This document shows positions 1 to 64,000 of a stretch of DNA of 64,000 nt, one piece after another. Where the stretch lies: IMG/VR virus record IMGVR_UViG_3300005837_000196, positions 65 to 64,064 of that record; one strand, written 5' to 3'. Made by a program: the position numbers and the translations under genes. Origin of the DNA: a virus. Lineage: Duplodnaviria; Caudoviricetes. Each line of letters starts with the position of its first letter. The first letter of the stretch is position 1. The notes below the pieces were generated by a model. The model did not search any database, was not told where the DNA came from, and saw nothing but the letters and a program-made list of their open reading frames with translations.

Positions 1-523
1 TTGGTGTTTTTCCTATTTGGTAGTTATAACCATTATCAAAAGTAGTATTTGTAGTAGAACCTGAACCTAAACTTGAGCCATCAAGATATACAGTATATGT
101 CCCTGCATCCATAGAAACTGCTAAATGATGCCAAGTATTAGTAGTAAAAGCACCTGAAGAGCCAAATTCTACGGTTCCATTATTTCCGTCAGGATTTACT
201 TCAATTTTACCTGTATCTCTAATCATAACATACAAGTCTTGTGAAGTTGAATTCCAATTACCAAAAACCCATCTGTAAGAAGTAGATAAATTATCTAAAT
301 AAAGCCAAACAGAAAAACTAAACGTATTAGTAAGTTTATCAATAGGTATTGTAATATAACTACTACTCCCATTAAATACAGCACCTCTATTTATATACCC
401 ACCTATACGTTGTGTACCTCCGTTACCTGTATAGAGAACAGTATTGAAGTTTTCAGATGCAAAAGTATTAGCTTCTCCTCCAGTTGCTACGGGTCCTGCG
501 TTTATTAATTTTTTACCAAGCAT
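1..523 (-). CDS. Tail fibre/adhesin with LamG (concanavalin A-like) domain, running off the window start (partial; not in ORF track)
   Basis: Manual translation from ATG at 523 (MLGKKLINAGP...FNTVLYTGNGGTQ...FNGSSSYI...FSFSVWLY...WHHLAVS...VYLDG) is open to base 1 and shows the typical LamG pattern. Confidence 0.8.
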   Translation of the reverse strand, partial: MLGKKLINAGPVATGGEANTFASENFNTVLYTGNGGTQRIGGYINRGAVFNGSSSYITIPIDKLTNTFSFSVWLYLDNLSTSYRWVFGNWNSTSQDLYVMIRDTGKIEVNPDGNNGTVEFGSSGAFTTNTWHHLAVSMDAGTYTVYLDGSSLGSGSTTNTTFDNGYNYQIGKTP

Positions 524-1008
524 TAATCTAAGTTTATGCTATACACAACTACAGCGCTTTTTTCTGTTAAAGCGTTGATTTCATTTTCTTTTGTTTCTAC
601 AGCAGATAATATTGCTGCTCTGTCTGTTGTAACGGATTCTGGAACTGCTGTACCGCCGTTTAAGGCTCTAAGTATATACCAATCAGTATCAGCTAATTTG
701 GAGTGAGCAGAGGCTTTTAAATTAGATATTTTACTTGCCTTCATTTCATCAAGTGTAGCGTCCCATGTTTTATCACTTTTAGTGTATGTGTAAACAGTAT
801 TGGCTGAGTCAAAGAATATATCGCTCAAATCATGGATAGCTGAGTTGTATCCTTCTGGCAGCACCACGTCAAACAATCCTGCAGACTTAAGTGCAGCAGC
901 GCTCATTGCTTGAGCATTCAAATGTGTCCCGTTAGACCCATATAATACTTTAGGTACACCCTCGTACACCTTTATAGTTCCGTTTTTATTTATTGCTTTC
1001 TTCCCCAT
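523..1008 (-). CDS. Tail fibre-associated/assembly protein
   Basis: 161 aa; C-terminal 'LADTDWYILR...VPESVTTDRAAI' resembles phage tail-fibre assembly-like proteins; lies among fibre genes. Confidence 0.55.
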   Translation of the reverse strand: MGKKAINKNGTIKVYEGVPKVLYGSNGTHLNAQAMSAAALKSAGLFDVVLPEGYNSAIHDLSDIFFDSANTVYTYTKSDKTWDATLDEMKASKISNLKASAHSKLADTDWYILRALNGGTAVPESVTTDRAAILSAVETKENEINALTEKSAVVVYSINLD

Positions 1009-1010
1009 GA

Positions 1011-1361
1011 TTATACTGCTTGCTTACTAATTGTTGCCCATTGTTCTGTAGCCCCGTTTGTCGATGCTATCTGAATAAGATTACTGACTGTTCCGTCATA
1101 TGTTCCAGAGATAACCTTTACAGATGAAGGCAAGGTTAATACATAACTTCCTGTTAGTACAAGATCCTTTACCATACCTGTTGATACATTTGAAAATGTC
1201 AAAGTTGTATCTGCTGTTAATGTTTTTGTAAATACTTGTGCAGAGCTAAAGTCAACGTCACTTGCAGATATTGCTGCTGCGGTTGTAAATTCAGCTCCAA
1301 GCTTGTCATATGATACAGCGTCATCATTTAGTACTGCTGCGGTTACTTTAGTTAATGCCAT
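1011..1361 (-). CDS. Short tail fibre-like virion protein
   Basis: 116 aa; its C-terminal domain (DFSSAQVFTKTL...GMVKDL...NLIQI) is homologous to the C-terminus of 12054..13844. Confidence 0.6.
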   Translation of the reverse strand: MALTKVTAAVLNDDAVSYDKLGAEFTTAAAISASDVDFSSAQVFTKTLTADTTLTFSNVSTGMVKDLVLTGSYVLTLPSSVKVISGTYDGTVSNLIQIASTNGATEQWATISKQAV

Positions 1362-1371
1362 TTTTTATTTT

Positions 1372-1743
1372 TTAATCTGTTATTAAATCCCAGCTTGTAG
1401 TTGTTTCATTCCACTCGTATTGTTGCCCGTCATCTGGATATGCAACTGGTGCCTCCCATAAGCAAGTGGTTTCATTTAGTGTCCAGCTATCATATGGTTT
1501 TGGTGGGATAAAAGCATCACGAGTTTCATCGTATGTATATCCTATTCCAGCATAGTTTTTTCTAAAGGCAACGCCACCACCAGAATGTACTCCACCAGAT
1601 GTATTATAAGAAGTTCTTTTACAAACTTGCTCTCTAATATTTCCGTAGTGGATTTCCCAGTTTGTTGGTCCATCCGTTTCGTCTTTACCTACTATTACTT
1701 CAGTAACTACGTTTGCCATGTTTAAAAATGCGTAATGCGCCAT
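1372..1743 (-). CDS. Conserved phage tail-associated hypothetical protein
   Basis: 123 aa, MAHYAF...FRKNYAGIGYTYD...DAFIPPKPYDSW pattern; in fibre cluster. Confidence 0.55.
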   Translation of the reverse strand: MAHYAFLNMANVVTEVIVGKDETDGPTNWEIHYGNIREQVCKRTSYNTSGGVHSGGGVAFRKNYAGIGYTYDETRDAFIPPKPYDSWTLNETTCLWEAPVAYPDDGQQYEWNETTTSWDLITD

Positions 1744-1763
1744 TGTTTTATTTATTTATTGTT

Positions 1764-3056
1764 TTATGCTGTTCCAAATGTTATTGTTCCTGTTCCCGCT
1801 GTGAATACTGATACTTTATCTGATCCCTCTGTAAATGGTGAACTGCTTGCTTCAGTTATTCCAGAACCTACTGTAATTGTATAATCACTTGGGTAACGTA
1901 ATATTACTACACCAGAGCCACCTTGACCGCCCGCTGGGCTGATGCCACCATCAGTAGAACCTCCAGAGCCACCACCTCCAGTATTAGGTGTTCCGTTATT
2001 ACCATTGGCGTCATTAGGTGGGGAATCGGCACCTCCACCAAGTCCTCCACTTGCACCCACATTATGGAATGTAGTACCTCCAGCACCACCTCCAGCAAAG
2101 TAAACATTTGATCCCGAAACCTCTCCTACTGATGCAGATGTAGCGTTTGTAGTAGAAATTATATTAACAGCTAATCCAACACCTCCAGTGCCACCAGTTA
2201 CTGAACTTTGTCCCGCAGATGAATAATTTCCACCAGCAGCACCTACACCATTAGCACCACCACCCCCACCAGCATTAGAATAACTACCAACACCACCACT
2301 ACCACCAGCATATCCTTGAATAGCTGGTGATGTTATAGCGTTACCGGCACTACCAGAGGGAGCACCTCCGCCACCTCCAGAACCTCCTGATGATCCTGTT
2401 CTTGGACTGATTCCTGGACCCCCAGCTCCTCCCCCTGTAGATATTATAGTTGAAAATTGTGAATTTATACCATTAGACACGGAATTCCCCCCACCGCCCA
2501 CTGTTACAGTATAATTTGCAGATTCGGTTAACGTTAAAGATGATTCTGTATGTCCATTTAGAGATGATGAGTTTGTGTATGAAGTACGCAAACCACCAGC
2601 ACCTCCACCAGCACCTCCATAGCTGTTTGATGTTGAATTACCCCCGCCCGCTCCACCAGCAACTACTAAATAATTTACTATTAAATCTGGGAGAATAGCA
2701 GCAACAGCACCAGCCTCGCTAGCAACTAGCCATCCTTTTGTAGCACCAGAATATACGAGCCTAACGGTTTGGTTATCGGTGTTTAAAACTAAATCATCAG
2801 TGCCTCCTCTAATTTTTAAAGAGTTACGCCCTAAAGTAATATTATTCGTTCCAGCATTACTAGCATAGTCAATTATTATAATCTCATCATTATCGCTAGG
2901 TGAAGCTGGTAAGGTTACGGTTATAGCTGAAGACGATGTATCTACATAATATCCTTCTCCACTTACAGCTGTAAATGCAGCAGTTTTAGCAGTAGTCTGC
3001 CAATCAATCCCTAGGGAAGCATCAATTAAACCGTCTTTTATTTTCGTTTGTGCCAT
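1764..3056 (-). CDS. Glycine-rich tail fibre/tail protein
   Basis: 430 aa; WQTTAKTAAFTAVSGEGY module followed by a Gly-rich domain (YLVVAGGAGGG...GGSGVVILRY). Confidence 0.75.
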   Translation of the reverse strand: MAQTKIKDGLIDASLGIDWQTTAKTAAFTAVSGEGYYVDTSSSAITVTLPASPSDNDEIIIIDYASNAGTNNITLGRNSLKIRGGTDDLVLNTDNQTVRLVYSGATKGWLVASEAGAVAAILPDLIVNYLVVAGGAGGGNSTSNSYGGAGGGAGGLRTSYTNSSSLNGHTESSLTLTESANYTVTVGGGGNSVSNGINSQFSTIISTGGGAGGPGISPRTGSSGGSGGGGGAPSGSAGNAITSPAIQGYAGGSGGVGSYSNAGGGGGANGVGAAGGNYSSAGQSSVTGGTGGVGLAVNIISTTNATSASVGEVSGSNVYFAGGGAGGTTFHNVGASGGLGGGADSPPNDANGNNGTPNTGGGGSGGSTDGGISPAGGQGGSGVVILRYPSDYTITVGSGITEASSSPFTEGSDKVSVFTAGTGTITFGTA

Positions 3057-3058
3057 AA

Positions 3059-5311
3059 TTAACTAAATGATATTGTTCCTGTTCCAGCGGTAAAGGTAGT
3101 TACTTTATCACTGCCATCTATGGCAGTTGATCCTGTTAAACCAGATCCTATTGTTACTGTGTAACCATTTGGATAGCGGATAATTACCACTCCAGAGCCA
3201 CCAGCAGCGGATGAACCAGAACTATAACCATTACCACCGCCACCGCCGCCAGTATTAGAACTACCAGCGCTTAATCCATTAGCTCCATTATAACCTCCAT
3301 TACCACCACCACCAGAGCCACCAGTACCACCAGCTCTTGAACTTCTGCTATCTCCAGCTCCACCACCACCCCCAGCGTAATAGTTTCCAGTACCTCCTAT
3401 TATGTTTACTTCTAATCCAGCTCCACCATTACCTCCGCTAGAGCTTGACGCATTACCCCCAACAGCAGAAGCTCCACCGCCGCCGCCGCCAGTTGTATAA
3501 GTTGCGCCATCTGAACTAGCAAGACCACCATTAAAACCTTGCCCAGAAGTTCCAGAACCTCCAGTAGTTAAATTACCGCCGCCACCAGAACCTCCAGAAG
3601 TTTCGTTTAAATCAAATCTATGACCACCTCCACCGCCATCAGAGGTTATTGTAGAAAAAACCGAATCTGAACCTTGTAAGCCATCATTATTATAAGTAAC
3701 AGCAGCACCACCAGCACCAACTGTAACAGTATAATTTGTTGAAATATTTAAACTCAATGATGATTCCGCAGATGCATCTCCTCCACTTGTATTGCCATAA
3801 GAAGTTCGCAAACCTCCAGCACCACCAGCACCAGCACTATTAGATCCACCACTACCACCTCCAGCCACTACTAAATAATCTACAGCTATTGTTTCTGGAC
3901 TCAAAGCTGTGGCAGTTTCATTAGCAGCATTATAAGCTACCCAACCTTGAGTAGCATCTACATAAACCATAGATACTCCACCTCTCTCGTAATTTATTTT
4001 TACATCATTAGATGAGCCATTAATATTATCAGAGGATGTTATAGTGATGTTATTTGTATCAGCAGTACCAGCGTAATCTACGATAGTAACCTCATCGCCA
4101 GTACTAGGTGAGCTAGGTAATGTTACTGTAATTGCAGCACTTGTAGTATTTACAAAATATCCCTCTCCAGCGGTTGCTGTAAAGCCTGCAGTTTTAATTG
4201 ATGATTGCCACGATACTCCGTTTGCTTCTGAAACAGATACCGAACCAACTGTTATAACCTCTATTGAATAACCATTCTGAGGAGCAGTTGTAAATGTTAA
4301 TGTTGTCCCTGAAATACTGTATGTAGATTTTTCTTGGTACACACCTTGAATAAAAACAAACGCCTTATCTACATCCACCTCTTGTGTTAATGTAAAGTCT
4401 GTTTGTGACCCAGTTCCTGTAAACTGATTACTGTTCAGCGATGAATATGTTGCCGCTGTAAAATGTACGACCTCTATAGCACTTCCATTAGGTGGTGCGG
4501 TGGAAAATGTAATGGTTGTGCCAGAAGTCGTATAATTGTCTTTAGACTGATAAACTCCGTCTATGTATACTTGTGTAACGTTTTCGTCTGTAACGTCCTT
4601 AGAAGCCGTGAAATCGGTTGTGGTGTTGTCCCCTGTAAATGTATCTGTATAAACTTTTGATAGTACAGAAATAAAATGTACAACTTCTACTTCAGCACCT
4701 AATGGTACTCCTGTAGAAAATGTTACAGTTGATCCGCTTGTAGTGTAATTACTTTTAGCTTGGTATACACCGTCAATATATACTTGTGTGTTCGAACTTG
4801 CAGTTATATCAGATGATATTACAAATGCTGTTTGGTTTGCAGTTGCAGTAAATACATTTCTTTCAATAGAAAGTTCTCCAGCACTACCACCACCACCAGA
4901 TCCTGCTGTAGTCACAGTTGAAGCTGAAGTAATTCTACCTTGTGCATCTACTGTAATTTGTGGTGTATTATTAGCATCACCATAAGTTCCAGCAGTTACT
5001 GCCGTATCATCAAGATCAACAGTAATTGTTTCATTAGATGATTGATCAGTAGTAAAGTTTCCACCGCCACTTAATCCTGTACCTGCTGTTAGTGTTATTG
5101 TAGCATCATTTGCTGAACCAGCTAAATCACTATGATTAGCAAGCTTAACCCAACTACCACTATGAGCATAATAAGCTGCTCCTTCTGAGTGAACATGAGC
5201 AAACATACCGTGATATGTTGTAGCTGAAGGTAAATCACTTAAGGTTGAAAATACATTCTTAAAGTATACTTTACCATCAACATCTATGTCATTTAAATAA
5301 CGACTCGCCAT
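3059..5311 (-). CDS. Glycine-rich modular tail fibre protein
   Basis: 750 aa; three repeats of F(T)G/A...QVYIDGVYQxKxxYxxSGxTxTF, then the same WQS..KTAGFTA and Gly-rich modules as 1764..3056. Confidence 0.75.
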   Translation of the reverse strand: MASRYLNDIDVDGKVYFKNVFSTLSDLPSATTYHGMFAHVHSEGAAYYAHSGSWVKLANHSDLAGSANDATITLTAGTGLSGGGNFTTDQSSNETITVDLDDTAVTAGTYGDANNTPQITVDAQGRITSASTVTTAGSGGGGSAGELSIERNVFTATANQTAFVISSDITASSNTQVYIDGVYQAKSNYTTSGSTVTFSTGVPLGAEVEVVHFISVLSKVYTDTFTGDNTTTDFTASKDVTDENVTQVYIDGVYQSKDNYTTSGTTITFSTAPPNGSAIEVVHFTAATYSSLNSNQFTGTGSQTDFTLTQEVDVDKAFVFIQGVYQEKSTYSISGTTLTFTTAPQNGYSIEVITVGSVSVSEANGVSWQSSIKTAGFTATAGEGYFVNTTSAAITVTLPSSPSTGDEVTIVDYAGTADTNNITITSSDNINGSSNDVKINYERGGVSMVYVDATQGWVAYNAANETATALSPETIAVDYLVVAGGGSGGSNSAGAGGAGGLRTSYGNTSGGDASAESSLSLNISTNYTVTVGAGGAAVTYNNDGLQGSDSVFSTITSDGGGGGHRFDLNETSGGSGGGGNLTTGGSGTSGQGFNGGLASSDGATYTTGGGGGGASAVGGNASSSSGGNGGAGLEVNIIGGTGNYYAGGGGGAGDSRSSRAGGTGGSGGGGNGGYNGANGLSAGSSNTGGGGGGNGYSSGSSAAGGSGVVIIRYPNGYTVTIGSGLTGSTAIDGSDKVTTFTAGTGTISFS

Positions 5312-5320
5312 AATATTTTA

Positions 5321-6343
5321 TTAATCTATTTTAGTAACTAGTACTTTAATATCGTTTGTCGCAGGGGCGGTAGCAAAAGTTATTGTTGCCGTGTCCGTTG
5401 TTGTTCTTACAACATCTGCATATACTGTGTCATATGTACTCACATCATATAATTGTATGATTACGTCTCTTGTACCTAAACTATGTGTTACAACTATTGC
5501 TGTTGCTGAGCCATCTCCTATTGTACCTGTAAAACTTCTTGCAGCTAATCCCGCGGCTGTAATTGCTCTTGTAGTATCTGTACCAGCTAAAGCTTCTGCT
5601 GTTGTTGCTAATTCTACAATACCTTCATCTGTTGTGGTCGCAGAGGTTGCTGCTGCTGCTGTAGAAATATCGCCGTATGTAGAACCATCGTTTGTTATTT
5701 GCCACTTATCAGTTGTTTCATTCCATCTTAAAGCAACATTTGTTGATGATCCTCTTTCAATTTCAATTCCCGCATTTTCAGTTGGAGAACCTGTAGCATT
5801 ATCGTTTAATACAATTATATTATCATCTACTGATAGTGTTTCTGTATTAATAATAGTTTGCGTTCCAGAAACTGTTAAATTACCGTCTACAGTTACATTA
5901 CCTGAAAACTGCATTGTATCACCAGAGTCTGTACCAATAACTATACTTTCATCTGCTGCTCCTCCTGATGATTCAAGATTTGATAACAAACTAAGGATTT
6001 TTGCATTATTTACAAACCCATCTACAAAATCATAAATTTGATCTCCAGTAGCTAAAGCAGTCCCTCCATTAGTTACCGCACCTGTTACAGTTGCAATACT
6101 AGGGTTTGGGCCTGTTGTATCTGTTATAGTTAGTGTAGTTGATGTTGAAGTTGTTACACTTTTTATATCTCCTGAAGCATCAACAAAATTACTTCCATCA
6201 TAAAAGTAAAGCTTATTGTCTGTTGAATTATAATATATTTGACCTTCCTGTGGTGAAGATGGTGCCGACGCTAATACGTGTATTTTTGCATTTTGCAGCT
6301 CATTCTTATTGAGATCTATATTATTTAAAAAGTTTATTGCCAT
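5321..6343 (-). CDS. Tail fibre/virion structural protein
   Basis: 340 aa, Thr/Gly-rich beta fibre motifs ([24 protein letters not shown]; [10 protein letters not shown]). Confidence 0.7.
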
Positions 6344-6349
6344 TTTTTA

Positions 6350-6688
6350 TTAGTTTAAATATGCTTTACCTGAAAACGCGGAAGCAAACGTTAATGTTAT
6401 TGAAGCATTACTGTTATATAATATTTCTCCTATTACAACATTGTTTGAACTATCAACAACTGTTATTGAAGGAAATTTTTCTAAAGTATGTGATATATTC
6501 CATGTACTAGAAGCGGTGTCTTGCGCAAAAATTGTAGTCCCTGAATTAAAAGTAGCATTACTTTGTATAAATCCTAATATTGAATTTAAAGTAAAGTTTT
6601 TAGTTACTACTCCATCTGAATCAGTACCTATTAATTTATCAGTATCTGTTAAAACGGTATCTTTTAAATACGAAGATATTCTAGCCAT
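6350..6688 (-). CDS. Small virion/tail protein
   Basis: 112 aa; N-terminus MARISSY...DTDKLIGTDS is shared with fibre 12054..13844. Confidence 0.55.
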   Translation of the reverse strand: MARISSYLKDTVLTDTDKLIGTDSDGVVTKNFTLNSILGFIQSNATFNSGTTIFAQDTASSTWNISHTLEKFPSITVVDSSNNVVIGEILYNSNASITLTFASAFSGKAYLN

Positions 6689-6690
6689 TA

Positions 6691-7110
6691 TTATTTATGT
6701 TTATTATTACCAAATACTTTTTCTACACCGCGAGAACCGAAATATCCTCCAATCACTATAGTTAAAAGTCCAGTTATTGAATCTAAAGGATAACCCATAT
6801 ACCATCCAGCAATATAACTTACTGTTAAAAAAACTAATACTAGAGGACGCACGTTTGCAGCTAACCAATTTCCTGATCTAGCATCTGCAACCCATCTTCT
6901 AGTTGTACCATCTATTTCAGCCCTCTCAAGCTCTAACTTTTTTAATGCTATTTGTTTATCAGCATCACTCATATCACTCCCTCCAATTATAGCTTGTATT
7001 ACAGAGCCTACCGGAGTGTCGCCAGCTATAGCGCCAACAACATTTGGAATTTTATTTAAAAGAAATTGTCCGACTTGTGTGTCTTTAAACTTCTTCTTGT
7101 TATTAGACAT
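6691..7110 (-). CDS. Putative holin
   Basis: 139 aa; two C-terminal hydrophobic helices ending GGYFGSRGVEK, typical of 3TM-holin-like proteins; near the endolysin. Confidence 0.6.
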   Translation of the reverse strand: MSNNKKKFKDTQVGQFLLNKIPNVVGAIAGDTPVGSVIQAIIGGSDMSDADKQIALKKLELERAEIDGTTRRWVADARSGNWLAANVRPLVLVFLTVSYIAGWYMGYPLDSITGLLTIVIGGYFGSRGVEKVFGNNKHK

Positions 7111-7289
7111 TACTTAATAATTTTCTCTTTTAATTCTTTAATCTCATTTTTTAAATCAGCTACAGTATCTTCAATAACATCTGCTATTCCGTCGTTGTCA
7201 CGATCTCCTAAGATTCCTTTGTAAGCTAGTACAGCTGTAACTACAGCGGCTAATAATAAAATTGATAAAATAATTACAATAGTTTCCAT
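7110..7289 (-). CDS. Small single-TM membrane protein with coiled coil (lysis-associated?); not in ORF track
   Basis: Manual translation METIVIILSILLLAAVVTAVLAYKGILGDRDNDGIADVIEDTVADLKNEIKELKEKIIK (59 aa); stop overlaps the holin ATG (TAATG). Confidence 0.6.
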   Translation of the reverse strand: METIVIILSILLLAAVVTAVLAYKGILGDRDNDGIADVIEDTVADLKNEIKELKEKIIK

Positions 7290-7307
7290 AATATATGATT
7301 TTTAAAT

Positions 7308-7637
7308 TTAACAGTTCCAGCGTCTTCTTGCTGCTTTGCCTCTTTCACCAGTCCAACCTTTGGATCTAGCACAAAAAGATTTTCTTCTTTTAGCGGCTTT
7401 ACTGCCAGGCTTTAATTCGCTAGGCGGTGTTGTGACCGCTGTTTGTAGTTTACTACCAGGATTATCTCTTCTATACTTAGCAGTACCTTTCTTTGTCATT
7501 CCGCCGCCTGCTGCCGCTCCTGTGCCTGTAGGATTAGCTTTGTTATAATAACCTAAAGACTTCTTTTTAGAAGGTGCTGGTGGTTTAGCTTTCTTTAATA
7601 AAGGTGATTTTTGTACTCTACTAGTTATAGGTTCCAT
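7308..7637 (-). CDS. Small basic protein
   Basis: 109 aa, very K/R/P-rich, ends KRRKSFCARSKG...RRRWNC. Confidence 0.6.
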   Translation of the reverse strand: MEPITSRVQKSPLLKKAKPPAPSKKKSLGYYNKANPTGTGAAAGGGMTKKGTAKYRRDNPGSKLQTAVTTPPSELKPGSKAAKRRKSFCARSKGWTGERGKAARRRWNC

Positions 7638-8086
7638 GGTATATATTTTGTTTTTCCGTTTTCTTTAATTGCACGTAATGTTTTCATCCTATTTTTACTT
7701 AAAGAATAACTTACATGCACCCACGATGGTGATTCGTCATCTCCGAACTCCCATATGAGCTGGTCAAATTCTAAGTGATCATTAATGTAATGAAAAAAAT
7801 CTGCATTAGTTGCTTTGCTATACACATCATCTATATCAATAGCTTCGCCTAAACAATGTTGCGAGGTTTCAGATCCTCCTATTGCAGTATTCAATTCAGG
7901 TGAACGATAAAATGAAGATATATATATTGGCTCATTAAATTTATTTCTTAATGGCTCAAAAATATGCTGAGCAGTTATCTGCATTGTAATTAGTGTTTCA
8001 TTATCAGGCATATTATTTATACCTAATCTTTCAGCGGTATTAGACCTTACGCTTTCTTTTAATGAAACGTGATCACTAATTTTCAT
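7625..8086 (-). CDS. Endolysin, peptidase M15 family (zinc D-Ala-D-Ala carboxypeptidase-like)
   Basis: Motifs SFYRSPELN, SQHCLGEAIDI, FDQLIWEF, WVHVSY. Confidence 0.85.
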   Translation of the reverse strand: MKISDHVSLKESVRSNTAERLGINNMPDNETLITMQITAQHIFEPLRNKFNEPIYISSFYRSPELNTAIGGSETSQHCLGEAIDIDDVYSKATNADFFHYINDHLEFDQLIWEFGDDESPSWVHVSYSLSKNRMKTLRAIKENGKTKYIPWNL

Positions 8087-8094
8087 TATAAAGT

Positions 8095-8232
8095 TTAATT
8101 AGTTTTTTTAACTTTTTTTCCACCTCTCATCATACAACCGCAGCCTTGTGCAATTGGCACCATACAAGTTGGACAAACTGGAAACATTGCTTTCTTCTGA
8201 GCGTGTACTTTTTTAGTAATAGGTAAATCCAT
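8095..8232 (-). CDS. Small Cys-rich basic peptide; not in ORF track
   Basis: Manual translation MDLPITKKVHAQKKAMFPVCPTCMVPIAQGCGCMMRGGKKVKKTN (45 aa) fills the gap exactly. Confidence 0.55.
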   Translation of the reverse strand: MDLPITKKVHAQKKAMFPVCPTCMVPIAQGCGCMMRGGKKVKKTN

Positions 8233-8234
8233 TT

Positions 8235-8558
8235 TTATTTTTTCTTTTGTTTGTTATAAGCTTCTTTTTCCCAAGGAAGGTTGCCTGCGCCTTCTTTCAT
8301 AGATTTTCTAGGATACTTTTTTCCTTTCCAATAAACATTGTTTTCATCATAAGAAAGATCTCCTCTATCTATTTGATCTTTATGAACTTTTTCGTGACTT
8401 ATTGCAATCTTTTGTTGTATAGGTGATAGCCTAGAGTTTATTACTATAGTACCATCATTATGAGTTTCTCCGTGAAGATCGGGACCTAAATCTTTTTTAA
8501 CTATATTAACGTCTCCAGATAATAATCCGTCAACGGAGTTTTTCATTTTATAAGCCAT
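8235..8558 (-). CDS. Small zincin-like metallopeptidase-motif protein
   Basis: HEKVH (HExxH) motif preceded by GTIVIN and followed by PWEKEAY. Confidence 0.5.
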   Translation of the reverse strand: MAYKMKNSVDGLLSGDVNIVKKDLGPDLHGETHNDGTIVINSRLSPIQQKIAISHEKVHKDQIDRGDLSYDENNVYWKGKKYPRKSMKEGAGNLPWEKEAYNKQKKK

Positions 8559-8998
8559 TATCTTTTTAAATCTTTATTCATATCATCAATAGCAGAATTA
8601 TACACTTTATCTGTATAACTATTGTTCTTATTAAAAACACTGCGACGAGAGCTAGGTAAGTCTTCCTGCCCTAATAGTATTCTGTATATTCTAGCAACTA
8701 AGTATTTACACTTTGTTGAAATTTTATATACATTATATTTAATTGTAGTATGATTTCTTTTTGAGTAAACCTCAATCCAACCATTCTTACGCAGTCTTTC
8801 CCACCTATGTTTATCCCAAGAATATATGTAAGTGCCTTTTATGTAATCATTACGTGTAAATGTACCAAGGCAATCAAAATGAATTAATAATTCTAATTCA
8901 GCATCGGTGAGCTTGTAAGTTTTACAGGCCCATTTTCTAACAAGCCTGTAATACTTAAATAATCCTATGTCCCGAATGTCATCAGGCTCTAACCTCAT
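8558..8998 (-). CDS. Putative winged-helix (MarR-like) DNA-binding protein
   Basis: LTDAELELLIHF...LRKNGWIEV...YKISTKCK pattern resembles wHTH; inference only. Confidence 0.4.
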   Translation of the reverse strand: MRLEPDDIRDIGLFKYYRLVRKWACKTYKLTDAELELLIHFDCLGTFTRNDYIKGTYIYSWDKHRWERLRKNGWIEVYSKRNHTTIKYNVYKISTKCKYLVARIYRILLGQEDLPSSRRSVFNKNNSYTDKVYNSAIDDMNKDLKR

Positions 8999-9255
8999 AA
9001 CACTACAACAACATCTTGATCTTTTATTACTTGAAGAAGTTCCCCATCGTAATCTATCCCGTAGCCAGCATGCTTGTCGTAATATATGTAATCTCCTGCA
9101 GAAACTCCTTCCACATTATTACCAATAGAACGTACTTCAGCTTTTCTATATCGTATGTCATCTTGATGTTTTTCCGTAAGAATAAGTCCAGACTCTAAAG
9201 GCTTAACTTCTTCTTTAATTGATTTAATTATAATATATTTATTTACAGCTCGCAT
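8995..9255 (-). CDS. groES: Co-chaperonin GroES (Cpn10)
   Basis: 86 aa; mobile-loop SGLILT, AEVRSIG, GDYIYYDKHAG, DQDVVVVL; adjacent to GroEL. Confidence 0.85.
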   Translation of the reverse strand: MRAVNKYIIIKSIKEEVKPLESGLILTEKHQDDIRYRKAEVRSIGNNVEGVSAGDYIYYDKHAGYGIDYDGELLQVIKDQDVVVVL

Positions 9256-10808
9256 TATTCCTCTCTTTTATTAGAAATTACACAGTCTGCTGACATAATT
9301 GTTGTAGCCACAGATACTGCGTTTTTTAAAGCAGTCTTAGTAACTAGCATTGGGTCAATTATACCTTCTTTAACTAGATTAACGCTTTTACCACTAATAA
9401 CATTAATGCCTCTACCTTTTTTAACCGCTGGGTCATAATCAATACCAGCATTAGTTAATATTTTTTTATAAGGAGCTTTGATGGCATTAAAAAGCATATT
9501 ATATCCTGCTTTATCATTTGATGATATATTATCTGCAGCATTATGAAGCGCTATTCCAGCACCTGGAACAATACCTTCTTTAAGTGCAGCTTTAACAGCA
9601 TATATAGCGTCTTCTACTCTATCTTTCTTTTCCTTAAGCTCAATCTTAGAATTAGCCCCTACATATAATAATCCAACCGAACCTGAAAGCATTGCTTTTC
9701 TTTGTTCTAGCTTCTTAAGTAAATAAGGATTTTTTTCTTCTTTTAACTGTTTGTCTATAAGATCTAATCTACCTTTAACTTCTTCAGATAATTCATCAAT
9801 AGTTATAACGGTGTTTAAATCGTCTGTAACAGCTTTTTGAGCTTGACCTAATACTGATTCATTAATTAAATCTAAATCATCGCCTAACTCCTCTGAAATA
9901 ACTTTAGCACCTGTTAAAGCAGCTAAGTCTTCTAACATGTCTCTTCTTAAATTTGAAAAGCCAGGAGGGTCAATTACATTTGCTTTAATATTACCTTTGA
10001 CTTTATTCATTACTAAAGCTGATAACACTTGTTGTGATACGCTACCTATAATTAATATAGCTCTTTGGTTTTTTATAGCATACTCTAATACAGCTTGAAT
10101 TTTCCTAATGGTTGATATTTCAGAATCAACTAATAATATTAAAGGATTTTCAATCTCTATTTTATTTTTTTCTTTATCTGTAACTAGATGTTGAGACTTT
10201 ACTCCTGAGTCAAATTGTACGCCATCTATTATTTCTACATACGTTTCATCAGTATCAGACTCTTCCATAAGGACCACGCCGTCTTTACCCACTTTGTTAT
10301 AAGCATCTGCAATAAGTTTTCCTAATTGACTATCATTATTTGTAGATATATTTGCTACGTGCTCTAGCATTGAATCTTTAACTGGTATAGAAGCGCTTTC
10401 TAAATAAGTAATAACTTTTTTACTTGCTTCTAATATTTCTTTCTTTATGCTTCTTAAATCGTTATGATCTGTTTTTGCATATTCTTGTAAAATAGAGTGA
10501 GCGAGGACGGTGGATGTGGTGGTACCGTCTCCCGCTTCTTTTACTGTTTTCTGTGCTGCCTCTTTAACGAGGGTTGCGCCAATGTTTTCTACTGGATCCA
10601 TTAGCACCACACTATTAGCAACAGTCACTCCGTCTTTAGTTACAATTGGTTTACCCATTCCATCTTCGTAAATAACACATTTACCAGATGCTCCAAGTGT
10701 TGAAGAAACAGCTTCAGCTAATTTATCAACACCAATCATAATTTTTTCTTGAGCGGTATTGCCAAAAGATAATTCTTTTACAATCTCGCTAGGATGATTA
10801 AATTCCAT
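9255..10808 (-). CDS. groEL: Chaperonin GroEL (Cpn60)
   Basis: 517 aa; [24 protein letters not shown]...EGIVPGAG motifs; no GGM tail. Confidence 0.95.
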
Positions 10809-10827
10809 TAAATTAAATTTTTATTTA

Positions 10828-11118
10828 TTATTCAAATGTTTTGACTACTACGGGTCCTTCAGTTAATTTTAATTTTTTAGCATAATGTTCAACTGATGAA
10901 TCTATTGCTTTTTCAGCACCATCAATTGTTTCTCTTCTTGTAACCGATTTCCAGTTTTTGTTTTGGTCTTGCCATTCAGTTTGATAATAACCATTAGGCA
11001 ACTCTGTTATACGCCAATTCTTTTTTTTAGAATAACGTTTCCAAAGGGTTTTTGTTTCTTCTGGTAGTTGGTTTGAATCATTAGACCATGTGTTGGTCTT
11101 GTAATAAAAATACGTCAT
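10828..11118 (-). CDS. Hypothetical protein
   Basis: 96-aa ORF immediately upstream of groEL in the same operon. Confidence 0.6.
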   Translation of the reverse strand: MTYFYYKTNTWSNDSNQLPEETKTLWKRYSKKKNWRITELPNGYYQTEWQDQNKNWKSVTRRETIDGAEKAIDSSVEHYAKKLKLTEGPVVVKTFE

Positions 11119-11160
11119 AGGTATTTGGTTTTTAGGTTTATAAAAATTATTTTGGTTATA

Positions 11161-11171
11161 TATTATATTAC
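11161..11171 (-). promoter_or_regulatory. Candidate late promoter element GTAATATAATA
   Basis: Intergenic and upstream of the groEL operon; similar GT(A/G)ATA(T/A) words sit upstream of other late operons. Confidence 0.35.
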
Positions 11172-11187
11172 ATTTAATTATATGTTT

Positions 11188-12054
11188 TTAGGTTATTTCA
11201 GTTACTTCAGTGCCACTTGAATTTCTTATCTCAGTTATCCATAAATTACTATTAGAAGGTAAAGCCCCTACTAATGCACCATTATAAGAAGCATATCCCA
11301 TTTTAACAGCATGAGTTATTGAACTACCATTTGTTGTAAACGCAAACCATCCGTCTACAGGACCTGTTCCCCATATACTACTTGCTAATCCTGTACTAGT
11401 CACATATGTTCTATCGTATTTTCTAGGATAAGTTCCTGGCCCATCAAAAAACAAACTAAAATTTGATCCTGAATTAATACCAGCCGCTAGGGCGTTAGAA
11501 TAAGAAGTGTATGCTGCAGATGCTAAAATAAAAGCTCCGTGTGTAGAAGGAGGTGTACCCGTTGTTGTTGAGCTAACGTCATTTAATGTATTTGTAATAA
11601 CAGTTGCATTCTCAGAAATTGTTGTTATAGTAGAATTAGACTTTTGCAAACTAATCCAATAAAAATTACTTGGGTCACCTGTACTTAAATCAAACCAATT
11701 ACTGCCATCTGGCAACATTGCAAATTGAGCATAATCATTTGTCATATAACTGTTTCCCCACGTTTCAGCTAATGTTGTTGTTTTACTAGAATTTGAATAC
11801 AAAACAGTACCTACTTGTAAAGATCCTGTAAAATATCCTTGTATAGATGAGTTTACATCAGGAGTATTAGATGTAGAATATAATCTTTTAGCCTCTACAG
11901 CAGTTTGATTATTGCTACTTGTAAATATTACGTCTGTACTTCCTCCATTTTCTGCTGTAAAACCAAAAAAAGTGCCTGTAGCAGGAGCTGTAATGGGGTC
12001 TATGCCTCCGCTGGTTTGATTATATGTACCTTGTAGTATACTAGCTGGAAACAT
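11188..12054 (-). CDS. Tail fibre tip/receptor-binding-like protein (start corrected to MFPASILQG)
   Basis: S/T/G-rich beta protein; ATG at 12054 abuts the stop of the upstream fibre. Confidence 0.55.
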   Translation of the reverse strand: MFPASILQGTYNQTSGGIDPITAPATGTFFGFTAENGGSTDVIFTSSNNQTAVEAKRLYSTSNTPDVNSSIQGYFTGSLQVGTVLYSNSSKTTTLAETWGNSYMTNDYAQFAMLPDGSNWFDLSTGDPSNFYWISLQKSNSTITTISENATVITNTLNDVSSTTTGTPPSTHGAFILASAAYTSYSNALAAGINSGSNFSLFFDGPGTYPRKYDRTYVTSTGLASSIWGTGPVDGWFAFTTNGSSITHAVKMGYASYNGALVGALPSNSNLWITEIRNSSGTEVTEIT

Positions 12055-13844
12055 TATGCTTGTGATATAGTATATATAAATTCTGAAGCTCCTAAACAAG
12101 TAACTTGTATATAATTTACAGTAGCATTTGTTTGATCTAATGTACCTGATAATTTTGTACCTGTTATAGATGGTGTACCAGTACCACCAGATCCTGTAAT
12201 TTTTATAACCTTAGTCATTCCAATTGTATTATTAGAATAATTAATAGTTGTATTGGTAGCATCAGATGGTAATGTAACTTGAAATACTGCTGATGTACTA
12301 AAGTCTAAAGTTGCAGTTGCTGAACCAGAGCTAAGTGTTACCGCACTAGCTACAGTTTTAAATTCATTAGCAAGCTTAGCAAATGTTATTGAATCATTAG
12401 AAACAACTCCTGCGGCTACATAACTAAATGTACCGTCTCCATCTGTTTGTATAAGTTGACCTGATGTGCCATTGTCTGCTAAACCACTAAGATTTGTTGC
12501 TTCAATACTTCCAGCCCCAGCAGAAGACTTATTTGTCCACTCCATATCCCCGTTACTGTCAATACCTAGTATTTTACCAGCTGATCCGGAGTTTGTAGTT
12601 GTTATATCTGTTTTTCCTACTGCAAGTGCTGCAAATTCAACAGCAGAAGCACCTGAATTTACTTTTAAGTACTGTCCACCTGCTCCAGAAAAAGATGAGG
12701 GGGTTGAAGGTAGGGTTAAAAAGTCAGTTGCGGTTGTAGAAATGGTTGTCCAGGCTAAATTTCCGCCTGTAATAGTTAAAAATTGACCATTCGAGCCTGC
12801 TGATGGTGATAATTTGTCTATTGTAACCGCAGCATTTGTTATTTGAGCTGTATCTACAGCGTCAAGAGTGGCTAAATTACCTGCATTTGTGATTGCAGAC
12901 ATGTCATGGTTGTGATCTCCTGCTGCAACGTCTCCAGATGATGTTCCTGTTGACTTAAATGCTGCATCACCAAAGGTATATGTAGGCCAACTAGCTGAAG
13001 CTAACCCACCGGCTATTTCAAATGTTAATGTGTTTGTTGATTTTGTTATTGCATTTACATAATAGTTGCTTGCAGAGTTTGCTGCCCAGGTAAAACCTGT
13101 AGAACCGTCTGATGTAAGTACATATCCTGAAACTGGTGTGTTTGTTGTGTTTAATTTTCCTTCTGTTACAGCTTCATCAACAATTTTTATAGTTGATATT
13201 GCGTCACTATTTATATTAGTACCACCAACATTGTTTAATGTGGCCAATGTTCCTAGCGAAGGCAAGTCTGTTGCGTCTATAGCAGTTTTAACTTGATTTG
13301 TAATATCTGTTACAGATAAAAATGCGGCAGCTCCAAATGTATAATCTATATTTGAACTACCGTTTACACTAAATGTAAGTGTTTCACCTGATTTAGTTAT
13401 TCCGTCTAAATAAAAGTTTGTATCGGCTGGGTTTGTTACCGTAGACCAGCTAAAACTTCCATCACCATCTGATATTAAGTATTGCCCGGATGTTCCATTG
13501 CCAGATACATTCAATTGTGTTGCTGTAATACTATCTGTACCGACAACATCTCCTAAAACGTGGCTGTGTGCCGCGGTAGCAAAATCCGTTGTAGCTGCAA
13601 AAGCTGCTGAACCAAAAGTAAATGTTTGATCCGTCCCGCCGTTTACAGAAAATGTTAATACATTACCTGATTGCGTTATGCCGTCTAGATAAAAATTTGT
13701 ATCAGTAGCTCCACCGGTGTTAAAATATGTAGACAGTTCTGCTAATGTATATGTAGCACTTCCACCTGTAGATGAATCTATGCCTAATAACTTATCATCA
13801 TCAGAAAAAGAAGGATCTCCCGGGTATGTATTTATTCTAGCCAT
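12054..13844 (-). CDS. Tail fibre protein with internal repeats
   Basis: 596 aa; three repeats of (D/S)TNFYLDGIT.S...LTF......TFG.AAF plus GxSGQxLxxDGDG repeats. Confidence 0.75.
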   Translation of the reverse strand: MARINTYPGDPSFSDDDKLLGIDSSTGGSATYTLAELSTYFNTGGATDTNFYLDGITQSGNVLTFSVNGGTDQTFTFGSAAFAATTDFATAAHSHVLGDVVGTDSITATQLNVSGNGTSGQYLISDGDGSFSWSTVTNPADTNFYLDGITKSGETLTFSVNGSSNIDYTFGAAAFLSVTDITNQVKTAIDATDLPSLGTLATLNNVGGTNINSDAISTIKIVDEAVTEGKLNTTNTPVSGYVLTSDGSTGFTWAANSASNYYVNAITKSTNTLTFEIAGGLASASWPTYTFGDAAFKSTGTSSGDVAAGDHNHDMSAITNAGNLATLDAVDTAQITNAAVTIDKLSPSAGSNGQFLTITGGNLAWTTISTTATDFLTLPSTPSSFSGAGGQYLKVNSGASAVEFAALAVGKTDITTTNSGSAGKILGIDSNGDMEWTNKSSAGAGSIEATNLSGLADNGTSGQLIQTDGDGTFSYVAAGVVSNDSITFAKLANEFKTVASAVTLSSGSATATLDFSTSAVFQVTLPSDATNTTINYSNNTIGMTKVIKITGSGGTGTPSITGTKLSGTLDQTNATVNYIQVTCLGASEFIYTISQA

Positions 13845-14083
13845 TATTTTGTGTTGTTTATTTTCGTGCCTTTACCGAAGCCCGATCTATTTCTTTGTGA
13901 AGAAACGAAAGACATAGTGGTATGATCGTAATCCATACCATCTATGTTCTTACCGTTATTTTTTGCAGCTCTACGCTTTCTTTGGTTTTCAGCTTTCATT
14001 TTACGGCGACGTGGAGTCATAGCGACTTTTTTGTCCCTGATAGCTTTCTTACGCTTTGCTGCAGGAGATAGCTTTTGAGGCAT
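13844..14083 (-). CDS. Small basic protein with degenerate HNH-like motif
   Basis: 79 aa, K/R-rich, GMDYDH...SQRNRS. Confidence 0.45.
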   Translation of the reverse strand: MPQKLSPAAKRKKAIRDKKVAMTPRRRKMKAENQRKRRAAKNNGKNIDGMDYDHTTMSFVSSQRNRSGFGKGTKINNTK

Positions 14084-14271
14084 TATTCTTTTAGCCCTTT
14101 AACACCTTTCATTTGCATAGGTGATTTTTTACCATATGATTTAGCAGGTGATGCTTTATCTTCTGGTGCAGCTTTAATTGCATCTTGCAATGGTTGAGGT
14201 AGGTTACCTTGTTTTCCTGTTAATGCCTTCATTAAAGGCGATTTTGGATTCATTTTAAAGGGTGAACTCAT
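14083..14271 (-). CDS. Small basic SP-motif protein
   Basis: 62 aa; repeated SP(F/L/A/M) motifs. Confidence 0.55.
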   Translation of the reverse strand: MSSPFKMNPKSPLMKALTGKQGNLPQPLQDAIKAAPEDKASPAKSYGKKSPMQMKGVKGLKE

Positions 14272-14334
14272 AATTTTGTTTTTAAGATTAATCTATTATT
14301 TAACATGCATGTATATAATGTGTTATATCACGTT

Positions 14335-14511
14335 CTATCTATTATATTTAAGTTCACGCATCTTATTATATAGGTGTTGTGCTAAAACCACTTCTTGAGG
14401 GTTTTTACAGTCTACGTTTTTAGTTAATTCTTTGTACTCAGTCATCATTTTGTTTTGACTTGCGCAACTTCCTAGAGTTACCACAAGTGCAATAGTCATT
14501 ATTATTCTCAT
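14335..14511 (-). CDS. Putative lipoprotein (o-spanin-like); start corrected to MRIIM
   Basis: MRIIMTIALVVTLGSC is a signal peptide II with lipobox LGSC. Confidence 0.6.
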   Translation of the reverse strand: MRIIMTIALVVTLGSCASQNKMMTEYKELTKNVDCKNPQEVVLAQHLYNKMRELKYNR

Positions 14512-14638
14512 GTTTGGTGGTTTGTGCGATATGTATTTCAATAAGCGCGTTAGTTAGTTTGTCAATGCTCTTATGTATTTCCTTCAATTCATTACGAAGG
14601 CCGTTACTTTTCACATTAATCGTTTCTTTGTTACTCAT
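14438..14638 (-). CDS. Coiled-coil hypothetical protein overlapping the lipoprotein gene
   Basis: 66 aa, heptad pattern; 3' end overlaps the lipoprotein start in another frame. Confidence 0.5.
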   Translation of the reverse strand: MSNKETINVKSNGLRNELKEIHKSIDKLTNALIEIHIAQTTKHENNNDYCTCGNSRKLRKSKQNDD

Positions 14639-14647
14639 TATTAAATT

Positions 14648-14887
14648 TTATTTATAATTTATACCCGCTTCAAGTAATCCACGTTCATACTCTAATTGCT
14701 TTTCAATTTCAAGTATACGAGATTCCAAGCGGTCTATGATGATTATCTTTTCATCTAATCTATCATGCACTAAATGCAATTCATCTTTAAGTGAAGTAAA
14801 CTCAGAGAATATCCCTCCTGCTGCAAACACAGCGGCAACGAATGATATAACTATAGATAAGTTATTTTTTATAAAAGAATCTTGCAT
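14648..14887 (-). CDS. Single-TM coiled-coil membrane protein (i-spanin/holin-like)
   Basis: N-terminal hydrophobic helix SIVISFVAAVFAAGGIF followed by a coiled coil; first gene of the leftward operon. Confidence 0.55.
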   Translation of the reverse strand: MQDSFIKNNLSIVISFVAAVFAAGGIFSEFTSLKDELHLVHDRLDEKIIIIDRLESRILEIEKQLEYERGLLEAGINYK

Positions 14888-14890
14888 ACT

Positions 14891-14900
14891 TATATATTAC
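14891..14900 (-). promoter_or_regulatory. Candidate late promoter element GTAATATATA
   Basis: Immediately upstream of the leftward operon start at 14887. Confidence 0.35.
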
Positions 14901-14926
14901 ATGTATATGTATATTCTCACATAGAG

Positions 14927-14973
14927 TGCGACATTAGCCCCCTACATATATATATTAACACCCTATTGTCACA
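14927..14973. repeat. Inverted-repeat element A: TGCGACATTAGC-23 nt AT-rich-CCTATTGTCACA
   Basis: Imperfect 12-bp inverted arms around a TACATATATATATT core; matches element B at 21678-21725. Confidence 0.7.
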
Positions 14974-15121
14974 GTTTTGAGGATTATAAAAGCAGCCCCA
15001 CCCGGAACATAAAAATATAGTCAGATAAGTTTAGGTTTTGTATTACGCATAACTATTTGGCACTCAGCCACTTAACTAAAATCAATTATTTTTACCCACC
15101 CCCCTTAAAATGCTCATTCAC

Positions 15122-15143
15122 AGGCACTTATGTTTGCCTTTTT
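15122..15143 (+). terminator. Possible weak intrinsic terminator/insulator hairpin
   Basis: AGGCA-8 nt-TGCCT followed by a T-run, just upstream of the first early promoter. Confidence 0.3.
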
Positions 15144-15154
15144 AATGCTGTTTT

Positions 15155-15188
15155 TTACAGTGTAAACACGAACTATTTTGGATAATAT
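15155..15188 (+). promoter_or_regulatory. Early promoter motif copy 1 (TTACA-N5-AACACG-N9-GGATAATAT)
   Basis: Exact spacing conserved in 8 copies. Confidence 0.75.
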
Positions 15189-15233
15189 AGTTAGGCTTTG
15201 ACTGTATATTTTAAAAATATATATATTTTAGTT

Positions 15234-15267
15234 TTACAAAGTTAACACGAAGGAAAATGGATAATAT
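15234..15267 (+). promoter_or_regulatory. Early promoter motif copy 2
   Basis: TTACA aagtt AACACG aaggaaaat GGATAATAT; upstream of ORF 15292. Confidence 0.8.
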
Positions 15268-15291
15268 ATATGTAACAAAAAAATAATAAAA

Positions 15292-15525
15292 ATGAATTTA
15301 CAAACACATTTAAAAGAAGTAAGTAAACAAAATAAATTAATATTAAATAAACTAATAGAAGAAGAATTAAATAAAATATTTAAAACAGACTACTATGGAA
15401 CTAAAGAACAAATCTTTAATGAAAAAGTAATAATGGAAAATGTAATTGTAAAAGAAAATTGTGAAATGAAACACAATGAAAGTATAGAAGAATGGTATTT
15501 AAGAATCTATGATTTTACAAAGTAA
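15292..15525 (+). CDS. Early hypothetical protein
   Basis: 77 aa; follows promoter copy 2 with an A-rich leader. Confidence 0.6.
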   Translation: MNLQTHLKEVSKQNKLILNKLIEEELNKIFKTDYYGTKEQIFNEKVIMENVIVKENCEMKHNESIEEWYLRIYDFTK

Positions 15526-15548
15526 ACACGACCTCAACTGGATAATAT
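15515..15548 (+). promoter_or_regulatory. Early promoter motif copy 3
   Basis: TTACA aagta AACACG acctcaact GGATAATAT. Confidence 0.8.
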
Positions 15549-15572
15549 ATAAGAACATTAAAACATACACAC

Positions 15573-15695
15573 ATGAATGAAATAGCAAAAGAACTAAAAC
15601 TGATCGAAGAGTTTGAAGCAAACTTCAACCCAACTAAAGAATCTAAAGCAAGAAAAGAATATTTGCTTAATAAAATTAACTGGTCAACACTTTAA
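15573..15695 (+). CDS. Early micro-ORF (40 aa)
   Basis: MNEIAKELKLIEEF...; ACACAC leader after promoter 3. Confidence 0.55.
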   Translation: MNEIAKELKLIEEFEANFNPTKESKARKEYLLNKINWSTL

Positions 15696-15704
15696 CACAC
15701 ACAC

Positions 15705-15845
15705 ATGGAACTAACTAAAAGTGAACTAGACCTAATATACAATTGCCTACAAGATTGTGCTAACTCAGACAGCTGGGAACATTATGCCGATATAGTATGG
15801 GAATTATCAACCAAAGTTAAAGAAATAGCTAATAATATTAAGTAA
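15705..15845 (+). CDS. Early micro-ORF (46 aa)
   Basis: MELTKSELDLIYNCLQDC...; ACACACAC leader. Confidence 0.55.
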   Translation: MELTKSELDLIYNCLQDCANSDSWEHYADIVWELSTKVKEIANNIK

Positions 15846-15920
15846 AAGTTTGAAACACACTAACAGATGTAGCTTAAAACCATTCTAACATAAATCATTA
15901 ACAAATAAAACACACACCTT

Positions 15921-16097
15921 ATGAATACTGAATTACAAAAGAAATTGAACAGACAAAACAAAGCAACTGACAAGAAAATGGGTATGTATCGCCTTGGTTC
16001 TAAAGGTACAACGAGAATAACCTTTGCTAGAAATGCACACTGGAACCATATAGATACAACTAAAGTCTACTATGCTCACACAAAGCTGGAATGTTAA
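15921..16097 (+). CDS. Early micro-ORF (58 aa)
   Basis: MNTELQKKLNRQNK...; AAAACACACACC leader. Confidence 0.55.
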   Translation: MNTELQKKLNRQNKATDKKMGMYRLGSKGTTRITFARNAHWNHIDTTKVYYAHTKLEC

Positions 16098-16131
16098 TTA
16101 CAGCCTTAACACGATGCTAAATGGATAATAT
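16098..16131 (+). promoter_or_regulatory. Early promoter motif copy 4
   Basis: TTACA gcctt AACACG atgctaaat GGATAATAT. Confidence 0.8.
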
Positions 16132-16155
16132 AAACGAACAACAAACACAAACACA

Positions 16156-16323
16156 ATGAAAAATGTACAACTAACACAACAACAAATAGATAGAATGTAC
16201 TTTGATCTTAGAGACTATGTCAAATCACTGGCTGACGTTGATAGACTAACAGAGCTTAACATTGTACAACAACAAGAATTTGAAATAGAATTAGAATTAA
16301 TCAAAAAATTTAGTCAACTATGA
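16156..16323 (+). CDS. Early micro-ORF (55 aa)
   Basis: MKNVQLTQQQIDRMYF...; follows promoter 4. Confidence 0.55.
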   Translation: MKNVQLTQQQIDRMYFDLRDYVKSLADVDRLTELNIVQQQEFEIELELIKKFSQL

Positions 16324-16427
16324 TGAAACAATATTACTTAGAACAAATGCTAGCTAACACGAGCTACACTGAAGAAGAAATAAACGAAATGGATAACTGG
16401 GAAATTGAAATGCACTTAGGATTATGA
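16320..16427 (+). CDS. Early micro-ORF (35 aa, acidic)
   Basis: MMKQYYLEQMLANTSYTEEEINEMDNWEIEMHLGL; ATGA-coupled on both sides. Confidence 0.5.
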   Translation: MMKQYYLEQMLANTSYTEEEINEMDNWEIEMHLGL

Positions 16428-16564
16428 ATACATCACACACAAATTTAATGGACTGGGTTAACGCGCTTGACCTACCAACAGAAGAAAAAATAAATAGAAT
16501 ATACAAATACTATGATTGGCCACTGAGCTATGATGAAACAAAAGAATATTTAATACACAACTAA
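16424..16564 (+). CDS. Early micro-ORF (46 aa)
   Basis: MNTSHTNLMDWVNALDL...; ATGA overlap with the previous ORF. Confidence 0.5.
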   Translation: MNTSHTNLMDWVNALDLPTEEKINRIYKYYDWPLSYDETKEYLIHN

Positions 16565-16565
16565 T

Positions 16566-16739
16566 ATGATACCAAGACTACACGAAATAAATGGTAAACT
16601 AGATATGATACAAGATTTAAAACTACACGATTTAAACTTATCACTAGACCAACAAGAAAAGTTACTTGCTATACATCAGCAACTACTTGACAGACGATTT
16701 GAATTAATTAACCAAATGAAAAAAGATTATATATTATGA
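16566..16739 (+). CDS. Early micro-ORF (57 aa)
   Basis: MIPRLHEINGKLDMIQDL...; stop overlaps the ATG at 16736. Confidence 0.5.
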   Translation: MIPRLHEINGKLDMIQDLKLHDLNLSLDQQEKLLAIHQQLLDRRFELINQMKKDYIL

Positions 16740-16936
16740 ATATAACACAAGAACAAATGAACGCTAAGCTATTACAAATAGCACAGTTCGAAGAAAAGTA
16801 CGGTACTGATCATGGCCAAACAAGTGTATACGCTATGAAAAAATATTGTACCGATGCTAAATACAGAGAACGCGTCACAGCCTTCAACAAAGCAAGTATA
16901 AACACAATTAAACACTACAAACAATATGGATACTAA
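16736..16936 (+). CDS. Early hypothetical protein
   Basis: 66-aa ORF in a tightly coupled chain. Confidence 0.55.
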   Translation: MNITQEQMNAKLLQIAQFEEKYGTDHGQTSVYAMKKYCTDAKYRERVTAFNKASINTIKHYKQYGY

Positions 16937-17141
16937 AGAACAAACACTAAAAAAGATATTTGACAACGACCCAATGGGAATACTTGACGAACCATTTACA
17001 ACTAAAGATAAACTGTATATGCTAAAGCAAACAATTGATGACCTTGTTGAGATCGGACCAGACTACGCACATTTTATGAATGCACAAATAGCACACAAGA
17101 ATTTAAAAAAGATTAAGAAACTATTAGAATATATCGGATGA
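16926..17141 (+). CDS. Early hypothetical protein
   Basis: 71-aa ORF in a tightly coupled chain. Confidence 0.55.
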   Translation: MDTKEQTLKKIFDNDPMGILDEPFTTKDKLYMLKQTIDDLVEIGPDYAHFMNAQIAHKNLKKIKKLLEYIG

Positions 17142-17347
17142 ACACAACACCAGCAAAATACATAACAGTAATTGATTATTACAAAGGCAATGTAAACACA
17201 TACCCAATTGAATTATGGGATATGGAAAATAAAGATATAATTGAAATGCTTCTTGAATTAGGTCATATATCAGCTAATTGTAAATGGATAATACACAAAG
17301 ACAAACCTAAAACACACAAAAATTGCTATACACAATTACAAACCTAA
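17138..17347 (+). CDS. Early hypothetical protein
   Basis: 69-aa ORF, ATGA overlap. Confidence 0.55.
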   Translation: MNTTPAKYITVIDYYKGNVNTYPIELWDMENKDIIEMLLELGHISANCKWIIHKDKPKTHKNCYTQLQT

Positions 17348-17351
17348 CACG
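17323..17351 (+). repeat. 29-bp exact direct repeat, copy 1 (TTGCTATACACAATTACAAACCTAACACG)
   Basis: Identical to 17597-17625; includes the upstream half of the promoter motif. Confidence 0.9.
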
Positions 17352-17369
17352 TAACCAAACGGATAATAT
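17336..17369 (+). promoter_or_regulatory. Early promoter motif copy 5
   Basis: TTACA aacct AACACG taaccaaac GGATAATAT. Confidence 0.8.
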
Positions 17370-17394
17370 TAACGAATAACAAACAAACACAATT

Positions 17395-17595
17395 ATGAAA
17401 ACATTTGACAGATACAAACAAAACTTAAAACAAATTGGCAATGACATTATCTCTTATGATACACACGTTGCAGAAATTAAAGATGGTAAACTATACAGAT
17501 TAAACTGGTATGTGCCAGGCGTCGGCTCACACAGTGTAACAACTGCAAAGCACATTAACTATGTAGCACAAGAACTAAACCTTGAAATCGTATAA
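17395..17595 (+). CDS. Early hypothetical protein (conserved phage type)
   Basis: 66 aa, ISYDTHVAEI...SVTTAKHINY; flanked by the 29-bp direct repeats. Confidence 0.65.
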   Translation: MKTFDRYKQNLKQIGNDIISYDTHVAEIKDGKLYRLNWYVPGVGSHSVTTAKHINYVAQELNLEIV

Positions 17596-17596
17596 T

Positions 17597-17625
17597 TTGC
17601 TATACACAATTACAAACCTAACACG
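17597..17625 (+). repeat. 29-bp exact direct repeat, copy 2
   Basis: Identical to 17323-17351. Confidence 0.9.
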
Positions 17626-17643
17626 AGCGTTATTGGATAATAT
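17610..17643 (+). promoter_or_regulatory. Early promoter motif copy 6
   Basis: TTACA aacct AACACG agcgttatt GGATAATAT. Confidence 0.8.
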
Positions 17644-17666
17644 AAACGAATAATAAACAAACACAC

Positions 17667-17918
17667 ATGAAAAATTATTTTAAAACACCAATCACCAACA
17701 ATGAACAAGCTAAAAAGTATATTTGCAAACTTTATTTTGATGGCAACTTATACCACCTTGATGAAGATGCAAATGATATAATTAGCTTTAAAACAAACGA
17801 GCGTACTTTCACTGATGAAGAATGTGAACAACTTAACAAACGCCGTGATGAATGCTTTGAGCATATGACCATTGACCCTCATCAACTATGCTGCTCTTTA
17901 TGCGACCTTAAAACTTAA
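17667..17918 (+). CDS. Early hypothetical protein
   Basis: 83 aa; follows promoter 6. Confidence 0.6.
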   Translation: MKNYFKTPITNNEQAKKYICKLYFDGNLYHLDEDANDIISFKTNERTFTDEECEQLNKRRDECFEHMTIDPHQLCCSLCDLKT

Positions 17919-17934
17919 ATTTAATAACAAACAC

Positions 17935-18129
17935 ATGTATAACAAAAAATTAATATTAAACACAGCTGACAAAATCATTGAAGAAATTGATGAATACATT
18001 GACAATACAATACACTGGCAGCTTGACTCATCTGAATTTGGCCTAACTGAATTTGACGACCTATATCCACTTGAGTTACAAATCAAACAACAAATATTAT
18101 TTTCACTAATTAAAAAAGTAACAAAATGA
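17935..18129 (+). CDS. Early hypothetical protein (start corrected to MYNKK)
   Basis: ACAAACAC leader before the ATG at 17935. Confidence 0.55.
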   Translation: MYNKKLILNTADKIIEEIDEYIDNTIHWQLDSSEFGLTEFDDLYPLELQIKQQILFSLIKKVTK

Positions 18130-18473
18130 ACATGTACGAAAAACTAGCAACACTACTAGGTGTAGCGCAAATAACCGACGACTACAGAGGAACTCCTGAC
18201 CTTGAAATCAGTGAGTGGCATACAGCTGATAGCTATGACATTCACGTCATGACTAATGACTCTCGAAATATACAATTTGATTATGATGTATTTTATTATA
18301 CACCAAGCTTCAATCAAATTATTGATCGCATTAAAGAATTACAAGATGAAGACGCTACAGTGTATGTATCTGACTTTGAAACATATTTACCAGAGTATGA
18401 AGTAGATGATTATATTAACGAACACGAAGAAGATTTATTAGAACAATTAAATGTAGAAAATTATGACAACTAA
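18126..18473 (+). CDS. Early acidic hypothetical protein
   Basis: 115 aa, D/E-rich. Confidence 0.6.
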   Translation: MNMYEKLATLLGVAQITDDYRGTPDLEISEWHTADSYDIHVMTNDSRNIQFDYDVFYYTPSFNQIIDRIKELQDEDATVYVSDFETYLPEYEVDDYINEHEEDLLEQLNVENYDN

Positions 18474-18627
18474 AAAAGAAATGCCTTACGATTTTTGGAA
18501 CCACGGTATAAATCCTATACTAGGTTATAAATATGAAAGACCAGTAATGGTGGGTAAACACAAACGAGATAAGTTTGAATATGACCCTGAAGACGATTAC
18601 AAACCTAGCACGGAGGATAACGGATAA
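18463..18627 (+). CDS. Early micro-ORF (54 aa)
   Basis: MTTKKEMPYDFWNHGINPILGY...; ends inside promoter 7. Confidence 0.5.
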   Translation: MTTKKEMPYDFWNHGINPILGYKYERPVMVGKHKRDKFEYDPEDDYKPSTEDNG

Positions 18628-18630
18628 TAA
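18597..18630 (+). promoter_or_regulatory. Early promoter motif copy 7 (AGCACG variant)
   Basis: TTACA aacct AGCACG gaggataac GGATAATAA. Confidence 0.75.
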
Positions 18631-18662
18631 TAACGAACAACAAACAATTAAAATTAAATATT

Positions 18663-18893
18663 ATGAACACACAATTACAAAATTACTTAGACGTACAAAA
18701 CAAAGTACAACGCATTGAAAAATTAACCAATGCCGACTGGGATACAAGATACATGCTTGAAAAGTTTGTACCAACTGTATGGAATGACGGCTTTGATGTT
18801 GATGACATCATTGACTACCTAACAGTAAAGCTTCACGACGTAATCAATAGGCTTGAAGATGAAAAAGAAATAGTAACAACAAACACTAAATAA
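18663..18893 (+). CDS. Early hypothetical protein
   Basis: 76 aa; follows promoter 7. Confidence 0.6.
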   Translation: MNTQLQNYLDVQNKVQRIEKLTNADWDTRYMLEKFVPTVWNDGFDVDDIIDYLTVKLHDVINRLEDEKEIVTTNTK

Positions 18894-18894
18894 T

Positions 18895-19041
18895 ATGGCA
18901 GGTAATAAATTTGACACACAGTTTGCTATACACAAACCAAAGTTTTATAGCTTAACGTTCAAAGATCTATACAACGAAGAACGTATAATGACTGGTACAC
19001 CAAGTCAAGTTATAAACTACATACTAAACCAACAACTATAA
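18895..19041 (+). CDS. Early micro-ORF (48 aa)
   Basis: MAGNKFDTQFAIHKPKFYSL...; coupled to the previous ORF. Confidence 0.5.
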   Translation: MAGNKFDTQFAIHKPKFYSLTFKDLYNEERIMTGTPSQVINYILNQQL

Positions 19042-19049
19042 CAACAATA

Positions 19050-19290
19050 CTTTGTGTGTTTGTGAAGTTAAGTAGAGCAGCCATGAACAAATACCAGACA
19101 TTTTCTGGGGCGGCTTTGCTTAGCTAACAATATTAACGGCACCGAGGGATTGCTGACGAGCGATATATACTAGTTAGAAATACAGGTCATGATCTGTGCC
19201 CTCGGCTATTATAATAGCGGGTCAAAAAACCGGCGTACCGACGCGTAGGTAAATAAAACCGATCGGTGAGACCCGTTATCTTTTTTAACT
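19050..19290 (+). ncRNA. Candidate structured non-coding RNA/attenuator
   Basis: GC-rich intergenic island with several nested stems (19076-19115; 19142-19205; 19214-19279) followed by a T6 run. Confidence 0.5.
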
Positions 19291-19304
19291 TTAAATTAAA
19301 TACT

Positions 19305-19565
19305 ATGACAAATCCAATCGACGATCGAATTGAGGCAAAGCTAATATCTAAAATAGCACATTATAGATTAAGCGTACGCACTCAATTTAGAAACAGACAC
19401 CACACTACTTGGCCTGAACTATCTTATAAATTAGTCATGGGTGACGTTAGCAATCTAAGAGTATGGCTACGTATGGCCGAACTAATTGATGAAGCTAAAG
19501 CAGGTATAGACATCCCATCTGTAACACCATATACAACATATATGGCTAAAGAATTAACACAATGA
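19305..19565 (+). CDS. Hypothetical protein (start corrected to MTNPIDD)
   Basis: ATG after an A/T-rich leader, downstream of the structured region. Confidence 0.55.
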   Translation: MTNPIDDRIEAKLISKIAHYRLSVRTQFRNRHHTTWPELSYKLVMGDVSNLRVWLRMAELIDEAKAGIDIPSVTPYTTYMAKELTQ

Positions 19566-19693
19566 AAACAAAAATTCAAACAACAATAAATAATCAGTAT
19601 AGAGTTCTTTGGCAAAAAGATAAAATATTTGCTGGCTATAAAGACTTTAATACAGAAAAAGAAGCGTTAAACTATATTAAACAATTATCATGA
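19562..19693 (+). CDS. Micro-ORF (43 aa)
   Basis: MKTKIQTTINNQYRVLWQ...FNTEKEALNYI; ATGA-coupled. Confidence 0.5.
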   Translation: MKTKIQTTINNQYRVLWQKDKIFAGYKDFNTEKEALNYIKQLS

Positions 19694-19827
19694 TTATAGA
19701 CGTAAGATCAGAAAGCTCTGTATTTATAACTATAGGTACTGAAACATATTATATAGACAACTCAACTGGTGAACATTTAATGGAACACTGGCAAACCGAT
19801 CCTGAATATACTAAACCTTTATACTAA
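19690..19827 (+). CDS. Micro-ORF (45 aa)
   Basis: MIIDVRSESSVFITIG...YYIDNSTGE; coupled on both sides. Confidence 0.5.
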   Translation: MIIDVRSESSVFITIGTETYYIDNSTGEHLMEHWQTDPEYTKPLY

Positions 19828-20030
19828 TGACAAAACAAGAAATGCTACAATATATGCAAGACAAGAAAAAACGTAATGCAGAAAAATGGAAAAAAGAAAC
19901 TGCTATACACGGCCATTGTAAACCATTTACCGACGACGACTATCACAAAAATTCAGATATAATATTCAACGGTAAAAAATTACACAAAACAAAATTCACT
20001 CATAACTCAATATATAAATTTACAAGATAA
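19827..20030 (+). CDS. Hypothetical protein
   Basis: 67 aa, TAATG-coupled. Confidence 0.55.
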   Translation: MTKQEMLQYMQDKKKRNAEKWKKETAIHGHCKPFTDDDYHKNSDIIFNGKKLHKTKFTHNSIYKFTR

Positions 20031-20053
20031 ACACGAATAATTATGGATAATAC
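20020..20053 (+). promoter_or_regulatory. Early promoter motif copy 8
   Basis: TTACA agata AACACG aataattat GGATAATAC. Confidence 0.75.
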
Positions 20054-20462
20054 AAAAGAACAAAAAAAAACAGCTAAGCCACACAAAGTATTAAATATGG
20101 TTCAAAAAGAATTAGAAATAGATGACATTGGAGTTAAATCACGATCACGTGAATTATCACAAGCTCGTTTTATATACTTTAAATTAGCTAAAAAGTATTG
20201 TAGATACGCAAGCTTATCTAAGATTGGCAGTGTAGTTAATAGAGACCATGCAACAGTAATTAATGGATTAAAAAGATTTGATGACGAAGCTAGATATGAT
20301 CCATATATGCATGACGTATATGACACTATTGCTAAACATCTTGATATATATTATGTTAAGCCTGGCCGTGAAGAAAATGTAGATTTTACTTTTGATAAAT
20401 TATTAGATAAAGTAAATGAATTAGAAATTAAAATAAATAAATTAGAACAATGGAAAAGTTAA
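20043..20462 (+). CDS. DnaA C-terminal (domain IV)-like HTH protein
   Basis: KSRSRELSQARFIYFKLAK...SLSKIGSVVNRDHATVINGLK matches the DnaA domain IV signature (RDHxTV); the start may be 20097 because the annotated ATG lies inside promoter 8. Confidence 0.75.
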   Translation: MDNTKEQKKTAKPHKVLNMVQKELEIDDIGVKSRSRELSQARFIYFKLAKKYCRYASLSKIGSVVNRDHATVINGLKRFDDEARYDPYMHDVYDTIAKHLDIYYVKPGREENVDFTFDKLLDKVNELEIKINKLEQWKS

Positions 20463-20677
20463 AAAGCGAAACAATAGAAGTAAATTCAAAAGCAATTAAA
20501 CGTGCTAAATATAACTATCGTAAAAAAATATTAAGAATTACATTTCAAAACAATAGTTCTTATGATTATCACAACGTACCATCATTTACATTTGAAGGTA
20601 TGCGTCAATCTAAATCTATCGGTGGTTTTATAAATAGATACATATTAAAAACATTTGATTTCTCTTATGCTGAATAA
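20450..20677 (+). CDS. KTSC-domain protein
   Basis: SKAIKRAKYN...LRITFQNNSSYDYHNVP...SKSIGGFINRYI. Confidence 0.8.
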   Translation: MEKLKSETIEVNSKAIKRAKYNYRKKILRITFQNNSSYDYHNVPSFTFEGMRQSKSIGGFINRYILKTFDFSYAE

Positions 20678-20849
20678 TATACCTGAAACCGCAACAACTA
20701 TCTGGAAGTTTGTACATAACTTAAATATTATAGACTTTAACAATAAAGTTTTATCAGATGATGATGCTACAGCAATTCATGAAATCATGCAAGCTGCTGA
20801 TAGTCTTATTAATATGAAACCAGAGATATATAAATTCTTAAATAAATAA
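20655..20849 (+). CDS. Hypothetical protein
   Basis: 64-aa ORF; true start may be slightly downstream. Confidence 0.5.
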   Translation: MISLMLNNIPETATTIWKFVHNLNIIDFNNKVLSDDDATAIHEIMQAADSLINMKPEIYKFLNK

Positions 20850-20867
20850 AAAACAAAGTAATATAAT

Positions 20868-21149
20868 ATGAACCTAAGCGACGAAGAACTACAGAAAATA
20901 GCTGATATACTATTTGACAAACTTGTCAAGCACCAAGGATCTTACGAAAAAGACACTATGCAGTATATGGTTTATGATGACTTTGGCAATTCAAAAGTTG
21001 TATCTGAAAATGAATTTTATTTAAATGAAATTGAAAGATTATCTGAATTAGAAAATAGATATGCGCAAGATGAAGAATACGAGAAGGCTGACATCATAAG
21101 AAATAAAATTAAGAAGATTAAATTAAAGTTAAACAAACTAGATTTTTAA
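20868..21149 (+). CDS. Hypothetical protein with C-terminal UVR-like helical hairpin
   Basis: YAQDEEYEKADIIRNKI resembles the UvrB/UvrC motif; preceded by GTAATATAAT (20858-20867). Confidence 0.55.
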   Translation: MNLSDEELQKIADILFDKLVKHQGSYEKDTMQYMVYDDFGNSKVVSENEFYLNEIERLSELENRYAQDEEYEKADIIRNKIKKIKLKLNKLDF

Positions 21150-21301
21150 TGAATAAGTTAATTATAGATTGCCCCGTAAATGGGTATAAAGAATACTTAA
21201 TTCAAGATCGTGTTGCTATACACGTGCAAGAAAAAGCAATTCAAGATATTTTAAAATACTTTCACCCTCAAGCAGGCGTAGATATAATAAATTTATTTTA
21301 A
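21149..21301 (+). CDS. Micro-ORF (50 aa)
   Basis: MNKLIIDCPVNGYKEYLIQ...; TAATG-coupled. Confidence 0.45.
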   Translation: MNKLIIDCPVNGYKEYLIQDRVAIHVQEKAIQDILKYFHPQAGVDIINLF

Positions 21302-21390
21302 TATGAGTTACAGATTATATAATCACTTGATGCTTTCAAATTATCGAAAGTTATCGTATAAAGTGAAAAGTTTAACCAAAGCAAACAATT

Positions 21391-21594
21391 ATGATAAATC
21401 TAAAAAACAAAAAGACCAGGCACGTTAATTATGTAAGGGATCATATGATACACCTACACAATAAGTTAACTAGTGAGGCTAAAAGTTTAGATGAATTAAA
21501 AGGCAAACAGTTAAAAGTAAAAGTATCGGAGATACAATCTATTTCCAAAAGATTAAAACAATGTAAAAAATATTTAAATTTAGTATTATTATGA
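21391..21594 (+). CDS. Basic coiled-coil hypothetical protein
   Basis: 67-aa ORF. Confidence 0.5.
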   Translation: MINLKNKKTRHVNYVRDHMIHLHNKLTSEAKSLDELKGKQLKVKVSEIQSISKRLKQCKKYLNLVLL

Positions 21595-21701
21595 GCAGAA
21601 CAAAAGAACTATTATTAAATATAACTCCTGATGAATTGAAGGATTTAGAAATCCTTTATGAAGTCATCGGACCAGAGTGTGACGATAGCAAGTTAATATA
21701 A
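21591..21701 (+). CDS. Micro-ORF (36 aa)
   Basis: MSRTKELLLNITPDEL...; ATGA-coupled. Confidence 0.4.
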   Translation: MSRTKELLLNITPDELKDLEILYEVIGPECDDSKLI

Positions 21702-21725
21702 ATATAGTAACAGGCTAATGTCGCA
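21678..21725. repeat. Inverted-repeat element B: TGTGACGATAGC-24 nt AT-rich-GCTAATGTCGCA
   Basis: Right arm is a 13-bp exact inverted copy of the left arm of element A (TGCGACATTAGCC); overlaps the ATG of 21718..22335. Confidence 0.7.
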
Positions 21726-22335
21726 TAGAAAACTCGATTATCTTACTCGAAGACGCATAGTATACCGGCGTAACCCTATAACTGACACCCCTTCTGTATC
21801 TTATGGCTGGGGTGATTTTTATGAGGAGGGTACGTATGAATGTTATGCGCTATTCAGAAGTAAAGCTAAAATAACAACATATAGGTCATTTAAATGGCAT
21901 CTATTAGTGTTGTGGTATTTAAATCCACAATTAACTTATGATGAAATTACAGACCTAACACGATACATAGCGGATAAAGATAATGGGTTTATAACAATAT
22001 CTCTTTCAGATGCAGCAATTAAAAACATAGTTAATGAAGTATTTGAAATGGATTTAGAAGAACCACCTAAGAATAAATTAAGAAAAATAATATTTAAAGA
22101 CCACTCAGGATTAACAACTTCACAGAAGTTAAGTATAGCTGGAACGCTTATAGGCCGAAAAAAATTAGCAGATGCTGATGATATATACGAAACAATGTTA
22201 TATCTTCACGAAGATGCTAAAAAAATAACTATAGCAAAGATAGCTCAGATTCTTAAAGTATCTACTCGAACGATATATAGGAATATAACAACTGAGATTA
22301 AACGGGAAAAAGTATTATTAAATGAAGAGATATAA
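21718..22335 (+). CDS. DNA-binding protein with C-terminal HTH (Rep/regulator-like)
   Basis: C-terminal KKITIAKIAQILKVSTRTIYRNI is a clear HTH; the helical middle resembles a primase C-terminal-like domain (inference). Confidence 0.65.
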   Translation: MSHRKLDYLTRRRIVYRRNPITDTPSVSYGWGDFYEEGTYECYALFRSKAKITTYRSFKWHLLVLWYLNPQLTYDEITDLTRYIADKDNGFITISLSDAAIKNIVNEVFEMDLEEPPKNKLRKIIFKDHSGLTTSQKLSIAGTLIGRKKLADADDIYETMLYLHEDAKKITIAKIAQILKVSTRTIYRNITTEIKREKVLLNEEI

Positions 22336-23065
22336 TGTACAAAATTATGTTAGGTACCGACATGATATAGATTCTTACGGTGAAGAACCAGACACAGGTG
22401 ATAAAAGACAAGATATAATAATAGCAAATATGTCCTTAGTAGAAAACATAGCACGTAAATTTTCAACAATGCAACAAGCATCTGGCGTGTTAACTATTAA
22501 TGATTTGATACAGGAGGGGTCAATAGGATTGATACATGCAGTGGATAAGATTGATTGGAATACGATAACCGATTCTACTGATCCTGAACGTACACTTAAA
22601 TCGTTTCTATCTAAACGTATTAAGGGGGCTATTAGAAGAGCTATAGACATCAACCGAGGCAATATTAGAATACCTGAGCATAAATTAAATGAAATGCGTA
22701 AGAATTCTGGTGAGGAACAAAAGATGGTTGAAATGTTTTTTAACAGTATATTTTCAAGTATAGATAATGTACCACCTGAAAACAATATGGTCTATGAGAT
22801 TGAAGACAAAACAAAAGAATATAATATAGATATTTTAAATAAATATTTATTAAGCATAATGGAAACTCATCTTAATATAAAAGAATATGATGTATTAAGA
22901 ATGAGTTATGGTTTAGACTGTGATAAAATGTCAGCTAAAGAAATTGCTGATAAATTAAATATTGATGGATCTGCAGCGTTTGTTAGAATATCACAAATAA
23001 AAAGAGACGCTATTAATAAATTAATTGAAACCACAGATCCTGAGCAGGTAGTAGACTTTTTATAA
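22322..23065 (+). CDS. Phage sigma-70 family RNA polymerase sigma factor
   Basis: Region 2 (ANMSLVENIARKF...DLIQEGSIGLIHAVDK...IKGAIRRAI...IRIPEH) and region 4 HTH (LNIKEYDVLRMSYGL...SAKEIADKL...RISQIK). Confidence 0.9.
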   Translation: MKRYNVQNYVRYRHDIDSYGEEPDTGDKRQDIIIANMSLVENIARKFSTMQQASGVLTINDLIQEGSIGLIHAVDKIDWNTITDSTDPERTLKSFLSKRIKGAIRRAIDINRGNIRIPEHKLNEMRKNSGEEQKMVEMFFNSIFSSIDNVPPENNMVYEIEDKTKEYNIDILNKYLLSIMETHLNIKEYDVLRMSYGLDCDKMSAKEIADKLNIDGSAAFVRISQIKRDAINKLIETTDPEQVVDFL

Positions 23066-23087
23066 ATTAATAATTAAATACAATTAA

Positions 23088-23633
23088 ATGACTATTCAAG
23101 AAAAATTAAGTTTAATACAACAAGAGTTTAAAGCAAAGAAATCACGCTATAACTCTTTTGGAAAGTATAACTTTAGATCAGCTGAGGATATACTTGAAGC
23201 ACTAAAACCAATTAATAAAAAATATAAAGTATATTTTACTATTAATGAAAGAATTAGTGAGATTGCCGGCGTACCTATTATTCATTCAGTGGCAGCTATG
23301 CACGATGGAGATCAGAAGATTGAAGTTGCCGCTATAGTAGGTGTAGATTTAAATCAAAAAGGTATGCAAGTACCTCAACAGTTTGGATCAGCATCTTCTT
23401 ATGGTAAGAAGTACGCTCTTGGCAATCTATTACTTATTGATGACACAGCAGATTCTGATGCAACTAATACGCATAACAAATCAACATCTAAGCCTAAATT
23501 AATTAAGGGCACAGATAATTGGACAAAAGCAATTAGTTTTGTAGAGTCAGGAGGAGCATTAAAAGCAATAATGAGTAAATATGAAGTGTCAAACGATGAC
23601 ATGTTAACACTAAAAGTTCATGGACCAAAATAA
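23088..23633 (+). CDS. erf: ERF-family single-strand annealing protein
   Basis: KYNFRSAEDILEALKP...QQFGSASSYGKKYALGNLLLIDDTADSD. Confidence 0.85.
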   Translation: MTIQEKLSLIQQEFKAKKSRYNSFGKYNFRSAEDILEALKPINKKYKVYFTINERISEIAGVPIIHSVAAMHDGDQKIEVAAIVGVDLNQKGMQVPQQFGSASSYGKKYALGNLLLIDDTADSDATNTHNKSTSKPKLIKGTDNWTKAISFVESGGALKAIMSKYEVSNDDMLTLKVHGPK

Positions 23634-24363
23634 AATAATTGAAAAGCTTAGAGATGATGAGCATTATTATGGTGATTTTGGAAAGAAATTTTTAAGCAAT
23701 TCAGATATTTCCGTATTATTAACTAATCCGTTAAACTTCAAAGAACCTTCCAAACCTATTCCCGCATTTTTAGTCGGTGGTTATTTTCACACTGCAATAC
23801 TTGAACCAGATAAACTGAAAAAGTATAAAGTTATTGAAGCAACTACTAGGAATACAAAGAAATATAAAGAAATTTCTGAAGGTGAGCTATGCTTATTACA
23901 ACACGAAGTTGACCGTATTGAATTAATGCGAGACAAGATGTTTCAAAATGAAATATGTAAACAATTTATACAAGGCAGCAATGATAAATCACAGATTGAA
24001 TATGAAGTGCCTGGTATAATTAAAATAAACGATAATTGGTGGAAAGGTAAAGCAGATATTGTAAATCATGACGAAAAGTTAATCATTGATTTAAAAACAA
24101 CAAATGATATTCAACGCTTTAAGTCAAGTGCCTACCGCTATAATTACGATAGTCAATCATATATATACAAAAAAATATTTGGTTATGATTTTTTATTTAT
24201 TGTTATAGATAAAAATACAAATCAAATTGGTATCTTTGATTGCTCAGATAAATTCTATGAGTCAGGATCTTTTAAAGTTGACAAAGCTGCTGAAGCATAT
24301 GATTTATTTTATAATACCGAGGGTTTTGACCCTAATCAATTTTTTATAACTAAAACACTTTAA
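23620..24363 (+). CDS. PD-(D/E)XK exonuclease (RecE-like partner of ERF)
   Basis: GGYFHTAILEP, KGKADIV, IIDLKTT, YDSQSYIY motifs. Confidence 0.8.
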   Translation: MDQNKIIEKLRDDEHYYGDFGKKFLSNSDISVLLTNPLNFKEPSKPIPAFLVGGYFHTAILEPDKLKKYKVIEATTRNTKKYKEISEGELCLLQHEVDRIELMRDKMFQNEICKQFIQGSNDKSQIEYEVPGIIKINDNWWKGKADIVNHDEKLIIDLKTTNDIQRFKSSAYRYNYDSQSYIYKKIFGYDFLFIVIDKNTNQIGIFDCSDKFYESGSFKVDKAAEAYDLFYNTEGFDPNQFFITKTL

Positions 24364-24366
24364 GCT

Positions 24367-24687
24367 ATGGCTGGAATTATTAAAACAAGTATTAATTTAA
24401 GTGCAATCCCTAAAGATAAAATTATCGAGGGAAAGAAAGGAAAGTATTTACCAATCACTATTACTGTAAATGATGAAGTAGATCAATTTGGTAATCAAGG
24501 ACCTGTTATTGTATCTCAAAGTAAAGAAGAAAGAGAGATGAAAACAGATAAGGTATACTTAGGTAACTCTCAAGTTGTTTGGACTAATGGACAATTTCCA
24601 TCTCCTCCACCTAGAGAAGGTCAATCACCTCAAGTTGCTTCTGCGCAAGCGCAATCAGTTGCACCAAGTGACGACTTACCATTTTAA
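24367..24687 (+). CDS. Putative single-stranded DNA-binding protein
   Basis: OB-fold-like N-terminus, P/Q-rich linker and a C-terminal DDLPF tail. Confidence 0.75.
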   Translation: MAGIIKTSINLSAIPKDKIIEGKKGKYLPITITVNDEVDQFGNQGPVIVSQSKEEREMKTDKVYLGNSQVVWTNGQFPSPPPREGQSPQVASAQAQSVAPSDDLPF

Positions 24688-24693
24688 TTAAAT

Positions 24694-26409
24694 ATGATTA
24701 GTAACACAGAGATCAATGGATTTTTGATTGACCAATTCAATCAACACGACCTAAAAGTTGGTAAACCACAGGGCATTTGTCCTATGTGTTCCCATGATAG
24801 GAAACCTGAAAATAGAAAGCAAAGTTGTGCTTCTTATGATTGGGAACGTGGTCTCGGTACTTGTCACAATTGTGATCAAACTTTTCAACTACATACATAT
24901 CAACGCAAAGGTGATTCAGATAAGGTTTACATAAGACCTGAAACTCCCGAGTTTATTGAGCCAGTAAAAAGTAAAGTAGAAGAATGGTTTAAATCAAGAG
25001 GTATATCAAAAGAAACTTTAAAGGCCCTCAAAGTAACTGAGGGTCAAGAGTTTATGCCACAGACAGGAAAAACCGAAAATGCTATACATTTCAATTACTT
25101 TGCTGGCAATCAGTTAGTTAACGTAAAATATAGAGATGGTAGAAAGAATTTTAAGCTTTATAAAGGAGCAGAAAAAATATTTTATAATATTGATAACATT
25201 GTTGGTTATGAATATTGTGTTATTGTGGAAGGTGAGATGGATGCTCTTAGTTTTTATGAAGCTGGCATACATAATGTCATTTCAGTCCCTAATGGAGCTA
25301 CTCTTAATTCCAATAATCTTGATTATCTCGATAATTGTATTGATTATTTTTCAGATAAAGAAAAGATAATTATAGGAGTTGATTCTGATGAAGCAGGTCA
25401 AGCATTACAATCTGAGTTAGTTAGAAGATTAGGTGCTGAAATTTGTTATTTAGCTTCATTTGAGGATTGTAAGGATGCAAATGAATATTTATTAAAACAT
25501 GGAAAAGAAAAACTGGCGGAGTGTATTAGTTCAGCAAGACCAGTACCACTTGAGAATGTTACTACGTTCAGGGATATTGAAAGTGAAATTACCGATTTTG
25601 TTAAGAATGGCTTTAAAAAAGGATACCAAATTGGCATACCTAATTTTGATGACATATTTTCAACATACACGGGTCAATTTATTACTGTCACTGGTATTCC
25701 TTCTTCCGGAAAAAGTGATTTCGTCGATCAAATGGTTGTCGGATATAATAACAACTATAGCTGGAAAACGGCATTTGCTTCGCCTGAAAATGCACCAACT
25801 TACTTACATGCTCATAAATTAATGCGTAAAGTTTGGCAAGATATGCCGAATAAAAGCCAAATTGGTTCTGATAAATGGAATCAAGTTGCAGATCATGTTA
25901 ATGATCATTTCTTTTTTATTGATATGGATAGATATACATTAGAATCTGTATTAAGAAAAGGAGCTGAGCTTGTAAAGCGTAAAGGAATTAAATGTTTAGT
26001 AATTGATCCTTTTAATAAGGTAAGAGATGTTGATTCAAAAACAGAAGATGTAAATAGATATACAATGGAGTATCTTACAAAAATTGAATCATTTGCTAAA
26101 AAGTATGATGTTTTAGTTATTGTAGTTGCTCACCCAACTAAAATGTATAAAGATGGAAATGGTAAAATTGAAGAGCCAACTATGTATAATATTAAAGGAG
26201 GTGGCGAGTGGTATGATGCTTCTTATCACGGCCTTCTTGTACACAGGGATTACGATAACAAAACGGTTAAAGCAAAAGTTCTTAAAGTAAAGTTTCAAAA
26301 CCTAGGAGAAAATGGGGCTGAGGCTCATTTTAAATGGGAACCAAGATCAGGTTGCTTTATTCCTCACGAGGTTGTTGATATGACCGCTGAACCAATGCCT
26401 TGGGATTAG
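24694..26409 (+). CDS. Bifunctional primase-helicase (T7 gp4/Twinkle-like)
   Basis: Zn finger CPMC...CHNC, TOPRIM VEGEMDALS/DSDEAG, Walker A GIPSSGKS, Walker B LVIDPF. Confidence 0.92.
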   Translation: MISNTEINGFLIDQFNQHDLKVGKPQGICPMCSHDRKPENRKQSCASYDWERGLGTCHNCDQTFQLHTYQRKGDSDKVYIRPETPEFIEPVKSKVEEWFKSRGISKETLKALKVTEGQEFMPQTGKTENAIHFNYFAGNQLVNVKYRDGRKNFKLYKGAEKIFYNIDNIVGYEYCVIVEGEMDALSFYEAGIHNVISVPNGATLNSNNLDYLDNCIDYFSDKEKIIIGVDSDEAGQALQSELVRRLGAEICYLASFEDCKDANEYLLKHGKEKLAECISSARPVPLENVTTFRDIESEITDFVKNGFKKGYQIGIPNFDDIFSTYTGQFITVTGIPSSGKSDFVDQMVVGYNNNYSWKTAFASPENAPTYLHAHKLMRKVWQDMPNKSQIGSDKWNQVADHVNDHFFFIDMDRYTLESVLRKGAELVKRKGIKCLVIDPFNKVRDVDSKTEDVNRYTMEYLTKIESFAKKYDVLVIVVAHPTKMYKDGNGKIEEPTMYNIKGGGEWYDASYHGLLVHRDYDNKTVKAKVLKVKFQNLGENGAEAHFKWEPRSGCFIPHEVVDMTAEPMPWD

Positions 26410-26673
26410 ATGGCTAAACCTAAGAATACTTGGATGCCTAAATACTTTCCTTCGGATGAAGAGACTAAATGGCGAGACTTTTGTAACAATAAAGGTATAA
26501 TAATATCTCCTATTGCTACAACGCAAGGACCAGATCCTAAAGAATGGCGAATAGGTATATCTTTTATGCCAGAATATAAAAAAATAAATTTAACTCCCAA
26601 TATATACATAGGTGATATTATATGGGAAGAAGTATATAAAATAATGAAATATTATTATGATAAATATAGATGA
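26410..26673 (+). CDS. Hypothetical protein
   Basis: 87-aa ORF between the primase-helicase and the ThyA homologue. Confidence 0.6.
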   Translation: MAKPKNTWMPKYFPSDEETKWRDFCNNKGIIISPIATTQGPDPKEWRIGISFMPEYKKINLTPNIYIGDIIWEEVYKIMKYYYDKYR

Positions 26674-27481
26674 AGAATACAAAGGCTTATTATCTGGTGT
26701 TTTTTATGCTGGCAAAAGCAAAGAAGATAGGACAGGTGTTGGTACAAAAGCTGTATTTGGCCGTACAATACGTCATGATATGGATGCGGGGTTTCCTCTT
26801 ATTACAACTAAAAAAGTTAGTTTTAATGCGGCACTTACGGAAATTTTATGGATACTGCAGGGTAGGACTGATATTAAATATCTTGTTGACAATGGTGTTA
26901 ATTATTGGACTCCCAATTATGAGGCCTCAGGAAGGAACGATGGAACTCTTGGTAAGGTATATGGTTATCAATGGAGAAATTTCTCTGGCGTTGATCAATT
27001 GTTCAATTTACTATCTGACATCAAAACAAATCCATCTTCGAGAAGACTTATGGTTAATGCCTGGAATCCTGCTGATTTCGATGATATGGCATTGCCTCCT
27101 TGTCATTATGGTTTTCAAGTCTATATAAATAATGGTGTTATGGACCTTATGTGGCAACAAAGATCTGTTGATATATTTTTAGGATTACCATATGATATAG
27201 CAATGTATGGTATATTGCTTAAAATGCTTGCTAAAGGTAATGGATATAAACCTGGACAATTGATAGGTCAACTAGGAGATTGTCATATATATAATAATCA
27301 TTTTGAACAAACTAAGCTACAATTAGCTAGAGAACCAAAAAAATTGCCTACCTTAGATGTATCATTTGGTTTGAAAATACAAGAAGGTGCAGGTAATTTT
27401 GTTTTTATACCTTCAAAAACCATGTTTAAATTAAACAATTATGAATCACATCCCGCTATTAAAGCAGAGCTTGCAATTTAA
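26657..27481 (+). CDS. thyA: Thymidylate synthase-family enzyme with Asn177-to-Asp substitution (possible dCMP methylase)
   Basis: DRTGVGT, EILW, SRR, LPPCH, QRSVD and GDCHIY are all present; E. coli PFNIASY reads PYDIAMY here (GAT at 27194-27196). Confidence 0.9.
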   Translation: MINIDEEYKGLLSGVFYAGKSKEDRTGVGTKAVFGRTIRHDMDAGFPLITTKKVSFNAALTEILWILQGRTDIKYLVDNGVNYWTPNYEASGRNDGTLGKVYGYQWRNFSGVDQLFNLLSDIKTNPSSRRLMVNAWNPADFDDMALPPCHYGFQVYINNGVMDLMWQQRSVDIFLGLPYDIAMYGILLKMLAKGNGYKPGQLIGQLGDCHIYNNHFEQTKLQLAREPKKLPTLDVSFGLKIQEGAGNFVFIPSKTMFKLNNYESHPAIKAELAI

Positions 27482-27492
27482 AAATAATTAAT

Positions 27493-28257
27493 ATGAATAA
27501 TAGTTATTACATTTATCATATTCCTGGTAAAAAAATAGGTGTAACACGTAATTTAAATAACAGAGTTACGCTAGTGCAGGGCTATAAGCCTGATGAATAT
27601 GAAGTTCTTGATTCTTCTGATGATATTGATTATATATCTATGAAGGAAATAGAACTTCAAAAGTCTTACGGTTATAAAATTGACCGAGGATTATATAAAA
27701 ATTTATTTAAATCTAATATGAAACTAAACGCTACAGACCAAACAACAACTTTCCCTGTTTCTAAAAAAGAACTTAAAAGCTTTCTTTTAGAAAACATAGG
27801 ATTAAAATGGAACACACCGTCGGGTGAATTTGAATTAACAGATGAATCAGTTAATTGGATTGTGTCTAATTCTAAAAAATCAATGTATAATGAAGATCGT
27901 TCCTACATTTATAATAAAGCTTTTTATGAGGCTTTTATTGCCGAGCCAACGTACAACAAGGAAAACATATTTGGACTCATTAGAGACTGGGCAAAAGAGC
28001 GTGGGATATATGATAAAGGAGATCCTAAGACTCAATTAATTAAACTGTATGAAGAATCAGGAGAACTTGCTCAGTCGTTGCTTAAAGACGATAAAGAAGG
28101 TATTGTTGACGCAATTGGTGACAGTGTTGTTGTCCTTACTAATCTTGCTCATTTGGTCGGAACTGATATTGAAACTTGTATCCAAGCTGCTTATGATGAA
28201 ATCTCTAATCGAACAGGTAAAATGGTAAACGGTACATTTCAAAAAGATACATTATAA
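27493..28257 (+). CDS. Fusion: GIY-YIG-like N-terminus plus MazG-like NTP pyrophosphatase C-terminus
   Basis: N: YIYHIPGKKIGVTRNLNNR...EIELQ. C: WAKERGI...KLYEESGELA...DAIGDSVVVL...AAYDEISNRTG. Confidence 0.75.
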   Translation: MNNSYYIYHIPGKKIGVTRNLNNRVTLVQGYKPDEYEVLDSSDDIDYISMKEIELQKSYGYKIDRGLYKNLFKSNMKLNATDQTTTFPVSKKELKSFLLENIGLKWNTPSGEFELTDESVNWIVSNSKKSMYNEDRSYIYNKAFYEAFIAEPTYNKENIFGLIRDWAKERGIYDKGDPKTQLIKLYEESGELAQSLLKDDKEGIVDAIGDSVVVLTNLAHLVGTDIETCIQAAYDEISNRTGKMVNGTFQKDTL

Positions 28258-28487
28258 TGAGGGATCAAATAATAAAACAAGTAATAAATAAAATTCAATC
28301 ACGATCTGATGTTGGCTTTAAAAAGTATGGAGTTACTTTAGAAGATGATGATCAACCTTTAGATAGATGGCTTCAGCATTTACAAGAAGAATTAATGGAC
28401 GCTGTTAACTATCTTGAAAAAGCTAGAATGGTTTTAAGAGAAGAGGTTGAAGAGTGTTACATAAGAGATGCGAAGAAAGAATTATAA
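28257..28487 (+). CDS. Small all-alpha NTP pyrophosphatase-like protein
   Basis: KKYGVTL...WLQHLQEELMDAVNY (EExxD) pattern. Confidence 0.55.
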   Translation: MRDQIIKQVINKIQSRSDVGFKKYGVTLEDDDQPLDRWLQHLQEELMDAVNYLEKARMVLREEVEECYIRDAKKEL

Positions 28488-28917
28488 AAAACGAGGTCCT
28501 GTAAGAGCTAAGAAGATTAGTTATGATGGACATAATTTTGCTTCAGGTTTAGAAAAGTATATGTATATGGCTTTAAAGAAGGCAAAAATTAGGGCTAAAT
28601 ACGAAGGTGAAACTTTTGTTTTAATTAATGGTTTTCATTTTGAGAATGAATCATATGAAAAACAAGCTAATGGCAAAGGTGAATTTGTAAACAGAGGAAG
28701 TAAAAGAATATTGCCTATAAAATATACACCAGATTTTATTGGTAATGATTTTATAATCGAAACTAAAGGAAGAGCTAATGAATCTTTCCCTATAAGATGG
28801 AAATTGTTTAAAAGATTAGTTACAGAGCAGTTTCCTGAATATACTTTATATAAGCCACAAAATCAAAAAGAATGCGACAGAACCGTAGAGATAATCCTGA
28901 GCAAGCTAAAAAAATAG
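28468..28917 (+). CDS. T7 endonuclease I-like Holliday junction resolvase
   Basis: FASGLE...YTPDF...IIETKG motif. Confidence 0.8.
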   Translation: MRRKNYKKRGPVRAKKISYDGHNFASGLEKYMYMALKKAKIRAKYEGETFVLINGFHFENESYEKQANGKGEFVNRGSKRILPIKYTPDFIGNDFIIETKGRANESFPIRWKLFKRLVTEQFPEYTLYKPQNQKECDRTVEIILSKLKK

Positions 28918-29045
28918 CAAGATCTAAATATGCTCAGAGACAAATTGAAAAATGGATTAAGTGGTCTATAACTAATAGAGGGTATATTAAATATAAAGAG
29001 ATTGTAGAAATACACAATAAGTACAATATAAAATGTTATGATTAA
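28872..29045 (+). CDS. Small basic hypothetical protein (57 aa); not in track
   Basis: MRQNRRDNPEQAKKIARSKYAQRQIEKW... Confidence 0.45.
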   Translation: MRQNRRDNPEQAKKIARSKYAQRQIEKWIKWSITNRGYIKYKEIVEIHNKYNIKCYD

Positions 29046-29046
29046 T

Positions 29047-29184
29047 ATGCCAAACTGGGAATTAAGTATAGGATTGTATCCTGGTGTTTTGTTAGGAATG
29101 AGATCTTATGTAGAGAAAGAATATACACAACATGTATTATATTTACCATTCGTAGATATATGTTTAGAAATAGATAAAAATTAA
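29047..29184 (+). CDS. Small hypothetical protein (45 aa); not in track
   Basis: MPNWELSIGLYPGVLLGMRSY...LYLPFVDICLEI fills the gap before nrdB. Confidence 0.55.
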   Translation: MPNWELSIGLYPGVLLGMRSYVEKEYTQHVLYLPFVDICLEIDKN

Positions 29185-29185
29185 T

Positions 29186-30154
29186 ATGGGATTATTTGAT
29201 GAAAGAATTGCGTACAAACCTTTTGAATATCCAGAGTACTATACTGAGGGATGGCTTAAACAAGCTCAAGCATTCTGGCTACACACCGAAATACCTATGT
29301 CAGGTGACGTTAAGGATTGGAACGAAAAATTAACAGATTCTGAAAAGAATTTAGTAGGTAATATATTATTAGGATTTGCTCAAACAGAATGTGCTGTATC
29401 TGATTACTGGACACAAAAAGTTGTAGGTTGGTTTCCAAAACACGAAATACAACAAATGGCTATGATGTTTGGTTCACAAGAAACAATACATGCTGTAGCA
29501 TACAGTTATTTAAATGAAACATTAGGATTAGAAAACTTCGAAGCGTTTCTTCAAGATGAAGCAACAATGGAACGTTTTGATAATTTAGTTAGTTATGATG
29601 GAAATGATCGGATTGGGATTGCTAAAAGTCTCGCCATATTTAGTGCATTCGCTGAAGGAGTTAGTCTCTATTCTGCTTTCGCTGTTCTTTATTCTTTTCA
29701 ATTACGTAATTTACTCAAAGGAATAGGACAACAGATGAAATGGTCTGTAAGAGATGAATCTTTACATTCTAAAATGGGTTGTAAATTATTCAGACATATG
29801 TGTGAGGAAGATAATAACTTATTAGAAAATTGTAAAGAAGATGTTATCAAAGCAGCAGAAGCAATGCTTAGCGCAGAAGAAAAGTATATTGACAAAATGT
29901 TCGAACAAGGAGATATTGATAATCTTAAATCCAACGATCTCAAACAATTTATCAGAAAACGTCTTAATGAAAAATTACAAGAACTCGGTTACAGCAACCT
30001 CGGGACTTACTTTAAATTTGACAAAGCAGGAGCGGAAAATCTTGACTGGTTCTATCATCTTACCGGGGGGCATACTCATACTGATTTTTTTGCTGTTCGT
30101 CCGACTGATTATTCCAAAGCAAACGAGGGAGAAGATTTTGAAGATATATGGTAA
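29186..30154 (+). CDS. nrdB: Ribonucleotide reductase class Ia beta subunit
   Basis: AFWLHTEI, QETIHAVAY, FAEGVSLYSAF, RDESLH di-iron motifs. Confidence 0.95.
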   Translation: MGLFDERIAYKPFEYPEYYTEGWLKQAQAFWLHTEIPMSGDVKDWNEKLTDSEKNLVGNILLGFAQTECAVSDYWTQKVVGWFPKHEIQQMAMMFGSQETIHAVAYSYLNETLGLENFEAFLQDEATMERFDNLVSYDGNDRIGIAKSLAIFSAFAEGVSLYSAFAVLYSFQLRNLLKGIGQQMKWSVRDESLHSKMGCKLFRHMCEEDNNLLENCKEDVIKAAEAMLSAEEKYIDKMFEQGDIDNLKSNDLKQFIRKRLNEKLQELGYSNLGTYFKFDKAGAENLDWFYHLTGGHTHTDFFAVRPTDYSKANEGEDFEDIW

Positions 30155-30414
30155 TAAAAAAAATTTTAAAAAGCTTAGTAAAAGAGCGTAAACTTTCTCC
30201 TGTTGAAAGAATATCCAACAGAGTGGGATATATGGGTGCAGCTTTTATAATGATGTCCCCCTATTTATTATCCTACGGCAACATAGGTATTTATACTTAT
30301 ATAGTAGGTGGAGCACTAGCAATACCACAAGTATGGATAGCTAAACAATGGAACTTAGTAATAGTAAATTTAAATGTTATAATAGGTTATATAATATATT
30401 ATTTTAATGCGTAA
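30148..30414 (+). CDS. Small multi-TM membrane protein (PnuC/SemiSWEET-like?)
   Basis: About three hydrophobic helices and QWNLV motif; between nrdB and nrdA. Confidence 0.45.
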   Translation: MVIKKILKSLVKERKLSPVERISNRVGYMGAAFIMMSPYLLSYGNIGIYTYIVGGALAIPQVWIAKQWNLVIVNLNVIIGYIIYYFNA

Positions 30415-30629
30415 TGAAAGAAAACAAACTAATAGAAATGTGGAACAGAGTAGAAATTCTGGGCCAAAACGTGCAACAAATAATTCAGGAACTAAACAAT
30501 CTAAAAGACCTCTCGATTGGGACGCTAGAGACATTGAAACGAATCCCGGATTACGACAAAGCACTGGAAACTATGAAGACAGATTTTTTGAATAAAGAAA
30601 AAGAAAAAGCAGAAAAGAATGTGGAATAA
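30414..30629 (+). CDS. Hypothetical coiled-coil protein
   Basis: 71-aa ORF coupled to its neighbours. Confidence 0.6.
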   Translation: MKENKLIEMWNRVEILGQNVQQIIQELNNLKDLSIGTLETLKRIPDYDKALETMKTDFLNKEKEKAEKNVE

Positions 30630-32361
30630 CGATTGGAAAAAAGGTGAAGACTATCCAATTTGGGGTGACACTGAAGTGTATAAAAAAACAATAACAGGTG
30701 GATACCTATTATTTGATGAAACCCCTAAAGATGCATATATGCGTGTTGCTAAAACTGTAGCGAGACGTTTATATAAGCCAGAACTAGCAGATAAGTTTTT
30801 TCAATATATATGGGATGGCTGGCTATGTTTAGCCTCACCAGTGCTGTCTAATACAGGCACAGATAGAGGTTTACCTATCAGTTGTTTTGGTATTGACGTT
30901 GCGGATAGCATAAATGATATTGGACAAAAGAATTTAGAAATGATGTTATTAGCCAAGCATGGAGGCGGTGTTGGTATTGGCATTAATCAAATAAGACCCG
31001 CCGGAGCTAAAATTACAGGAAATGGAACATCTGATGGAGTGGTGCCTTTTTGCAAGATATACGATTCAACAATACTCGCCACTAATCAAGGATCTGTCAG
31101 GAGAGGAGCTGCGTCAGTTAATATCAATGCTGATCACTCCGACTTTGAAGAATGGTTGGAGATCCGAGAACCAAAAGGAGACGTTAACAGACAGTCACTT
31201 AATCTCCACCAGTGCGCTGTGGTCGGTGACAAGTTTATGCGAAGACTTGAATCTGGAGATAAAGAAACTAGAAGGAAGTGGGGAAAACTATTACAAAAGC
31301 GTAAAGCAACTGGAGAACCTTATATACTCTTTAAGGGAAATACAAACAAGGTTAATCCAGAAGCATACAAATCAAATGGGCTCAAAGTTCATATGACAAA
31401 TATATGCAGTGAGATAACTTTACATACTGATGAATCACATTCTTTTGTATGTTGCTTGTCTTCTGTTAACCTAGATAAATACGACGAATGGAAGGATACG
31501 AATCTAATTTACGACGCAACTTGGTTCCTGGACGGTGTGCTAGAAGAATTTATTCAAAAGGCAAAGAATATGAAGGGATTCGAGAACTCTGTACGCAGTG
31601 CGGAGAAAGGGCGGGCACTTGGACTTGGTGTCCTTGGGTGGCACAGCCTGCTGCAAAAGAAAGGAATAGCTTTCGAAGGTTTATTAGCACAATTCAAAAC
31701 GCGAGAAATATTTTCAAAAATAAAAATAGAAACTGAAAGAGCTTCAAGAGAATTAGCTGAAGTTTATGGTGAACCTTTATGGTGTGTAGGTACAGGAATG
31801 AGAAATACCCATTTAAGATCTATTGCGCCAACTGTTTCAAATAGTAAACTTAGTGGTAATGTTTCACCTGGTATTGAACCATGGGCAGCAAATGTATTTA
31901 CAGAGCAATCTGCCAAAGGTACATTTATAAGAAAAAATAAAGAACTTAAAAAAGTATTAAGAAAAATTGGTATCGATAATAAAGAAACTTGGGATAAGAT
32001 TTTGGAAGATGGTGGATCCGTTCAAGGAGTTGAAGGACTCGATGGATGGTTTTACGATCACCTCGGAAGATTAAATGAAGAGGAAGGGGAAAGTGTTAAG
32101 AATGTATTTAAGACTTTTAAAGAAATCAATCAACTAGAATTAGTTAATCAAGCTGGTATACGTCAAGATTATATAGATCAATCAGTAAGTTTGAACCTTG
32201 CGTTTCCTTCTGTTGCAGATCCTAAATGGATAAATAAAGTTCATCTAGAGGCATGGAAGCGTGGTATTAAGACTTTATACTATATGAGAACGGAATCAGT
32301 GTTGCGTGGCGATATTGCAGCCAAAGCAATGGATCCTGATTGTTTAAGTTGTGATGGATAA
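30619..32361 (+). CDS. nrdA: Ribonucleotide reductase class Ia alpha subunit (short, no ATP cone)
   Basis: LPISCF, TNICSEI, CCLSSVNL, IAPTVS, KTLYYMR and C-terminal CLSCDG. Confidence 0.95.
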   Translation: MWNNDWKKGEDYPIWGDTEVYKKTITGGYLLFDETPKDAYMRVAKTVARRLYKPELADKFFQYIWDGWLCLASPVLSNTGTDRGLPISCFGIDVADSINDIGQKNLEMMLLAKHGGGVGIGINQIRPAGAKITGNGTSDGVVPFCKIYDSTILATNQGSVRRGAASVNINADHSDFEEWLEIREPKGDVNRQSLNLHQCAVVGDKFMRRLESGDKETRRKWGKLLQKRKATGEPYILFKGNTNKVNPEAYKSNGLKVHMTNICSEITLHTDESHSFVCCLSSVNLDKYDEWKDTNLIYDATWFLDGVLEEFIQKAKNMKGFENSVRSAEKGRALGLGVLGWHSLLQKKGIAFEGLLAQFKTREIFSKIKIETERASRELAEVYGEPLWCVGTGMRNTHLRSIAPTVSNSKLSGNVSPGIEPWAANVFTEQSAKGTFIRKNKELKKVLRKIGIDNKETWDKILEDGGSVQGVEGLDGWFYDHLGRLNEEEGESVKNVFKTFKEINQLELVNQAGIRQDYIDQSVSLNLAFPSVADPKWINKVHLEAWKRGIKTLYYMRTESVLRGDIAAKAMDPDCLSCDG

Positions 32362-32400
32362 AAAAATAAGGGGAAAGCTTTTGGCAATCCCCTTTTTATT
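32362..32400. terminator. Bidirectional intrinsic terminator between convergent gene blocks
   Basis: AAGGGGA...TCCCCTT stem (32368-32394) flanked by A-run and T-run. Confidence 0.75.
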
Positions 32401-32804
32401 TATTTTTTAGGTGGGTTGTTTTTGTTATCAAAATCCATTGCAGCTTTGAGAATGATTTTATCCATCATATTATCTTGGTTTTCTAACATTTGCTTTTGCA
32501 AATCTATTACCATACCTTCTAAATTATCTTTGGCCGCTACTAACATCTCTATTTGATGTTCTTTCTTTTCTAAGTTTTGTTTTAGTGAATTAATATCATC
32601 CGGCTTACTTCCTGTAATAGTAGCTACTGTAATACCAATCGAAGCTGAGATCGTACCAATTAACATCATTACAACCTCTTTATTAGTATCTAATACAGGA
32701 AACTGAATCAAAGCTACTATAAGACCAATTACAAATAGAAATATAAGTAATGAACCTACATAACTTCTTATCTCTCTTGCCACGCCGTTTTTAGGTAATG
32801 CCAT
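32400..32804 (-). CDS. Two-TM membrane protein with coiled coil (holin-like)
   Basis: Two hydrophobic helices followed by a heptad-rich C-terminus. Confidence 0.55.
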   Translation of the reverse strand: MALPKNGVAREIRSYVGSLLIFLFVIGLIVALIQFPVLDTNKEVVMMLIGTISASIGITVATITGSKPDDINSLKQNLEKKEHQIEMLVAAKDNLEGMVIDLQKQMLENQDNMMDKIILKAAMDFDNKNNPPKK

Positions 32805-32807
32805 AAT

Positions 32808-32960
32808 TTATTTTTTCTTTTTTAGTTTTTCCATTATTTGTATAACTGTGTATACTAGCGTAGCGGTTAAAACTAAAGTAGATAAAACTGGATTAAGCTC
32901 GCTAATCATTCCTCCTCCTAAAGCAGAGATGCTAATTCCGTATATTTTCAAATCTTCCAC
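32808..32960 (-). CDS. Small membrane protein (50 aa, GTG start); not in track
   Basis: VEDLKIYGISISALGGGMISELNPVLSTLVLTATLVYTVIQIMEKLKKKK; hydrophobic with a basic tail. Confidence 0.55.
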   Translation of the reverse strand: MEDLKIYGISISALGGGMISELNPVLSTLVLTATLVYTVIQIMEKLKKKK

Positions 32961-33220
32961 TATTTTTTGTATTTGCTTACTCTGCCCTTAGTATTCTTTT
33001 CTCTTTTTGCTCTTGCTTTTTGTGCTGGTGTTAATTCACTCCAAGTAGCTGGGGTTTCACTAGAAACTCTTTTAGTTGGTCTAAATGTATTTTCACCACC
33101 TTCATAACCTTTCTTACCACTAGGTGTTCTCCAATCTTCTTTAAACCATCGCTTAAGTGCTGCACCTTTTTCAGTCTTACGCACTTTTTGTAGCGGTGAG
33201 CCTTTCATTTTAAATCCCAT
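32960..33220 (-). CDS. Small basic protein
   Basis: MGFKMKGSPLQK...LKRWFKEDW...RPTKRVSSETPATWSEL. Confidence 0.65.
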   Translation of the reverse strand: MGFKMKGSPLQKVRKTEKGAALKRWFKEDWRTPSGKKGYEGGENTFRPTKRVSSETPATWSELTPAQKARAKREKNTKGRVSKYKK

Positions 33221-33390
33221 TATTTCTTTGAATTACCCCAATTAGCTGCACCCATTTTTCTGCATTTAGCCATTGCTCCACTTCTATAAGCAGAATTCTT
33301 TGGACCATAGCGACTTACTACTTTTTTGTAACATGCATCTTTTTTTAAAGGAGTGCTACACGCTCTTTTTGTTATTGGGCTATATTTCAT
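33220..33390 (-). CDS. Small basic protein (start corrected to MKYSPITK)
   Basis: DACYKKVVSRY...SAYRSGAMAKCRK; ATG at 33390 lies just after the stop of the giant gene. Confidence 0.6.
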   Translation of the reverse strand: MKYSPITKRACSTPLKKDACYKKVVSRYGPKNSAYRSGAMAKCRKMGAANWGNSKK

Positions 33391-33392
33391 TT

Positions 33393-36300
33393 TTAATACT
33401 TGTTTAATTTTCTTTCTATTCTTCTTATTATTTTTGCAGGATCTTTTGATTTTTTTGTTTGTCTTTCTATCATGTTCAAATCCCATTCAGACCAACCTAA
33501 CGATAATGCTATACTTTGCCAAAGTTCTGTTTCAGACTCCATCGCGGTTTTAATATGATCTGCTTTTTGCACAATTCTATCAGCAGGTAAGTTTGTTCCC
33601 GCAGATATAACTTTACCAGCAGCTAAAAACGCAGGGTTTTCTAAACTAAATCCTTCAGTAAATACTTTTTCTCTAGATTGCTTATAAGTAAATACTTTAC
33701 CAGCTGATTCTAATTTTCTTAATTTAGAATTGATTGGTGGTGATAAAGAAGTTGCTTCAATAGCTATTTGAGTATAATCAGGTCTAGATTTTTTGGACTG
33801 CTCTATAATTTCTAATATTATATTTTTAACAGTAGCAGCAGCGGCTCCATATACACCAGAACCACGCATAAAAGTATCAAGACTACTGTTACCTATTCTA
33901 AACAATCTTGATTGTTCTTTTTCATCGTCTTCATCATCAAACAATAAAGCAAACAATCCTTGTTGTAAAGCAGAGAATATAATATTTTGTATTACACTAT
34001 AATAAGCAATCTTACTAATATTCGTTTTCCAATCTCCACGTCCATTAATTAAATCTAATGTAGCTTTTTTAGTTAAGCGAGCATATTGCATAGGTGTGTT
34101 ACCAAAAGCTAATATAAGGCGTCCTAATGATCCCGCTTGCTCCATTGAAATACGATCAGGTCTTGCGGACTGTTGTGTTTCTTCCGCAATCTCTTGAAAA
34201 TCTGTAAATGCTTTTCGTTCTGCTATTTTTTCTATTTCTTTTAATTCAGAATCAACTTTTCTTTTAATTTCTTTAGCAGGTATACGCTGTTTTAAATATT
34301 TATTTGTTCTATTGTCGTATTCTTCTTGTATGTATTTTTTTATTCTATTACGGTAGAACGTAGCTCCACCAGATGCAATTGCAAATGAATCAGCAATTTG
34401 TGTTGGTGTAAAACCAAACTTAAGTATTGCACTTAATGCAGCCCTTGCAGTGTTTTTAGCACCTTTAGCAGCTCTAGCAATTTCATCAGCATTTATATCA
34501 GTTTGTAAACCAGATCTTCTTTGCTTTAAAAAGTCTGAATTAAATAATGTTGAAAAGTCATTCCAATATTGTTTTTGATTAGCAAAAGCAATTCCAGCAT
34601 TAATAGGATTGTTATCACTAAAGTTGATAAAGTTAACAGCAGATAATGTTTGGAGCACAGCAGATCTAGCATTGAAGAACATAATAGCACCTACAGAATT
34701 ATTAGTCCAATCCATAAAGCGTTGCTCTATTTTACTTAAACCTTGTCTTCGGTTTTTACCAGTGTACATTCTTTCTAATATATTCTGCAAAGCATCTACA
34801 TATCTTTCGCCATATAATGCTCGAAGCTTCTCTATATTATTTTCATTAAATATTAAATCCGCTCTTTGTTTCCATTCGGTTAAAAATTCAGCACGTCTTG
34901 GTCCGTCTATATAAGATACAATGTCTGTTGTTATATCTCCTGAATCCCAATTTTTACCAGGCTTTGGATAACCTTCTGGATTTAAGCTTATTAGACGTTC
35001 AGCAAATGCTTTTAGTTCTTTATTAGCATTTACAATTTTTAAGTTCTTTTCAACTAGCTTAGGGCTTCTTTCTATTCCAGGAATATCATCACCTTGCTTA
35101 GTCCATATATAAATTCGAACAGCATCTTGATTTGTTAATCCTGTTTCATTTCTTTTATCTAAACCACCAGGAACATCTTTTTGTGCTTCTTTTTTAAGTG
35201 CTGTCCAGTCGCGTAACGCTTTTTGTTTTGAAGCTTCGTATTGTTGAATACCTCTAGAAAATGGTCTAAGTAAATTTTCTTTATACCATTCCATCTGCTG
35301 ATCACCTACTTTGCCTTTGCCTAAAGTAGCATATAATAAACCAACAAAGTCATCAGCTGAATAAGGTATGAATAATTTTTTGCCTTTACCTTTAGCTTTT
35401 AAACGTGCTTCAACAGGTGAAAATTTTTCTAAATAGCTTACTCCTGTAGTTTTTTGCAATATATCTTCTTCAAACTGGCGACTTAATGATTTAGAAAATT
35501 TTACGTCAGTTTCTTTTATTAAATTAACAAATTCTTTTTCATTTTTTATAGATACTTTATTTGTTTTTTCAACTTTAGGTATTCTATATTCAGCTATTAA
35601 ACGTACAGCAACTTCATTATTCTTATCTTTACTTAATTTAAGCCTAACTTCTATTTGTGCATTACCTTTTAATTCGGGAACTTTTAAATTTAATGGATTT
35701 ATTCCAAAATGATATATATCTTCGCCTATTAATATATAATCGCCCTTAAAACCATCTTTTGTTTTATTTATGTAATGTGTTTTTATAGCGTCAATTTGAA
35801 TAGGACTTTTAAAAGCAACAGTTTTTTGAAATCCTTCGTTTTTTAATTTTTCTTTTAATTCAAATGATATTTTATCTCTATTCTTTTTTATATTAGCTTT
35901 TTTAGTATAATTTAAAAGAGCCTTTTTAAAAGGAGAATAAAAATTTAAAAGACTTGCTATGTTTATAAAATCTTCACCTTTGTTTAATACTGAATTTAAA
36001 ACAACATCATTACCGATTATTTCAAATTTTAATTCTAACTGACCATATCTAGCGGAATAGTTCATTTTTGTTTCTATTCCTGTTTTTTTACCATGTATAA
36101 TAAGATGGTGATCTACCCTGCTTCCATCATCTCCAGCTATTTTATCATCAATTACATTTAAAATATTAGAATCTGATATTATAGCTTCTGATTTATTAAA
36201 AATTTGTAAATTTTCTTTTTCTATAGCATCACTTGCATTTTTTATATCTCTTTCAGATGCATCATTGAATAATTTATACAGTATAGGATATTTGTTTTGT

Positions 36301-39300
36301 AAAAAAGTGGAATCATTTTCTATAGCTAATCTTGATATTTCTTGATTAGATAAATTATATTCTTTTTTAGCTTGATCTAATAAACTTTTAGAAAACTTAA
36401 AATTTTCATTTCTATCTATTTGTTTAGATATTTCTAACATTAAATCATTAGGTAGTTCTTCACCTGTTATTTCTAATATATTTTTATATTTTTTAACTAC
36501 ATCTGGATTTTTTAAAACCTCCATAGTTGCGTCAAAAGCTATTTCTTCCGCTACAGCTTCAACAATAGCCGTTTTTCTAGTTCCTTGTGTAGATCTACCA
36601 ACATCAGAACCTAAAAAGTATTTTATAAATTCAGCTTTACTTATTTTCTTTTTAGTATATACTTTATTTCCTTCAGCTGTTTGTTCTCGCACGTGCTTAC
36701 CGTTTTTATCTAAAACAGGTTCTTGGAAATCTTTAAATCTTCTATTAATTAAAGACTGAGGAAGCTTATTATATATTGCTTCAAAATTATCACGCAGGAA
36801 AGACTCATACGCTTCTTGCTTGCCTGCAAACTTAGCCATAGGCTTTTTAAGCTCAGTTCTAAAACGCTTTTGTAGTTCTATTCTAAACTTAGGATCTTGA
36901 GGATTTGGTAAACGAGTACCGAATGTTTTTATTACAGCTTCTTTAACCGTGTTTATAAGCTCCTCAGGAAGTCCAATTTCTTTACGTAGACTTTTTATCT
37001 CATCAGCTATTTCAGCTTGTTCAGGAGCTTCTATTGTTTCTTCTGTAGTTGTATCAGTTACTCCTTTTGCTTCAGTTACATCTAATTTAAATTCTGTGTC
37101 TAATATACGATTAGCGGCTTCAATAGCTCTATTAGGCAATTGACCTTGTATATATGTATTTAGTGTAGCACCTTTAGATGGATCATAAGCGTTTATAAGG
37201 TCTAACAATCCACGTTTGGCTATTTCAATTTCACTCTGAAGTAATTCAAAATCAAAACCAGGTACATCTCTATATTTATTTGTTAAGCGTGTTGTTAATG
37301 GTTTATAAGCCTCTATAATTTCAAAAGCCCCATCTTTACCTTTTTCGTCAAATATTTTTTGAATATTTTCCCCGCTAATTTTAGATTCTTTTTTTTCTGA
37401 TGTTTTCTTTTCTGGATCACCTCCGGTAGCTACATTTAATTTTCTTTTGCTGTAAACGCTTTTTGTTAATTGATTAATAAAATTAAAAGCATTTTGAGCA
37501 TTATCTATTCTAAAATTATCAACTTCTTCGCTGCCTACAATTTTACTAAGAGCTTGTTTTATTTTATAAGCTAAATTGTTTAAAAAAGATTCATCAGACT
37601 TTTTTATTTCATTTGATGCGATTTGCTCACCTATAGCTGTAAGTAATTCTTCCGATTGATCTTTAGAGTTTTTATAAAGATTGTATTTAGCTAATACATT
37701 ATTATATTGTTGCTCAGTAAATTCACCGTTATCTTTTCTTGTTTTAAATTCTTTAAGAACTTCTTCTTTTATAGCATCAAACTCTTCTTGTTCAAATCCT
37801 TTTTTACTTATAATAGCGTGAGTATATTCATGTAAAACTACATGAGGATTGCTACCTAAAGAGTTTGTATTGATTGTAATTGTATTAGTATCTACATCCC
37901 ATAAAGCTTCTGTTCCTTTACCTAATTCTTTAAAATCTATTTTATTAAATGCTTTTGTTGTTTTATTATGTTGTTCAACTAATGCAATTTCTTTTTCAAC
38001 TATTAATAAATTTCTTTCTCTATCCCCCGTTACAAGTTCCTTATCTCCTTCTATTTTTTTGTATGGCTTTAATCTACCATCGCTGCTATTTAAAAGACTT
38101 TGTTTGTCAGACTGATAACCGTTTATTTTTTCTACAATTTCTTGTCTTAAACTTTCTTTGGTAGCTTCATCTATATTTTTAGAGCTAGCTATTTCAGACC
38201 ATCTTTCAATTTCTTTTCTACTTAGTCTATCATACTCAAAAACTTCTTGTTGCTGTTCTCCATTAAGCCTTAAAAATCTAGCAGAGCTTATATCTTGATC
38301 GTCTTTTAAATCTTTTATTTCATTGTTTATTTCTTTTTGAAGCGCTCTTTTTTCTTGTGGTGTTAGATTTTTATTAGTAAGCTGTGCGGCAAGACTATTT
38401 ATTTTATCTACTCTTTTTTTAATAATAGATTTATCTGATTTGGTAGCAATAACATCCCTAACAGCTGCTTGAGCTACTACCCCCACATTTATTGTTTTAA
38501 ACCCATTTCCTATTAAAGCTCCTTGAGCTGCTGCTTCGCTAACACCATCAAGATAACTTTTTGTTTTGTCACCAAATATATGAATATCAGCTATATTTTG
38601 AGTTAAAGTGGTTAATCCTTCTGAAGCAGATTCCATACCTACCCCTGCCGGGTATGCCGCAACACTTTTAACTAATGCTTTTTTAAATCCGTTTTTAGCT
38701 ATTAATTCACTAACGTTTGAAATATCACGAATTGCTCTTATAGTAGGTATTTCAAAAACAAACTCAGCTGTACCATAAAGAGCAGCCGTACCTAATCTAG
38801 TTAAATCGCTAACGTTTAAATAGTTGTATTGTAAATCTAATTGCTTTTGTAATTGATTTTTTGTTTTTAAATCTTTTTCGTTTTTAATAGCCTCTTCTAA
38901 AGCAGGAATACTTTTTATAGCCTTACGCTTGCCAAGAGCAAAATCTGACATTTTACTTCCAAAACCACTAGCAAAAAACAAGGGCATTGCAGCAGCTCCT
39001 GTTGAAGCCATTAATCCTGACGGTATAAAATTAACTAACCCATCAGCCGCCCAAGTTCCAAAAGTATTCCAATCACTAATTGATTCTACTTCTATAGGTT
39101 TAGCTAAATCTTGCTCAGCTTCTTCCGCAAGTTCTTCCCTATAATCAATTAAATCATTTGTGTATGATTTTTTTCTGCCTTCTTCGGATTTAAGTATATC
39201 CAATGCTGCCATTGGTCCTACTGCTAAATCAACCGCTAATGTTTTAAACCTATTTTCTAATAAAGTTATTTTACTATAATCTCTTTTAAAATCGTCTAAA

Positions 39301-40076
39301 ATATTAAGAGTATTTTTATCATTTAAATTTTTAGAAAGTTTTTGTAAGTTTTGATGAGTTATTTTTAAATCTTCTATTTTATCTTTTAAATTTAAAACAT
39401 CCTCTTTGCTATAGTTTTTATTTAAATTAAAAGAATCTATGCTTTGTTGTATTTGATTACTTTCATTATTAAAGTTAGCAAGATCTATATTGTATTTTTC
39501 TAACTCTTCATTATATAAATTAGATTTTCTATTATATAAACTTTGTCTTTTATATGAAGGCAAATCTGCTAAAAAAGCTGTTCTTTTAGCCTGTTGTTTT
39601 TTGTTTATTTCTTCATTAGATAAAACTTCAGAAGTTTCAAATAATTTACCGTTTGAATTTTTCCAATAATCAAATTCGTCTTTTTCTTCAAGCTTAAATT
39701 TACCTTGTTGAAAACGTTTTAATTTAGATTCTTTTTTATTTTTATTTTCTTTTTCTACATTAATATTACCAACCTCAATATAATTATTTTCAATTTCATC
39801 TAATTCTTTATCTGATATTGGATCAAGAATAAATTCAGTTTGAGCGGATGTACCTGTTTTAACTGTTTCTGGTAATTCCAAAGAAATATCTACCGATTGT
39901 GATTCCGTAGGAGTTAATTCGGGTGCTGCAATTTCCTCCACAACCGCACCCGGTGTCGTGGGAGATGTCTTTCCCGGCTCTTTAGTTTTAACAGCCTTAG
40001 GATTATCTTTTTGAAATTGATCTACAATATTATCTGGAATATTGTAAGTTTCCTCATTTAATTTAAATATAGGCAT
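33393..40076 (-). CDS. Giant internal virion/ejection (polyvalent-like) protein
   Basis: 2227 aa, helical; HEYTH zincin motif (37818-37832), sigma region-2-like segment (about 37110-37330), PD-(D/E)XK-like segment (about 36060-36120); position after two smaller putative ejection genes. Confidence 0.75.
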   Translation of the reverse strand: MPIFKLNEETYNIPDNIVDQFQKDNPKAVKTKEPGKTSPTTPGAVVEEIAAPELTPTESQSVDISLELPETVKTGTSAQTEFILDPISDKELDEIENNYIEVGNINVEKENKNKKESKLKRFQQGKFKLEEKDEFDYWKNSNGKLFETSEVLSNEEINKKQQAKRTAFLADLPSYKRQSLYNRKSNLYNEELEKYNIDLANFNNESNQIQQSIDSFNLNKNYSKEDVLNLKDKIEDLKITHQNLQKLSKNLNDKNTLNILDDFKRDYSKITLLENRFKTLAVDLAVGPMAALDILKSEEGRKKSYTNDLIDYREELAEEAEQDLAKPIEVESISDWNTFGTWAADGLVNFIPSGLMASTGAAAMPLFFASGFGSKMSDFALGKRKAIKSIPALEEAIKNEKDLKTKNQLQKQLDLQYNYLNVSDLTRLGTAALYGTAEFVFEIPTIRAIRDISNVSELIAKNGFKKALVKSVAAYPAGVGMESASEGLTTLTQNIADIHIFGDKTKSYLDGVSEAAAQGALIGNGFKTINVGVVAQAAVRDVIATKSDKSIIKKRVDKINSLAAQLTNKNLTPQEKRALQKEINNEIKDLKDDQDISSARFLRLNGEQQQEVFEYDRLSRKEIERWSEIASSKNIDEATKESLRQEIVEKINGYQSDKQSLLNSSDGRLKPYKKIEGDKELVTGDRERNLLIVEKEIALVEQHNKTTKAFNKIDFKELGKGTEALWDVDTNTITINTNSLGSNPHVVLHEYTHAIISKKGFEQEEFDAIKEEVLKEFKTRKDNGEFTEQQYNNVLAKYNLYKNSKDQSEELLTAIGEQIASNEIKKSDESFLNNLAYKIKQALSKIVGSEEVDNFRIDNAQNAFNFINQLTKSVYSKRKLNVATGGDPEKKTSEKKESKISGENIQKIFDEKGKDGAFEIIEAYKPLTTRLTNKYRDVPGFDFELLQSEIEIAKRGLLDLINAYDPSKGATLNTYIQGQLPNRAIEAANRILDTEFKLDVTEAKGVTDTTTEETIEAPEQAEIADEIKSLRKEIGLPEELINTVKEAVIKTFGTRLPNPQDPKFRIELQKRFRTELKKPMAKFAGKQEAYESFLRDNFEAIYNKLPQSLINRRFKDFQEPVLDKNGKHVREQTAEGNKVYTKKKISKAEFIKYFLGSDVGRSTQGTRKTAIVEAVAEEIAFDATMEVLKNPDVVKKYKNILEITGEELPNDLMLEISKQIDRNENFKFSKSLLDQAKKEYNLSNQEISRLAIENDSTFLQNKYPILYKLFNDASERDIKNASDAIEKENLQIFNKSEAIISDSNILNVIDDKIAGDDGSRVDHHLIIHGKKTGIETKMNYSARYGQLELKFEIIGNDVVLNSVLNKGEDFINIASLLNFYSPFKKALLNYTKKANIKKNRDKISFELKEKLKNEGFQKTVAFKSPIQIDAIKTHYINKTKDGFKGDYILIGEDIYHFGINPLNLKVPELKGNAQIEVRLKLSKDKNNEVAVRLIAEYRIPKVEKTNKVSIKNEKEFVNLIKETDVKFSKSLSRQFEEDILQKTTGVSYLEKFSPVEARLKAKGKGKKLFIPYSADDFVGLLYATLGKGKVGDQQMEWYKENLLRPFSRGIQQYEASKQKALRDWTALKKEAQKDVPGGLDKRNETGLTNQDAVRIYIWTKQGDDIPGIERSPKLVEKNLKIVNANKELKAFAERLISLNPEGYPKPGKNWDSGDITTDIVSYIDGPRRAEFLTEWKQRADLIFNENNIEKLRALYGERYVDALQNILERMYTGKNRRQGLSKIEQRFMDWTNNSVGAIMFFNARSAVLQTLSAVNFINFSDNNPINAGIAFANQKQYWNDFSTLFNSDFLKQRRSGLQTDINADEIARAAKGAKNTARAALSAILKFGFTPTQIADSFAIASGGATFYRNRIKKYIQEEYDNRTNKYLKQRIPAKEIKRKVDSELKEIEKIAERKAFTDFQEIAEETQQSARPDRISMEQAGSLGRLILAFGNTPMQYARLTKKATLDLINGRGDWKTNISKIAYYSVIQNIIFSALQQGLFALLFDDEDDEKEQSRLFRIGNSSLDTFMRGSGVYGAAAATVKNIILEIIEQSKKSRPDYTQIAIEATSLSPPINSKLRKLESAGKVFTYKQSREKVFTEGFSLENPAFLAAGKVISAGTNLPADRIVQKADHIKTAMESETELWQSIALSLGWSEWDLNMIERQTKKSKDPAKIIRRIERKLNKY

Positions 40077-41581
40077 TATTGAGTTATTTTATATTGTGAA
40101 TAATCAGTTTTAGAAGTAGTATCTGTTCCTATATTAAGATTATTAATAATCTCTTTCATTTGAGAATTAGTTAATCTTTTTGCAGCTGATAACTTTCTAT
40201 TATAAGCAGATAAAAGGCCATTTATATCATTGACTGGTTGGCCATTAATAATTATTAAAGCATTACCATATTTTTTATTATAAAAGCTTTCAGCTTCTTT
40301 TCTTGAATATTTAAGAGTCGGATCTTCCATCAAGCTTTCAATTAAAGTTTCTTTTGTTGCACCAGGATCTGCAATTTCAGAATCTCCAAATATAGGTTCG
40401 TCTTTTACAATATTAACAATAGCCTGCGTAGTTAGTGGTTTTGAAGTTTTCTTTATTTCTTCAATTTTTTCTTCTTTTTCTTTTTTATTTAGTTTTTCAT
40501 CTGCCCCTATGATAGCTATTTCTTTAGCTTGTTGTGATGTTGTTGCTGAAAGAGAAGCAGGTAATTTATCATACACACTTTGAAGCATGTTGGCCGCATC
40601 TCCATAATAATCAGTTTCAGTTTTTCCAGCATTTTTAATTTTAAGCTTTCTATCGTATTCCGCTTTATTAGAAAGAAATGTAGATTCATAAGCTCCTTTA
40701 ATTGTTGTTTTTATAAGATCTCTTAAATCTGCTTTATCTTTAATATTATCAATTCTTCCATCTTCATCAAAATCTTCTTTTGCTCTTTCTATAAGAGGTA
40801 TATTATTAGGGTTAATTTTTTTTGGATCATCATACCCAATATGGTCTATTAAAACGCTTAATGCGTCTAAATCAGATAATTTTACCGCATCTAAACCATT
40901 ATTTAAATTATCCATATAAAATTGTCTGCTTGATCCATCTGATCCAAATTTTATAGCCGTTTTATTTGCAACGTCTAATAATTCTAAATATTTATCTGAT
41001 CTTTTATTTATATATTTTTTATTTATTACATCACTCCAATTCGATGTACCTTTTCCGTCTTTAAAATCAAATTTAAAATCATCTGTTATTTCAAATTCCC
41101 CTCTTATCATTTTCCCAACATGGTCACTTAACTCCGGAGCATTTATTTTACTTATATCGTCTGGAGTAACATCTGCTATATCAGCAACATAAGCATTATA
41201 ATCATTAGACATTCCTTTTATCATAGATATTTCTCTTTCAGCAGCTACAGCAATTTCAGCTTGTTGAACCGGATTATTTGAAGCTTTTATTGCATCAATT
41301 GCTTTTTGTCTTACTTTTTTAGCAGCTTTCATTACAACGGGTCTAAATTCAGCAGCAACACCTGAAGGATCAATATTACCTAAAACATTTATCGCTTGAG
41401 CTGTGTTATCTTCTTGACGAATTTGTTCTTTGCGGGCGCGAACTTCTGCTCTTTCGCGTCTAGCTCTTTGCTCTGCAAATATTTTTTCGCCTTTTTGCAC
41501 AGCTGGTTCTAATGCTCCTGCAACATCTGCGGGTCTACCTAAACCTAGTGCTTGTCCAATTAATCTTGTATCTAATGCCAT
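40076..41581 (-). CDS. Putative ejection/internal virion protein
   Basis: 501 aa, helical and charged, N-terminal coiled coil; position in the podovirus ejectosome cluster. Confidence 0.6.
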   Translation of the reverse strand: MALDTRLIGQALGLGRPADVAGALEPAVQKGEKIFAEQRARRERAEVRARKEQIRQEDNTAQAINVLGNIDPSGVAAEFRPVVMKAAKKVRQKAIDAIKASNNPVQQAEIAVAAEREISMIKGMSNDYNAYVADIADVTPDDISKINAPELSDHVGKMIRGEFEITDDFKFDFKDGKGTSNWSDVINKKYINKRSDKYLELLDVANKTAIKFGSDGSSRQFYMDNLNNGLDAVKLSDLDALSVLIDHIGYDDPKKINPNNIPLIERAKEDFDEDGRIDNIKDKADLRDLIKTTIKGAYESTFLSNKAEYDRKLKIKNAGKTETDYYGDAANMLQSVYDKLPASLSATTSQQAKEIAIIGADEKLNKKEKEEKIEEIKKTSKPLTTQAIVNIVKDEPIFGDSEIADPGATKETLIESLMEDPTLKYSRKEAESFYNKKYGNALIIINGQPVNDINGLLSAYNRKLSAAKRLTNSQMKEIINNLNIGTDTTSKTDYSQYKITQ

Positions 41582-41597
41582 AATATTTTATTTTATT

Positions 41598-42389
41598 TTA
41601 GATGCTGCCTACTGCACCACCTAAAAACCCTTCAATTATTTTTCCTCCTTTATCTACAGCTTCGCTTGCCCCACCTGTTGCTGCAGCCGCAGCCACTCTT
41701 CCAGCACCAACTACTACATTGCCTACGCCTCCAATTAAACCTTCTGTTGCAGCACGCCTTGCCTCATCTGCTGCTAATTTTCTTGCTGCAGCAGTTTCAT
41801 ACATATCTTCAACTCTACCAAACTCACGTTCTTGCACATATTGAGCACCGCGAGATCTGGTTTGTTCTAATTGTTGTTGTCCTCTAGCTCGCATTAATTG
41901 ATTTTGTTGCTCTTGTCTTCCAATATCTGCTGCCGCCGCTTGGAATCCTTGTTGCTGTTGTTGTGCTATTGCTTGTGCCAATGCTCCAATACCAGAGCTG
42001 CCTGCAGCGCTTTGTAAATTAGATAATGTTCCAGCTAATGCTTGTTGTTGTTGTTGAGCAGAAAACTGCGCAGCCTGTTGATTAACAGTTAAATCTTCAA
42101 AAGGGTTAGTCATATTAGCTGTAGGATCCTGGAACTGAAATTGTTCATATGCCTGTCTTTGGTCAGCTAGCTCGGCTCTTGCTTGTCTTTGCTCTCTTCT
42201 TCTGGCTCCACCTCCAATAATACCTGTACCAATTCCGGCTAATCCTTGTGCTATTTGTCCAAAAGCACCTGGGTCTTCTTTTGATGTTGCTGAAATAGCG
42301 GGCTTTGCAGATGCATAAAGATTTTTTGCTCCTGCACCTGCTTTTTGTAAAAAATTTAATTTTTCAGATTCTACCCCCGGTAATCCCAT
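41598..42389 (-). CDS. Putative ejection (channel-forming) protein
   Basis: Gly/Ala-rich hydrophobic stretches at both ends and a Gln-rich coiled coil. Confidence 0.65.
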   Translation of the reverse strand: MGLPGVESEKLNFLQKAGAGAKNLYASAKPAISATSKEDPGAFGQIAQGLAGIGTGIIGGGARRREQRQARAELADQRQAYEQFQFQDPTANMTNPFEDLTVNQQAAQFSAQQQQQALAGTLSNLQSAAGSSGIGALAQAIAQQQQQGFQAAAADIGRQEQQNQLMRARGQQQLEQTRSRGAQYVQEREFGRVEDMYETAAARKLAADEARRAATEGLIGGVGNVVVGAGRVAAAAATGGASEAVDKGGKIIEGFLGGAVGSI

Positions 42390-42400
42390 ATTATTATTTT

Positions 42401-42724
42401 TTAATTACTACTTAAATTTACTTCAGAGTTTACAGCATATAATTCTGCAAATTCTGTTGATGTGTTTTCTAAAGTTACGGTGGCATGATAACCAACTAAC
42501 CCACTAGTATTTATTACATTATTTTTAGCAAACATAAAAAAGCTATTACTAGACGGTCTTATGTTTGTATCAAGTATATCAGCTACTAAAGATAAACGAT
42601 CTGAAGCAATGCTAGTGCACTCTCCTAATTCCACAATGTCTTTGTTTTTTTCAAAGTAAACAATATCACCTACCTGTAAAGATTGGTTTATTGCGTTTTC
42701 AAATGTTATTGTTATATCTGCCAT
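42401..42724 (-). CDS. Small tail-associated protein
   Basis: 107 aa, INQSLQVGDIVYF...SGLVGYHATV; follows the tail genes. Confidence 0.6.
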   Translation of the reverse strand: MADITITFENAINQSLQVGDIVYFEKNKDIVELGECTSIASDRLSLVADILDTNIRPSSNSFFMFAKNNVINTSGLVGYHATVTLENTSTEFAELYAVNSEVNLSSN

Positions 42725-42726
42725 AA

Positions 42727-43899
42727 TTAATCTCCACTACCAGGTCTTAATAAGTTTCTAATGTTATTTAAATTTTGATTAGCACAAGAAACTGCGGATT
42801 CCCATCCAGTACCTCCTAATGGAGCATATATGTATATAAAAGCTTTTGTTTCTGTACTTGTTTTCGTCCATTGATGAAAAAATCCTTCATTCCCAACACC
42901 ATAATCTTGATCATTTATAACGGTTGAATTTGGCAAACCTCTTCTTGACAATGCATTATTTACAGCTGTTTGGTAAGAAGACGGAGTACCTGATGTTATA
43001 TAACCTGTATCAACCTTTATTACACCATCATGAATCAATACAAATCTGTCAGGTTTTGAATATGCGTTTGCATAAAATTCAGCAGCTCCAGTTGCTGACC
43101 CAATATTAACTTCAATTTTTTGTGGGAAAAATTGCCCTCCACTAAAATAAGCAATATTTGAGCATACGTTTTGCACTTGATCAGGCGTTGCTGCATCTGG
43201 AACAGACGTTCCATCTGATAATTCAGTTATAATTTTTTCAGTTACTTGTTCTATTTTATCACGCATAGTTTTTATAAACTTGCCGTCATAATAATAATCT
43301 ATATAAATGTAACCTTCTCTATCATCATTTGTATTATTTTCTGCAACATTAAAAGTTGCTTTATCACCAACAGTAGCTACATTTTTAATACCATTACTGC
43401 CTCTTTCTAATTCAACAACATTCCCGCTTGTTTTAGTAAATGTAATCCAGCTTAAATCTGTTCTAGCTTTCCAAGTAATTTTATTATCCCATCCAATAGG
43501 CGAACTATTTAATTCAGGCGTTATATACCCAGTTCCTGCATTACCTAAAAATTCATCAAGTTGACCGTTTGATTTGTCTTTACCAAAAGTTAATGCCCAA
43601 GAGTCTGTATCAAAAGAAAACTGGTTTATATTCCATATTCTATTATCGTCAATTACAAAATCATTAGCGTCAACAATACCATCTCCATCCGTATCAATAA
43701 CATTAGGATCTGGCTTAGCAACTGTTATAGAAAAAGTAGTATTAGCACTATTAAAATTAGCAGTAGCTGCTTGGTTAATAGTAATAATAGAAGATCCTAA
43801 ACCTTGAACGTCAGCCGTAGTTCCTGTAATATCTACAACATTATTATTAGATGATGTTAATGTTATTGTGCCTGGACTATCAGATTTTATTATTGACAT
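42727..43899 (-). CDS. Tail adhesin: partial Ig-like repeat, DxDGDG loop, BACON-like domain and C-terminal beta domain
   Basis: WKARTDLSWITF...FNVAENNTNDDREGYIYI is BACON-like; DTDGDGIVD is a Ca-binding-like loop. Confidence 0.65.
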   Translation of the reverse strand: MSIIKSDSPGTITLTSSNNNVVDITGTTADVQGLGSSIITINQAATANFNSANTTFSITVAKPDPNVIDTDGDGIVDANDFVIDDNRIWNINQFSFDTDSWALTFGKDKSNGQLDEFLGNAGTGYITPELNSSPIGWDNKITWKARTDLSWITFTKTSGNVVELERGSNGIKNVATVGDKATFNVAENNTNDDREGYIYIDYYYDGKFIKTMRDKIEQVTEKIITELSDGTSVPDAATPDQVQNVCSNIAYFSGGQFFPQKIEVNIGSATGAAEFYANAYSKPDRFVLIHDGVIKVDTGYITSGTPSSYQTAVNNALSRRGLPNSTVINDQDYGVGNEGFFHQWTKTSTETKAFIYIYAPLGGTGWESAVSCANQNLNNIRNLLRPGSGD

Positions 43900-43900
43900 A

Positions 43901-46900
43901 TTAAGGTTGATTTATTGTTATGGTAAAATCAGGATCACCAATTGTTTTGTTTTGATTTACAACTGTTATAACTGGATCTGCTTTTCTAACCTTTAATGAT
44001 ATTGTTTTAGTTCCAGCATTAAAACTACCAAGTGCTGATTGCACTATTTTTATACTTGTATCACCCGCTCCTGTTATTGTTACTACATCACCTAAGACGG
44101 TAGCTACGGAACTATTAGCTATTGTATATTTAAATACCCCTGAGCTATCTGAAGATGGATTTAATACAAAGTTTGCATCCCCGTATGTTTTAACTATATC
44201 ATCAATATTTATTGTAGGATCAACAGGAGGTGCACAAACCTCAATATTTTTTATTTTATCAGGAGCGTTTTGGCTTTCTCTAATAGTTGTTATAAGTAAA
44301 TTTGTACCAAATAATTTAAAAGTATTTTCTGAATTAGGTAAATTAAATTTTCTTGAAAAACCTAAAATACTATCATGCATTAAATAATCTCCTATTTTAG
44401 GAGTTGTTCTAAGCGGATCTGATGTATATAAAAGCCCTCTTGTTTTATATCCTTTTATAACTTCTACATTACAATTACCTGGTTGTAAATAAACAACTTG
44501 AAAACCAATATATCCACTGCCACTAGTTTGAGTTTTTAAGTCAAGTTCAATTCTACCAATTTGTTTTGATGGATTTGAATTTATATTAGCTAAAGTATTT
44601 AAAGTAAGTTCTGTTTTTTTATTGTTCACCTCTACTTGACCCGTAACAGTTACACTATCTCCATTTATATCAGTATATGTGCCTGCAGTGGCTGCTGTTA
44701 ATTCGCTATCCTTTAAATCTATAGTATGTCCTGTGGAAGTAAATATTTTTCTAAAATGTTTTGTGTTTGTTCTATCAATTGTAAACTTTTTTTGGAATAA
44801 AAAGTTTTGATTTGCGTTATTACTTAATGTACCCTGCAAAGTAGATGTTGTAAAGTCTTCGTCAGATTTATCGGTTAGTTCATATAATATACTAAAGTCT
44901 GAAACAACAACAGTAGTTTGTATAATTTCTTTTTTAGGCCTAACACTTATTGTTTTTGATGCAGATGGTAAATTAAATGGTTTAGTTATAAAACCTACTT
45001 TTAATAAGTTGTTATCTAATATAAGTTCTATTCTATCATCTAAAGCATATGTTGATGTAACTATATCTGATCCATCTGTTATTTCAAAATCACTAGCATT
45101 TATAGTTGGTATAAATTCTTTGCCAGATGAAGGTGTTAAAGTAAATAAATATTGTTTTTCTGCATTTGCTAATAAATTAGCAGGCCCAGTTATAGTATAA
45201 TTTGCTGAATCTGTATAATTTGAAGTAGTAGCTCCCCCTAAAATAGTTTTATTATATTCTACTGTTAATGTAACATCTTTATTTATTATATTATCTAACA
45301 TTAATACAGCCTTATTATCAACACTTATATTATCTATTTCAACTTCGCCTGTTATTGTAACTTTATAATGTTGAATACTATACACCATTTTTAAATTACT
45401 AATTTTAACAGAGTCAGTTGTGTTTTCAAAAATAAAATCAGATTGCGTCGGCTGTCTTAGTATAGTGTGATTTACATTACTTAAAGTTATTTCTTGTGTA
45501 AATGTATTTACGATTCTTCCACCAGTAAATCCTTGTATTTTATTTTTATTACTTATAATAGATCCAAATTGAGAAAACAAAGTAAGCGTTTTAGCGGAAG
45601 TTACCGGTCTTAATATAGACACTGATGAGGTTCCTATGTTTGAAGATAACTCAGCGCCATTGCCTGGTAGTATTTCAATTTCAAATGTTTCTTCAGTATC
45701 TGCAAAAGGAAAATCTATATCAATTTCATATATTCCATTTGTTCCTAATTCTAAATTTGTTTGTCTATCTATTTCAGAAGTAGTATTTGTAAGCTTATAT
45801 GTAAATTTTGCATTTGGGTCACCAGATATAACTAATTTTTTTTCTGTATTAAAAAATGTAACATTTGATTTGTCTATTGAAATAGAAGATATTTTCTTTT
45901 TTACAACAGGCAATTCTTTAGCTATAACTTTAATTTCATAATCTATATCTGTATTAGTTACGTTTGGTACAACTATTTTTTCTGTTATAGTTATACTACC
46001 ATTATTATTTATTTTTTTATCTAATAATATAAGACTATTGTTAACAGTTATATAATCAGGTTCTAATTTCCAGCCATTATCTGGTGTAATTGTTCTTGAT
46101 TTAATTGTTTCTAAAACATTAGGATTGCTAGATATAGAATATGAATCATTATTAACAGATGACGTAACATTTTCTAATTTAACAGTATAGTTTCCTGATA
46201 TAGATATATTTTTTTGTTCTGCAAAATTAATTTTACATAGCTCAATAACTTTAGCAGTATTTCTTGTAGGTTGTGTTTTTATACCATGGGTATAGGCTAA
46301 TTTAACATTATTGCCATCTTGTGTAGCAACAACATTAGTCAAATTAAAATTACTAGCTTTTAGCTCATATCCGTTTTTAGGAAATATTGTAATACTTACT
46401 GTTGAATTTAATTTTGTGCCCGGAGCTTCATTAACAGTAATTATATTAGAAGTATATTTTTCTGTTTCTTGTGGAGACAACTCAAATGTTAAATTTGTAT
46501 TTGATACAGCAGCAACTGATGAAATACTTACTGAATTGCTTATACCTTGAAAATTAAAGTTTTTAGCATCAATGTTATCTATATCTTTTTTTTCACCATT
46601 TACAAAAGCAAAATATTTATTTTCTTTTTCTTTAAAAGATATTGTATCAGATTTTTGTTGATCAGTAATAACTTTGGCTGTCCAATTAGTTGTTCCTTCA
46701 TAACCTAAAGTTTTGTAACTTTTAATCATTGAAGGATCATTGTTTATTTCAAGCTCAATTGTTGACTTGTATTGTGAACCGTAAAAATTATTATAGGGCA
46801 CATTGTTTACATCATGCTCCCACAATTCTCCGTTATTGTATGAATAATAAGTATTATTCATTGATATTGCAAACTCAGGTATAAATGACTTTCTAGTTGG

Positions 46901-49900
46901 CCAACCATTTGTAGCTTCATCAAAACATACAGTATCTCTACCTATAAATGATATATTATATAATCCATTATAATTGTCATAGGATCCTATTATTTTACTA
47001 TTATCTATTGTTGAATTATAACACCCTGTATTAAAAAATCTATCAGAAAAAAAATCTGACATTAATATTTTATCAATTGGTGTTAAACCATCTTTTGATA
47101 ATCTTATTACAGCTCCACGTGCTTGATCTGTAAAATAACATCTAAATCCATACGATGCAAAAGATTCAGGGTTTTTTGATATACCATATTCACCATTATA
47201 AGGACTAACCGCGCCTATAACTTTATTTGTTGCAACCACATTAGGATTACCATCTGCATTAAATAATATATCTTTATCAGCTAATGCTCTTACTATTTTA
47301 TCTTCGCAAAGTATAATAATACTATCGTCCCATGCATGCAATTTTTGTACACTACCATAAGAAGGTAATAAATCTTTAGTTATAGGATTAGCTTGATTAA
47401 ATTCATTTGATTTATTAACTCCACTTCTTGAATTAACAATACCAGACCATATAAGACCATTAAATTTATGTTCTTCTTTTATTTGCTCAGATATAACAGA
47501 GGAAGCCTTAACACCTACGTCTATAAAAGGAGCATTATAATCATCACGTATTCTGTTTGATTCAACACCATTACCAAAACTAAAGCAATTAAACCATTTT
47601 AATGTTTGTTCATTTCCATGGTTAGCTATTTCATATGCTTTTTCAGTTTCATAATATATATCTAAATCAGTAACATTTTCAATCGGCTCAGTTTCAAATA
47701 TTGCTGGATTAGATGGCGACAATACTTCTGTATCATCAATTTCTTTTAAAAACTTTATAGTTAATGTTTTATCAGCATCTCCCGGGCTAGGTATTAAAAA
47801 GCTTGCAATAGTGTATTTATTGCCATCTAAATTTCTAAAACCTACAGATTTTTGAGTTATATTATCTTGTTGTTTACCTTTTAAATTTCTTTCATTTCCA
47901 ACAACTAATTCTACAATAGTGTCAATATTATTTATTTTAACTTTTTGACCAGTTTTAAATAAATTAATATATTCATTACTTTGCATTTGTGAAGTTTCTT
48001 CTATATCAAATTGATATTTTGTAGAGTCAAAATTTTTGTCTTTTTTAGTAATAAATATTGGCTCTACAGGACTCGCTAATGCATTATTTCCTCTTCTCTT
48101 TCCTAACCTAACTCCAGCTTTGCCATCCACCTCTAAAGTTTCTATGGTTGCATAGTTTTTACCACTAAAAAGCTCTTTGCTGTTATCTTCTAATAAAACG
48201 TTATCTTCAACTTTAACAAAAAACTTCCCATCAAATTCTTTATCACCTTTGCTTCCTTCTGTTTTATATATTTCTATACCGATATTAGACCTAAGTGTTT
48301 TATTTGCATCCGTATCGTATAAAACATTAACATCATCAATAAAAGGAGTTTTAAATATAATTTCAGCAACAGTTAAATTATTACTTCCAGCATTTGTTTT
48401 AAACCTTACAGACGATATTTCATAAAATTTTGTTTTATCTATCTCAGCAGTAAACTTTATAAAATTACCAGGTTTTAAAAACGCTTTAGCGTCATCAGAA
48501 ATACCATTTGCGTTATTATCTAAAGATTCTATTAATATTCTTATACTATCTTCAGTTGGTGTTTTGTCTTCTGTTTTAACTGTAATAGTTCCGCCATCAT
48601 CAGTATTACCGTCTCCAAACGCTTCATCAAATTTTATATCTTGAAAAGTAGTTTGTAATTTTTTTCTAAATGCAATAAAGTCTGGTGGCTCGTTAAATAT
48701 TTCAATTACTTTATATCTATTATTTTGATTAAGCACGGCATTGTTGCTACCGTGTTGTTTTTTTAATAATAAATATGTTTCTTCTGTTATTTTATTTCTT
48801 TCTGCTGATGGAAAAGATATATAAGAAAAACCATTATCTTTGTCAGTATATATTTTATCTGCAGCTAAATTATAATACTCTTTTGAAATATCTTTAACGT
48901 AGTATTTAAAGTATTTAGCCCATGCAGGCGGCTCACTTGTTAATGAAACATTAAAAGAATTTTGTAAAGCACTTTTGTTTTTTTCAATTTTTATTGAACC
49001 AGATTGGCTGGATAATATTGGTGAATGTCTATTGTATTCATCAATATATGAAACACCTATTTGATATGTTCTATCTGATTTAATTGATGATTTTGTATTA
49101 TTTCTAGTTTTTAACTTTATGTCAAATTCTGCTTCATTGTATATATCATAATTTTGAGTGTAATTACCATATATAATTCTATTAGCAGTAATTTCTTGAG
49201 CTTTTGCTTTTTTAGGTACATTATCCCATGACCTTAGTAATTGGTCATTAGGTAATACTGAATGTATTTGTTTTTTAGTTATTTCATAAGTATCAGAAAA
49301 ATTAATTTTCTTTTGACCCTTTAATGTATATATATTTTGATTCCTTGTTTCTTTAAATAATATTTCAATTTCTTCAACATTATCAGTCCCTAAATCAAAA
49401 TTAGATAAAACTATTTTTCTTAATTTATTTTCCATCCCTTGATTAAAAGCATGCTTACCATCATATCTAAAATCTTGAGGAATAAAAGCAACTTCTGAAA
49501 AGGGTGATATAGTAGAATATTCGCCGTCTTTATATTTCCATCTATAAGCAAACCTTACAAAGGATAATTCATATATAGGCTTATCCTCTATAAGTGTTAT
49601 TTGTAAACCATAATCTTTATCTTCTAAATCAATGTTTTTTGTTTTTAAAACAAGTATTACAGTTTTATCTAAGCTATTTAGCTGTTTTACGTACGCAACC
49701 GCCTCTAAGGCTTCTTTATTTGCTTCAGGATTAGTTTCTAATATTTCAACTTCAGAATTAATTTCCCAATTAGGTAATGTTGTATTTAAAGTAATTTTTA
49801 TTTCTTCTCCTATATCTACGGCTCTTCTACCTCCATTTGAAAATGAAGCATCCTTAAAAAGATTTATTGTTTCTGTTATTTCTGTTACTCCATCAATTAA

Positions 49901-50803
49901 GCTTTCTAATAAATCAATAGTAGGAGCATGCATGGGAGCTTTTTTAGCAACAGACAAATCTTCTTCTGTAAAATCTCTTGTTTGTTTTTCTATATTGCCG
50001 CTACTATTTTTTTTGCTATACACAACTTTAGTTTGCGCGTCAAATATATTATTGCTAAACTTTTTAAATTTACTTAAATTTATTTTTCTTGGAGCATTTA
50101 AGTTATCTGTCCAAAATAATAAATCATCAATTATATTTATACCTGTAATTAAATTATTTTTTGAAAAATTTAACACACCAGCTAAAGTATAAGTAAATAA
50201 TAAATTTATATTTCCAAAATCTTTACCATTATACTCAATATTTTTAAAAACAAATTTATCTTCTTCTTTTCTGAGAACTGTATTTTTTGGAATTGATATT
50301 TTTATGTATGGTTCAGTTGAAGATAAACTTAAGTTATTTTTAACTAATGTTTCTGCACCATTTGCAGCAGGTATGGGCCCGCATAAAGCCTTAAGTTCGG
50401 CTTCTACTATATTATCTAAGGTTAATTCGTTTTCATCATTAGATTCAACCGTAACAGCTTTTAAAGTACTTGTGCCGTTTGTTTTAATATCAATTAAAAT
50501 AGGTGAAACAACGTTTTGGTCTTGATTGTATTCATAAATACCATCAATAGTATCAGATGTTACCATCCAATATATTTTATTTTTTAATGAATACTCAATG
50601 CTGCCAATCGTTGACGGGTTAGTTAACCCTAAAGCTGATATTTTTTTATTGCCTAATAAATTTTCAACAGCTCCTACGTCTGATCCTTCAGATGAGGATA
50701 CGTGAATATTCAAAGCATCTCGATACGACCCGTTTTCAACTAATCTTTCGTCTCGGTCTTTATCCATCCTTCCGGATACAAAAGTATGCTTTAGTTCTGC
50801 CAT
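43901..50803 (-). CDS. Large tail nozzle/stabilisation protein with C-terminal Ig-like extensions
   Basis: 2300 aa; N-terminal FVSGRMDKDRDERL...YRDALNI, FGNGVESNRIRDD, YGISKNPESFA, typical of crAss-like/podovirus tail muzzle genes; C-terminal KTYGDANF Ig-like repeat. Confidence 0.75.
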   Translation of the reverse strand: MAELKHTFVSGRMDKDRDERLVENGSYRDALNIHVSSSEGSDVGAVENLLGNKKISALGLTNPSTIGSIEYSLKNKIYWMVTSDTIDGIYEYNQDQNVVSPILIDIKTNGTSTLKAVTVESNDENELTLDNIVEAELKALCGPIPAANGAETLVKNNLSLSSTEPYIKISIPKNTVLRKEEDKFVFKNIEYNGKDFGNINLLFTYTLAGVLNFSKNNLITGINIIDDLLFWTDNLNAPRKINLSKFKKFSNNIFDAQTKVVYSKKNSSGNIEKQTRDFTEEDLSVAKKAPMHAPTIDLLESLIDGVTEITETINLFKDASFSNGGRRAVDIGEEIKITLNTTLPNWEINSEVEILETNPEANKEALEAVAYVKQLNSLDKTVILVLKTKNIDLEDKDYGLQITLIEDKPIYELSFVRFAYRWKYKDGEYSTISPFSEVAFIPQDFRYDGKHAFNQGMENKLRKIVLSNFDLGTDNVEEIEILFKETRNQNIYTLKGQKKINFSDTYEITKKQIHSVLPNDQLLRSWDNVPKKAKAQEITANRIIYGNYTQNYDIYNEAEFDIKLKTRNNTKSSIKSDRTYQIGVSYIDEYNRHSPILSSQSGSIKIEKNKSALQNSFNVSLTSEPPAWAKYFKYYVKDISKEYYNLAADKIYTDKDNGFSYISFPSAERNKITEETYLLLKKQHGSNNAVLNQNNRYKVIEIFNEPPDFIAFRKKLQTTFQDIKFDEAFGDGNTDDGGTITVKTEDKTPTEDSIRILIESLDNNANGISDDAKAFLKPGNFIKFTAEIDKTKFYEISSVRFKTNAGSNNLTVAEIIFKTPFIDDVNVLYDTDANKTLRSNIGIEIYKTEGSKGDKEFDGKFFVKVEDNVLLEDNSKELFSGKNYATIETLEVDGKAGVRLGKRRGNNALASPVEPIFITKKDKNFDSTKYQFDIEETSQMQSNEYINLFKTGQKVKINNIDTIVELVVGNERNLKGKQQDNITQKSVGFRNLDGNKYTIASFLIPSPGDADKTLTIKFLKEIDDTEVLSPSNPAIFETEPIENVTDLDIYYETEKAYEIANHGNEQTLKWFNCFSFGNGVESNRIRDDYNAPFIDVGVKASSVISEQIKEEHKFNGLIWSGIVNSRSGVNKSNEFNQANPITKDLLPSYGSVQKLHAWDDSIIILCEDKIVRALADKDILFNADGNPNVVATNKVIGAVSPYNGEYGISKNPESFASYGFRCYFTDQARGAVIRLSKDGLTPIDKILMSDFFSDRFFNTGCYNSTIDNSKIIGSYDNYNGLYNISFIGRDTVCFDEATNGWPTRKSFIPEFAISMNNTYYSYNNGELWEHDVNNVPYNNFYGSQYKSTIELEINNDPSMIKSYKTLGYEGTTNWTAKVITDQQKSDTISFKEKENKYFAFVNGEKKDIDNIDAKNFNFQGISNSVSISSVAAVSNTNLTFELSPQETEKYTSNIITVNEAPGTKLNSTVSITIFPKNGYELKASNFNLTNVVATQDGNNVKLAYTHGIKTQPTRNTAKVIELCKINFAEQKNISISGNYTVKLENVTSSVNNDSYSISSNPNVLETIKSRTITPDNGWKLEPDYITVNNSLILLDKKINNNGSITITEKIVVPNVTNTDIDYEIKVIAKELPVVKKKISSISIDKSNVTFFNTEKKLVISGDPNAKFTYKLTNTTSEIDRQTNLELGTNGIYEIDIDFPFADTEETFEIEILPGNGAELSSNIGTSSVSILRPVTSAKTLTLFSQFGSIISNKNKIQGFTGGRIVNTFTQEITLSNVNHTILRQPTQSDFIFENTTDSVKISNLKMVYSIQHYKVTITGEVEIDNISVDNKAVLMLDNIINKDVTLTVEYNKTILGGATTSNYTDSANYTITGPANLLANAEKQYLFTLTPSSGKEFIPTINASDFEITDGSDIVTSTYALDDRIELILDNNLLKVGFITKPFNLPSASKTISVRPKKEIIQTTVVVSDFSILYELTDKSDEDFTTSTLQGTLSNNANQNFLFQKKFTIDRTNTKHFRKIFTSTGHTIDLKDSELTAATAGTYTDINGDSVTVTGQVEVNNKKTELTLNTLANINSNPSKQIGRIELDLKTQTSGSGYIGFQVVYLQPGNCNVEVIKGYKTRGLLYTSDPLRTTPKIGDYLMHDSILGFSRKFNLPNSENTFKLFGTNLLITTIRESQNAPDKIKNIEVCAPPVDPTINIDDIVKTYGDANFVLNPSSDSSGVFKYTIANSSVATVLGDVVTITGAGDTSIKIVQSALGSFNAGTKTISLKVRKADPVITVVNQNKTIGDPDFTITINQP

Positions 50804-50806
50804 GAA

Positions 50807-51694
50807 TTAGTGTTTAATGTGTTTAGACTTGCCTCTAAGAGTTTGAATAATTTCTTCTGGACTTAACTGAGCTAATCTAAGTTTTGCATTGCGAATTGCA
50901 GCTCTTTTTTCTTTTTTAATTCTATTTATTTGGTATTCTGGTATATTTGATTTAGACGAAGCTAATCCATACATAATAGATTTGTATAAAGCTTCTTCAG
51001 CAAATTTATGTACTTTCATATCATCATCAGCGTGAAGCCCGTCAGATATATATTTTATAACAATAAATTTATCTTTTAAATTACTTGTAAAATTTATTGT
51101 GCCACTAATTTCGTTAATTGTATAAAATCCGTTTTTAGTTGCATGCTGTGGATCTAACCCATATCTTTTACCAAAATCAACATTATAACCATAACCTTCT
51201 TCCAAAAAATCTATATTTGAATCTTTTTTAGCATCAGGCTCTGTACCTTCTTTAAATCTTTTTCTTGATTCAGATTCGCTTGCGTAAAGCGGAAAGCCAT
51301 CGTCGTCAGTTAAATAATTATAATTACTATCTTGTAGTATAGCGAACGGCTCACCTGTTAATGAGCTTTGTTTTAACTTTTGGTGAACACCTGCGTCATC
51401 AAGAAAATTTACTTCAACCATTTTAACATAATCATGCGGTAACGCCATTGCTAAAGACGGAGGTAACTCTATTTCTTGTGTTTTTATATTGCCAAGTGTG
51501 TCGTAATTTAATTCAGCAATACCTCTTTGTGCATGGTACAATACTTCAGCTCTTTTAGCTTTTTTTATTATTTTATCATCTCCAACTTGAGAAACAATAA
51601 AATTACTTATAATATCACCAATTTTTATAAATTGATAAATGCCTTTATCTGCAGAATTATAATGCGCTGAAGGTGTTACTGTTGCTAGAGCCAT
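50807..51694 (-). CDS. Tail ring/adaptor structural protein
   Basis: 295 aa; LPHDYVKMV motif; position after the capsid genes. Confidence 0.65.
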   Translation of the reverse strand: MALATVTPSAHYNSADKGIYQFIKIGDIISNFIVSQVGDDKIIKKAKRAEVLYHAQRGIAELNYDTLGNIKTQEIELPPSLAMALPHDYVKMVEVNFLDDAGVHQKLKQSSLTGEPFAILQDSNYNYLTDDDGFPLYASESESRKRFKEGTEPDAKKDSNIDFLEEGYGYNVDFGKRYGLDPQHATKNGFYTINEISGTINFTSNLKDKFIVIKYISDGLHADDDMKVHKFAEEALYKSIMYGLASSKSNIPEYQINRIKKEKRAAIRNAKLRLAQLSPEEIIQTLRGKSKHIKH

Positions 51695-51697
51695 TTA

Positions 51698-52387
51698 TTA
51701 AGATTTTTCCTGGGTTATTTTTTTATTTTCTTTAGCATCTGCTACTTGTATTATGTCCGCTTGTTTAATCACTAAGCCAGCATAAGTTAAAATTTTATTA
51801 ACTAAAGTTGTTTCTTCGGATGAATGTAATTCATAATTTTGGTGGTCTGCAGCTGATGCATTATATAAAGCAGTGCCATTAACTTCAAAGTATGTCCAAT
51901 TAGCCTCAACAGGCTTTTTAATATAAGAACATTGAATAGTTGTATTTATTGTTGTAGGATATACAATTAATTCATTTGCTTCTCTTACATATACAGGATA
52001 AGTTGTTGTTGGAGTTGTTAAAGGAGATTTAGTTACATAGATATATTCATTTGTTGAAATACCTTCAACTTCATTATTATTATATTGCACAGTACCTAAT
52101 CTATATAAATTGCTAGGCAAAGTATATTTACCTGAAGATATAGCTAAATTATGATTTTCAATTTTAAATAAATCAATTTTTTCTTTTATATTTTTTACAA
52201 TATTACCGTATTCATTATTTATTTCTCCTCTTCTATTATATTGATTTAAATCATAAAAATATTGTTCAAATATTTCAAGCTGAGCTTGATTAGCTAATAA
52301 GTTATATTCCTGAGGGGTCATATAGCCTCTATTTTCTTTATTGAGAATAGCTAATACTCTTTGATATACTGTATCTATGCTAACCAT
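51698..52387 (-). CDS. Tail ring/head-tail adaptor protein
   Basis: 229 aa; GYMTPQEYNLLANQAQLEIF...YIKKP..ANW. Confidence 0.65.
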   Translation of the reverse strand: MVSIDTVYQRVLAILNKENRGYMTPQEYNLLANQAQLEIFEQYFYDLNQYNRRGEINNEYGNIVKNIKEKIDLFKIENHNLAISSGKYTLPSNLYRLGTVQYNNNEVEGISTNEYIYVTKSPLTTPTTTYPVYVREANELIVYPTTINTTIQCSYIKKPVEANWTYFEVNGTALYNASAADHQNYELHSSEETTLVNKILTYAGLVIKQADIIQVADAKENKKITQEKS

Positions 52388-52400
52388 ATTTTTTATTATT

Positions 52401-52440
52401 TATAATGATAAGGGCCACCTTATGTGACCCTATCACTATA
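52401..52440 (-). terminator. Long intergenic hairpin (terminator or processing site)
   Basis: Minus strand TATAGTGATAGGGTCAC-ATAAG-GTGGCCCTTATCATTATA. Confidence 0.55.
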
Positions 52441-52446
52441 AGATGA

Positions 52447-53283
52447 CTATTTAAGTTTCTTTTCTATTGTTTTAAATACTTCTGTTCCTTCATCTGTTTT
52501 AAACCATGCAGCTATTGCTGAGAACGGGTTTTCATCAAAAGGTACAGTAAGTAATTTTCTTTGTGTACTTCCCCAGTGCCAAGATCTTTGATCCTGTGAT
52601 AAATAAATAACAGCTGCCTCCGAAGCTCTTACTGCTATATTTCTAAGTTGTACATTATCGTCATTTGACAAGCTAATAAATAATTCAGGATTTCTTTTTG
52701 CAAATAACAAAAGATCTCTTCTTATTTCTTGTGAAGTTAATTTTGAAACACCTGACCCCTGTTCAACTCTTAGAACAGCTTCAGCATGATCAATCTCCAT
52801 TTGCTTAGCAAGCATTAACGCTTCTATTTCTAATTCTAAATCAAATAAATCATCTTTAGCATCTTCTTGAGCATCAAGCTCCATATAAACTTTATTTCTG
52901 CCTGGATGATATAATGATAGTAATTTTTGTAATTGTGGATTTGTTCTTGATACAAACAAGCCTCCATCTCTAAAAACAATATGCCCTAATGTTGATTTAC
53001 CTTTTTGTTCATCTCTAAAAGGTGATCTTTGGTTTGTAGCATATCTTAATTCTCTTGAATAACCTAAAGCTTCATCAAAATATAATAACGGTGTTCTTCC
53101 GTGATGTCTTGAAGCTAAAGTAAAAGTTAAAGGTGATTTATTACCTTTTAAGACATAAGTTCTGTCTTTTGAAACCCAGTTGTCTTTAACTGGTGCCTCT
53201 TTTTGAATAGTACTTTGTACTGTTTCTTTTGGTTGTGACACAGGCTCTTTTGGAGCAGCTGTAGTCGCTTTTTTTGTTGCCAT
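52447..53283 (-). CDS. Conserved structural/assembly protein downstream of the capsid gene
   Basis: 278 aa; RELRYATNQRSPFRDEQ...HIVFRDG; low-complexity N-terminus. Confidence 0.6.
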   Translation of the reverse strand: MATKKATTAAPKEPVSQPKETVQSTIQKEAPVKDNWVSKDRTYVLKGNKSPLTFTLASRHHGRTPLLYFDEALGYSRELRYATNQRSPFRDEQKGKSTLGHIVFRDGGLFVSRTNPQLQKLLSLYHPGRNKVYMELDAQEDAKDDLFDLELEIEALMLAKQMEIDHAEAVLRVEQGSGVSKLTSQEIRRDLLLFAKRNPELFISLSNDDNVQLRNIAVRASEAAVIYLSQDQRSWHWGSTQRKLLTVPFDENPFSAIAAWFKTDEGTEVFKTIEKKLK

Positions 53284-53319
53284 GATATAATATAATAAGA
53301 TTTATAAAAAGTAAAGACA

Positions 53320-53339
53320 GGAGCGCCCGAAGACGCCCC
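53320..53339 (-). terminator. Intrinsic terminator after the major capsid gene
   Basis: GGGGCGTC-TTCG-GGCGCTCC hairpin with a cUUCGg tetraloop followed by a U-rich tract. Confidence 0.75.
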
Positions 53340-53358
53340 ATATTCTTTACATTAAGTA

Positions 53359-54831
53359 TTAAGCTACCTGAGCGGCTGTCTTAAATAACACGAAGTTGTT
53401 AGCTCCCTGCACACATAAACATCTTTCAGATAAGAAGTGTACATTCATTTCATCAACGTCAGAAGTATAAACTCCACCTACAGATCCAGTGATCCAAGAT
53501 TTCATTTTTCTATCATCAGCTTCAGAAGCTCTATAACGAACGTGTAAGAATGGACGCTTGATATTTTTACCAAGTTGCTGATCGTATACTGTAGAAGTAC
53601 CTGCTGGTACTAATAAACCATCAACATTTCCACCTAATCCACGAGTCGTTGCGTCGTTTAAGTATTTCCAGTCAGTTTTGTAAAAATCATAAGAACCTCT
53701 ACGGAAACCACTGAATCCTAAGTTAAGTGCCATATCCTCACTGTTGTTGAATACTCCAAAAGAAGTACCACCATTGTAGTGAGCGTTAACAGCTCCTAGC
53801 ATATCATCAAAAGTTAAAGCAGTATCACGATTTAAGAAAAGCATGTTTTCTTCAATTGCTCCTTGCTTGTCTAAGTTTTTAAGGATTTCATCAAAATCAC
53901 CTAAAGCTGTACGAGCTCCTCCATCAGAGTTATCTAATGCATCTTCTCCAGAGTTAAAGTTTTGGAAAACATTACCTCTTGCTTCAACAGCTGCAAACAA
54001 ACCTTCAGTACCTTTGTAAGAAGCTCCAATTGCTCCAGACCCAGCTGCTGCTAATTCGCCTTCTACCATTGCCATTTCAAGATAGTCTTCAAAACGTAAT
54101 CTAGTTTCGTGCTCTGATTTTAAATACCATAAGTATCCACCAGCTCCATTTTCAGTAGTTACTTCAACCCATCCAATTTGCGCAGTGTCAGAACCAGAGA
54201 TAGAATATTTATCTTTGATAATGATTGGTGAATTACTAAATTGTTGGAAACCAGCATCAACTGATCCAGCCATTCCAGCACTTCCTTTTGCAAATTCAGA
54301 ACCGTATACAAATACTTTTACAGCAACTGCAGTTCCTGAAGTAAGTCCTGCTGCAGTAAGAGTTGCTCCTCCGTAAGCTAATACAGTAAATGTATTTGTA
54401 GTTACAGCAGATACAACACCTTTTACAACGCTATCAGCAGTCCAAGTTACTCCATCATTTGGATATGTTCCAGCTTCGATAATAGCAACGGTTTGTCCAA
54501 CGCGTACAGCGTGATCGTTTTCAGTAATCACACCTGTAGTTGTGTTAGCCGCGGCGCTATCATAAGCAATATGCAATCTTCCTTGCTCTGACCAGATAAC
54601 TTGATCTGATGCAGATGGAATTTCAGCACCAACCATACGTAAGAAAGAAGCTACTGAACGATTTCCGTAGCGCTCAACTTCCTTTTCGTATACGTCAGGT
54701 AAAAATTGTTTTGTGAATGTCCCTCCTCCTGAAGAGTCATCAAATGTTAGGTAGTTAGTACCAAACAAAGTTTTAGTTGGGGTAGGCGTTAATCCTGCTG
54801 GAAACGACCCACCTGAGTTAAATAATCCCAT
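53359..54831 (-). CDS. Major capsid protein
   Basis: 490 aa; after portal and scaffold; QFLPDVYEKEVERYGNR...WSEQGRLH; highly biased codons; followed by a strong terminator. Confidence 0.85.
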   Translation of the reverse strand: MGLFNSGGSFPAGLTPTPTKTLFGTNYLTFDDSSGGGTFTKQFLPDVYEKEVERYGNRSVASFLRMVGAEIPSASDQVIWSEQGRLHIAYDSAAANTTTGVITENDHAVRVGQTVAIIEAGTYPNDGVTWTADSVVKGVVSAVTTNTFTVLAYGGATLTAAGLTSGTAVAVKVFVYGSEFAKGSAGMAGSVDAGFQQFSNSPIIIKDKYSISGSDTAQIGWVEVTTENGAGGYLWYLKSEHETRLRFEDYLEMAMVEGELAAAGSGAIGASYKGTEGLFAAVEARGNVFQNFNSGEDALDNSDGGARTALGDFDEILKNLDKQGAIEENMLFLNRDTALTFDDMLGAVNAHYNGGTSFGVFNNSEDMALNLGFSGFRRGSYDFYKTDWKYLNDATTRGLGGNVDGLLVPAGTSTVYDQQLGKNIKRPFLHVRYRASEADDRKMKSWITGSVGGVYTSDVDEMNVHFLSERCLCVQGANNFVLFKTAAQVA

Positions 54832-54851
54832 TTTTGTTTAAATGTTTTATG

Positions 54852-56111
54852 TTAATTTTTAATTTTAAATCGTAAACGACTCATATCATCTCCACTTATT
54901 GCTTTGACTTGCATTCCGCTATTTGTTGTAACCTGTTCATGAGAACCTCTAGGATTCATGTCGATGTTTTTAGCAGCTTTCATTTCGCTTTTAACCGCAT
55001 CGGCTCTCCCTTGCTCATAAAAATGATTAGCAATAGCATCTGCATTCATTGCTGTAAACAAAGCTTTGTGATAACCCTGCGCATCCGCCATTTCATTATT
55101 ATCGTTAACAAACTTGCTAACTAATTTGTTTATGTCAGATTGAGAGTCTTTAACTCCATTTACATCTTTAACATTGTATCTGTATTTTGAATCACCAACT
55201 TTATATTCAAAACCTTTAAATTCATTGGTAAACAATTCATTTGTTTTTTGTTCAAACACAGATCTTTGTTGTTGTGTAGATGTTTGATTCGTTTTATAAT
55301 CATTGTAAAACTCAACCGCTTCTTTCTGCTCGGGACTTAACTTAGAACTTAACTTAAGATCGTCGTAATATTTGTCTTTAAGATTAGTTAGATTTGATTT
55401 AGCTTCAGCTATTGATTCCTTGAATGCTAATTTTTTGCGCTTTATATCACGCTCTTCGTCCACCTCTTCATCATAAGAAAAATTGTCTTCAATTAAGAAG
55501 TCAATTTCATCTGCTGCTAAATGAGGTTTAGTTTGTTGATAGTACTCACGTAATAATTGTGAGTCATCCATACTATCATAGTTTTTATTAAGATTTACAT
55601 AATCTTCTATATCACCACCAGTTTCCCGCATAAACTCAACTAGTTTATTTATATTTTCAGGTAACTCACTGGCTGCTTGATTATTATTTACATCTTCTGT
55701 TTCTTCTTTAAGCTTATTAGGAATATCTTTTATCTTATCCGATAAGCTAGATTGTTCTACCGGTTCTTCATCTTGTACAAGTTCGAGCACCGCATCTTCA
55801 TTGTTAGTGGTGTCACTTTCTCCGGAAGACTCTTCATTTGCTTCTCCGTTGTTTTGTTCTTGTACGTTTCCGCTAGTTTCGGATTCGTCGCGTACAGAAA
55901 TCTCATCTGCGCTTTGCTCTTGAACGGCATCTTCTTCAGTTTTAGGTTGTTCTCTTAAATCTAGTTTAATAGTGCCGTCTTCGTCAACACTTACATTACT
56001 AGGTGTTTCTGTTTGCTGAGCTTCTTCTTGCGGTGCTTCAGCTTGTTGTTCTACTGTTTGTTCAACTGCTTCTTGTGCAGTTTCTTCAACAGGATTAGTT
56101 TCTTCTGCCAT
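54852..56111 (-). CDS. Putative capsid scaffolding protein
   Basis: Very acidic disordered N-terminus and helical C-terminus; between portal and capsid genes. Confidence 0.7.
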   Translation of the reverse strand: MAEETNPVEETAQEAVEQTVEQQAEAPQEEAQQTETPSNVSVDEDGTIKLDLREQPKTEEDAVQEQSADEISVRDESETSGNVQEQNNGEANEESSGESDTTNNEDAVLELVQDEEPVEQSSLSDKIKDIPNKLKEETEDVNNNQAASELPENINKLVEFMRETGGDIEDYVNLNKNYDSMDDSQLLREYYQQTKPHLAADEIDFLIEDNFSYDEEVDEERDIKRKKLAFKESIAEAKSNLTNLKDKYYDDLKLSSKLSPEQKEAVEFYNDYKTNQTSTQQQRSVFEQKTNELFTNEFKGFEYKVGDSKYRYNVKDVNGVKDSQSDINKLVSKFVNDNNEMADAQGYHKALFTAMNADAIANHFYEQGRADAVKSEMKAAKNIDMNPRGSHEQVTTNSGMQVKAISGDDMSRLRFKIKN

Positions 56112-56128
56112 GATATAATATTATAAAA

Positions 56129-58552
56129 TTAACGGGGTTCAAACATTTCTAAGTTAAATCCACTCCCCATGGTGTCATTACCAGCAGATTCAAACTCTTG
56201 TTCGCCTTTGCGATCTTTTCTTTGTTCAATTAATTTTGATTGTTGACTAGCTTGTATTCTAGTTCTTTCGTCTTTGCGATCTTCTTTATATTTTTCTTTA
56301 TCATTAAAAGCTTCGCCTTCTTTATCTTTAATTGCCATATTAAGATCAAACTCATATTTCATAAGTTCTTTCTTAAGTTCTTTTTCTTGTTGCATTTTTT
56401 GCATTTCAAGCTCTGCTTCCATTTGAACAAGCTGAGATTTTTGTTGTGTGATAGCTTGATTCTTTTGTATTTCCATTTGAGCAGCTACTTGAGTATTCTG
56501 CGAATTAGCATTTGCTTGTGCTTGTATATTAGACTCTTGTCTTTTTTGATCTAATTCAAGTTTCTTACGCCTTCTTATTTTCAATAGTTGATTAGCAAGC
56601 TTAATATTTTTTATTTCTCTAATATCAATTGCATCTTCTAAATAAACTTGATCTTTAGCTAAAGCTTGTTGAATATTGTTTTCAAGCATTGCTTTTTCTT
56701 GTTCATCCGGTGATAGCTCAATGAAAATACCAAAATCATGTAGATGCATGTTTTTAATATCATCTAAAGTTGCTACATTAAATCTACCAATGCTTGATAT
56801 AAAAGCATCACGAGTGGGTGAATACTCTAATACATCAGATACTCTTAAACTAATAGCTTCTGCTGTTTTAGCTGTTAGATATAAACTTGACTGTAATATG
56901 TGTCTTGTAGCTGTGTTTGAATTTGCTGCCGCAAGCTTTTGAACGCCAACTAGTGCATTTTTATCAGGCATAGATCCATCACGTGCTTCATTAAGCCCTG
57001 TAACATCACGAATCATTTGTAAATAATAATTATATGTATTTATTAATGAACCTATTTTATTGTTACCACCGTTAGAAGTTAGTTCTTGTATAGGCATTTT
57101 TCCAGGATTCATATCACCATCTTGCGTTAGCGATCTGCCTATAACAGAACCTGTTTGAAAAAACATATTTAACGCTTCTTGCGGATTATAATTAGTACCA
57201 TTACCTAAATCTATTTCAGCTAAACCATCAGCATCTAAATAAACTCCATCAGGTATCATTCTTGACATTACCTGTTGCAATTTTAAATGCGTTAGCTGAA
57301 TCATATCCGCAAAGCTTGTAATTCTACTTACTAAAGATTCAATTCTACCTTTATATATTCTAGGTGCAACCACGTGGTAATTCATCATTACTCTTGTAGT
57401 ATCGCTTTTGGGTCTTACCATATTTTTAGCAAGCTCCCATTTTAATAATTTTTTAGTACCTAAAACAAATGCTCCATCATAAACTACCTCTATAGATCTT
57501 GATTGTTTGTCAAATGGTAAAGATCCATCTACAGGCGGGTTAAACTGGTCATCTTTTTTAATTGCCTTGTCGGCACCAGATGCAGTTTTCTTTATTTTAT
57601 ATACTTGATTATTGTATGTTTTATAATTAAAATATAAAACTTGTATTGTATTTGCGTCTAATACACTGTCTTCGTTTATATATCTATTATGTGAAGAAGC
57701 TGTTTGAACACCCTGTTTTGTTAAATCCTTTAAATCATCATCAGATAAATCAGGGAATTGGGTTTTTAACTCATTGATTGTCACGCTTTTAACTTCACCT
57801 ACATAATATATATCATCAAAATAAGGCGAATAAGTATAAGAATAAACTAAATCAGCAGGATCAACATACTTTACTTTAATACCTTCTGAATTATTAAATT
57901 CATTTTTTACAGCGCCAATACCAATAACAGCTAAATCATAATTAAGCCTTCTTTGTGTTAATTCATAATTATTAGAATTAAACACAGTGTTAATCGCTTG
58001 TTCTTCTGCTATCTCAATAGATTGCTTGTAGTCAAGTTGCATATGTAGACTAAGCTCTTCTTCATTTTCAGGAAGATTATTTCTGTCATTATTATATACA
58101 TTAACACCTAACTTATTCATTATTTCGTCAGATATTTCTTTAGTCTGCATATCTTCTAAAACTGATTCTACATAATCTGTTCTTTGCTTTACAGACGCAG
58201 GATCTTGAGAAAATGCTTTAACATCATAAAGTCTATCAGCCATGCCGTTAACTACAATGTCTACAAACTTTGGAATAATAGGTACAGGTTTCCAATCTAA
58301 ATTTAAATAAGATAAATCACCATTAATAGATAATTCATCTTTATATTTTTTTACAGATTGTTCTCCTCTTGCGTAAAGTCTTAACCTGTGAAATTCATCT
58401 CTATTAGAATAAAAACGCGTTGCACCCGAATCTCTTTTAAACCATTCGTGTTCAATAGCACGAGCAATTTCTAACCCATATTCTGAGCTTGCTTTTTCAG
58501 CATCACTCGCTATTTGACTTGGAAATGAACTTTTTAATATTGTTTCAGCCAT
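56129..58552 (-). CDS. Portal protein
   Basis: 807 aa directly after the terminase; LRLYARGEQS...YLNLDWKPVPIIPKFVDIVVNG; C-terminal coiled coil. Confidence 0.85.
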   Translation of the reverse strand: MAETILKSSFPSQIASDAEKASSEYGLEIARAIEHEWFKRDSGATRFYSNRDEFHRLRLYARGEQSVKKYKDELSINGDLSYLNLDWKPVPIIPKFVDIVVNGMADRLYDVKAFSQDPASVKQRTDYVESVLEDMQTKEISDEIMNKLGVNVYNNDRNNLPENEEELSLHMQLDYKQSIEIAEEQAINTVFNSNNYELTQRRLNYDLAVIGIGAVKNEFNNSEGIKVKYVDPADLVYSYTYSPYFDDIYYVGEVKSVTINELKTQFPDLSDDDLKDLTKQGVQTASSHNRYINEDSVLDANTIQVLYFNYKTYNNQVYKIKKTASGADKAIKKDDQFNPPVDGSLPFDKQSRSIEVVYDGAFVLGTKKLLKWELAKNMVRPKSDTTRVMMNYHVVAPRIYKGRIESLVSRITSFADMIQLTHLKLQQVMSRMIPDGVYLDADGLAEIDLGNGTNYNPQEALNMFFQTGSVIGRSLTQDGDMNPGKMPIQELTSNGGNNKIGSLINTYNYYLQMIRDVTGLNEARDGSMPDKNALVGVQKLAAANSNTATRHILQSSLYLTAKTAEAISLRVSDVLEYSPTRDAFISSIGRFNVATLDDIKNMHLHDFGIFIELSPDEQEKAMLENNIQQALAKDQVYLEDAIDIREIKNIKLANQLLKIRRRKKLELDQKRQESNIQAQANANSQNTQVAAQMEIQKNQAITQQKSQLVQMEAELEMQKMQQEKELKKELMKYEFDLNMAIKDKEGEAFNDKEKYKEDRKDERTRIQASQQSKLIEQRKDRKGEQEFESAGNDTMGSGFNLEMFEPR

Positions 58553-58553
58553 G

Positions 58554-60761
58554 CTACTTAATTATTTCTGAATGCATTCCTTTATTATTAAATCTTTTTA
58601 TTTTTATATCTAATGATTGTTTTTCTTGTTTTGGTTTTGGATGATATAAATGCCTATTGCAAGCCATAATAGCGAGCCCAGAACTAATAGTTGCATCATA
58701 TTTTGTTCTTTTATTTATATCAAATTTAGCCCAATCATTTAATGTTCTATTAAAATATATATTGCCAGCTCCACTTTCATTGTAACCTACATAACTATTT
58801 ATATATGTTTCAATTGCGGCTGCATGAGCTTGCTTTATATCTTCAGACGTATTAGGTATTCCACCTATTTCTTTTTCTGTTACGGATAGTTTATTCCAGA
58901 TTTTATCTGGTCTATTCATTGAAAACCCTCTGTAACCTCTTCTTTTTAAATAGTATAACAATCTAGGTTTGTTATTTTCCGCTAGTATTGGCATGCTATA
59001 AAAAACAATTGCCATTAACATATCTTCAAAAAACATTTCAGCTGTTTGAGGTCTAGCTACATATTCTAAAAAAAATGTATTAGGAGGCGCATCTTCCATG
59101 CTAAACTTAGTTAACCCGTGCAAAGAGCCTTTAGAACCTATCCCATCAGTTGTGCCTGATATATCATAAGAGTCGCATCCAAAAGCCCCCATGTGCTCAT
59201 TACCAGGATGTTTAACTCCATTCTTTACTATTACATTGTTTTGAAGCTTCTTAGGCGGTACCCACGAGATCATAAAGCGGCCACTATTATTAGGTGCAAA
59301 CATTACTTTAGAATCTTTAATACCGTTTTCCCAAACAAATGAACCTTTTGTTATAAGGCCCTGTCTTACAGCATCTTCGTTGAAATCAATTTGCTCGTAT
59401 ATTTTACTTAAATTAAATATACTGTTTTTAGCTTCATCTCTAAACGCATGCTCCTCTGTTCTTGGAAACTGTCTATAGTATTCATTTAATCCGTCACTAT
59501 CATGCTTTAAACCTTCAACTTCATTTTCCCAAAACTCTACGACACCTGTTTCAATTTGTAATCCATCATTTCCAAGTATGGGTTTTTCTGGCGTATCAAA
59601 CGCAGGGTATCCATAAGAATCAATGTATCCTTCGTAATTCCATTCCATAGGTATGAACAAAGAATATAATCCTGAGCTAGTTTGTCCATTGCGATTTCTT
59701 CGTGTGACGTTTGAGTCATTATAAAGTCTTTTAAAATTATCTCCTCCCTTATCTAATGAATTAGAAGTAGATCCCATCATACACTTACCAATAATCTTAC
59801 TACCTAACCGCAATGTTGTTTTAGTAACTCTCCAGTTGTTTAATATATTGTCAGGTCTTTCCCATTTACCGGATTCATCGTGAACTAATAACCTAAGCTT
59901 TTCACCATCATAACTGTTATCACCTGTGTTTTTCCAGTCAATTGTTGTGTCTAATCCTTCTAATGTTTGTCTTTCAGATTTTTCCGAGATAGTCTTACGG
60001 GTAAGCTTTGACGCGGGTACTCTGTATGCGAGTTCTGATTTGGGGCGGTCCATCCCGTCTTGTATCGGTTTGAAAAAGAATGGATAGTTGACTGATATTG
60101 GTACAACCTTGTCGGTAAACATTTTCTTAGCATCAGCACCCGATTTGGACAGTATGCCGAACCGTGCGTCTGAAGTAATTGTTGCCTGATGTACGGTTTC
60201 AGCAGAAGACATAAAGCTAAATCCGGATCGTCTGTTTTTAAGATAGCACATTCCATAACACCTAGTGTCGGCCTTGCAGGCTTCCCAAAAAATAAAGAAG
60301 AGTCGATTAGCCTCTCTGTAGTCTGGCTTCCCAACATCAATCTTGGTGTGTTGCAAGTACATGTAATGAGAACCAGTGATGTAAGTGGGATTGTTTTTAT
60401 TATTAAACCAAAAACCTTCTTCACGTCTTGTAAACTCTCTATCAATATACCCATACCATTTGTTTTTAAAATGTTCAGGATAGCTTTCCCAATCGAATAT
60501 ACTTTTTATATTCTTTAAATCTTTAGGATACTCTTCTGGCTCCCATCTTTTATCTGTGTTCACTATATCTTTTGATACAGATGGTAATGCTATACACAAG
60601 TTCTGCAGTTCGATTACTTCTCCTATTGTACCGTCTTTGCTAATTACTACAACGTCGTATTCTTTATTGTAACCGTATTCCCATTTTTTATATCTATTAT
60701 TTTTTTTAATAATATTTTCTTTTATGGGATGTACTGTTTTAACTAAAGTTTGTTCGTACAT
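58554..60761 (-). CDS. terL: Terminase large subunit
   Basis: ATPase motifs YLKNRRSGFS and LLVHDESGKW; RNase H-like nuclease GCDSYD. Confidence 0.88.
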   Translation of the reverse strand: MYEQTLVKTVHPIKENIIKKNNRYKKWEYGYNKEYDVVVISKDGTIGEVIELQNLCIALPSVSKDIVNTDKRWEPEEYPKDLKNIKSIFDWESYPEHFKNKWYGYIDREFTRREEGFWFNNKNNPTYITGSHYMYLQHTKIDVGKPDYREANRLFFIFWEACKADTRCYGMCYLKNRRSGFSFMSSAETVHQATITSDARFGILSKSGADAKKMFTDKVVPISVNYPFFFKPIQDGMDRPKSELAYRVPASKLTRKTISEKSERQTLEGLDTTIDWKNTGDNSYDGEKLRLLVHDESGKWERPDNILNNWRVTKTTLRLGSKIIGKCMMGSTSNSLDKGGDNFKRLYNDSNVTRRNRNGQTSSGLYSLFIPMEWNYEGYIDSYGYPAFDTPEKPILGNDGLQIETGVVEFWENEVEGLKHDSDGLNEYYRQFPRTEEHAFRDEAKNSIFNLSKIYEQIDFNEDAVRQGLITKGSFVWENGIKDSKVMFAPNNSGRFMISWVPPKKLQNNVIVKNGVKHPGNEHMGAFGCDSYDISGTTDGIGSKGSLHGLTKFSMEDAPPNTFFLEYVARPQTAEMFFEDMLMAIVFYSMPILAENNKPRLLYYLKRRGYRGFSMNRPDKIWNKLSVTEKEIGGIPNTSEDIKQAHAAAIETYINSYVGYNESGAGNIYFNRTLNDWAKFDINKRTKYDATISSGLAIMACNRHLYHPKPKQEKQSLDIKIKRFNNKGMHSEIIK

Positions 60762-61036
60762 TATTTAGATCTTCTTTCCGCAAATCCTTTAAGGCTTTCT
60801 TTAGCCTCAACAGGTTTATTATCCATCAAGTTTTTTTCTGCTTCAATACGTGTAAGTATTTCAAACGCGTCAAAAATTGCTAACTTTTTTGTTGCTGCCG
60901 CATTCTTAAGTCTATCTGCAGCAAGTTCATCCTCACCACCTTCAACTATTATTTCTTCTTCAGCAACTCTTATTAGTTCATGTACAGCCTTATACCCAGC
61001 TTGTACTATACTCGACTTCAGTTCCTTTGCGTTCAT
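60761..61036 (-). CDS. Candidate terminase small subunit
   Basis: 91-aa helical ORF coupled immediately upstream of terL; position only. Confidence 0.4.
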   Translation of the reverse strand: MNAKELKSSIVQAGYKAVHELIRVAEEEIIVEGGEDELAADRLKNAAATKKLAIFDAFEILTRIEAEKNLMDNKPVEAKESLKGFAERRSK

Positions 61037-61589
61037 ATTTAATTGAAATTGAATTAAGCGGTACCCTATATAATCTTTCGTCTTCTATAACGAATTCATA
61101 TTCGCTATTAGGTGTAAAACCTATTAAATCATTATCAGATAGATTAAAGTCTCTTAAATCACTCCCTAGGTGCTTTAAAACGCCCATGAGCGGTTCTTCT
61201 TTATCTATATTTAATTTATTTAAGTTGTGAATTGGTTTTACGAAACAAAATCCAGGTGGCGTATGCCATTTACCATTTCTTTTATATAAAAATATTTGTT
61301 CGCTGTAACAAAAGTACTTATCCTCTTGAAAATAGCTTCTACTATTTTTTTCTTTACCTCGCATATCATAAAATCTTCTAAATACATTATGATGTACAAT
61401 TACTTCATCACCTATTTGTAAATATTCATTATCATTAACAATAGGTAATTCTACAATTACACCATTTCTATTTACAAACTTATGATCTTCTATTGAAGTA
61501 TTAAGTATAAGTTCTTTATTATCAACGCTTTTCTTATTATTGTATCTTCCATTTAAAGGTTCAACAATATAAGCATGCGTATTTTTCAT
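60990..61589 (-). CDS. Tandem double GroES-like (Cpn10-fold) protein
   Basis: Two GroES-like repeats: ...LILNTS...NGVIVELP...LQIGDEVIVHHN and ...FCFVKP...MGVLKHLG...DNDLIGF...IEDERLYRV. Confidence 0.6.
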   Translation of the reverse strand: MKNTHAYIVEPLNGRYNNKKSVDNKELILNTSIEDHKFVNRNGVIVELPIVNDNEYLQIGDEVIVHHNVFRRFYDMRGKEKNSRSYFQEDKYFCYSEQIFLYKRNGKWHTPPGFCFVKPIHNLNKLNIDKEEPLMGVLKHLGSDLRDFNLSDNDLIGFTPNSEYEFVIEDERLYRVPLNSISIKYERKGTEVEYSTSWV

Positions 61590-61807
61590 TAATATTGTAA
61601 ATTATATTCAATTGATATAGCCATGTTCTTATTAAATTGTTTCCAAGGTAAAACCTCATCTTCTTTATTAATGTATATTCTATAGCTGTCTTCTTCTTCT
61701 ATTATTTCTGTTATAGTATGGCCACCAAAAACTTCTTGACCTACGCTATAATGCATTGCATCGTTTTTATAATCACGACCAATACTAATCTTTCTTATTA
61801 GATTCAT
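61589..61807 (-). CDS. Conserved hypothetical protein
   Basis: 72 aa, IRKISIGRDYKNDAMHYSVGQEV. Confidence 0.6.
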   Translation of the reverse strand: MNLIRKISIGRDYKNDAMHYSVGQEVFGGHTITEIIEEEDSYRIYINKEDEVLPWKQFNKNMAISIEYNLQY

Positions 61808-61934
61808 TTTTATCTTTATTTGATTCCTGTAAAATGTCTGAAATCGCTTTTACTCTATTCAACTCCCTAATTGGGAATTCATTAAGTATTTGAGTAATAC
61901 GATTAATTTGTGATTCATTTAGTTTAATTTCCAT
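61785..61934 (-). CDS. Small hypothetical protein (49 aa); not in track
   Basis: MEIKLNESQINRITQILNEFPIRELNRV...; first gene after the candidate late promoter. Confidence 0.55.
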   Translation of the reverse strand: MEIKLNESQINRITQILNEFPIRELNRVKAISDILQESNKDKNESNKKD

Positions 61935-61954
61935 TTTATTTAATTTTAATTAAT

Positions 61955-61965
61955 TATATTATTAC
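61955..61965 (-). promoter_or_regulatory. Candidate late promoter element GTAATAATATA
   Basis: Intergenic, upstream of the packaging/head operon. Confidence 0.4.
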
Positions 61966-62008
61966 GTATTAGCTATTATATTCAAACAATATACTTTAAA
62001 CTGTTCCA

Positions 62009-64000
62009 TTATTTAATTGCTAAATAGATGTAGGTTACTCCATTACCATTTGTGCCATTTCCAATAGTACCATTTGCAGTAAATCCTGTATCTGTGAAGT
62101 CCACTGTATGCACACCACCTCCATCTTCAGCAGCACTACTGTCAGCCATTAATCTGTTATTTACAGGGTTTTCAGTATCTCTTTGAGAATCTAATAAAAA
62201 CCAAGGTTCATCATTAGAAGTCGATTTAATCATAATAAATCTCGGTCTAAAGCCTAATGTTTGTGAATTTCCTGTTGCACCTGTCCCTGTATAACTCCCT
62301 ATCTTCTGATACCCTGTAACAGAGTGGAAGCAGTAGGCGATAAAATCAGCGCCACCTGCAATAACTTGACCTGCATTCATTTGAAATACTGTGCTTGATG
62401 GAGCAGTGTTGTTCCAGAATAAAGTGCTTGATGCAGCAGCATCGGTAGAATTTAAAGTTAAATATTGTCCTGCACCTGTTGCTGAAGTATAAACAACCCA
62501 ACCCCCTGTTCCACTTGTGTTTTTTATAACATAAAATTCAGGCGCTTGACTCAAGCCGTGTCCTACAGTAAAAGCACCACTTGATATTGCAGTACCCTTC
62601 ACAATACTAAACCCTGCCTCTGCATTAACAGAAACTGTACTATCTATAGTACCTTCTGTGTTTATTTGTGGTAGGTTGTCATCGTGGTCTCCTGCTTTCC
62701 AACACCAAGCTACATAGGGTCCATCTGAAGAATAAGCCGTTCTACCACCTCCAGAAGCAAAATTTACTGTAAAACCATTCTCATTAAAACTTGTAAATTC
62801 ATCTGGCGTAAAAGCTGGGTCTGAAGCAGTTAAATTTGAAGATAAAACCTTGTCAGCACCTCTTATACTATCTACTATGTAATTATGGTGTCCAGTACCA
62901 CGGCACTTTATCCAAACGAGGTCGGGTTTGAAATCGGTCTCAACATCTACAGTCCCAAAAGTTGACCTTCCATCATAAGTAACAACATCAAAGCTATTCT
63001 CTACTGTAGGAGTTGTAGTGTCAGGGTCTGCTGCTATAGCTAGGTAGATATAGTTGGTTGTATCATTGTTTATCCAGCTACTTGATGTTTCTATCTGAAA
63101 GCCATTTGATAAAAACTGGACTTCCATACCTTGACCATTAGAAGTAAGATATTCGGCTAAACTAGTATTGGCAGATAAGTTGTTACCATACCCTCTTTTA
63201 TTATCAACTATAACCCAGTTTCTAGCCAAGTCAGTTGCTTTCATCATTATAAATGCAGGTTCAAATCCTGTTTCTACAATTGGTCCTGAAGTAGAACCAT
63301 TCCCTGTATAAGACCCTATTTTAGAATAGCCATCTACGGAGTGAAATGCGTATGCTACTTCTGTTACAGAGCTACCTCCTCCAATTACCATAGTGTTTGC
63401 ATCAGCTGTATATGCTGTAGTTGTACTCAAAGCTCCTGTTCCGTTTAAAGTACCAAACTTTTGAGTGCCACCTACATTTACACTAACGTACCAATTCCTT
63501 GTAACACTTGTTGTTTTATAAATATACATTTCAGGAGGGGAGTTTAATCCGTGTGATATTGACTGTGTTGCTGTAGTTGGAGATGCTTGATATATTCCAA
63601 ATCCTGATTTAGTATTTATTGACGCACCTGTTGGGTTTATATCACCACCATCTAATCCTGCTGCACTTGCAGTAGAATATCCTGTTCCATCTATATTAAA
63701 TGTATTTGTAGACCCCCCTGCGTTAAAGCACCAAGCGACGTAGTTATATGGTGAGCCATTTACTGCCGCACTATTTCCTATTGTAAAACCATTTGAATCA
63801 AAAGAAGTGATACTATTCGTAATTGTTTCTTCAGCATCAGTAGTATTAGAATATATCAACTTTGTAGCACCCCTTACACTATCCGCTAAATTGTGTGAGT
63901 GAGCAGTAGGGTGATTTCTATGCTTTATCCAAACTAAATCAGGAGTAAACTTCGTAGCCTCTTGGTAAGTTACGTTAGAAGCAGTACCATCATAAGCGTA
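62009..64000 (-). CDS. Tail fibre with duplicated FxPDLVWIK modules (5'-partial; frame open to the window end)
   Basis: Frame is open upstream of the track's TTG start to base 64000; two repeats of FxPDLVWIKxR...DSxRG...YVAWCxxAG...KIGSYTG...GFxPxFIM. Confidence 0.8.
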   Translation of the reverse strand, partial: YAYDGTASNVTYQEATKFTPDLVWIKHRNHPTAHSHNLADSVRGATKLIYSNTTDAEETITNSITSFDSNGFTIGNSAAVNGSPYNYVAWCFNAGGSTNTFNIDGTGYSTASAAGLDGGDINPTGASINTKSGFGIYQASPTTATQSISHGLNSPPEMYIYKTTSVTRNWYVSVNVGGTQKFGTLNGTGALSTTTAYTADANTMVIGGGSSVTEVAYAFHSVDGYSKIGSYTGNGSTSGPIVETGFEPAFIMMKATDLARNWVIVDNKRGYGNNLSANTSLAEYLTSNGQGMEVQFLSNGFQIETSSSWINNDTTNYIYLAIAADPDTTTPTVENSFDVVTYDGRSTFGTVDVETDFKPDLVWIKCRGTGHHNYIVDSIRGADKVLSSNLTASDPAFTPDEFTSFNENGFTVNFASGGGRTAYSSDGPYVAWCWKAGDHDDNLPQINTEGTIDSTVSVNAEAGFSIVKGTAISSGAFTVGHGLSQAPEFYVIKNTSGTGGWVVYTSATGAGQYLTLNSTDAAASSTLFWNNTAPSSTVFQMNAGQVIAGGADFIAYCFHSVTGYQKIGSYTGTGATGNSQTLGFRPRFIMIKSTSNDEPWFLLDSQRDTENPVNNRLMADSSAAEDGGGVHTVDFTDTGFTANGTIGNGTNGNGVTYIYLAIK

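Follow-up and report, generated by a model that had tools for sequence, protein, structure and literature searches.

Introduction

In E. coli thymidylate synthase (TS, ThyA) the asparagine at position 177 hydrogen-bonds O4 and N3 of uracil. Exchange of this residue for aspartate, N177D in the E. coli enzyme or N229D in that of L. casei, shifts the preference to dCMP according to the studies cited in PMC8670742 (Hardy & Nalivaika 1992; Liu & Santi 1992). In a published residue code N177D gives a dCMP substrate, L143D/E leads to hydroxymethylation and D169N to a 5-hydroxy product, with Asp177 common to dCMP hydroxymethylases and 5-hydroxy-dCMP synthases (PMC13326640). Natural phage homologues of ThyA with Asp177 have already been published and tested as 5-methyl-dCMP (5mdCMP) synthases (PMC8670742; bioRxiv 10.1101/2024.12.05.627091). 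Genes for Asp177 TS are enriched in cytosine-modified viral contigs (PMC8670742), and the Xp12 enzyme together with five of seven metagenomic Asp177 homologues gave 5mdC in E. coli, while the other two did not (bioRxiv 10.1101/2024.12.05.627091). The published in vivo assays included co-expressed T4 or cognate dNMP kinases (bioRxiv 10.1101/2024.12.05.627091; PMC13326640). For Xp12, PaMx74 and the mSCD-B5 contig, part of the 5mdCTP pool is converted to dTTP by deamination, and the deaminase in these published cases is phage-encoded and adjacent (bioRxiv 10.1101/2024.12.05.627091).

Here we analyse a ThyA homologue with aspartate at this position, encoded in a window of 64,000 nucleotides that covers a phage record of 64 kb, 67% A+T and 100% complete as estimated by CheckV. 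The source is a marine flavobacterial phage, found in runs from eight studies, six of which are labelled marine metagenomes, and its family consists of coastal podophages of Flavobacteriia. A megablast search with 20 kb against 50,697 phage records gave no match, and the best tblastn match of the ThyA homologue in phage records was 47.9% identical, all matches being annotated as ordinary thymidylate synthase. The homologue and its Asp-bearing relatives, below called the ThyA-Asp family, are a new lineage of a known kind of phage enzyme, the one represented by Xp12, PaMx74 and the MetaGPA metavirome enzymes.

Results

The ThyA homologue has aspartate at the pyrimidine-specificity position

The homologue of 274 aa matched PF00303 over residues 7-273 (E=1.1e-88, 297 bits, cut-off 24.3) and phrog_160 (E=8e-102), and could be aligned over its full length with thymidylate synthases of solved structure (45-50% identity). 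In these alignments LGLPYDIAMY falls on LGVPFNIASY of the solved structures, which places D180 on E. coli N177; together with the read sequence of the codon (Table 1) this bears out the earlier note, in which Asp180 had been proposed to replace the specificity Asn. The same note regarded the catalytic and folate motifs and the C-terminal tail as intact, and the alignment with E. coli ThyA agrees: R21, E58, W80, Y94, R126/R127, L143, C146, H147, Q165, R166, S167, D169, H207, Y209 and the C-terminal K..LAI (E. coli numbering) are all kept. Apart from D180, every active-site residue within 6 Å of C5 is retained, L143 and D169 among them.

Table 1. Features of the thyA region, with positions in the window
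Feature	Position	Strand	Basis
87-aa ORF, conserved, no assigned function	26410..26673	+	ORF list; 85-87-aa gene in the same place in all relatives
ThyA homologue, Asp at pyrimidine-specificity position, predicted dCMP C5-methyltransferase (5-methyl-dCMP synthase)	26657..27481	+	PF00303, PDB alignments, residue table
Asp180 codon GAT, equivalent to E. coli Asn177	27194..27196	+	Sequence read, contigs, relatives
Two-domain protein, GIY-YIG-like N-domain and MazG-type C-domain, 254 aa	27493..28257	+	PHROG, motifs, AF2
Conserved 76-aa protein, predicted helical hairpin	28257..28487	+	AF2 two helices; PHROGs without function
Class I ribonucleotide reductase small subunit	29186..30154	+	PF00268 on orthologues in all relatives; ORF list
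Class I ribonucleotide reductase large subunit	30619..32361	+	PF00317/PF02867 on orthologues in relatives; ORF list

Set against the residue code, the canonical dUMP-specific ThyA (EC 2.1.1.45) has Asn at 177, where this enzyme has Asp180; the acidic residue at L143 of T4-type dCMP hydroxymethylases is replaced by Leu146, and the Asn at D169 of 5-hydroxy-dCMP synthases of the RB69/DLP3 type by Asp172. The combination found, Asp at N177, a bulky hydrophobic residue at L143 and Asp at D169, is the one expected of a 5mdCMP synthase. Both Leu146 and Asp172 are invariant across the ThyA-Asp family, and about half of its members have 1-7 additional residues beyond the normal TS C-terminus.

The aspartate is fixed in the family

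Alignment of the homologues, a check proposed in the earlier note, showed Asp at the N177 position in 119 of 120 cluster representatives with 65-100% identity to the ThyA homologue. That note had also warned that one base (AAT/GAT) separates the two residues and that the Asp might be a sequencing error. This is excluded, since position 27194 is invariant, with variable neighbouring positions, in contigs from four independent marine studies (the 20 runs with the phage are represented by Logan contigs assembled from metagenomes; 17 are marine and the rest carry organism codes), and since the relatives use either GAT or GAC with synonymous changes in the flanking codons. A single transition would restore Asn, and the retention of Asp with synonymous change at and around the codon indicates purifying selection. 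When the 150 nearest 50%-cluster representatives were scanned for the motif pattern, 131 had Asn and 9 had Asp, and exclusive Asp throughout one clade is therefore not neutral drift.

One sub-lineage is a reversion to Asn, with AAT as its codon, and Asn and Asp forms were found together in a single 90%-identity cluster. The Asn sub-lineage retains the entire gene module described below, and the module is thus not strictly dependent on the Asp state. Two candidate covariants of the switch were rejected: the Tyr of F176Y is present in 22 Asn-type representatives too, and Gln and Asn before QRS each occur with either state.

The enzyme is encoded in a conserved module

A module consisting of the 87-aa ORF, ThyA-Asp, the GIY-YIG-like and MazG fusion, a 76-88-aa protein, DUF1064, nrdB and nrdA is conserved in all sampled lineages. 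A different phage, of 74.7 kb, encodes a ThyA-Asp of 60% identity, again together with this fusion protein, which is 32% identical (E=1e-33). The 87-aa ORF, which has no match in Pfam or PHROG, runs 17 nt into thyA, and from this arrangement the two genes are likely to be translationally coupled.

The earlier note considered both genes downstream of thyA to be MazG-like, which is borne out for the first, while no MazG similarity was detected for the second. In the 254-aa protein, about residues 150-250 form a MazG-type NTP pyrophosphohydrolase domain with EExGE and DxxGD metal motifs, in which E187, E188, E191, D206 and D210 are invariant, and the protein matched the MazG-like phrog_1992 (E=6.5e-33) and phrog_715 (E=5e-28). 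Pfam matches to MazG/PRA-PH were weak and below cut-off. The structural model gave Z 8.2-8.3 to MazG/PRA-PH with a low pLDDT (about 55) in the MazG domain, and the best Foldseek matches were MazG and mouse/human dCTPase, at a weak E of ~4e-3. We assign the C-domain to the MazG / all-alpha NTP pyrophosphohydrolases, and the protein is a candidate (d)CTPase that could supply dCMP to the methylase. MazG-like genes are present also in the ThyA-less relatives Panino and elemoE. The N-domain (about residues 1-66) carries YIY...KIG...R24...E52 with Y8, G16, R24 and E52 invariant, and its AF2 model (pLDDT 80-90) has the beta-beta-alpha-beta-alpha order of GIY-YIG; its only family matches, to T5orf172/MUG113, were sub-threshold (E=0.04-0.09), and both fold searches were filled by matches to the C-terminal helical domain rather than to this one.

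For the 76-aa protein a MazG assignment found no support: there was no Pfam family (E<=10), no PDB sequence match and no MazG PHROG, and hhalign against the neighbouring MazG protein gave a probability of 0.3%. Its AF2 model is a two-helix hairpin bearing one EExxD, and the atlas search returned only unnamed viral clusters.

Six-frame HMM searches of the whole record found no dNMP kinase, in agreement with the earlier note, and no deaminase (PF00383); nor was a deaminase found within 10 kb of thyA in any relative examined. No DNA_pol_A or other phage DNA polymerase was detected in the 64-kb record or in the flanks of the relatives, no DHFR-type partner in the complete phage, and the genome yielded no recognisable gene for a glycosyltransferase or another hypermodification enzyme. 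The unassigned ORFs were considered as a hiding place for a polymerase or kinase, but the 596-aa ORF looks tail-fibre-like and the mid-size ORFs fall to structural, lysis and unknown PHROGs.

Comparison with described enzymes

The enzymes of Xp12 and PaMx74 (PaMx74_52) share with this homologue the TS fold, the Asp within GLPYD and the catalytic Cys, Arg and Tyr, and in PaMx74 the TS likewise adjoins a nucleotide pyrophosphohydrolase gene in a phage with an RNR. PaMx74_52 is, however, only 28% identical over 253 residues, with an unaligned C-terminal tail, and has Pro at H147 and Leu at Q165, where the ThyA homologue is canonical. Three genes of PaMx74 are missing from the 64-kb phage: those for a dCMP-family deaminase next to the TS, for a DHFR and for a phage DNA polymerase. 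No similarity between the pyrophosphohydrolases of the two phages was detectable, and by BLASTP neither the MazG fusion nor the 76-aa protein resembled the pyrophosphatases of PaMx74 or of Maribacter phage Panino. In a FastTree tree, where PaMx74 served as a long-branch outgroup, the ThyA-Asp family branched next to canonical ThyA as an Asp clade of its own, moderately supported (86). The topology places the origin of the lineage within canonical ThyA, apart from PaMx74.

The engineered E. coli N177D and L. casei N229D enzymes are, like the homologue, canonical apart from the Asn-to-Asp switch, which makes dCMP methylases of them. Those are laboratory mutants, whereas the Asp here is natural and fixed in its clade, and it is accompanied by F176Y and S180M (PYDIAMY vs PFNIASY). 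The metavirome homologues of MetaGPA (NEB) are also TS with Asp177 from uncultured phages, but those chosen for testing had an adjacent dCMP-family deaminase, unlike the ThyA-Asp family. T4 gp42 dCMP hydroxymethylase and the RB69/DLP3 5-hydroxy-dCMP synthases belong to the TS superfamily, have Asp at N177 and use dCMP, yet they carry L143D/E or D169N, while the homologue equals E. coli ThyA at both positions. Their phages encode dNMP kinases and polymerases of their own, which the 64-kb phage does not.

Discussion

Our results suggest that the ThyA homologue most likely methylates dCMP and thereby contributes to 5-methylcytosine (5mC) DNA. The proposal of the earlier note that it is a dCMP C5-methylase making 5-methyl-dCMP is consistent with all sequence tests (Asp177, L143, D169, the folate/hydride residues and the tail). 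Asp in place of Asn177 would have shifted the substrate of a TS-fold enzyme from dUMP to dCMP, and with methylene-tetrahydrofolate the enzyme would form 5-methyl-dCMP through the usual reductive mechanism of TS, for which Cys149, Tyr102, Trp84, Leu146 and the closing tail are retained. Deoxycytidine nucleotides would be supplied by the phage RNR, and the MazG-domain protein may hydrolyse dCTP to dCMP, feeding the methylase and depleting unmodified dCTP. A kinase, a deaminase and a polymerase are all missing from the phage genome. Phosphorylation of 5-methyl-dCMP up to the triphosphate would therefore fall to host kinases, and 5-methyl-dCTP would be built into phage DNA by the host replisome, which the phage primase-helicase and SSB would recruit. 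The lack of a phage dNMP kinase counts against the scheme, since the published assays were made with co-expressed dNMP kinases and host kinases may not accept 5-methyl-dCMP. The outcome would be a genome with mostly 5-methylcytosine, protected against many restriction enzymes of type II. This complete scheme, in which dCMP methylase, MazG dCTPase and host enzymes together yield a largely 5-methylcytosine-substituted genome, we regard as probable, by a modest measure.

The earlier note named two fates for the product, a 5mC genome or dTMP via deamination, and both are possible. By the second, a host deaminase of the dCMP/dCTP family would turn the methylated nucleotide into dTMP or dTTP and boost thymidine for a genome of 67% A+T, leaving the DNA unmodified. 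Xp12, PaMx74 and the mSCD-B5 contig produce dTTP in this way (bioRxiv 10.1101/2024.12.05.627091), the phage lacks a dNMP kinase, and a viable Asn revertant with the same module is what one would expect if the net output were thymidylate in both states. The published deaminases are phage-encoded and adjacent, however, and none was found here or near thyA in the relatives; moreover, a plain Asn ThyA reaches dTMP in fewer steps, yet selection holds Asp in all but one of the 120 relatives. Restriction-site counts also speak to this point. Each of the ThyA-less relatives MW202828, Panino, elemoE and phi38:1 is without at least one G+C-only 4-bp palindrome (CCGG, CGCG or GGCC; 11-48 expected), as is to be expected of unmodified DNA, whereas no such complete loss was seen in seven ThyA-Asp lineages and PaMx74 (4/4 ThyA-less vs 0/7 ThyA-Asp, Fisher test, p = 1/330), a contrast confounded by host differences and by the common descent of the ThyA-Asp lineages. 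In the Asn revertant population CGCG was observed 0 times, as compared to about 6 expected. Even so, ThyA-Asp phages show avoidance of certain sites that contain C, such as GATATC in the window (0 vs 16.8 expected) and GATC in phage L026 (0 vs 64 expected). The counts lean towards modified rather than unmodified DNA, and we consider the deamination route unlikely.

The product could also be another C5 modification of dCMP (5-hydroxymethyl, 5-hydroxy or other) that is incorporated into DNA and possibly serves as a base for hypermodification. Asp177 is shared with the hydroxymethylases and 5-hydroxy-dCMP synthases (PMC13326640), two of the seven tested Asp177 homologues gave no 5mdC (bioRxiv 10.1101/2024.12.05.627091), and the extra C-terminal residues in about half of the family could loosen active-site closure. 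The family-invariant Leu at L143 and Asp at D169 indicate methyl instead, the residues H147, Y94 and W80 are canonical, as is the tail, and the genome has no recognised glycosyltransferase or hypermodification gene, which makes such a product quite improbable. An enzyme that still works as an ordinary thymidylate synthase on dUMP in spite of Asp would fit the 45-50% identity to canonical ThyA, the otherwise intact catalytic residues and the mixture of Asn and Asp forms within one 90%-identity cluster. Against it stand the switch in preference to dCMP reported for N177D and N229D in the work cited in PMC8670742 and the predominance of Asn among the 150 nearest representatives, and we judge it the most improbable of these readings.

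If the 5-methylcytosine proposal is true, widespread coastal flavobacterial phages swap cytosine for 5-methylcytosine by means of host enzymes and only two genes of their own. The range of 5mC genomes would then reach beyond the siphophages of Proteobacteria in soil and sewage to marine podophages of Bacteroidota, and the Asn-to-Asp switch would have been derived repeatedly from ordinary ThyA. Virome methods would be affected, as 5mC DNA resists many restriction enzymes and some enzymatic library steps, and so would the ecology of host defence, with evasion of type II and exposure to type IV systems. The principle is already published and has been tested with other phage enzymes, and the gain is therefore one of range and natural history, with no new mechanism.

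A more far-reaching and tentative reading, which we find doubtful, is a minimal 5mC system of a ThyA-derived methylase and a MazG dCTPase, lacking any kinase, deaminase or polymerase from the phage, that arose from an ordinary ThyA independently of the Xp12 type and is turned off by a single point mutation from Asp to Asn, with the revertant purging CGCG under restriction. Such a system would be a natural experiment in which one residue could be linked to DNA chemistry across the genome and to the evolution of motifs.

A predicted dCMP methylase

The ORF encoding the ThyA homologue showed an end-to-end match to PF00303 (E=1.1e-88), and its product is 45-50% identical to solved thymidylate synthases (TS) of bacterial, phage T4 and human origin. 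Aligned to E. coli ThyA (from NC_000913), it keeps R21, E58, W80, Y94, R126/R127, L143, C146, H147, Q165, R166, S167, D169, H207, Y209 and the C-terminal K..LAI, whereas N177 is replaced by Asp180, which bears out the Asn-to-Asp exchange in an otherwise intact ThyA described in the earlier note. Among the relatives (the family; 120 cluster representatives, 65-100% identity) 119 likewise have Asp, so the residue is close to fixed. The sequencing error considered in that note could be ruled out, as contigs from four independent studies had no variant in the Asp180 codon, although nearby synonymous sites do differ, and relatives use GAT or GAC with synonymous variation in the flanking codons. Since Asn is only a single transition away, this pattern indicates that Asp is maintained by selection.

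According to the TS superfamily code, N177D makes dCMP the substrate, a bulky hydrophobic L143 keeps water out and gives a methyl product, Asp or Glu at 143 gives hydroxymethyl, and D169N is the mark of 5-hydroxy-dCMP synthases (PMC13326640). Positions 177/143/169 are Asp/Leu/Asp, invariant across the family, from which a reductive dCMP methylase (5-methyl-dCMP synthase) is predicted; we regard this activity as likely. The concept of a natural Asp177 TS as dCMP methylase is already established: in MetaGPA, Asp177 TS genes were the top feature tied to cytosine-modified viral contigs (PMC8670742), and 5mdC was made in E. coli by five of seven metagenomic Asp177 homologues and the enzyme of Xanthomonas phage Xp12, with T4 dNMP kinase co-expressed (bioRxiv 10.1101/2024.12.05.627091). 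The methylase proposed earlier is thus well supported by sequence-level tests and published precedent; this kind of phage enzyme and its mechanism are known, and what is new is the lineage and its pared-down gene context.

In about half of the family (representatives P0032-P0119) the normally invariant TS C-terminus is longer by 1-7 residues, as in ...LSVG and ...LNVGPMVSKE. The terminal carboxylate of TS contributes to active-site closure, and therefore the extended members may close differently.

Locations of features
Feature	Location	Remark
87-aa ORF	window 26410-26673	17-nt overlap with thyA start codon region
ThyA homologue	window 26657-27481	
Asp180 codon	window 27194-27196	GAT
N-terminal domain, 254-aa protein	window 27493-27700	YIY...KIG...R...E
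GroEL, with 199-aa GroES-like protein	window 9255-10808/60990-61589	GroEL: phrog_5725, E=8.5e-137
2300-aa virion protein	window 43901-50803	PF25729, E=8.5e-10
Asn revertant ThyA	L003:7062-7883	also in contigs L004, L005, L016-L019
ThyA-Asp and GIY-YIG-like/MazG fusion of 74.7-kb phage	L026:10001-13750	ThyA-Asp motif PFDIGLY
CAP-domain gene (PF00188)	L024:10785-11336, L025:9525-10076	

Origin of the lineage and missing partner genes

The TS of PaMx74, a Pseudomonas phage (Pamexvirus) with known 5mC, is only 28% identical to the family and cannot be aligned in the C-terminal region. In a FastTree tree of 113 sequences rooted on PaMx74, the family and two further representatives formed a single Asp clade beside canonical Asn-type ThyAs (moderate support, 86), and the remaining Asp-type sequences were scattered singly among Asn-type ones. 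Parsimony gave nine Asn/Asp changes, at least three of them forced by well-supported branches. The Asn-to-Asp switch has thus occurred repeatedly, and the family's clade originated independently of the Xp12 type.

The Pamexvirus cassette comprises a pyrophosphohydrolase, TS, dCMP-family deaminase and DHFR, together with a phage polymerase. In contrast, profile searches in all six frames of the complete genome found a single TS gene and no PF00383 deaminase, thymidylate/cytidylate kinase, DNA polymerase A or trimeric dUTPase, in agreement with the earlier remark that no dNMP kinase was recognised. Among the other sizeable ORFs, PHROG and Pfam gave no nucleotide-metabolism enzymes outside the replication module. 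The module, lacking the same enzymes, was kept in every relative sampled.

A more distant ThyA-Asp (60% identity) is encoded by a different phage of 74.7 kb that has a T7-like RNA polymerase, and a few genes away lies the same 250-270-aa GIY-YIG-like/MazG fusion (32% identity, E=1e-33). One lineage has a CAP-domain gene between ThyA-Asp and the MazG fusion.

Restriction sites and the fate of 5-methyl-dCMP

Observed/expected counts of G+C-only palindromes (second-order Markov expectation)
Phage	CCGG	CGCG	GGCC	GCGC
MW202828 (ThyA-less)	0/22			
Panino (ThyA-less)	0/48	0/12		
elemoE (ThyA-less)	0/11	0/11	0/23	
phi38:1 (ThyA-less)		0/24		
Window	33/52	22/30	32/41	41/60

Strong restriction avoidance marks the ThyA-less flavobacterial podophages, and the ThyA-Asp phages do not share this signature. 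In each of the four ThyA-less relatives at least one G+C-only 4-bp palindrome is gone altogether, and several of them have also purged GATC (0/156, 0/178) or CATG (2/122), whereas all seven ThyA-Asp lineages retain every G+C-only palindrome (Fisher p = 1/330, the ThyA-Asp lineages being related to one another and the hosts different). PaMx74 likewise shows no palindrome purge. As 5mC typically blocks the enzymes that cut CCGG, CGCG and GGCC, unpurged sites are what a cytosine-modified genome predicts, and the statistics favour such a genome in a supportive, not decisive, manner. A further caveat is that ThyA-Asp phages do avoid certain sites, among them GATC and GATATC. The 74.7-kb phage has GATC at 0/64 with normal CCGG, CGCG and GGCC; 5mC does not block MboI-type GATC enzymes. 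GATATC is missing from the window (0/16.8) and from ThyA-Asp contig L024 (0/5.9) and is depleted in Panino and elemoE, so EcoRV-type pressure seems to act whatever the ThyA state.

A single cluster at 90% identity contains both states, Asn (AAT) in ten members, the representative P0050 among them, and Asp in two. Because it is nested within the Asp clade, Asn is derived here. At least four studies contributed the Asn contigs, which at 99.4-99.8% identity to one another represent one population; this population has kept the whole module. In its 17.9 kb CGCG was absent against about 6 expected (Poisson p about 0.0025, uncorrected for the 12 motifs and on small numbers), with other G+C-only sites normal; the same region has 3-18 CGCG in every Asp lineage. 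The two Asp members of the cluster are known only from contigs of at most 3.5 kb. This fits a loss of protection with the Asn reversion, followed by purging of CGCG.

Two routes are possible for 5-methyl-dCMP, phosphorylation and incorporation to give 5mC DNA or deamination to thymidylate, and with neither kinase nor deaminase the phage has its own enzyme for neither. Host kinases would phosphorylate the nucleotide and the host replisome would incorporate it; we lean somewhat towards virion DNA substantially substituted with 5mC in this way. A thymidylate bypass by deamination, with no deaminase of the phage's own, is rather unlikely. A dCMP C5 product other than methyl is improbable, and an ordinary TS, for all the conserved TS residues, slightly more so. 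The palindrome pattern of the ThyA-Asp phages speaks against those alternatives that leave DNA unmodified.

The phage and its replication module

The window is nearly all of a 64,064-bp IMG/VR record that is 100% complete by CheckV. The phage is podovirus-like, has a G+C content of about 33%, and shares 45-54% identity in its capsid protein with Flavobacterium elemoviruses, Maribacter phage Panino, Cellulophaga phages and a freshwater metagenomic phage. Near-identical DNA occurred in sequencing runs of eight studies, six labelled marine metagenomes. The module, on the + strand, runs HTH protein, sigma-like protein, Erf, PDDEXK exonuclease, 106-aa ORF, primase-helicase, 87-aa ORF, ThyA homologue, 254-aa MazG fusion, 76-aa ORF, DUF1064 resolvase, nrdB and nrdA. 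By eye, the ...DDLPF end of the 106-aa ORF reads as that of a candidate SSB.

The two genes after thyA had both been called MazG-like. This holds for the 254-aa protein, which has a C-terminal MazG domain (PHROG MazG-like matches up to E=6.5e-33) with invariant EExGE and DxxGD motifs and a VIA Z of 8.2-8.3 against MazG/PRA-PH; its best Foldseek matches, all weak, include Bacillus MazG and mouse/human dCTPase. It was not borne out for the 76-aa protein, a conserved, predicted helical hairpin, for which profile searches, comparison with its MazG neighbour and the model detected no MazG relation. Since ThyA-less relatives also have MazG-like genes, their presence alone is weak evidence. The N-terminal 66 residues of the 254-aa protein gave a confident beta-beta-alpha-beta-alpha model with invariant YIY, KIG, R24 and E52 and look like a GIY-YIG nuclease core, although profile matches to T5orf172/MUG113 stayed below threshold. 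T4 endonuclease II, of the GIY-YIG superfamily, targets cytosine DNA. Possibly, the two domains link breakdown of unmodified DNA with hydrolysis of dCTP, a candidate substrate of the MazG domain.

The 87-aa ORF lies upstream of thyA in every relative, matches no family and may be a translationally coupled partner. The 2300-aa virion protein has a crAss-like muzzle-protein C-terminal domain, and its 2227-aa neighbour no Pfam match. GroEL and the GroES-like protein are adjoined by packaging genes, an arrangement that related elemoviruses share, as does Cellulophaga phage phi38:1.

Follow-up and report, generated by a model that had tools for sequence, protein, structure and literature searches.

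A giant protein of 2227 aa (P0001), encoded by this marine phage downstream of its main virion genes, very probably contains a domain truly homologous to sigma-70 domain 2 at aa ~899-994, and with it the phage may bring a promoter-selecting module of its own into the cell alongside its DNA. No earlier description of a sigma-like domain in such a protein was found in the literature searched. The features on which the argument draws are collected in Table 1; the window is the whole 64,000-nucleotide stretch of phage DNA that was analysed, and all positions refer to it.

Table 1. Features of the giant protein gene, the free sigma factor gene and the early promoters
Feature	Position	Strand	Basis or remark
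2227-aa giant protein gene (P0001)	33393..40076	minus	ORF list and translation
N-terminal glycine-rich/hydrophobic and coiled-coil module, aa ~303-665	38082..39170	minus	common to Cellulophaga phage phi38:1 gp101
Zincin-like metallopeptidase region, aa ~700-860	37497..37979	minus	conserved HExxH...E
Degenerate motif copy KESKIS, aa 896-901	37376..37393	minus	immediately before first helix of sigma-like domain
Sigma-70 domain-2-like domain, aa ~899-994 (regions 1.2 and 2.1-2.4)	37095..37382	minus	profiles, predicted fold
Acidic linker, aa 995-1029, net charge -9	36990..37094	minus	predicted disordered, pLDDT <50
Conserved 190-aa helical domain with small beta element, aa ~1030-1215	36432..36989	minus	AlphaFold2
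KFSKSL motif 2, aa 1227-1232	36381..36398	minus	border of sigma-like block and variable cassette
Variable cassette, aa 1233-1525	35502..36380	minus	low conservation on conservation map
KFSKSL motif 3, aa 1526-1531	35484..35501	minus	border of cassette and C-terminal domain
Highly conserved C-terminal domain, aa 1532-2227	33396..35483	minus	many invariant polar residues
Free phage sigma factor gene, 247 aa	22322..23065	plus	PF04542 26 bits (above cut-off), PF08281 13.6 bits
TTACA-N5-AACACG-N9-GGATAAT, 7 exact copies (15155, 15234, 15515, 16098, 17336, 17610, 20020)	15155..20051	plus	
Variant copies of TTACA-N5-AACACG-N9-GGATAAT	start ~18597, ~21947	plus	early arm

A predicted sigma-70 domain 2 fold within the giant protein

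The earlier note on this DNA had aligned by eye a string of 74 residues with sigma-70 regions 2.1-2.4. The string is found exactly in the 2227-aa reading frame, at aa 917-990 (37107-37328, minus strand), close to the aa 916-989 and 37110-37330 given there, and its likeness to sigma factors goes beyond chance by family profiles, hhalign, the AlphaFold2 fold and structure searches alike. Scanned against NCBIfam as a single sequence, the region has SigB/F/G, FliA/WhiG and SigI as its best three families (E 0.008-0.02), all through the N-terminal, region-2 part of the models, and sigma families also come top when 19 family members are scanned singly (FliA in 6/19, SigBFG in 6/19 and SigK in 5/19; best E 1e-3), all these matches lying far under the model cut-offs and under every curated family threshold. 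The comparison by hhalign of a 251-sequence family alignment with 13 Clostridium sigma factors, all from the one MAG that provided the sole contig match in a free-sigma scan of genome contigs, gives an E of 7.9e-5 over 68 columns with 32% consensus identity, in register with sigma regions 2.1-2.3; the reversed control gives 0.57.

Modelling with AlphaFold and comparison with sigma2, which had been put forward as a check, yields a sigma2 fold that includes the region 1.2 helix (aa 902-991, pLDDT ~90, from a 78-sequence alignment). The best 49 Foldseek matches of the model are all sigma factors, and VIA-align superposes it on sigma70 (6ca0_F) with a Z of 10.1 and an rmsd of 2.7 A over 89 residues (model 40-132 against sigma70 109-446). 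In an unbiased VIA-align search of 48,161 PDB chains, ranks 1-31 are all sigma or sigma-derived (Z 9.3-5.6, with 30 sigma rows at 6.0 or above), and the best unrelated chain, at rank 32, also has a Z of 5.6.

The identity of the embedded domain to sigma chains is 15-26%. Pfam gives no match on the region at E up to 10, nor any to regions 3 and 4; a six-frame search of the genome with Sigma70_r2 (PF04542) matched the free sigma gene only and not the embedded domain; and phmmer and the family profiles (HMMER) found no sigma chain among PDB sequences better than E 0.57 and otherwise coiled-coil matches only. The sigma-like domain and the C-terminal domain are the best conserved parts of the giant protein.

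Functional residues and sigma domains not detected

In sigma-70 factors, domain 2 is the part that binds to the beta-prime clamp helices of core RNA polymerase and deals with the -10 element. The family consensus, G..G(I/L)LDLI..Y.P..G..L..YI...L..RAIEA..R, parallels the region 2.2-2.4 signature; Y975, the equivalent of sigma70 Y430, is conserved, and R983, E986 and R990, in the region 2.4-like part, are nearly invariant. The region 2.3 tryptophans (sigma70 W433/W434) show no conservation, G-Q standing in their place in the giant protein and K-F in the consensus, although many alternative sigma factors are likewise without this pair. The region 2.2 helix of the embedded domain is broken by a three-residue insertion with GKRG. 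Neither Pfam, Foldseek nor VIA-align on the next domain detected sigma3 or sigma4 after the sigma-like domain. The next domain, of 190 aa, is predicted with a pLDDT of 90.7 and a pTM of 0.83 and finds no match in the PDB (Foldseek best E 0.27, TM <0.2; best Z 5.1 in a wide VIA-align search), so that recognition of the -35 type is left unexplained. The detection of only a sigma2-like domain and the lack of conservation of the tryptophan pair argue against full sigma function. As far as sequence and predicted fold can tell, binding of the domain to host core RNAP is somewhat more likely than not; its use as a promoter-selecting factor for early transcription is a more tentative proposition.

The same features bear on an opposite use of such binding. 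The injected domain might dock on the clamp helices merely to displace or exclude host sigma factors, turning host transcription off right after entry and leaving the phage promoters to be read by the free sigma or by a host sigma. This would agree with the detection of solely the core-docking sigma domain and with a region 2.2-like signature that is kept while the melting tryptophans of region 2.3 are not, and polyvalent proteins, to which we return below, typically bear host-takeover effectors (PMC5512222). Nevertheless, the few copies brought by each virion would face thousands of competing RNAP molecules, a plain blocker would not need the nearly invariant region 2.4-like residues, and strict co-occurrence with a phage-specific promoter set suggests a positive role; we regard this use of the domain as unlikely.

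Layout, relatives and probable virion location of the giant protein

The structural operon runs in the order terminase, portal, capsid and muzzle-like protein (PF25729), and the giant protein gene, 3' of the muzzle-like gene, is its final large gene. The N-terminal part of the protein has coiled-coil matches in the PDB and hydrophobic segments at aa 277-295 and 350-368, and the family profile aligns with gp101 of Cellulophaga phage phi38:1, annotated as 'structural protein', at an hhalign probability of 97.9% (E 5.7e-13, 322 columns). On the strength of this synteny and of homology over a partly coiled-coil region, the giant protein is probably borne by the virion. Its relatives comprise more than 430 representatives at 50% clustering, every one a giant protein of metagenomic source, and the family is frequent in marine metagenomes. 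A tblastn search of 50,697 phage records gave zero matches to the protein, no cultured phage model carrying the embedded domain was found, and searches of the whole protein and of the sigma-like region against Pfam and PHROGs returned nothing useful.

The HEYTH peptidase said to adjoin the sigma-like domain is indeed there, at aa 749-753 (37818-37832). Its H749, E750 and H753, together with the likely third zinc ligand E810 (37647-37649), are invariant or nearly so among relatives in 20- and 40-sequence alignments; two relatives have weak metallopeptidase matches in Pfam (Peptidase_M90 and DUF6782), and the nearest named ESM-Atlas clusters of the region carry the polyvalent-protein domains LPD23, LPD1 and ART-PolyVal. 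Its giant size, its several domains, the HExxH...E zincin and the location of its gene among virion genes make the product look like a phage polyvalent ejection protein. Leads to the named domains of this class are ESM-Atlas features only (clusters LPD23, LPD38 and LPD39), and the Pfam LPD and MPTase-PolyVal models have no match in the protein or among 20 relatives. Within the class, the N4 vRNAP is always fused to HExxH peptidases, whose proposed task is to divide the protein into units (PMC5512222). The word 'sigma' is absent from the paper that describes polyvalent proteins (Iyer et al. 2017, PMC5512222), and in a 2021 survey of jumbo phages the sigma factors described are all free phage genes.

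Beyond the sigma-like domain, the acidic linker opens with a conserved F..DVTEAKG motif. The cassette position holds different modules in other relatives, with a HAD-like DxDxT consensus in distant ones; one relative has Zeta_toxin/AAA_33 matches, at a site within that protein that is not mapped to the cassette. The C-terminal domain has a single hydrophobic helix (aa 2028-2046), and LPD39 or LPD38 is found in its nearest named ESM-Atlas clusters, a weak lead. KFSKS-like motifs mark the borders between these parts. Under a strict pattern, motifs 2 and 3 recur at the same alignment positions in 16/46 and 17/46 full-length relatives, respectively. At the first border, an [FLMIV]S[KR] motif is present in 127/234 relatives, mostly 8-10 residues ahead of the VQxIY helix, and the strict [KQR]FS[KR] form in 45 of the 234; the protein's own copy is degenerate (KESKIS), which counts against the reading that we favour below.

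The observation that no RNAP catalytic motif is visible in the giant protein also holds: D-x-D-x-D is absent from it, and Pfam, PHROG and the PDB give no polymerase match. The DFDED of the upstream 501-aa gene was considered as a catalytic motif and rejected, since it varies in relatives (DFEDNG, DFETDG, DENPD). Apart from two of 596 aa and 303 aa, the large ORFs of the two arms correspond to chaperonin, fibres, primase/helicase, ThyA and RNR.

Early promoters, free sigma factor and co-occurrence

A free sigma gene had been noticed before and is identified here by its PF04542 match; its 247-aa product has thousands of close relatives, many of them named as sigma-70 family. BLASTP of the sigma-like region against this free sigma finds nothing, and hhalign with shallow alignments of the two aligns only the region 2.4 helix (E 0.074). 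We therefore rejected the idea that the embedded domain is a recent copy of the free sigma.

Eight early promoters of non-host type had been reported as well. The motif behind them is phage-specific, real and conserved, with 7 exact matches to TTACA-N5-AACACG-N9-GGATAAT against 0 expected, and with two variant copies. The early arm begins with the motif promoters at 15155 and 15234, ahead of the first ORF at 15292, and the free sigma gene lies 7 kb into the arm, behind the copy at ~21947. The Bacteroidota -7 box TAnnTTTG is no more frequent than expected (97 against 106), one box standing at 15129-15136, just 5' of the first motif, and full host-type promoters (TTTG-N17-21-TAnnTTTG) occur at chance level. 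No second, late promoter motif could be defined by eye on the minus arm. The failure to find a phage RNAP, an early arm that opens with motif promoters, a free sigma gene 7 kb inside it and the lack of enrichment of the host box speak for the need of a factor made beforehand. Alternatively, the free sigma itself could read the motif, the first round of transcription coming from an unrecognised host-type promoter.

Embedded domain, free sigma and promoter motif are all present in this genome and in two related ones (G002 and G003). The motif is also found in 4/4 further near-complete relatives that carry the embedded domain, and every near-complete related genome keeps it on a single strand. 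The cultured Maribacter phage Panino, Cellulophaga phage phi38:1 and MW202828 gave no match to the region profile, the free sigma profile, PF04542 or the motif. Altogether, the three features occur jointly in 7/7 near-complete genomes and in none of these three cultured relatives. That the cultured relatives share the virion architecture and yet lack the domain would suit a reading in which it has no role at entry, either because the giant protein is not delivered into the cytoplasm or because the sigma2-like fold has become a helical scaffold or protein-protein module that no longer binds RNAP, used, for instance, in assembly or in late gene control in the producing cell. The remote similarity to sigma chains, without a Pfam match, and the loss of key melting residues point the same way. 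On the other hand, few stretches of this fast-evolving protein are as well conserved as the domain over more than 400 representative sequences, its conservation tracks sigma signature positions, and its co-occurrence with a free sigma and a promoter set points to transcription, all of which leaves us with little confidence in such a reading.

In G002, a motif promoter lies inside the contig terminal repeat (positions 20-50 and 63837-63867), which would put the early arm at a genome end. Host RNAP helps to pull the genome of phage T7 into the cell, and the domain might by analogy be a docking device that ties both the ejected protein complex and the incoming DNA end to host RNAP, so that transcription from that end helps to draw the genome in while other parts or factors choose the promoters. 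The hydrophobic and coiled-coil N-terminal module and the giant size are features of ejection proteins that this proposal would accommodate. Nonetheless, the terminal repeats of IMG/VR contigs often come from circular assembly and not from physical ends, and such docking overlaps with our main explanation, from which it is hard to tell apart by sequence; we deem it quite improbable.

A proposed role at genome entry

The mechanism that we put forward, each step of which we infer, is tentative as a whole. The giant protein would most likely be packaged in the virion and ejected together with the DNA. After entry, its sigma-like block (aa ~900-1227, comprising the sigma2-like domain, the acidic linker and the 190-aa domain) would engage host core RNAP, be it as part of the uncut protein or once the adjoining HExxH zincin or the head protease has released it by cutting at the KFSKS-like motifs of the borders. 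The block would then provide a specificity or recruitment factor, ready from the outset, for the TTACA-AACACG-GGATAAT promoters with which the early arm opens, at a time when the free 247-aa sigma, whose gene lies within that arm, cannot yet be made.

The notion of an injected sigma factor is thus retained in part: the domain assignment, the failure to find an RNAP, the adjoining zincin, the conserved promoters and the free sigma all stand, whereas a complete sigma factor finds no such support, only the sigma2-like part having been detected. New support for it comes from the homology to gp101, from the co-occurrence of the three features and from the KFSKS-like motifs at the domain borders. 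More generally, a marine and probably Flavobacteriia-infecting clade of podophages might inject a sigma-like module, and not a whole RNAP; excised from a polyvalent ejection protein, the module would seize host core RNAP and lead it to phage-specific tripartite promoters until the free sigma takes over, an extension that we hold with somewhat greater reserve. Given the size of the family and its abundance in marine metagenomes, the mechanism would be ecologically widespread.

Comparison with known systems

The closest structural counterpart of the embedded domain is the sigma2 domain of sigma-70 factors, especially those of group 3 (SigB/F/G, FliA, SigK), with which it shares the fold (Z 9.3-10.1, rmsd 2.6-2.7 A, 86-89 residues) and the region 2.1-2.3 signature, and to which the weak HMM matches go. 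As opposed to these, it is embedded in a 2227-aa protein and does not form the N-terminal half of a free factor of 20-70 kDa. The late sigma factor gp55 of phage T4 (7d7d_F) is also a structural match (Z 8.2, rmsd 2.9 A, 90 residues), at a sequence identity of 9%. It has little beyond a sigma2-like domain and yet guides host core RNAP to an element of the -10 type, as a free protein that is made during infection and acts together with gp33 and with gp45, the sliding clamp. The domain described here, in contrast, belongs to what is probably a virion protein, and its action would come at time zero.

Phages take over transcription at time zero by several routes: host holoenzyme acting on host-like promoters, an injected RNAP (N4-like, crAss-like and phiKZ-like phages) or an injected enzyme that modifies RNAP (T4 Alt). 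The virion RNAPs of N4-like phages (Schitoviridae) and crAss-like phages are likewise giant proteins that close the structural module; they are thought to be packaged and ejected, so that transcription of early genes from phage-specific promoters needs no new protein synthesis. The crAss-type muzzle domain is found here in the gene upstream, and the N4 vRNAP shares the fusion to HExxH zincin domains (PMC5512222). Our protein differs in that no polymerase domain or catalytic motif was found in it, so that the sigma-like part would be brought and the host catalytic core borrowed, a cheaper arrangement in which just the specificity subunit has to be carried. It would also explain how the first genes fire in a phage for which we find neither an RNAP of its own nor visible host-type promoters.

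Polyvalent proteins combine a zincin peptidase hub with swappable effector modules (PMC5512222), as is seen among the relatives of the giant protein (HAD-like modules and, in one relative, Zeta-toxin-like kinase matches), and, if our reading is true, a transcription-factor module joins their known content. The packaged ADP-ribosyltransferase Alt of T4 retargets host RNAP to phage early promoters on entry (PMC5512222). Alt is an enzyme, and the RNAP that it modifies keeps the host sigma70, whereas the protein delivered by this phage would be a sigma-like binder acting stoichiometrically, which would make of it a third strategy of early transcription independent of the host sigma, beside virion RNAPs and the enzymatic modification of RNAP.

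Genome setting and likely host

The virus record (64,064 bp, 33% G+C in the window) is complete by CheckV, and the window covers essentially all of it. Genes for a tail fibre, a GroES-like protein, large terminase, portal and capsid-type virion proteins lie on the minus-strand arm, as does the gene of a 2300-aa protein with a crAss muzzle domain at its C-terminus. On the plus-strand arm (~15.2-32.4 kb), numerous small ORFs accompany genes for a sigma factor, primase/helicase, ThyA and ribonucleotide reductase. Scanning of ORFs in the window revealed no DNA polymerase, and two minus-strand ORFs of 596 aa (12054-13844) and 303 aa (11188-12099) have no PHROG match. The phage's capsid protein shares 41-54% identity with its counterparts in Flavobacterium elemo phages, Maribacter phage Panino and Cellulophaga phage phi38:1 (Pervagoviridae), and this similarity makes a host within the Flavobacteriia likely. 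The crAss muzzle domain (PF25729) sits in a 64-kb phage with Pervagoviridae/elemo-type capsid genes; the C-terminal end of the muzzle-type protein also matches hyaluronate-lyase-like sequences weakly.

Coordinates of the features discussed in the text
Feature	Position	Strand	Remarks
GroEL homologue	9255-10808	-	PHROG E 8.5e-137
2227-aa giant protein gene	33393-40076	-	Four smaller genes lie between it and the 2300-aa gene
KFSKSL, motif 3	aa 1526; 35484-35501	-	[KQ]FSK at the same alignment position in 17 of 46 relatives
Variable cassette	aa 1233-1525; 35502-36380	-	Unconserved; between KFSKS-like motifs 2 and 3
KFSKSL, motif 2	aa 1227; 36381-36398	-	[KQ]FSK at the same alignment position in 16 of 46 relatives
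190-aa domain	36432-36989	-	Follows the acidic linker
Sigma-like block	aa 900-1215	-	From the conservation map
KESKIS, degenerate third copy	37376-37393	-	Precedes helix 1 of the sigma-like domain in the giant protein
501-aa gene	40076-41581	-	Directly upstream of the giant protein gene; contains DFDED
2300-aa protein	43901-50803	-	crAss muzzle C-terminal domain, PF25729, E 8.5e-10
GroES-like protein	60990-61589	-	Next to the terminase gene

A sigma2 homologue within the giant protein

The segment that the earlier note had aligned by eye with sigma-70 region 2 matches residues 917-990 of the giant protein exactly (37107-37328, minus strand), and the alignment is borne out by profile-profile comparison, by the AlphaFold2 fold and by structure searches. 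Pfam gives no match over the sigma-like region; the best three NCBIfam families for aa 880-1100 are SigB/F/G, FliA/WhiG and SigI (E 0.008-0.02), all in the region-2 part of the models, and sigma families top the tally when 19 family members are scanned one at a time. Comparison by hhalign of a 251-sequence family alignment with 13 sigma factors of one Clostridium genome yields E 7.9e-5 over 68 columns, in the register of regions 2.1-2.3, as opposed to E 0.57 in the reversed control. The domain is conserved across a large family: a word-indexed search with the sigma-like region retrieved 278 giant proteins, and a profile search run exhaustively over 1.84 billion representatives returned 436 matches at E up to 1e-3, the 150 listed being giant proteins or their fragments.

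The AlphaFold2 model (78-sequence alignment, aa 860-1120) displays a five-helix domain, with pLDDT ~90 over aa 902-991, directly followed by a disordered acidic linker of net charge -9. Sigma factors account for all of the top 49 Foldseek matches in the PDB, at E-values that are weak because the model comprises two domains and disordered parts. Alignment of these matches with VIA-align gives Z 10.1 and rmsd 2.7 A over 89 residues for E. coli sigma70, bridging the non-conserved insert and joining region 1.2 to regions 2.1-2.4. In a Foldseek-independent search of 48,161 representative chains, the first 31 ranks (Z 9.3-5.6) are all taken by sigma chains or scaffolds derived from them, including SigB, RpoS, sigma32, pro-sigmaK, sigma28 and several ECF factors, with T4 gp55 at Z 8.2; an unrelated chain first appears at rank 32, also with Z 5.6, and 30 sigma rows reach at least 6.0. 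On this evidence we take the assignment as established: the domain is very probably a sigma2 homologue, a remote one at 15-26% identity and below the curated Pfam threshold.

In the family consensus, region 2.2 still has its glycines and hydrophobic positions, and the (Y/F)-D/x-P..G turn is kept along with a tyrosine where sigma70 has Y430. Region 2.2 of the domain bears a three-residue insertion, a RAIEA..R helix stands in place of region 2.4, and the tryptophan pair of region 2.3 is absent from the consensus. The 190-aa domain beyond the linker (pLDDT 90.7, pTM 0.83) has no match in the PDB (best Z 5.1), which leaves no support for a sigma3 or sigma4 domain; its low-scoring PDB rows include several winged-helix DNA-binding domains. 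A module of this make-up might, as an alternative to initiating transcription, act as a sigma competitor that shuts off host transcription.

Architecture of the giant protein

A conservation map of 46 full-length relatives, together with two tool alignments, defines a variable N-terminus followed by a glycine-rich/hydrophobic and coiled-coil module, an HExxH motif, the sigma-like block, a variable cassette and a very conserved C-terminal domain of 700 aa. The HExxH is invariant, and a glutamate that lies 57 residues downstream of it is conserved. ESM-Atlas neighbours offer the polyvalent-protein domains LPD23, LPD1 and ART-PolyVal as leads for the peptidase region, and LPD39 and LPD38 for the C-terminus.

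Homology links the N-terminal module to aa 315-699 of phi38:1 gp101 (probability 97.9%, E 5.7e-13), the giant protein at the corresponding position in that phage, whose annotation as a structural protein derives from its similarity to phi18:1 gp101. The gp101 labels reportedly stem from the virion proteomics of Holmfeldt et al. in 2013. Also annotated as structural is phi38:1 gp100, the positional analogue of the 501-aa gene. The DFDED of the latter was considered as a crAss vRNAP catalytic motif and rejected, as it varies among relatives (DFEDNG, DFETDG, DENPD). The giant protein is probably packaged in the virion. As a further alternative, the sigma-like domain could be a scaffold with no role at RNAP.

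In distant relatives the cassette region has a phosphatase-type, HAD-like DxDxT consensus (FDFDDT...), and one relative has Zeta_toxin/AAA_33 kinase matches, found at whole-protein level rather than placed in the cassette; with the lack of conservation, these features point to a site of swappable effector modules. KFSKS-like motifs stand at three boundaries between domains and flank a ~330-residue fragment made up of the sigma-like and 190-aa domains, the third copy being present in about half of 234 relatives, mostly 8-10 residues ahead of the first helix. Judging by their placement, we infer that these motifs are candidate processing sites whose cleavage might free the fragment.

Promoters and co-occurrence

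The free sigma gene mentioned in the earlier note is indeed present (PF04542 above threshold), 7 kb into the early arm and with a copy of the TTACA-N5-AACACG-N9-GGATAAT motif ahead of it. This motif has seven exact copies in the window, where 0 are expected, and two variant copies; every one is on the plus strand, within 15155-21978, and most are followed by a start codon at 25-35 nt. Minus-strand genes stop at 14887; two copies of the motif, at 15155 and 15234, open the early arm and precede its first ORF (15292). Bacteroidota-type -7 boxes occur in the genome at chance-level frequency, and no phage RNAP was found in the window's proteins examined. The divergent control region contains a single -7 box of this type (TATGTTTG, 15129-15136, plus strand), which precedes the first motif promoter by ~20 nt.

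The window genome and two related genomes (G002 and G003) each combine the embedded domain, the free sigma and seven early-strand motif copies, and four further near-complete relatives with the embedded domain have 5-8 copies each; the cultured Panino, phi38:1 and MW202828 lack all three features. By this consistent presence and absence, the three features make up one clade-specific transcription system, in which either sigma module may read the motif. In G002 (contig of 63,908 bp) the same motif copy lies within a direct terminal repeat (20-50 and 63837-63867). The early arm of G002 therefore begins right at the end of the contig, which could be a physical genome end or an assembly effect.

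A putative ejected sigma module and known systems

The most economical explanation is that the giant protein would be ejected together with the phage DNA and its sigma-like block would dock on host core RNAP. A block so docked might instead be a tether for transcription-coupled DNA entry. As an ejected sigma module, it would drive the initial rounds of transcription at the phage-specific promoters, and the free sigma, expressed from the early arm, would later amplify or extend the programme. We hold this mechanism in full only tentatively, at somewhat less than even chances.

The layout and modules of the giant protein fit the polyvalent proteins (Iyer et al. 2017, PMC5512222), a class in which the zincin peptidase is the hub, the N4 vRNAP is always fused to a zincin and processing into units is proposed. 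The word sigma has no occurrence in that work, and in a jumbo-phage survey by the same group sigma factors appear solely as free genes; in the literature searched we found no description of a sigma domain in a virion or polyvalent protein. The module described here is closer to T4 gp55, a sigma2-only factor, than to a complete sigma. Phage-encoded sigma factors, virion RNA polymerases and polyvalent proteins are each already known; if the proposed function holds, the sigma-like block would represent a new mode for a phage to start infection.
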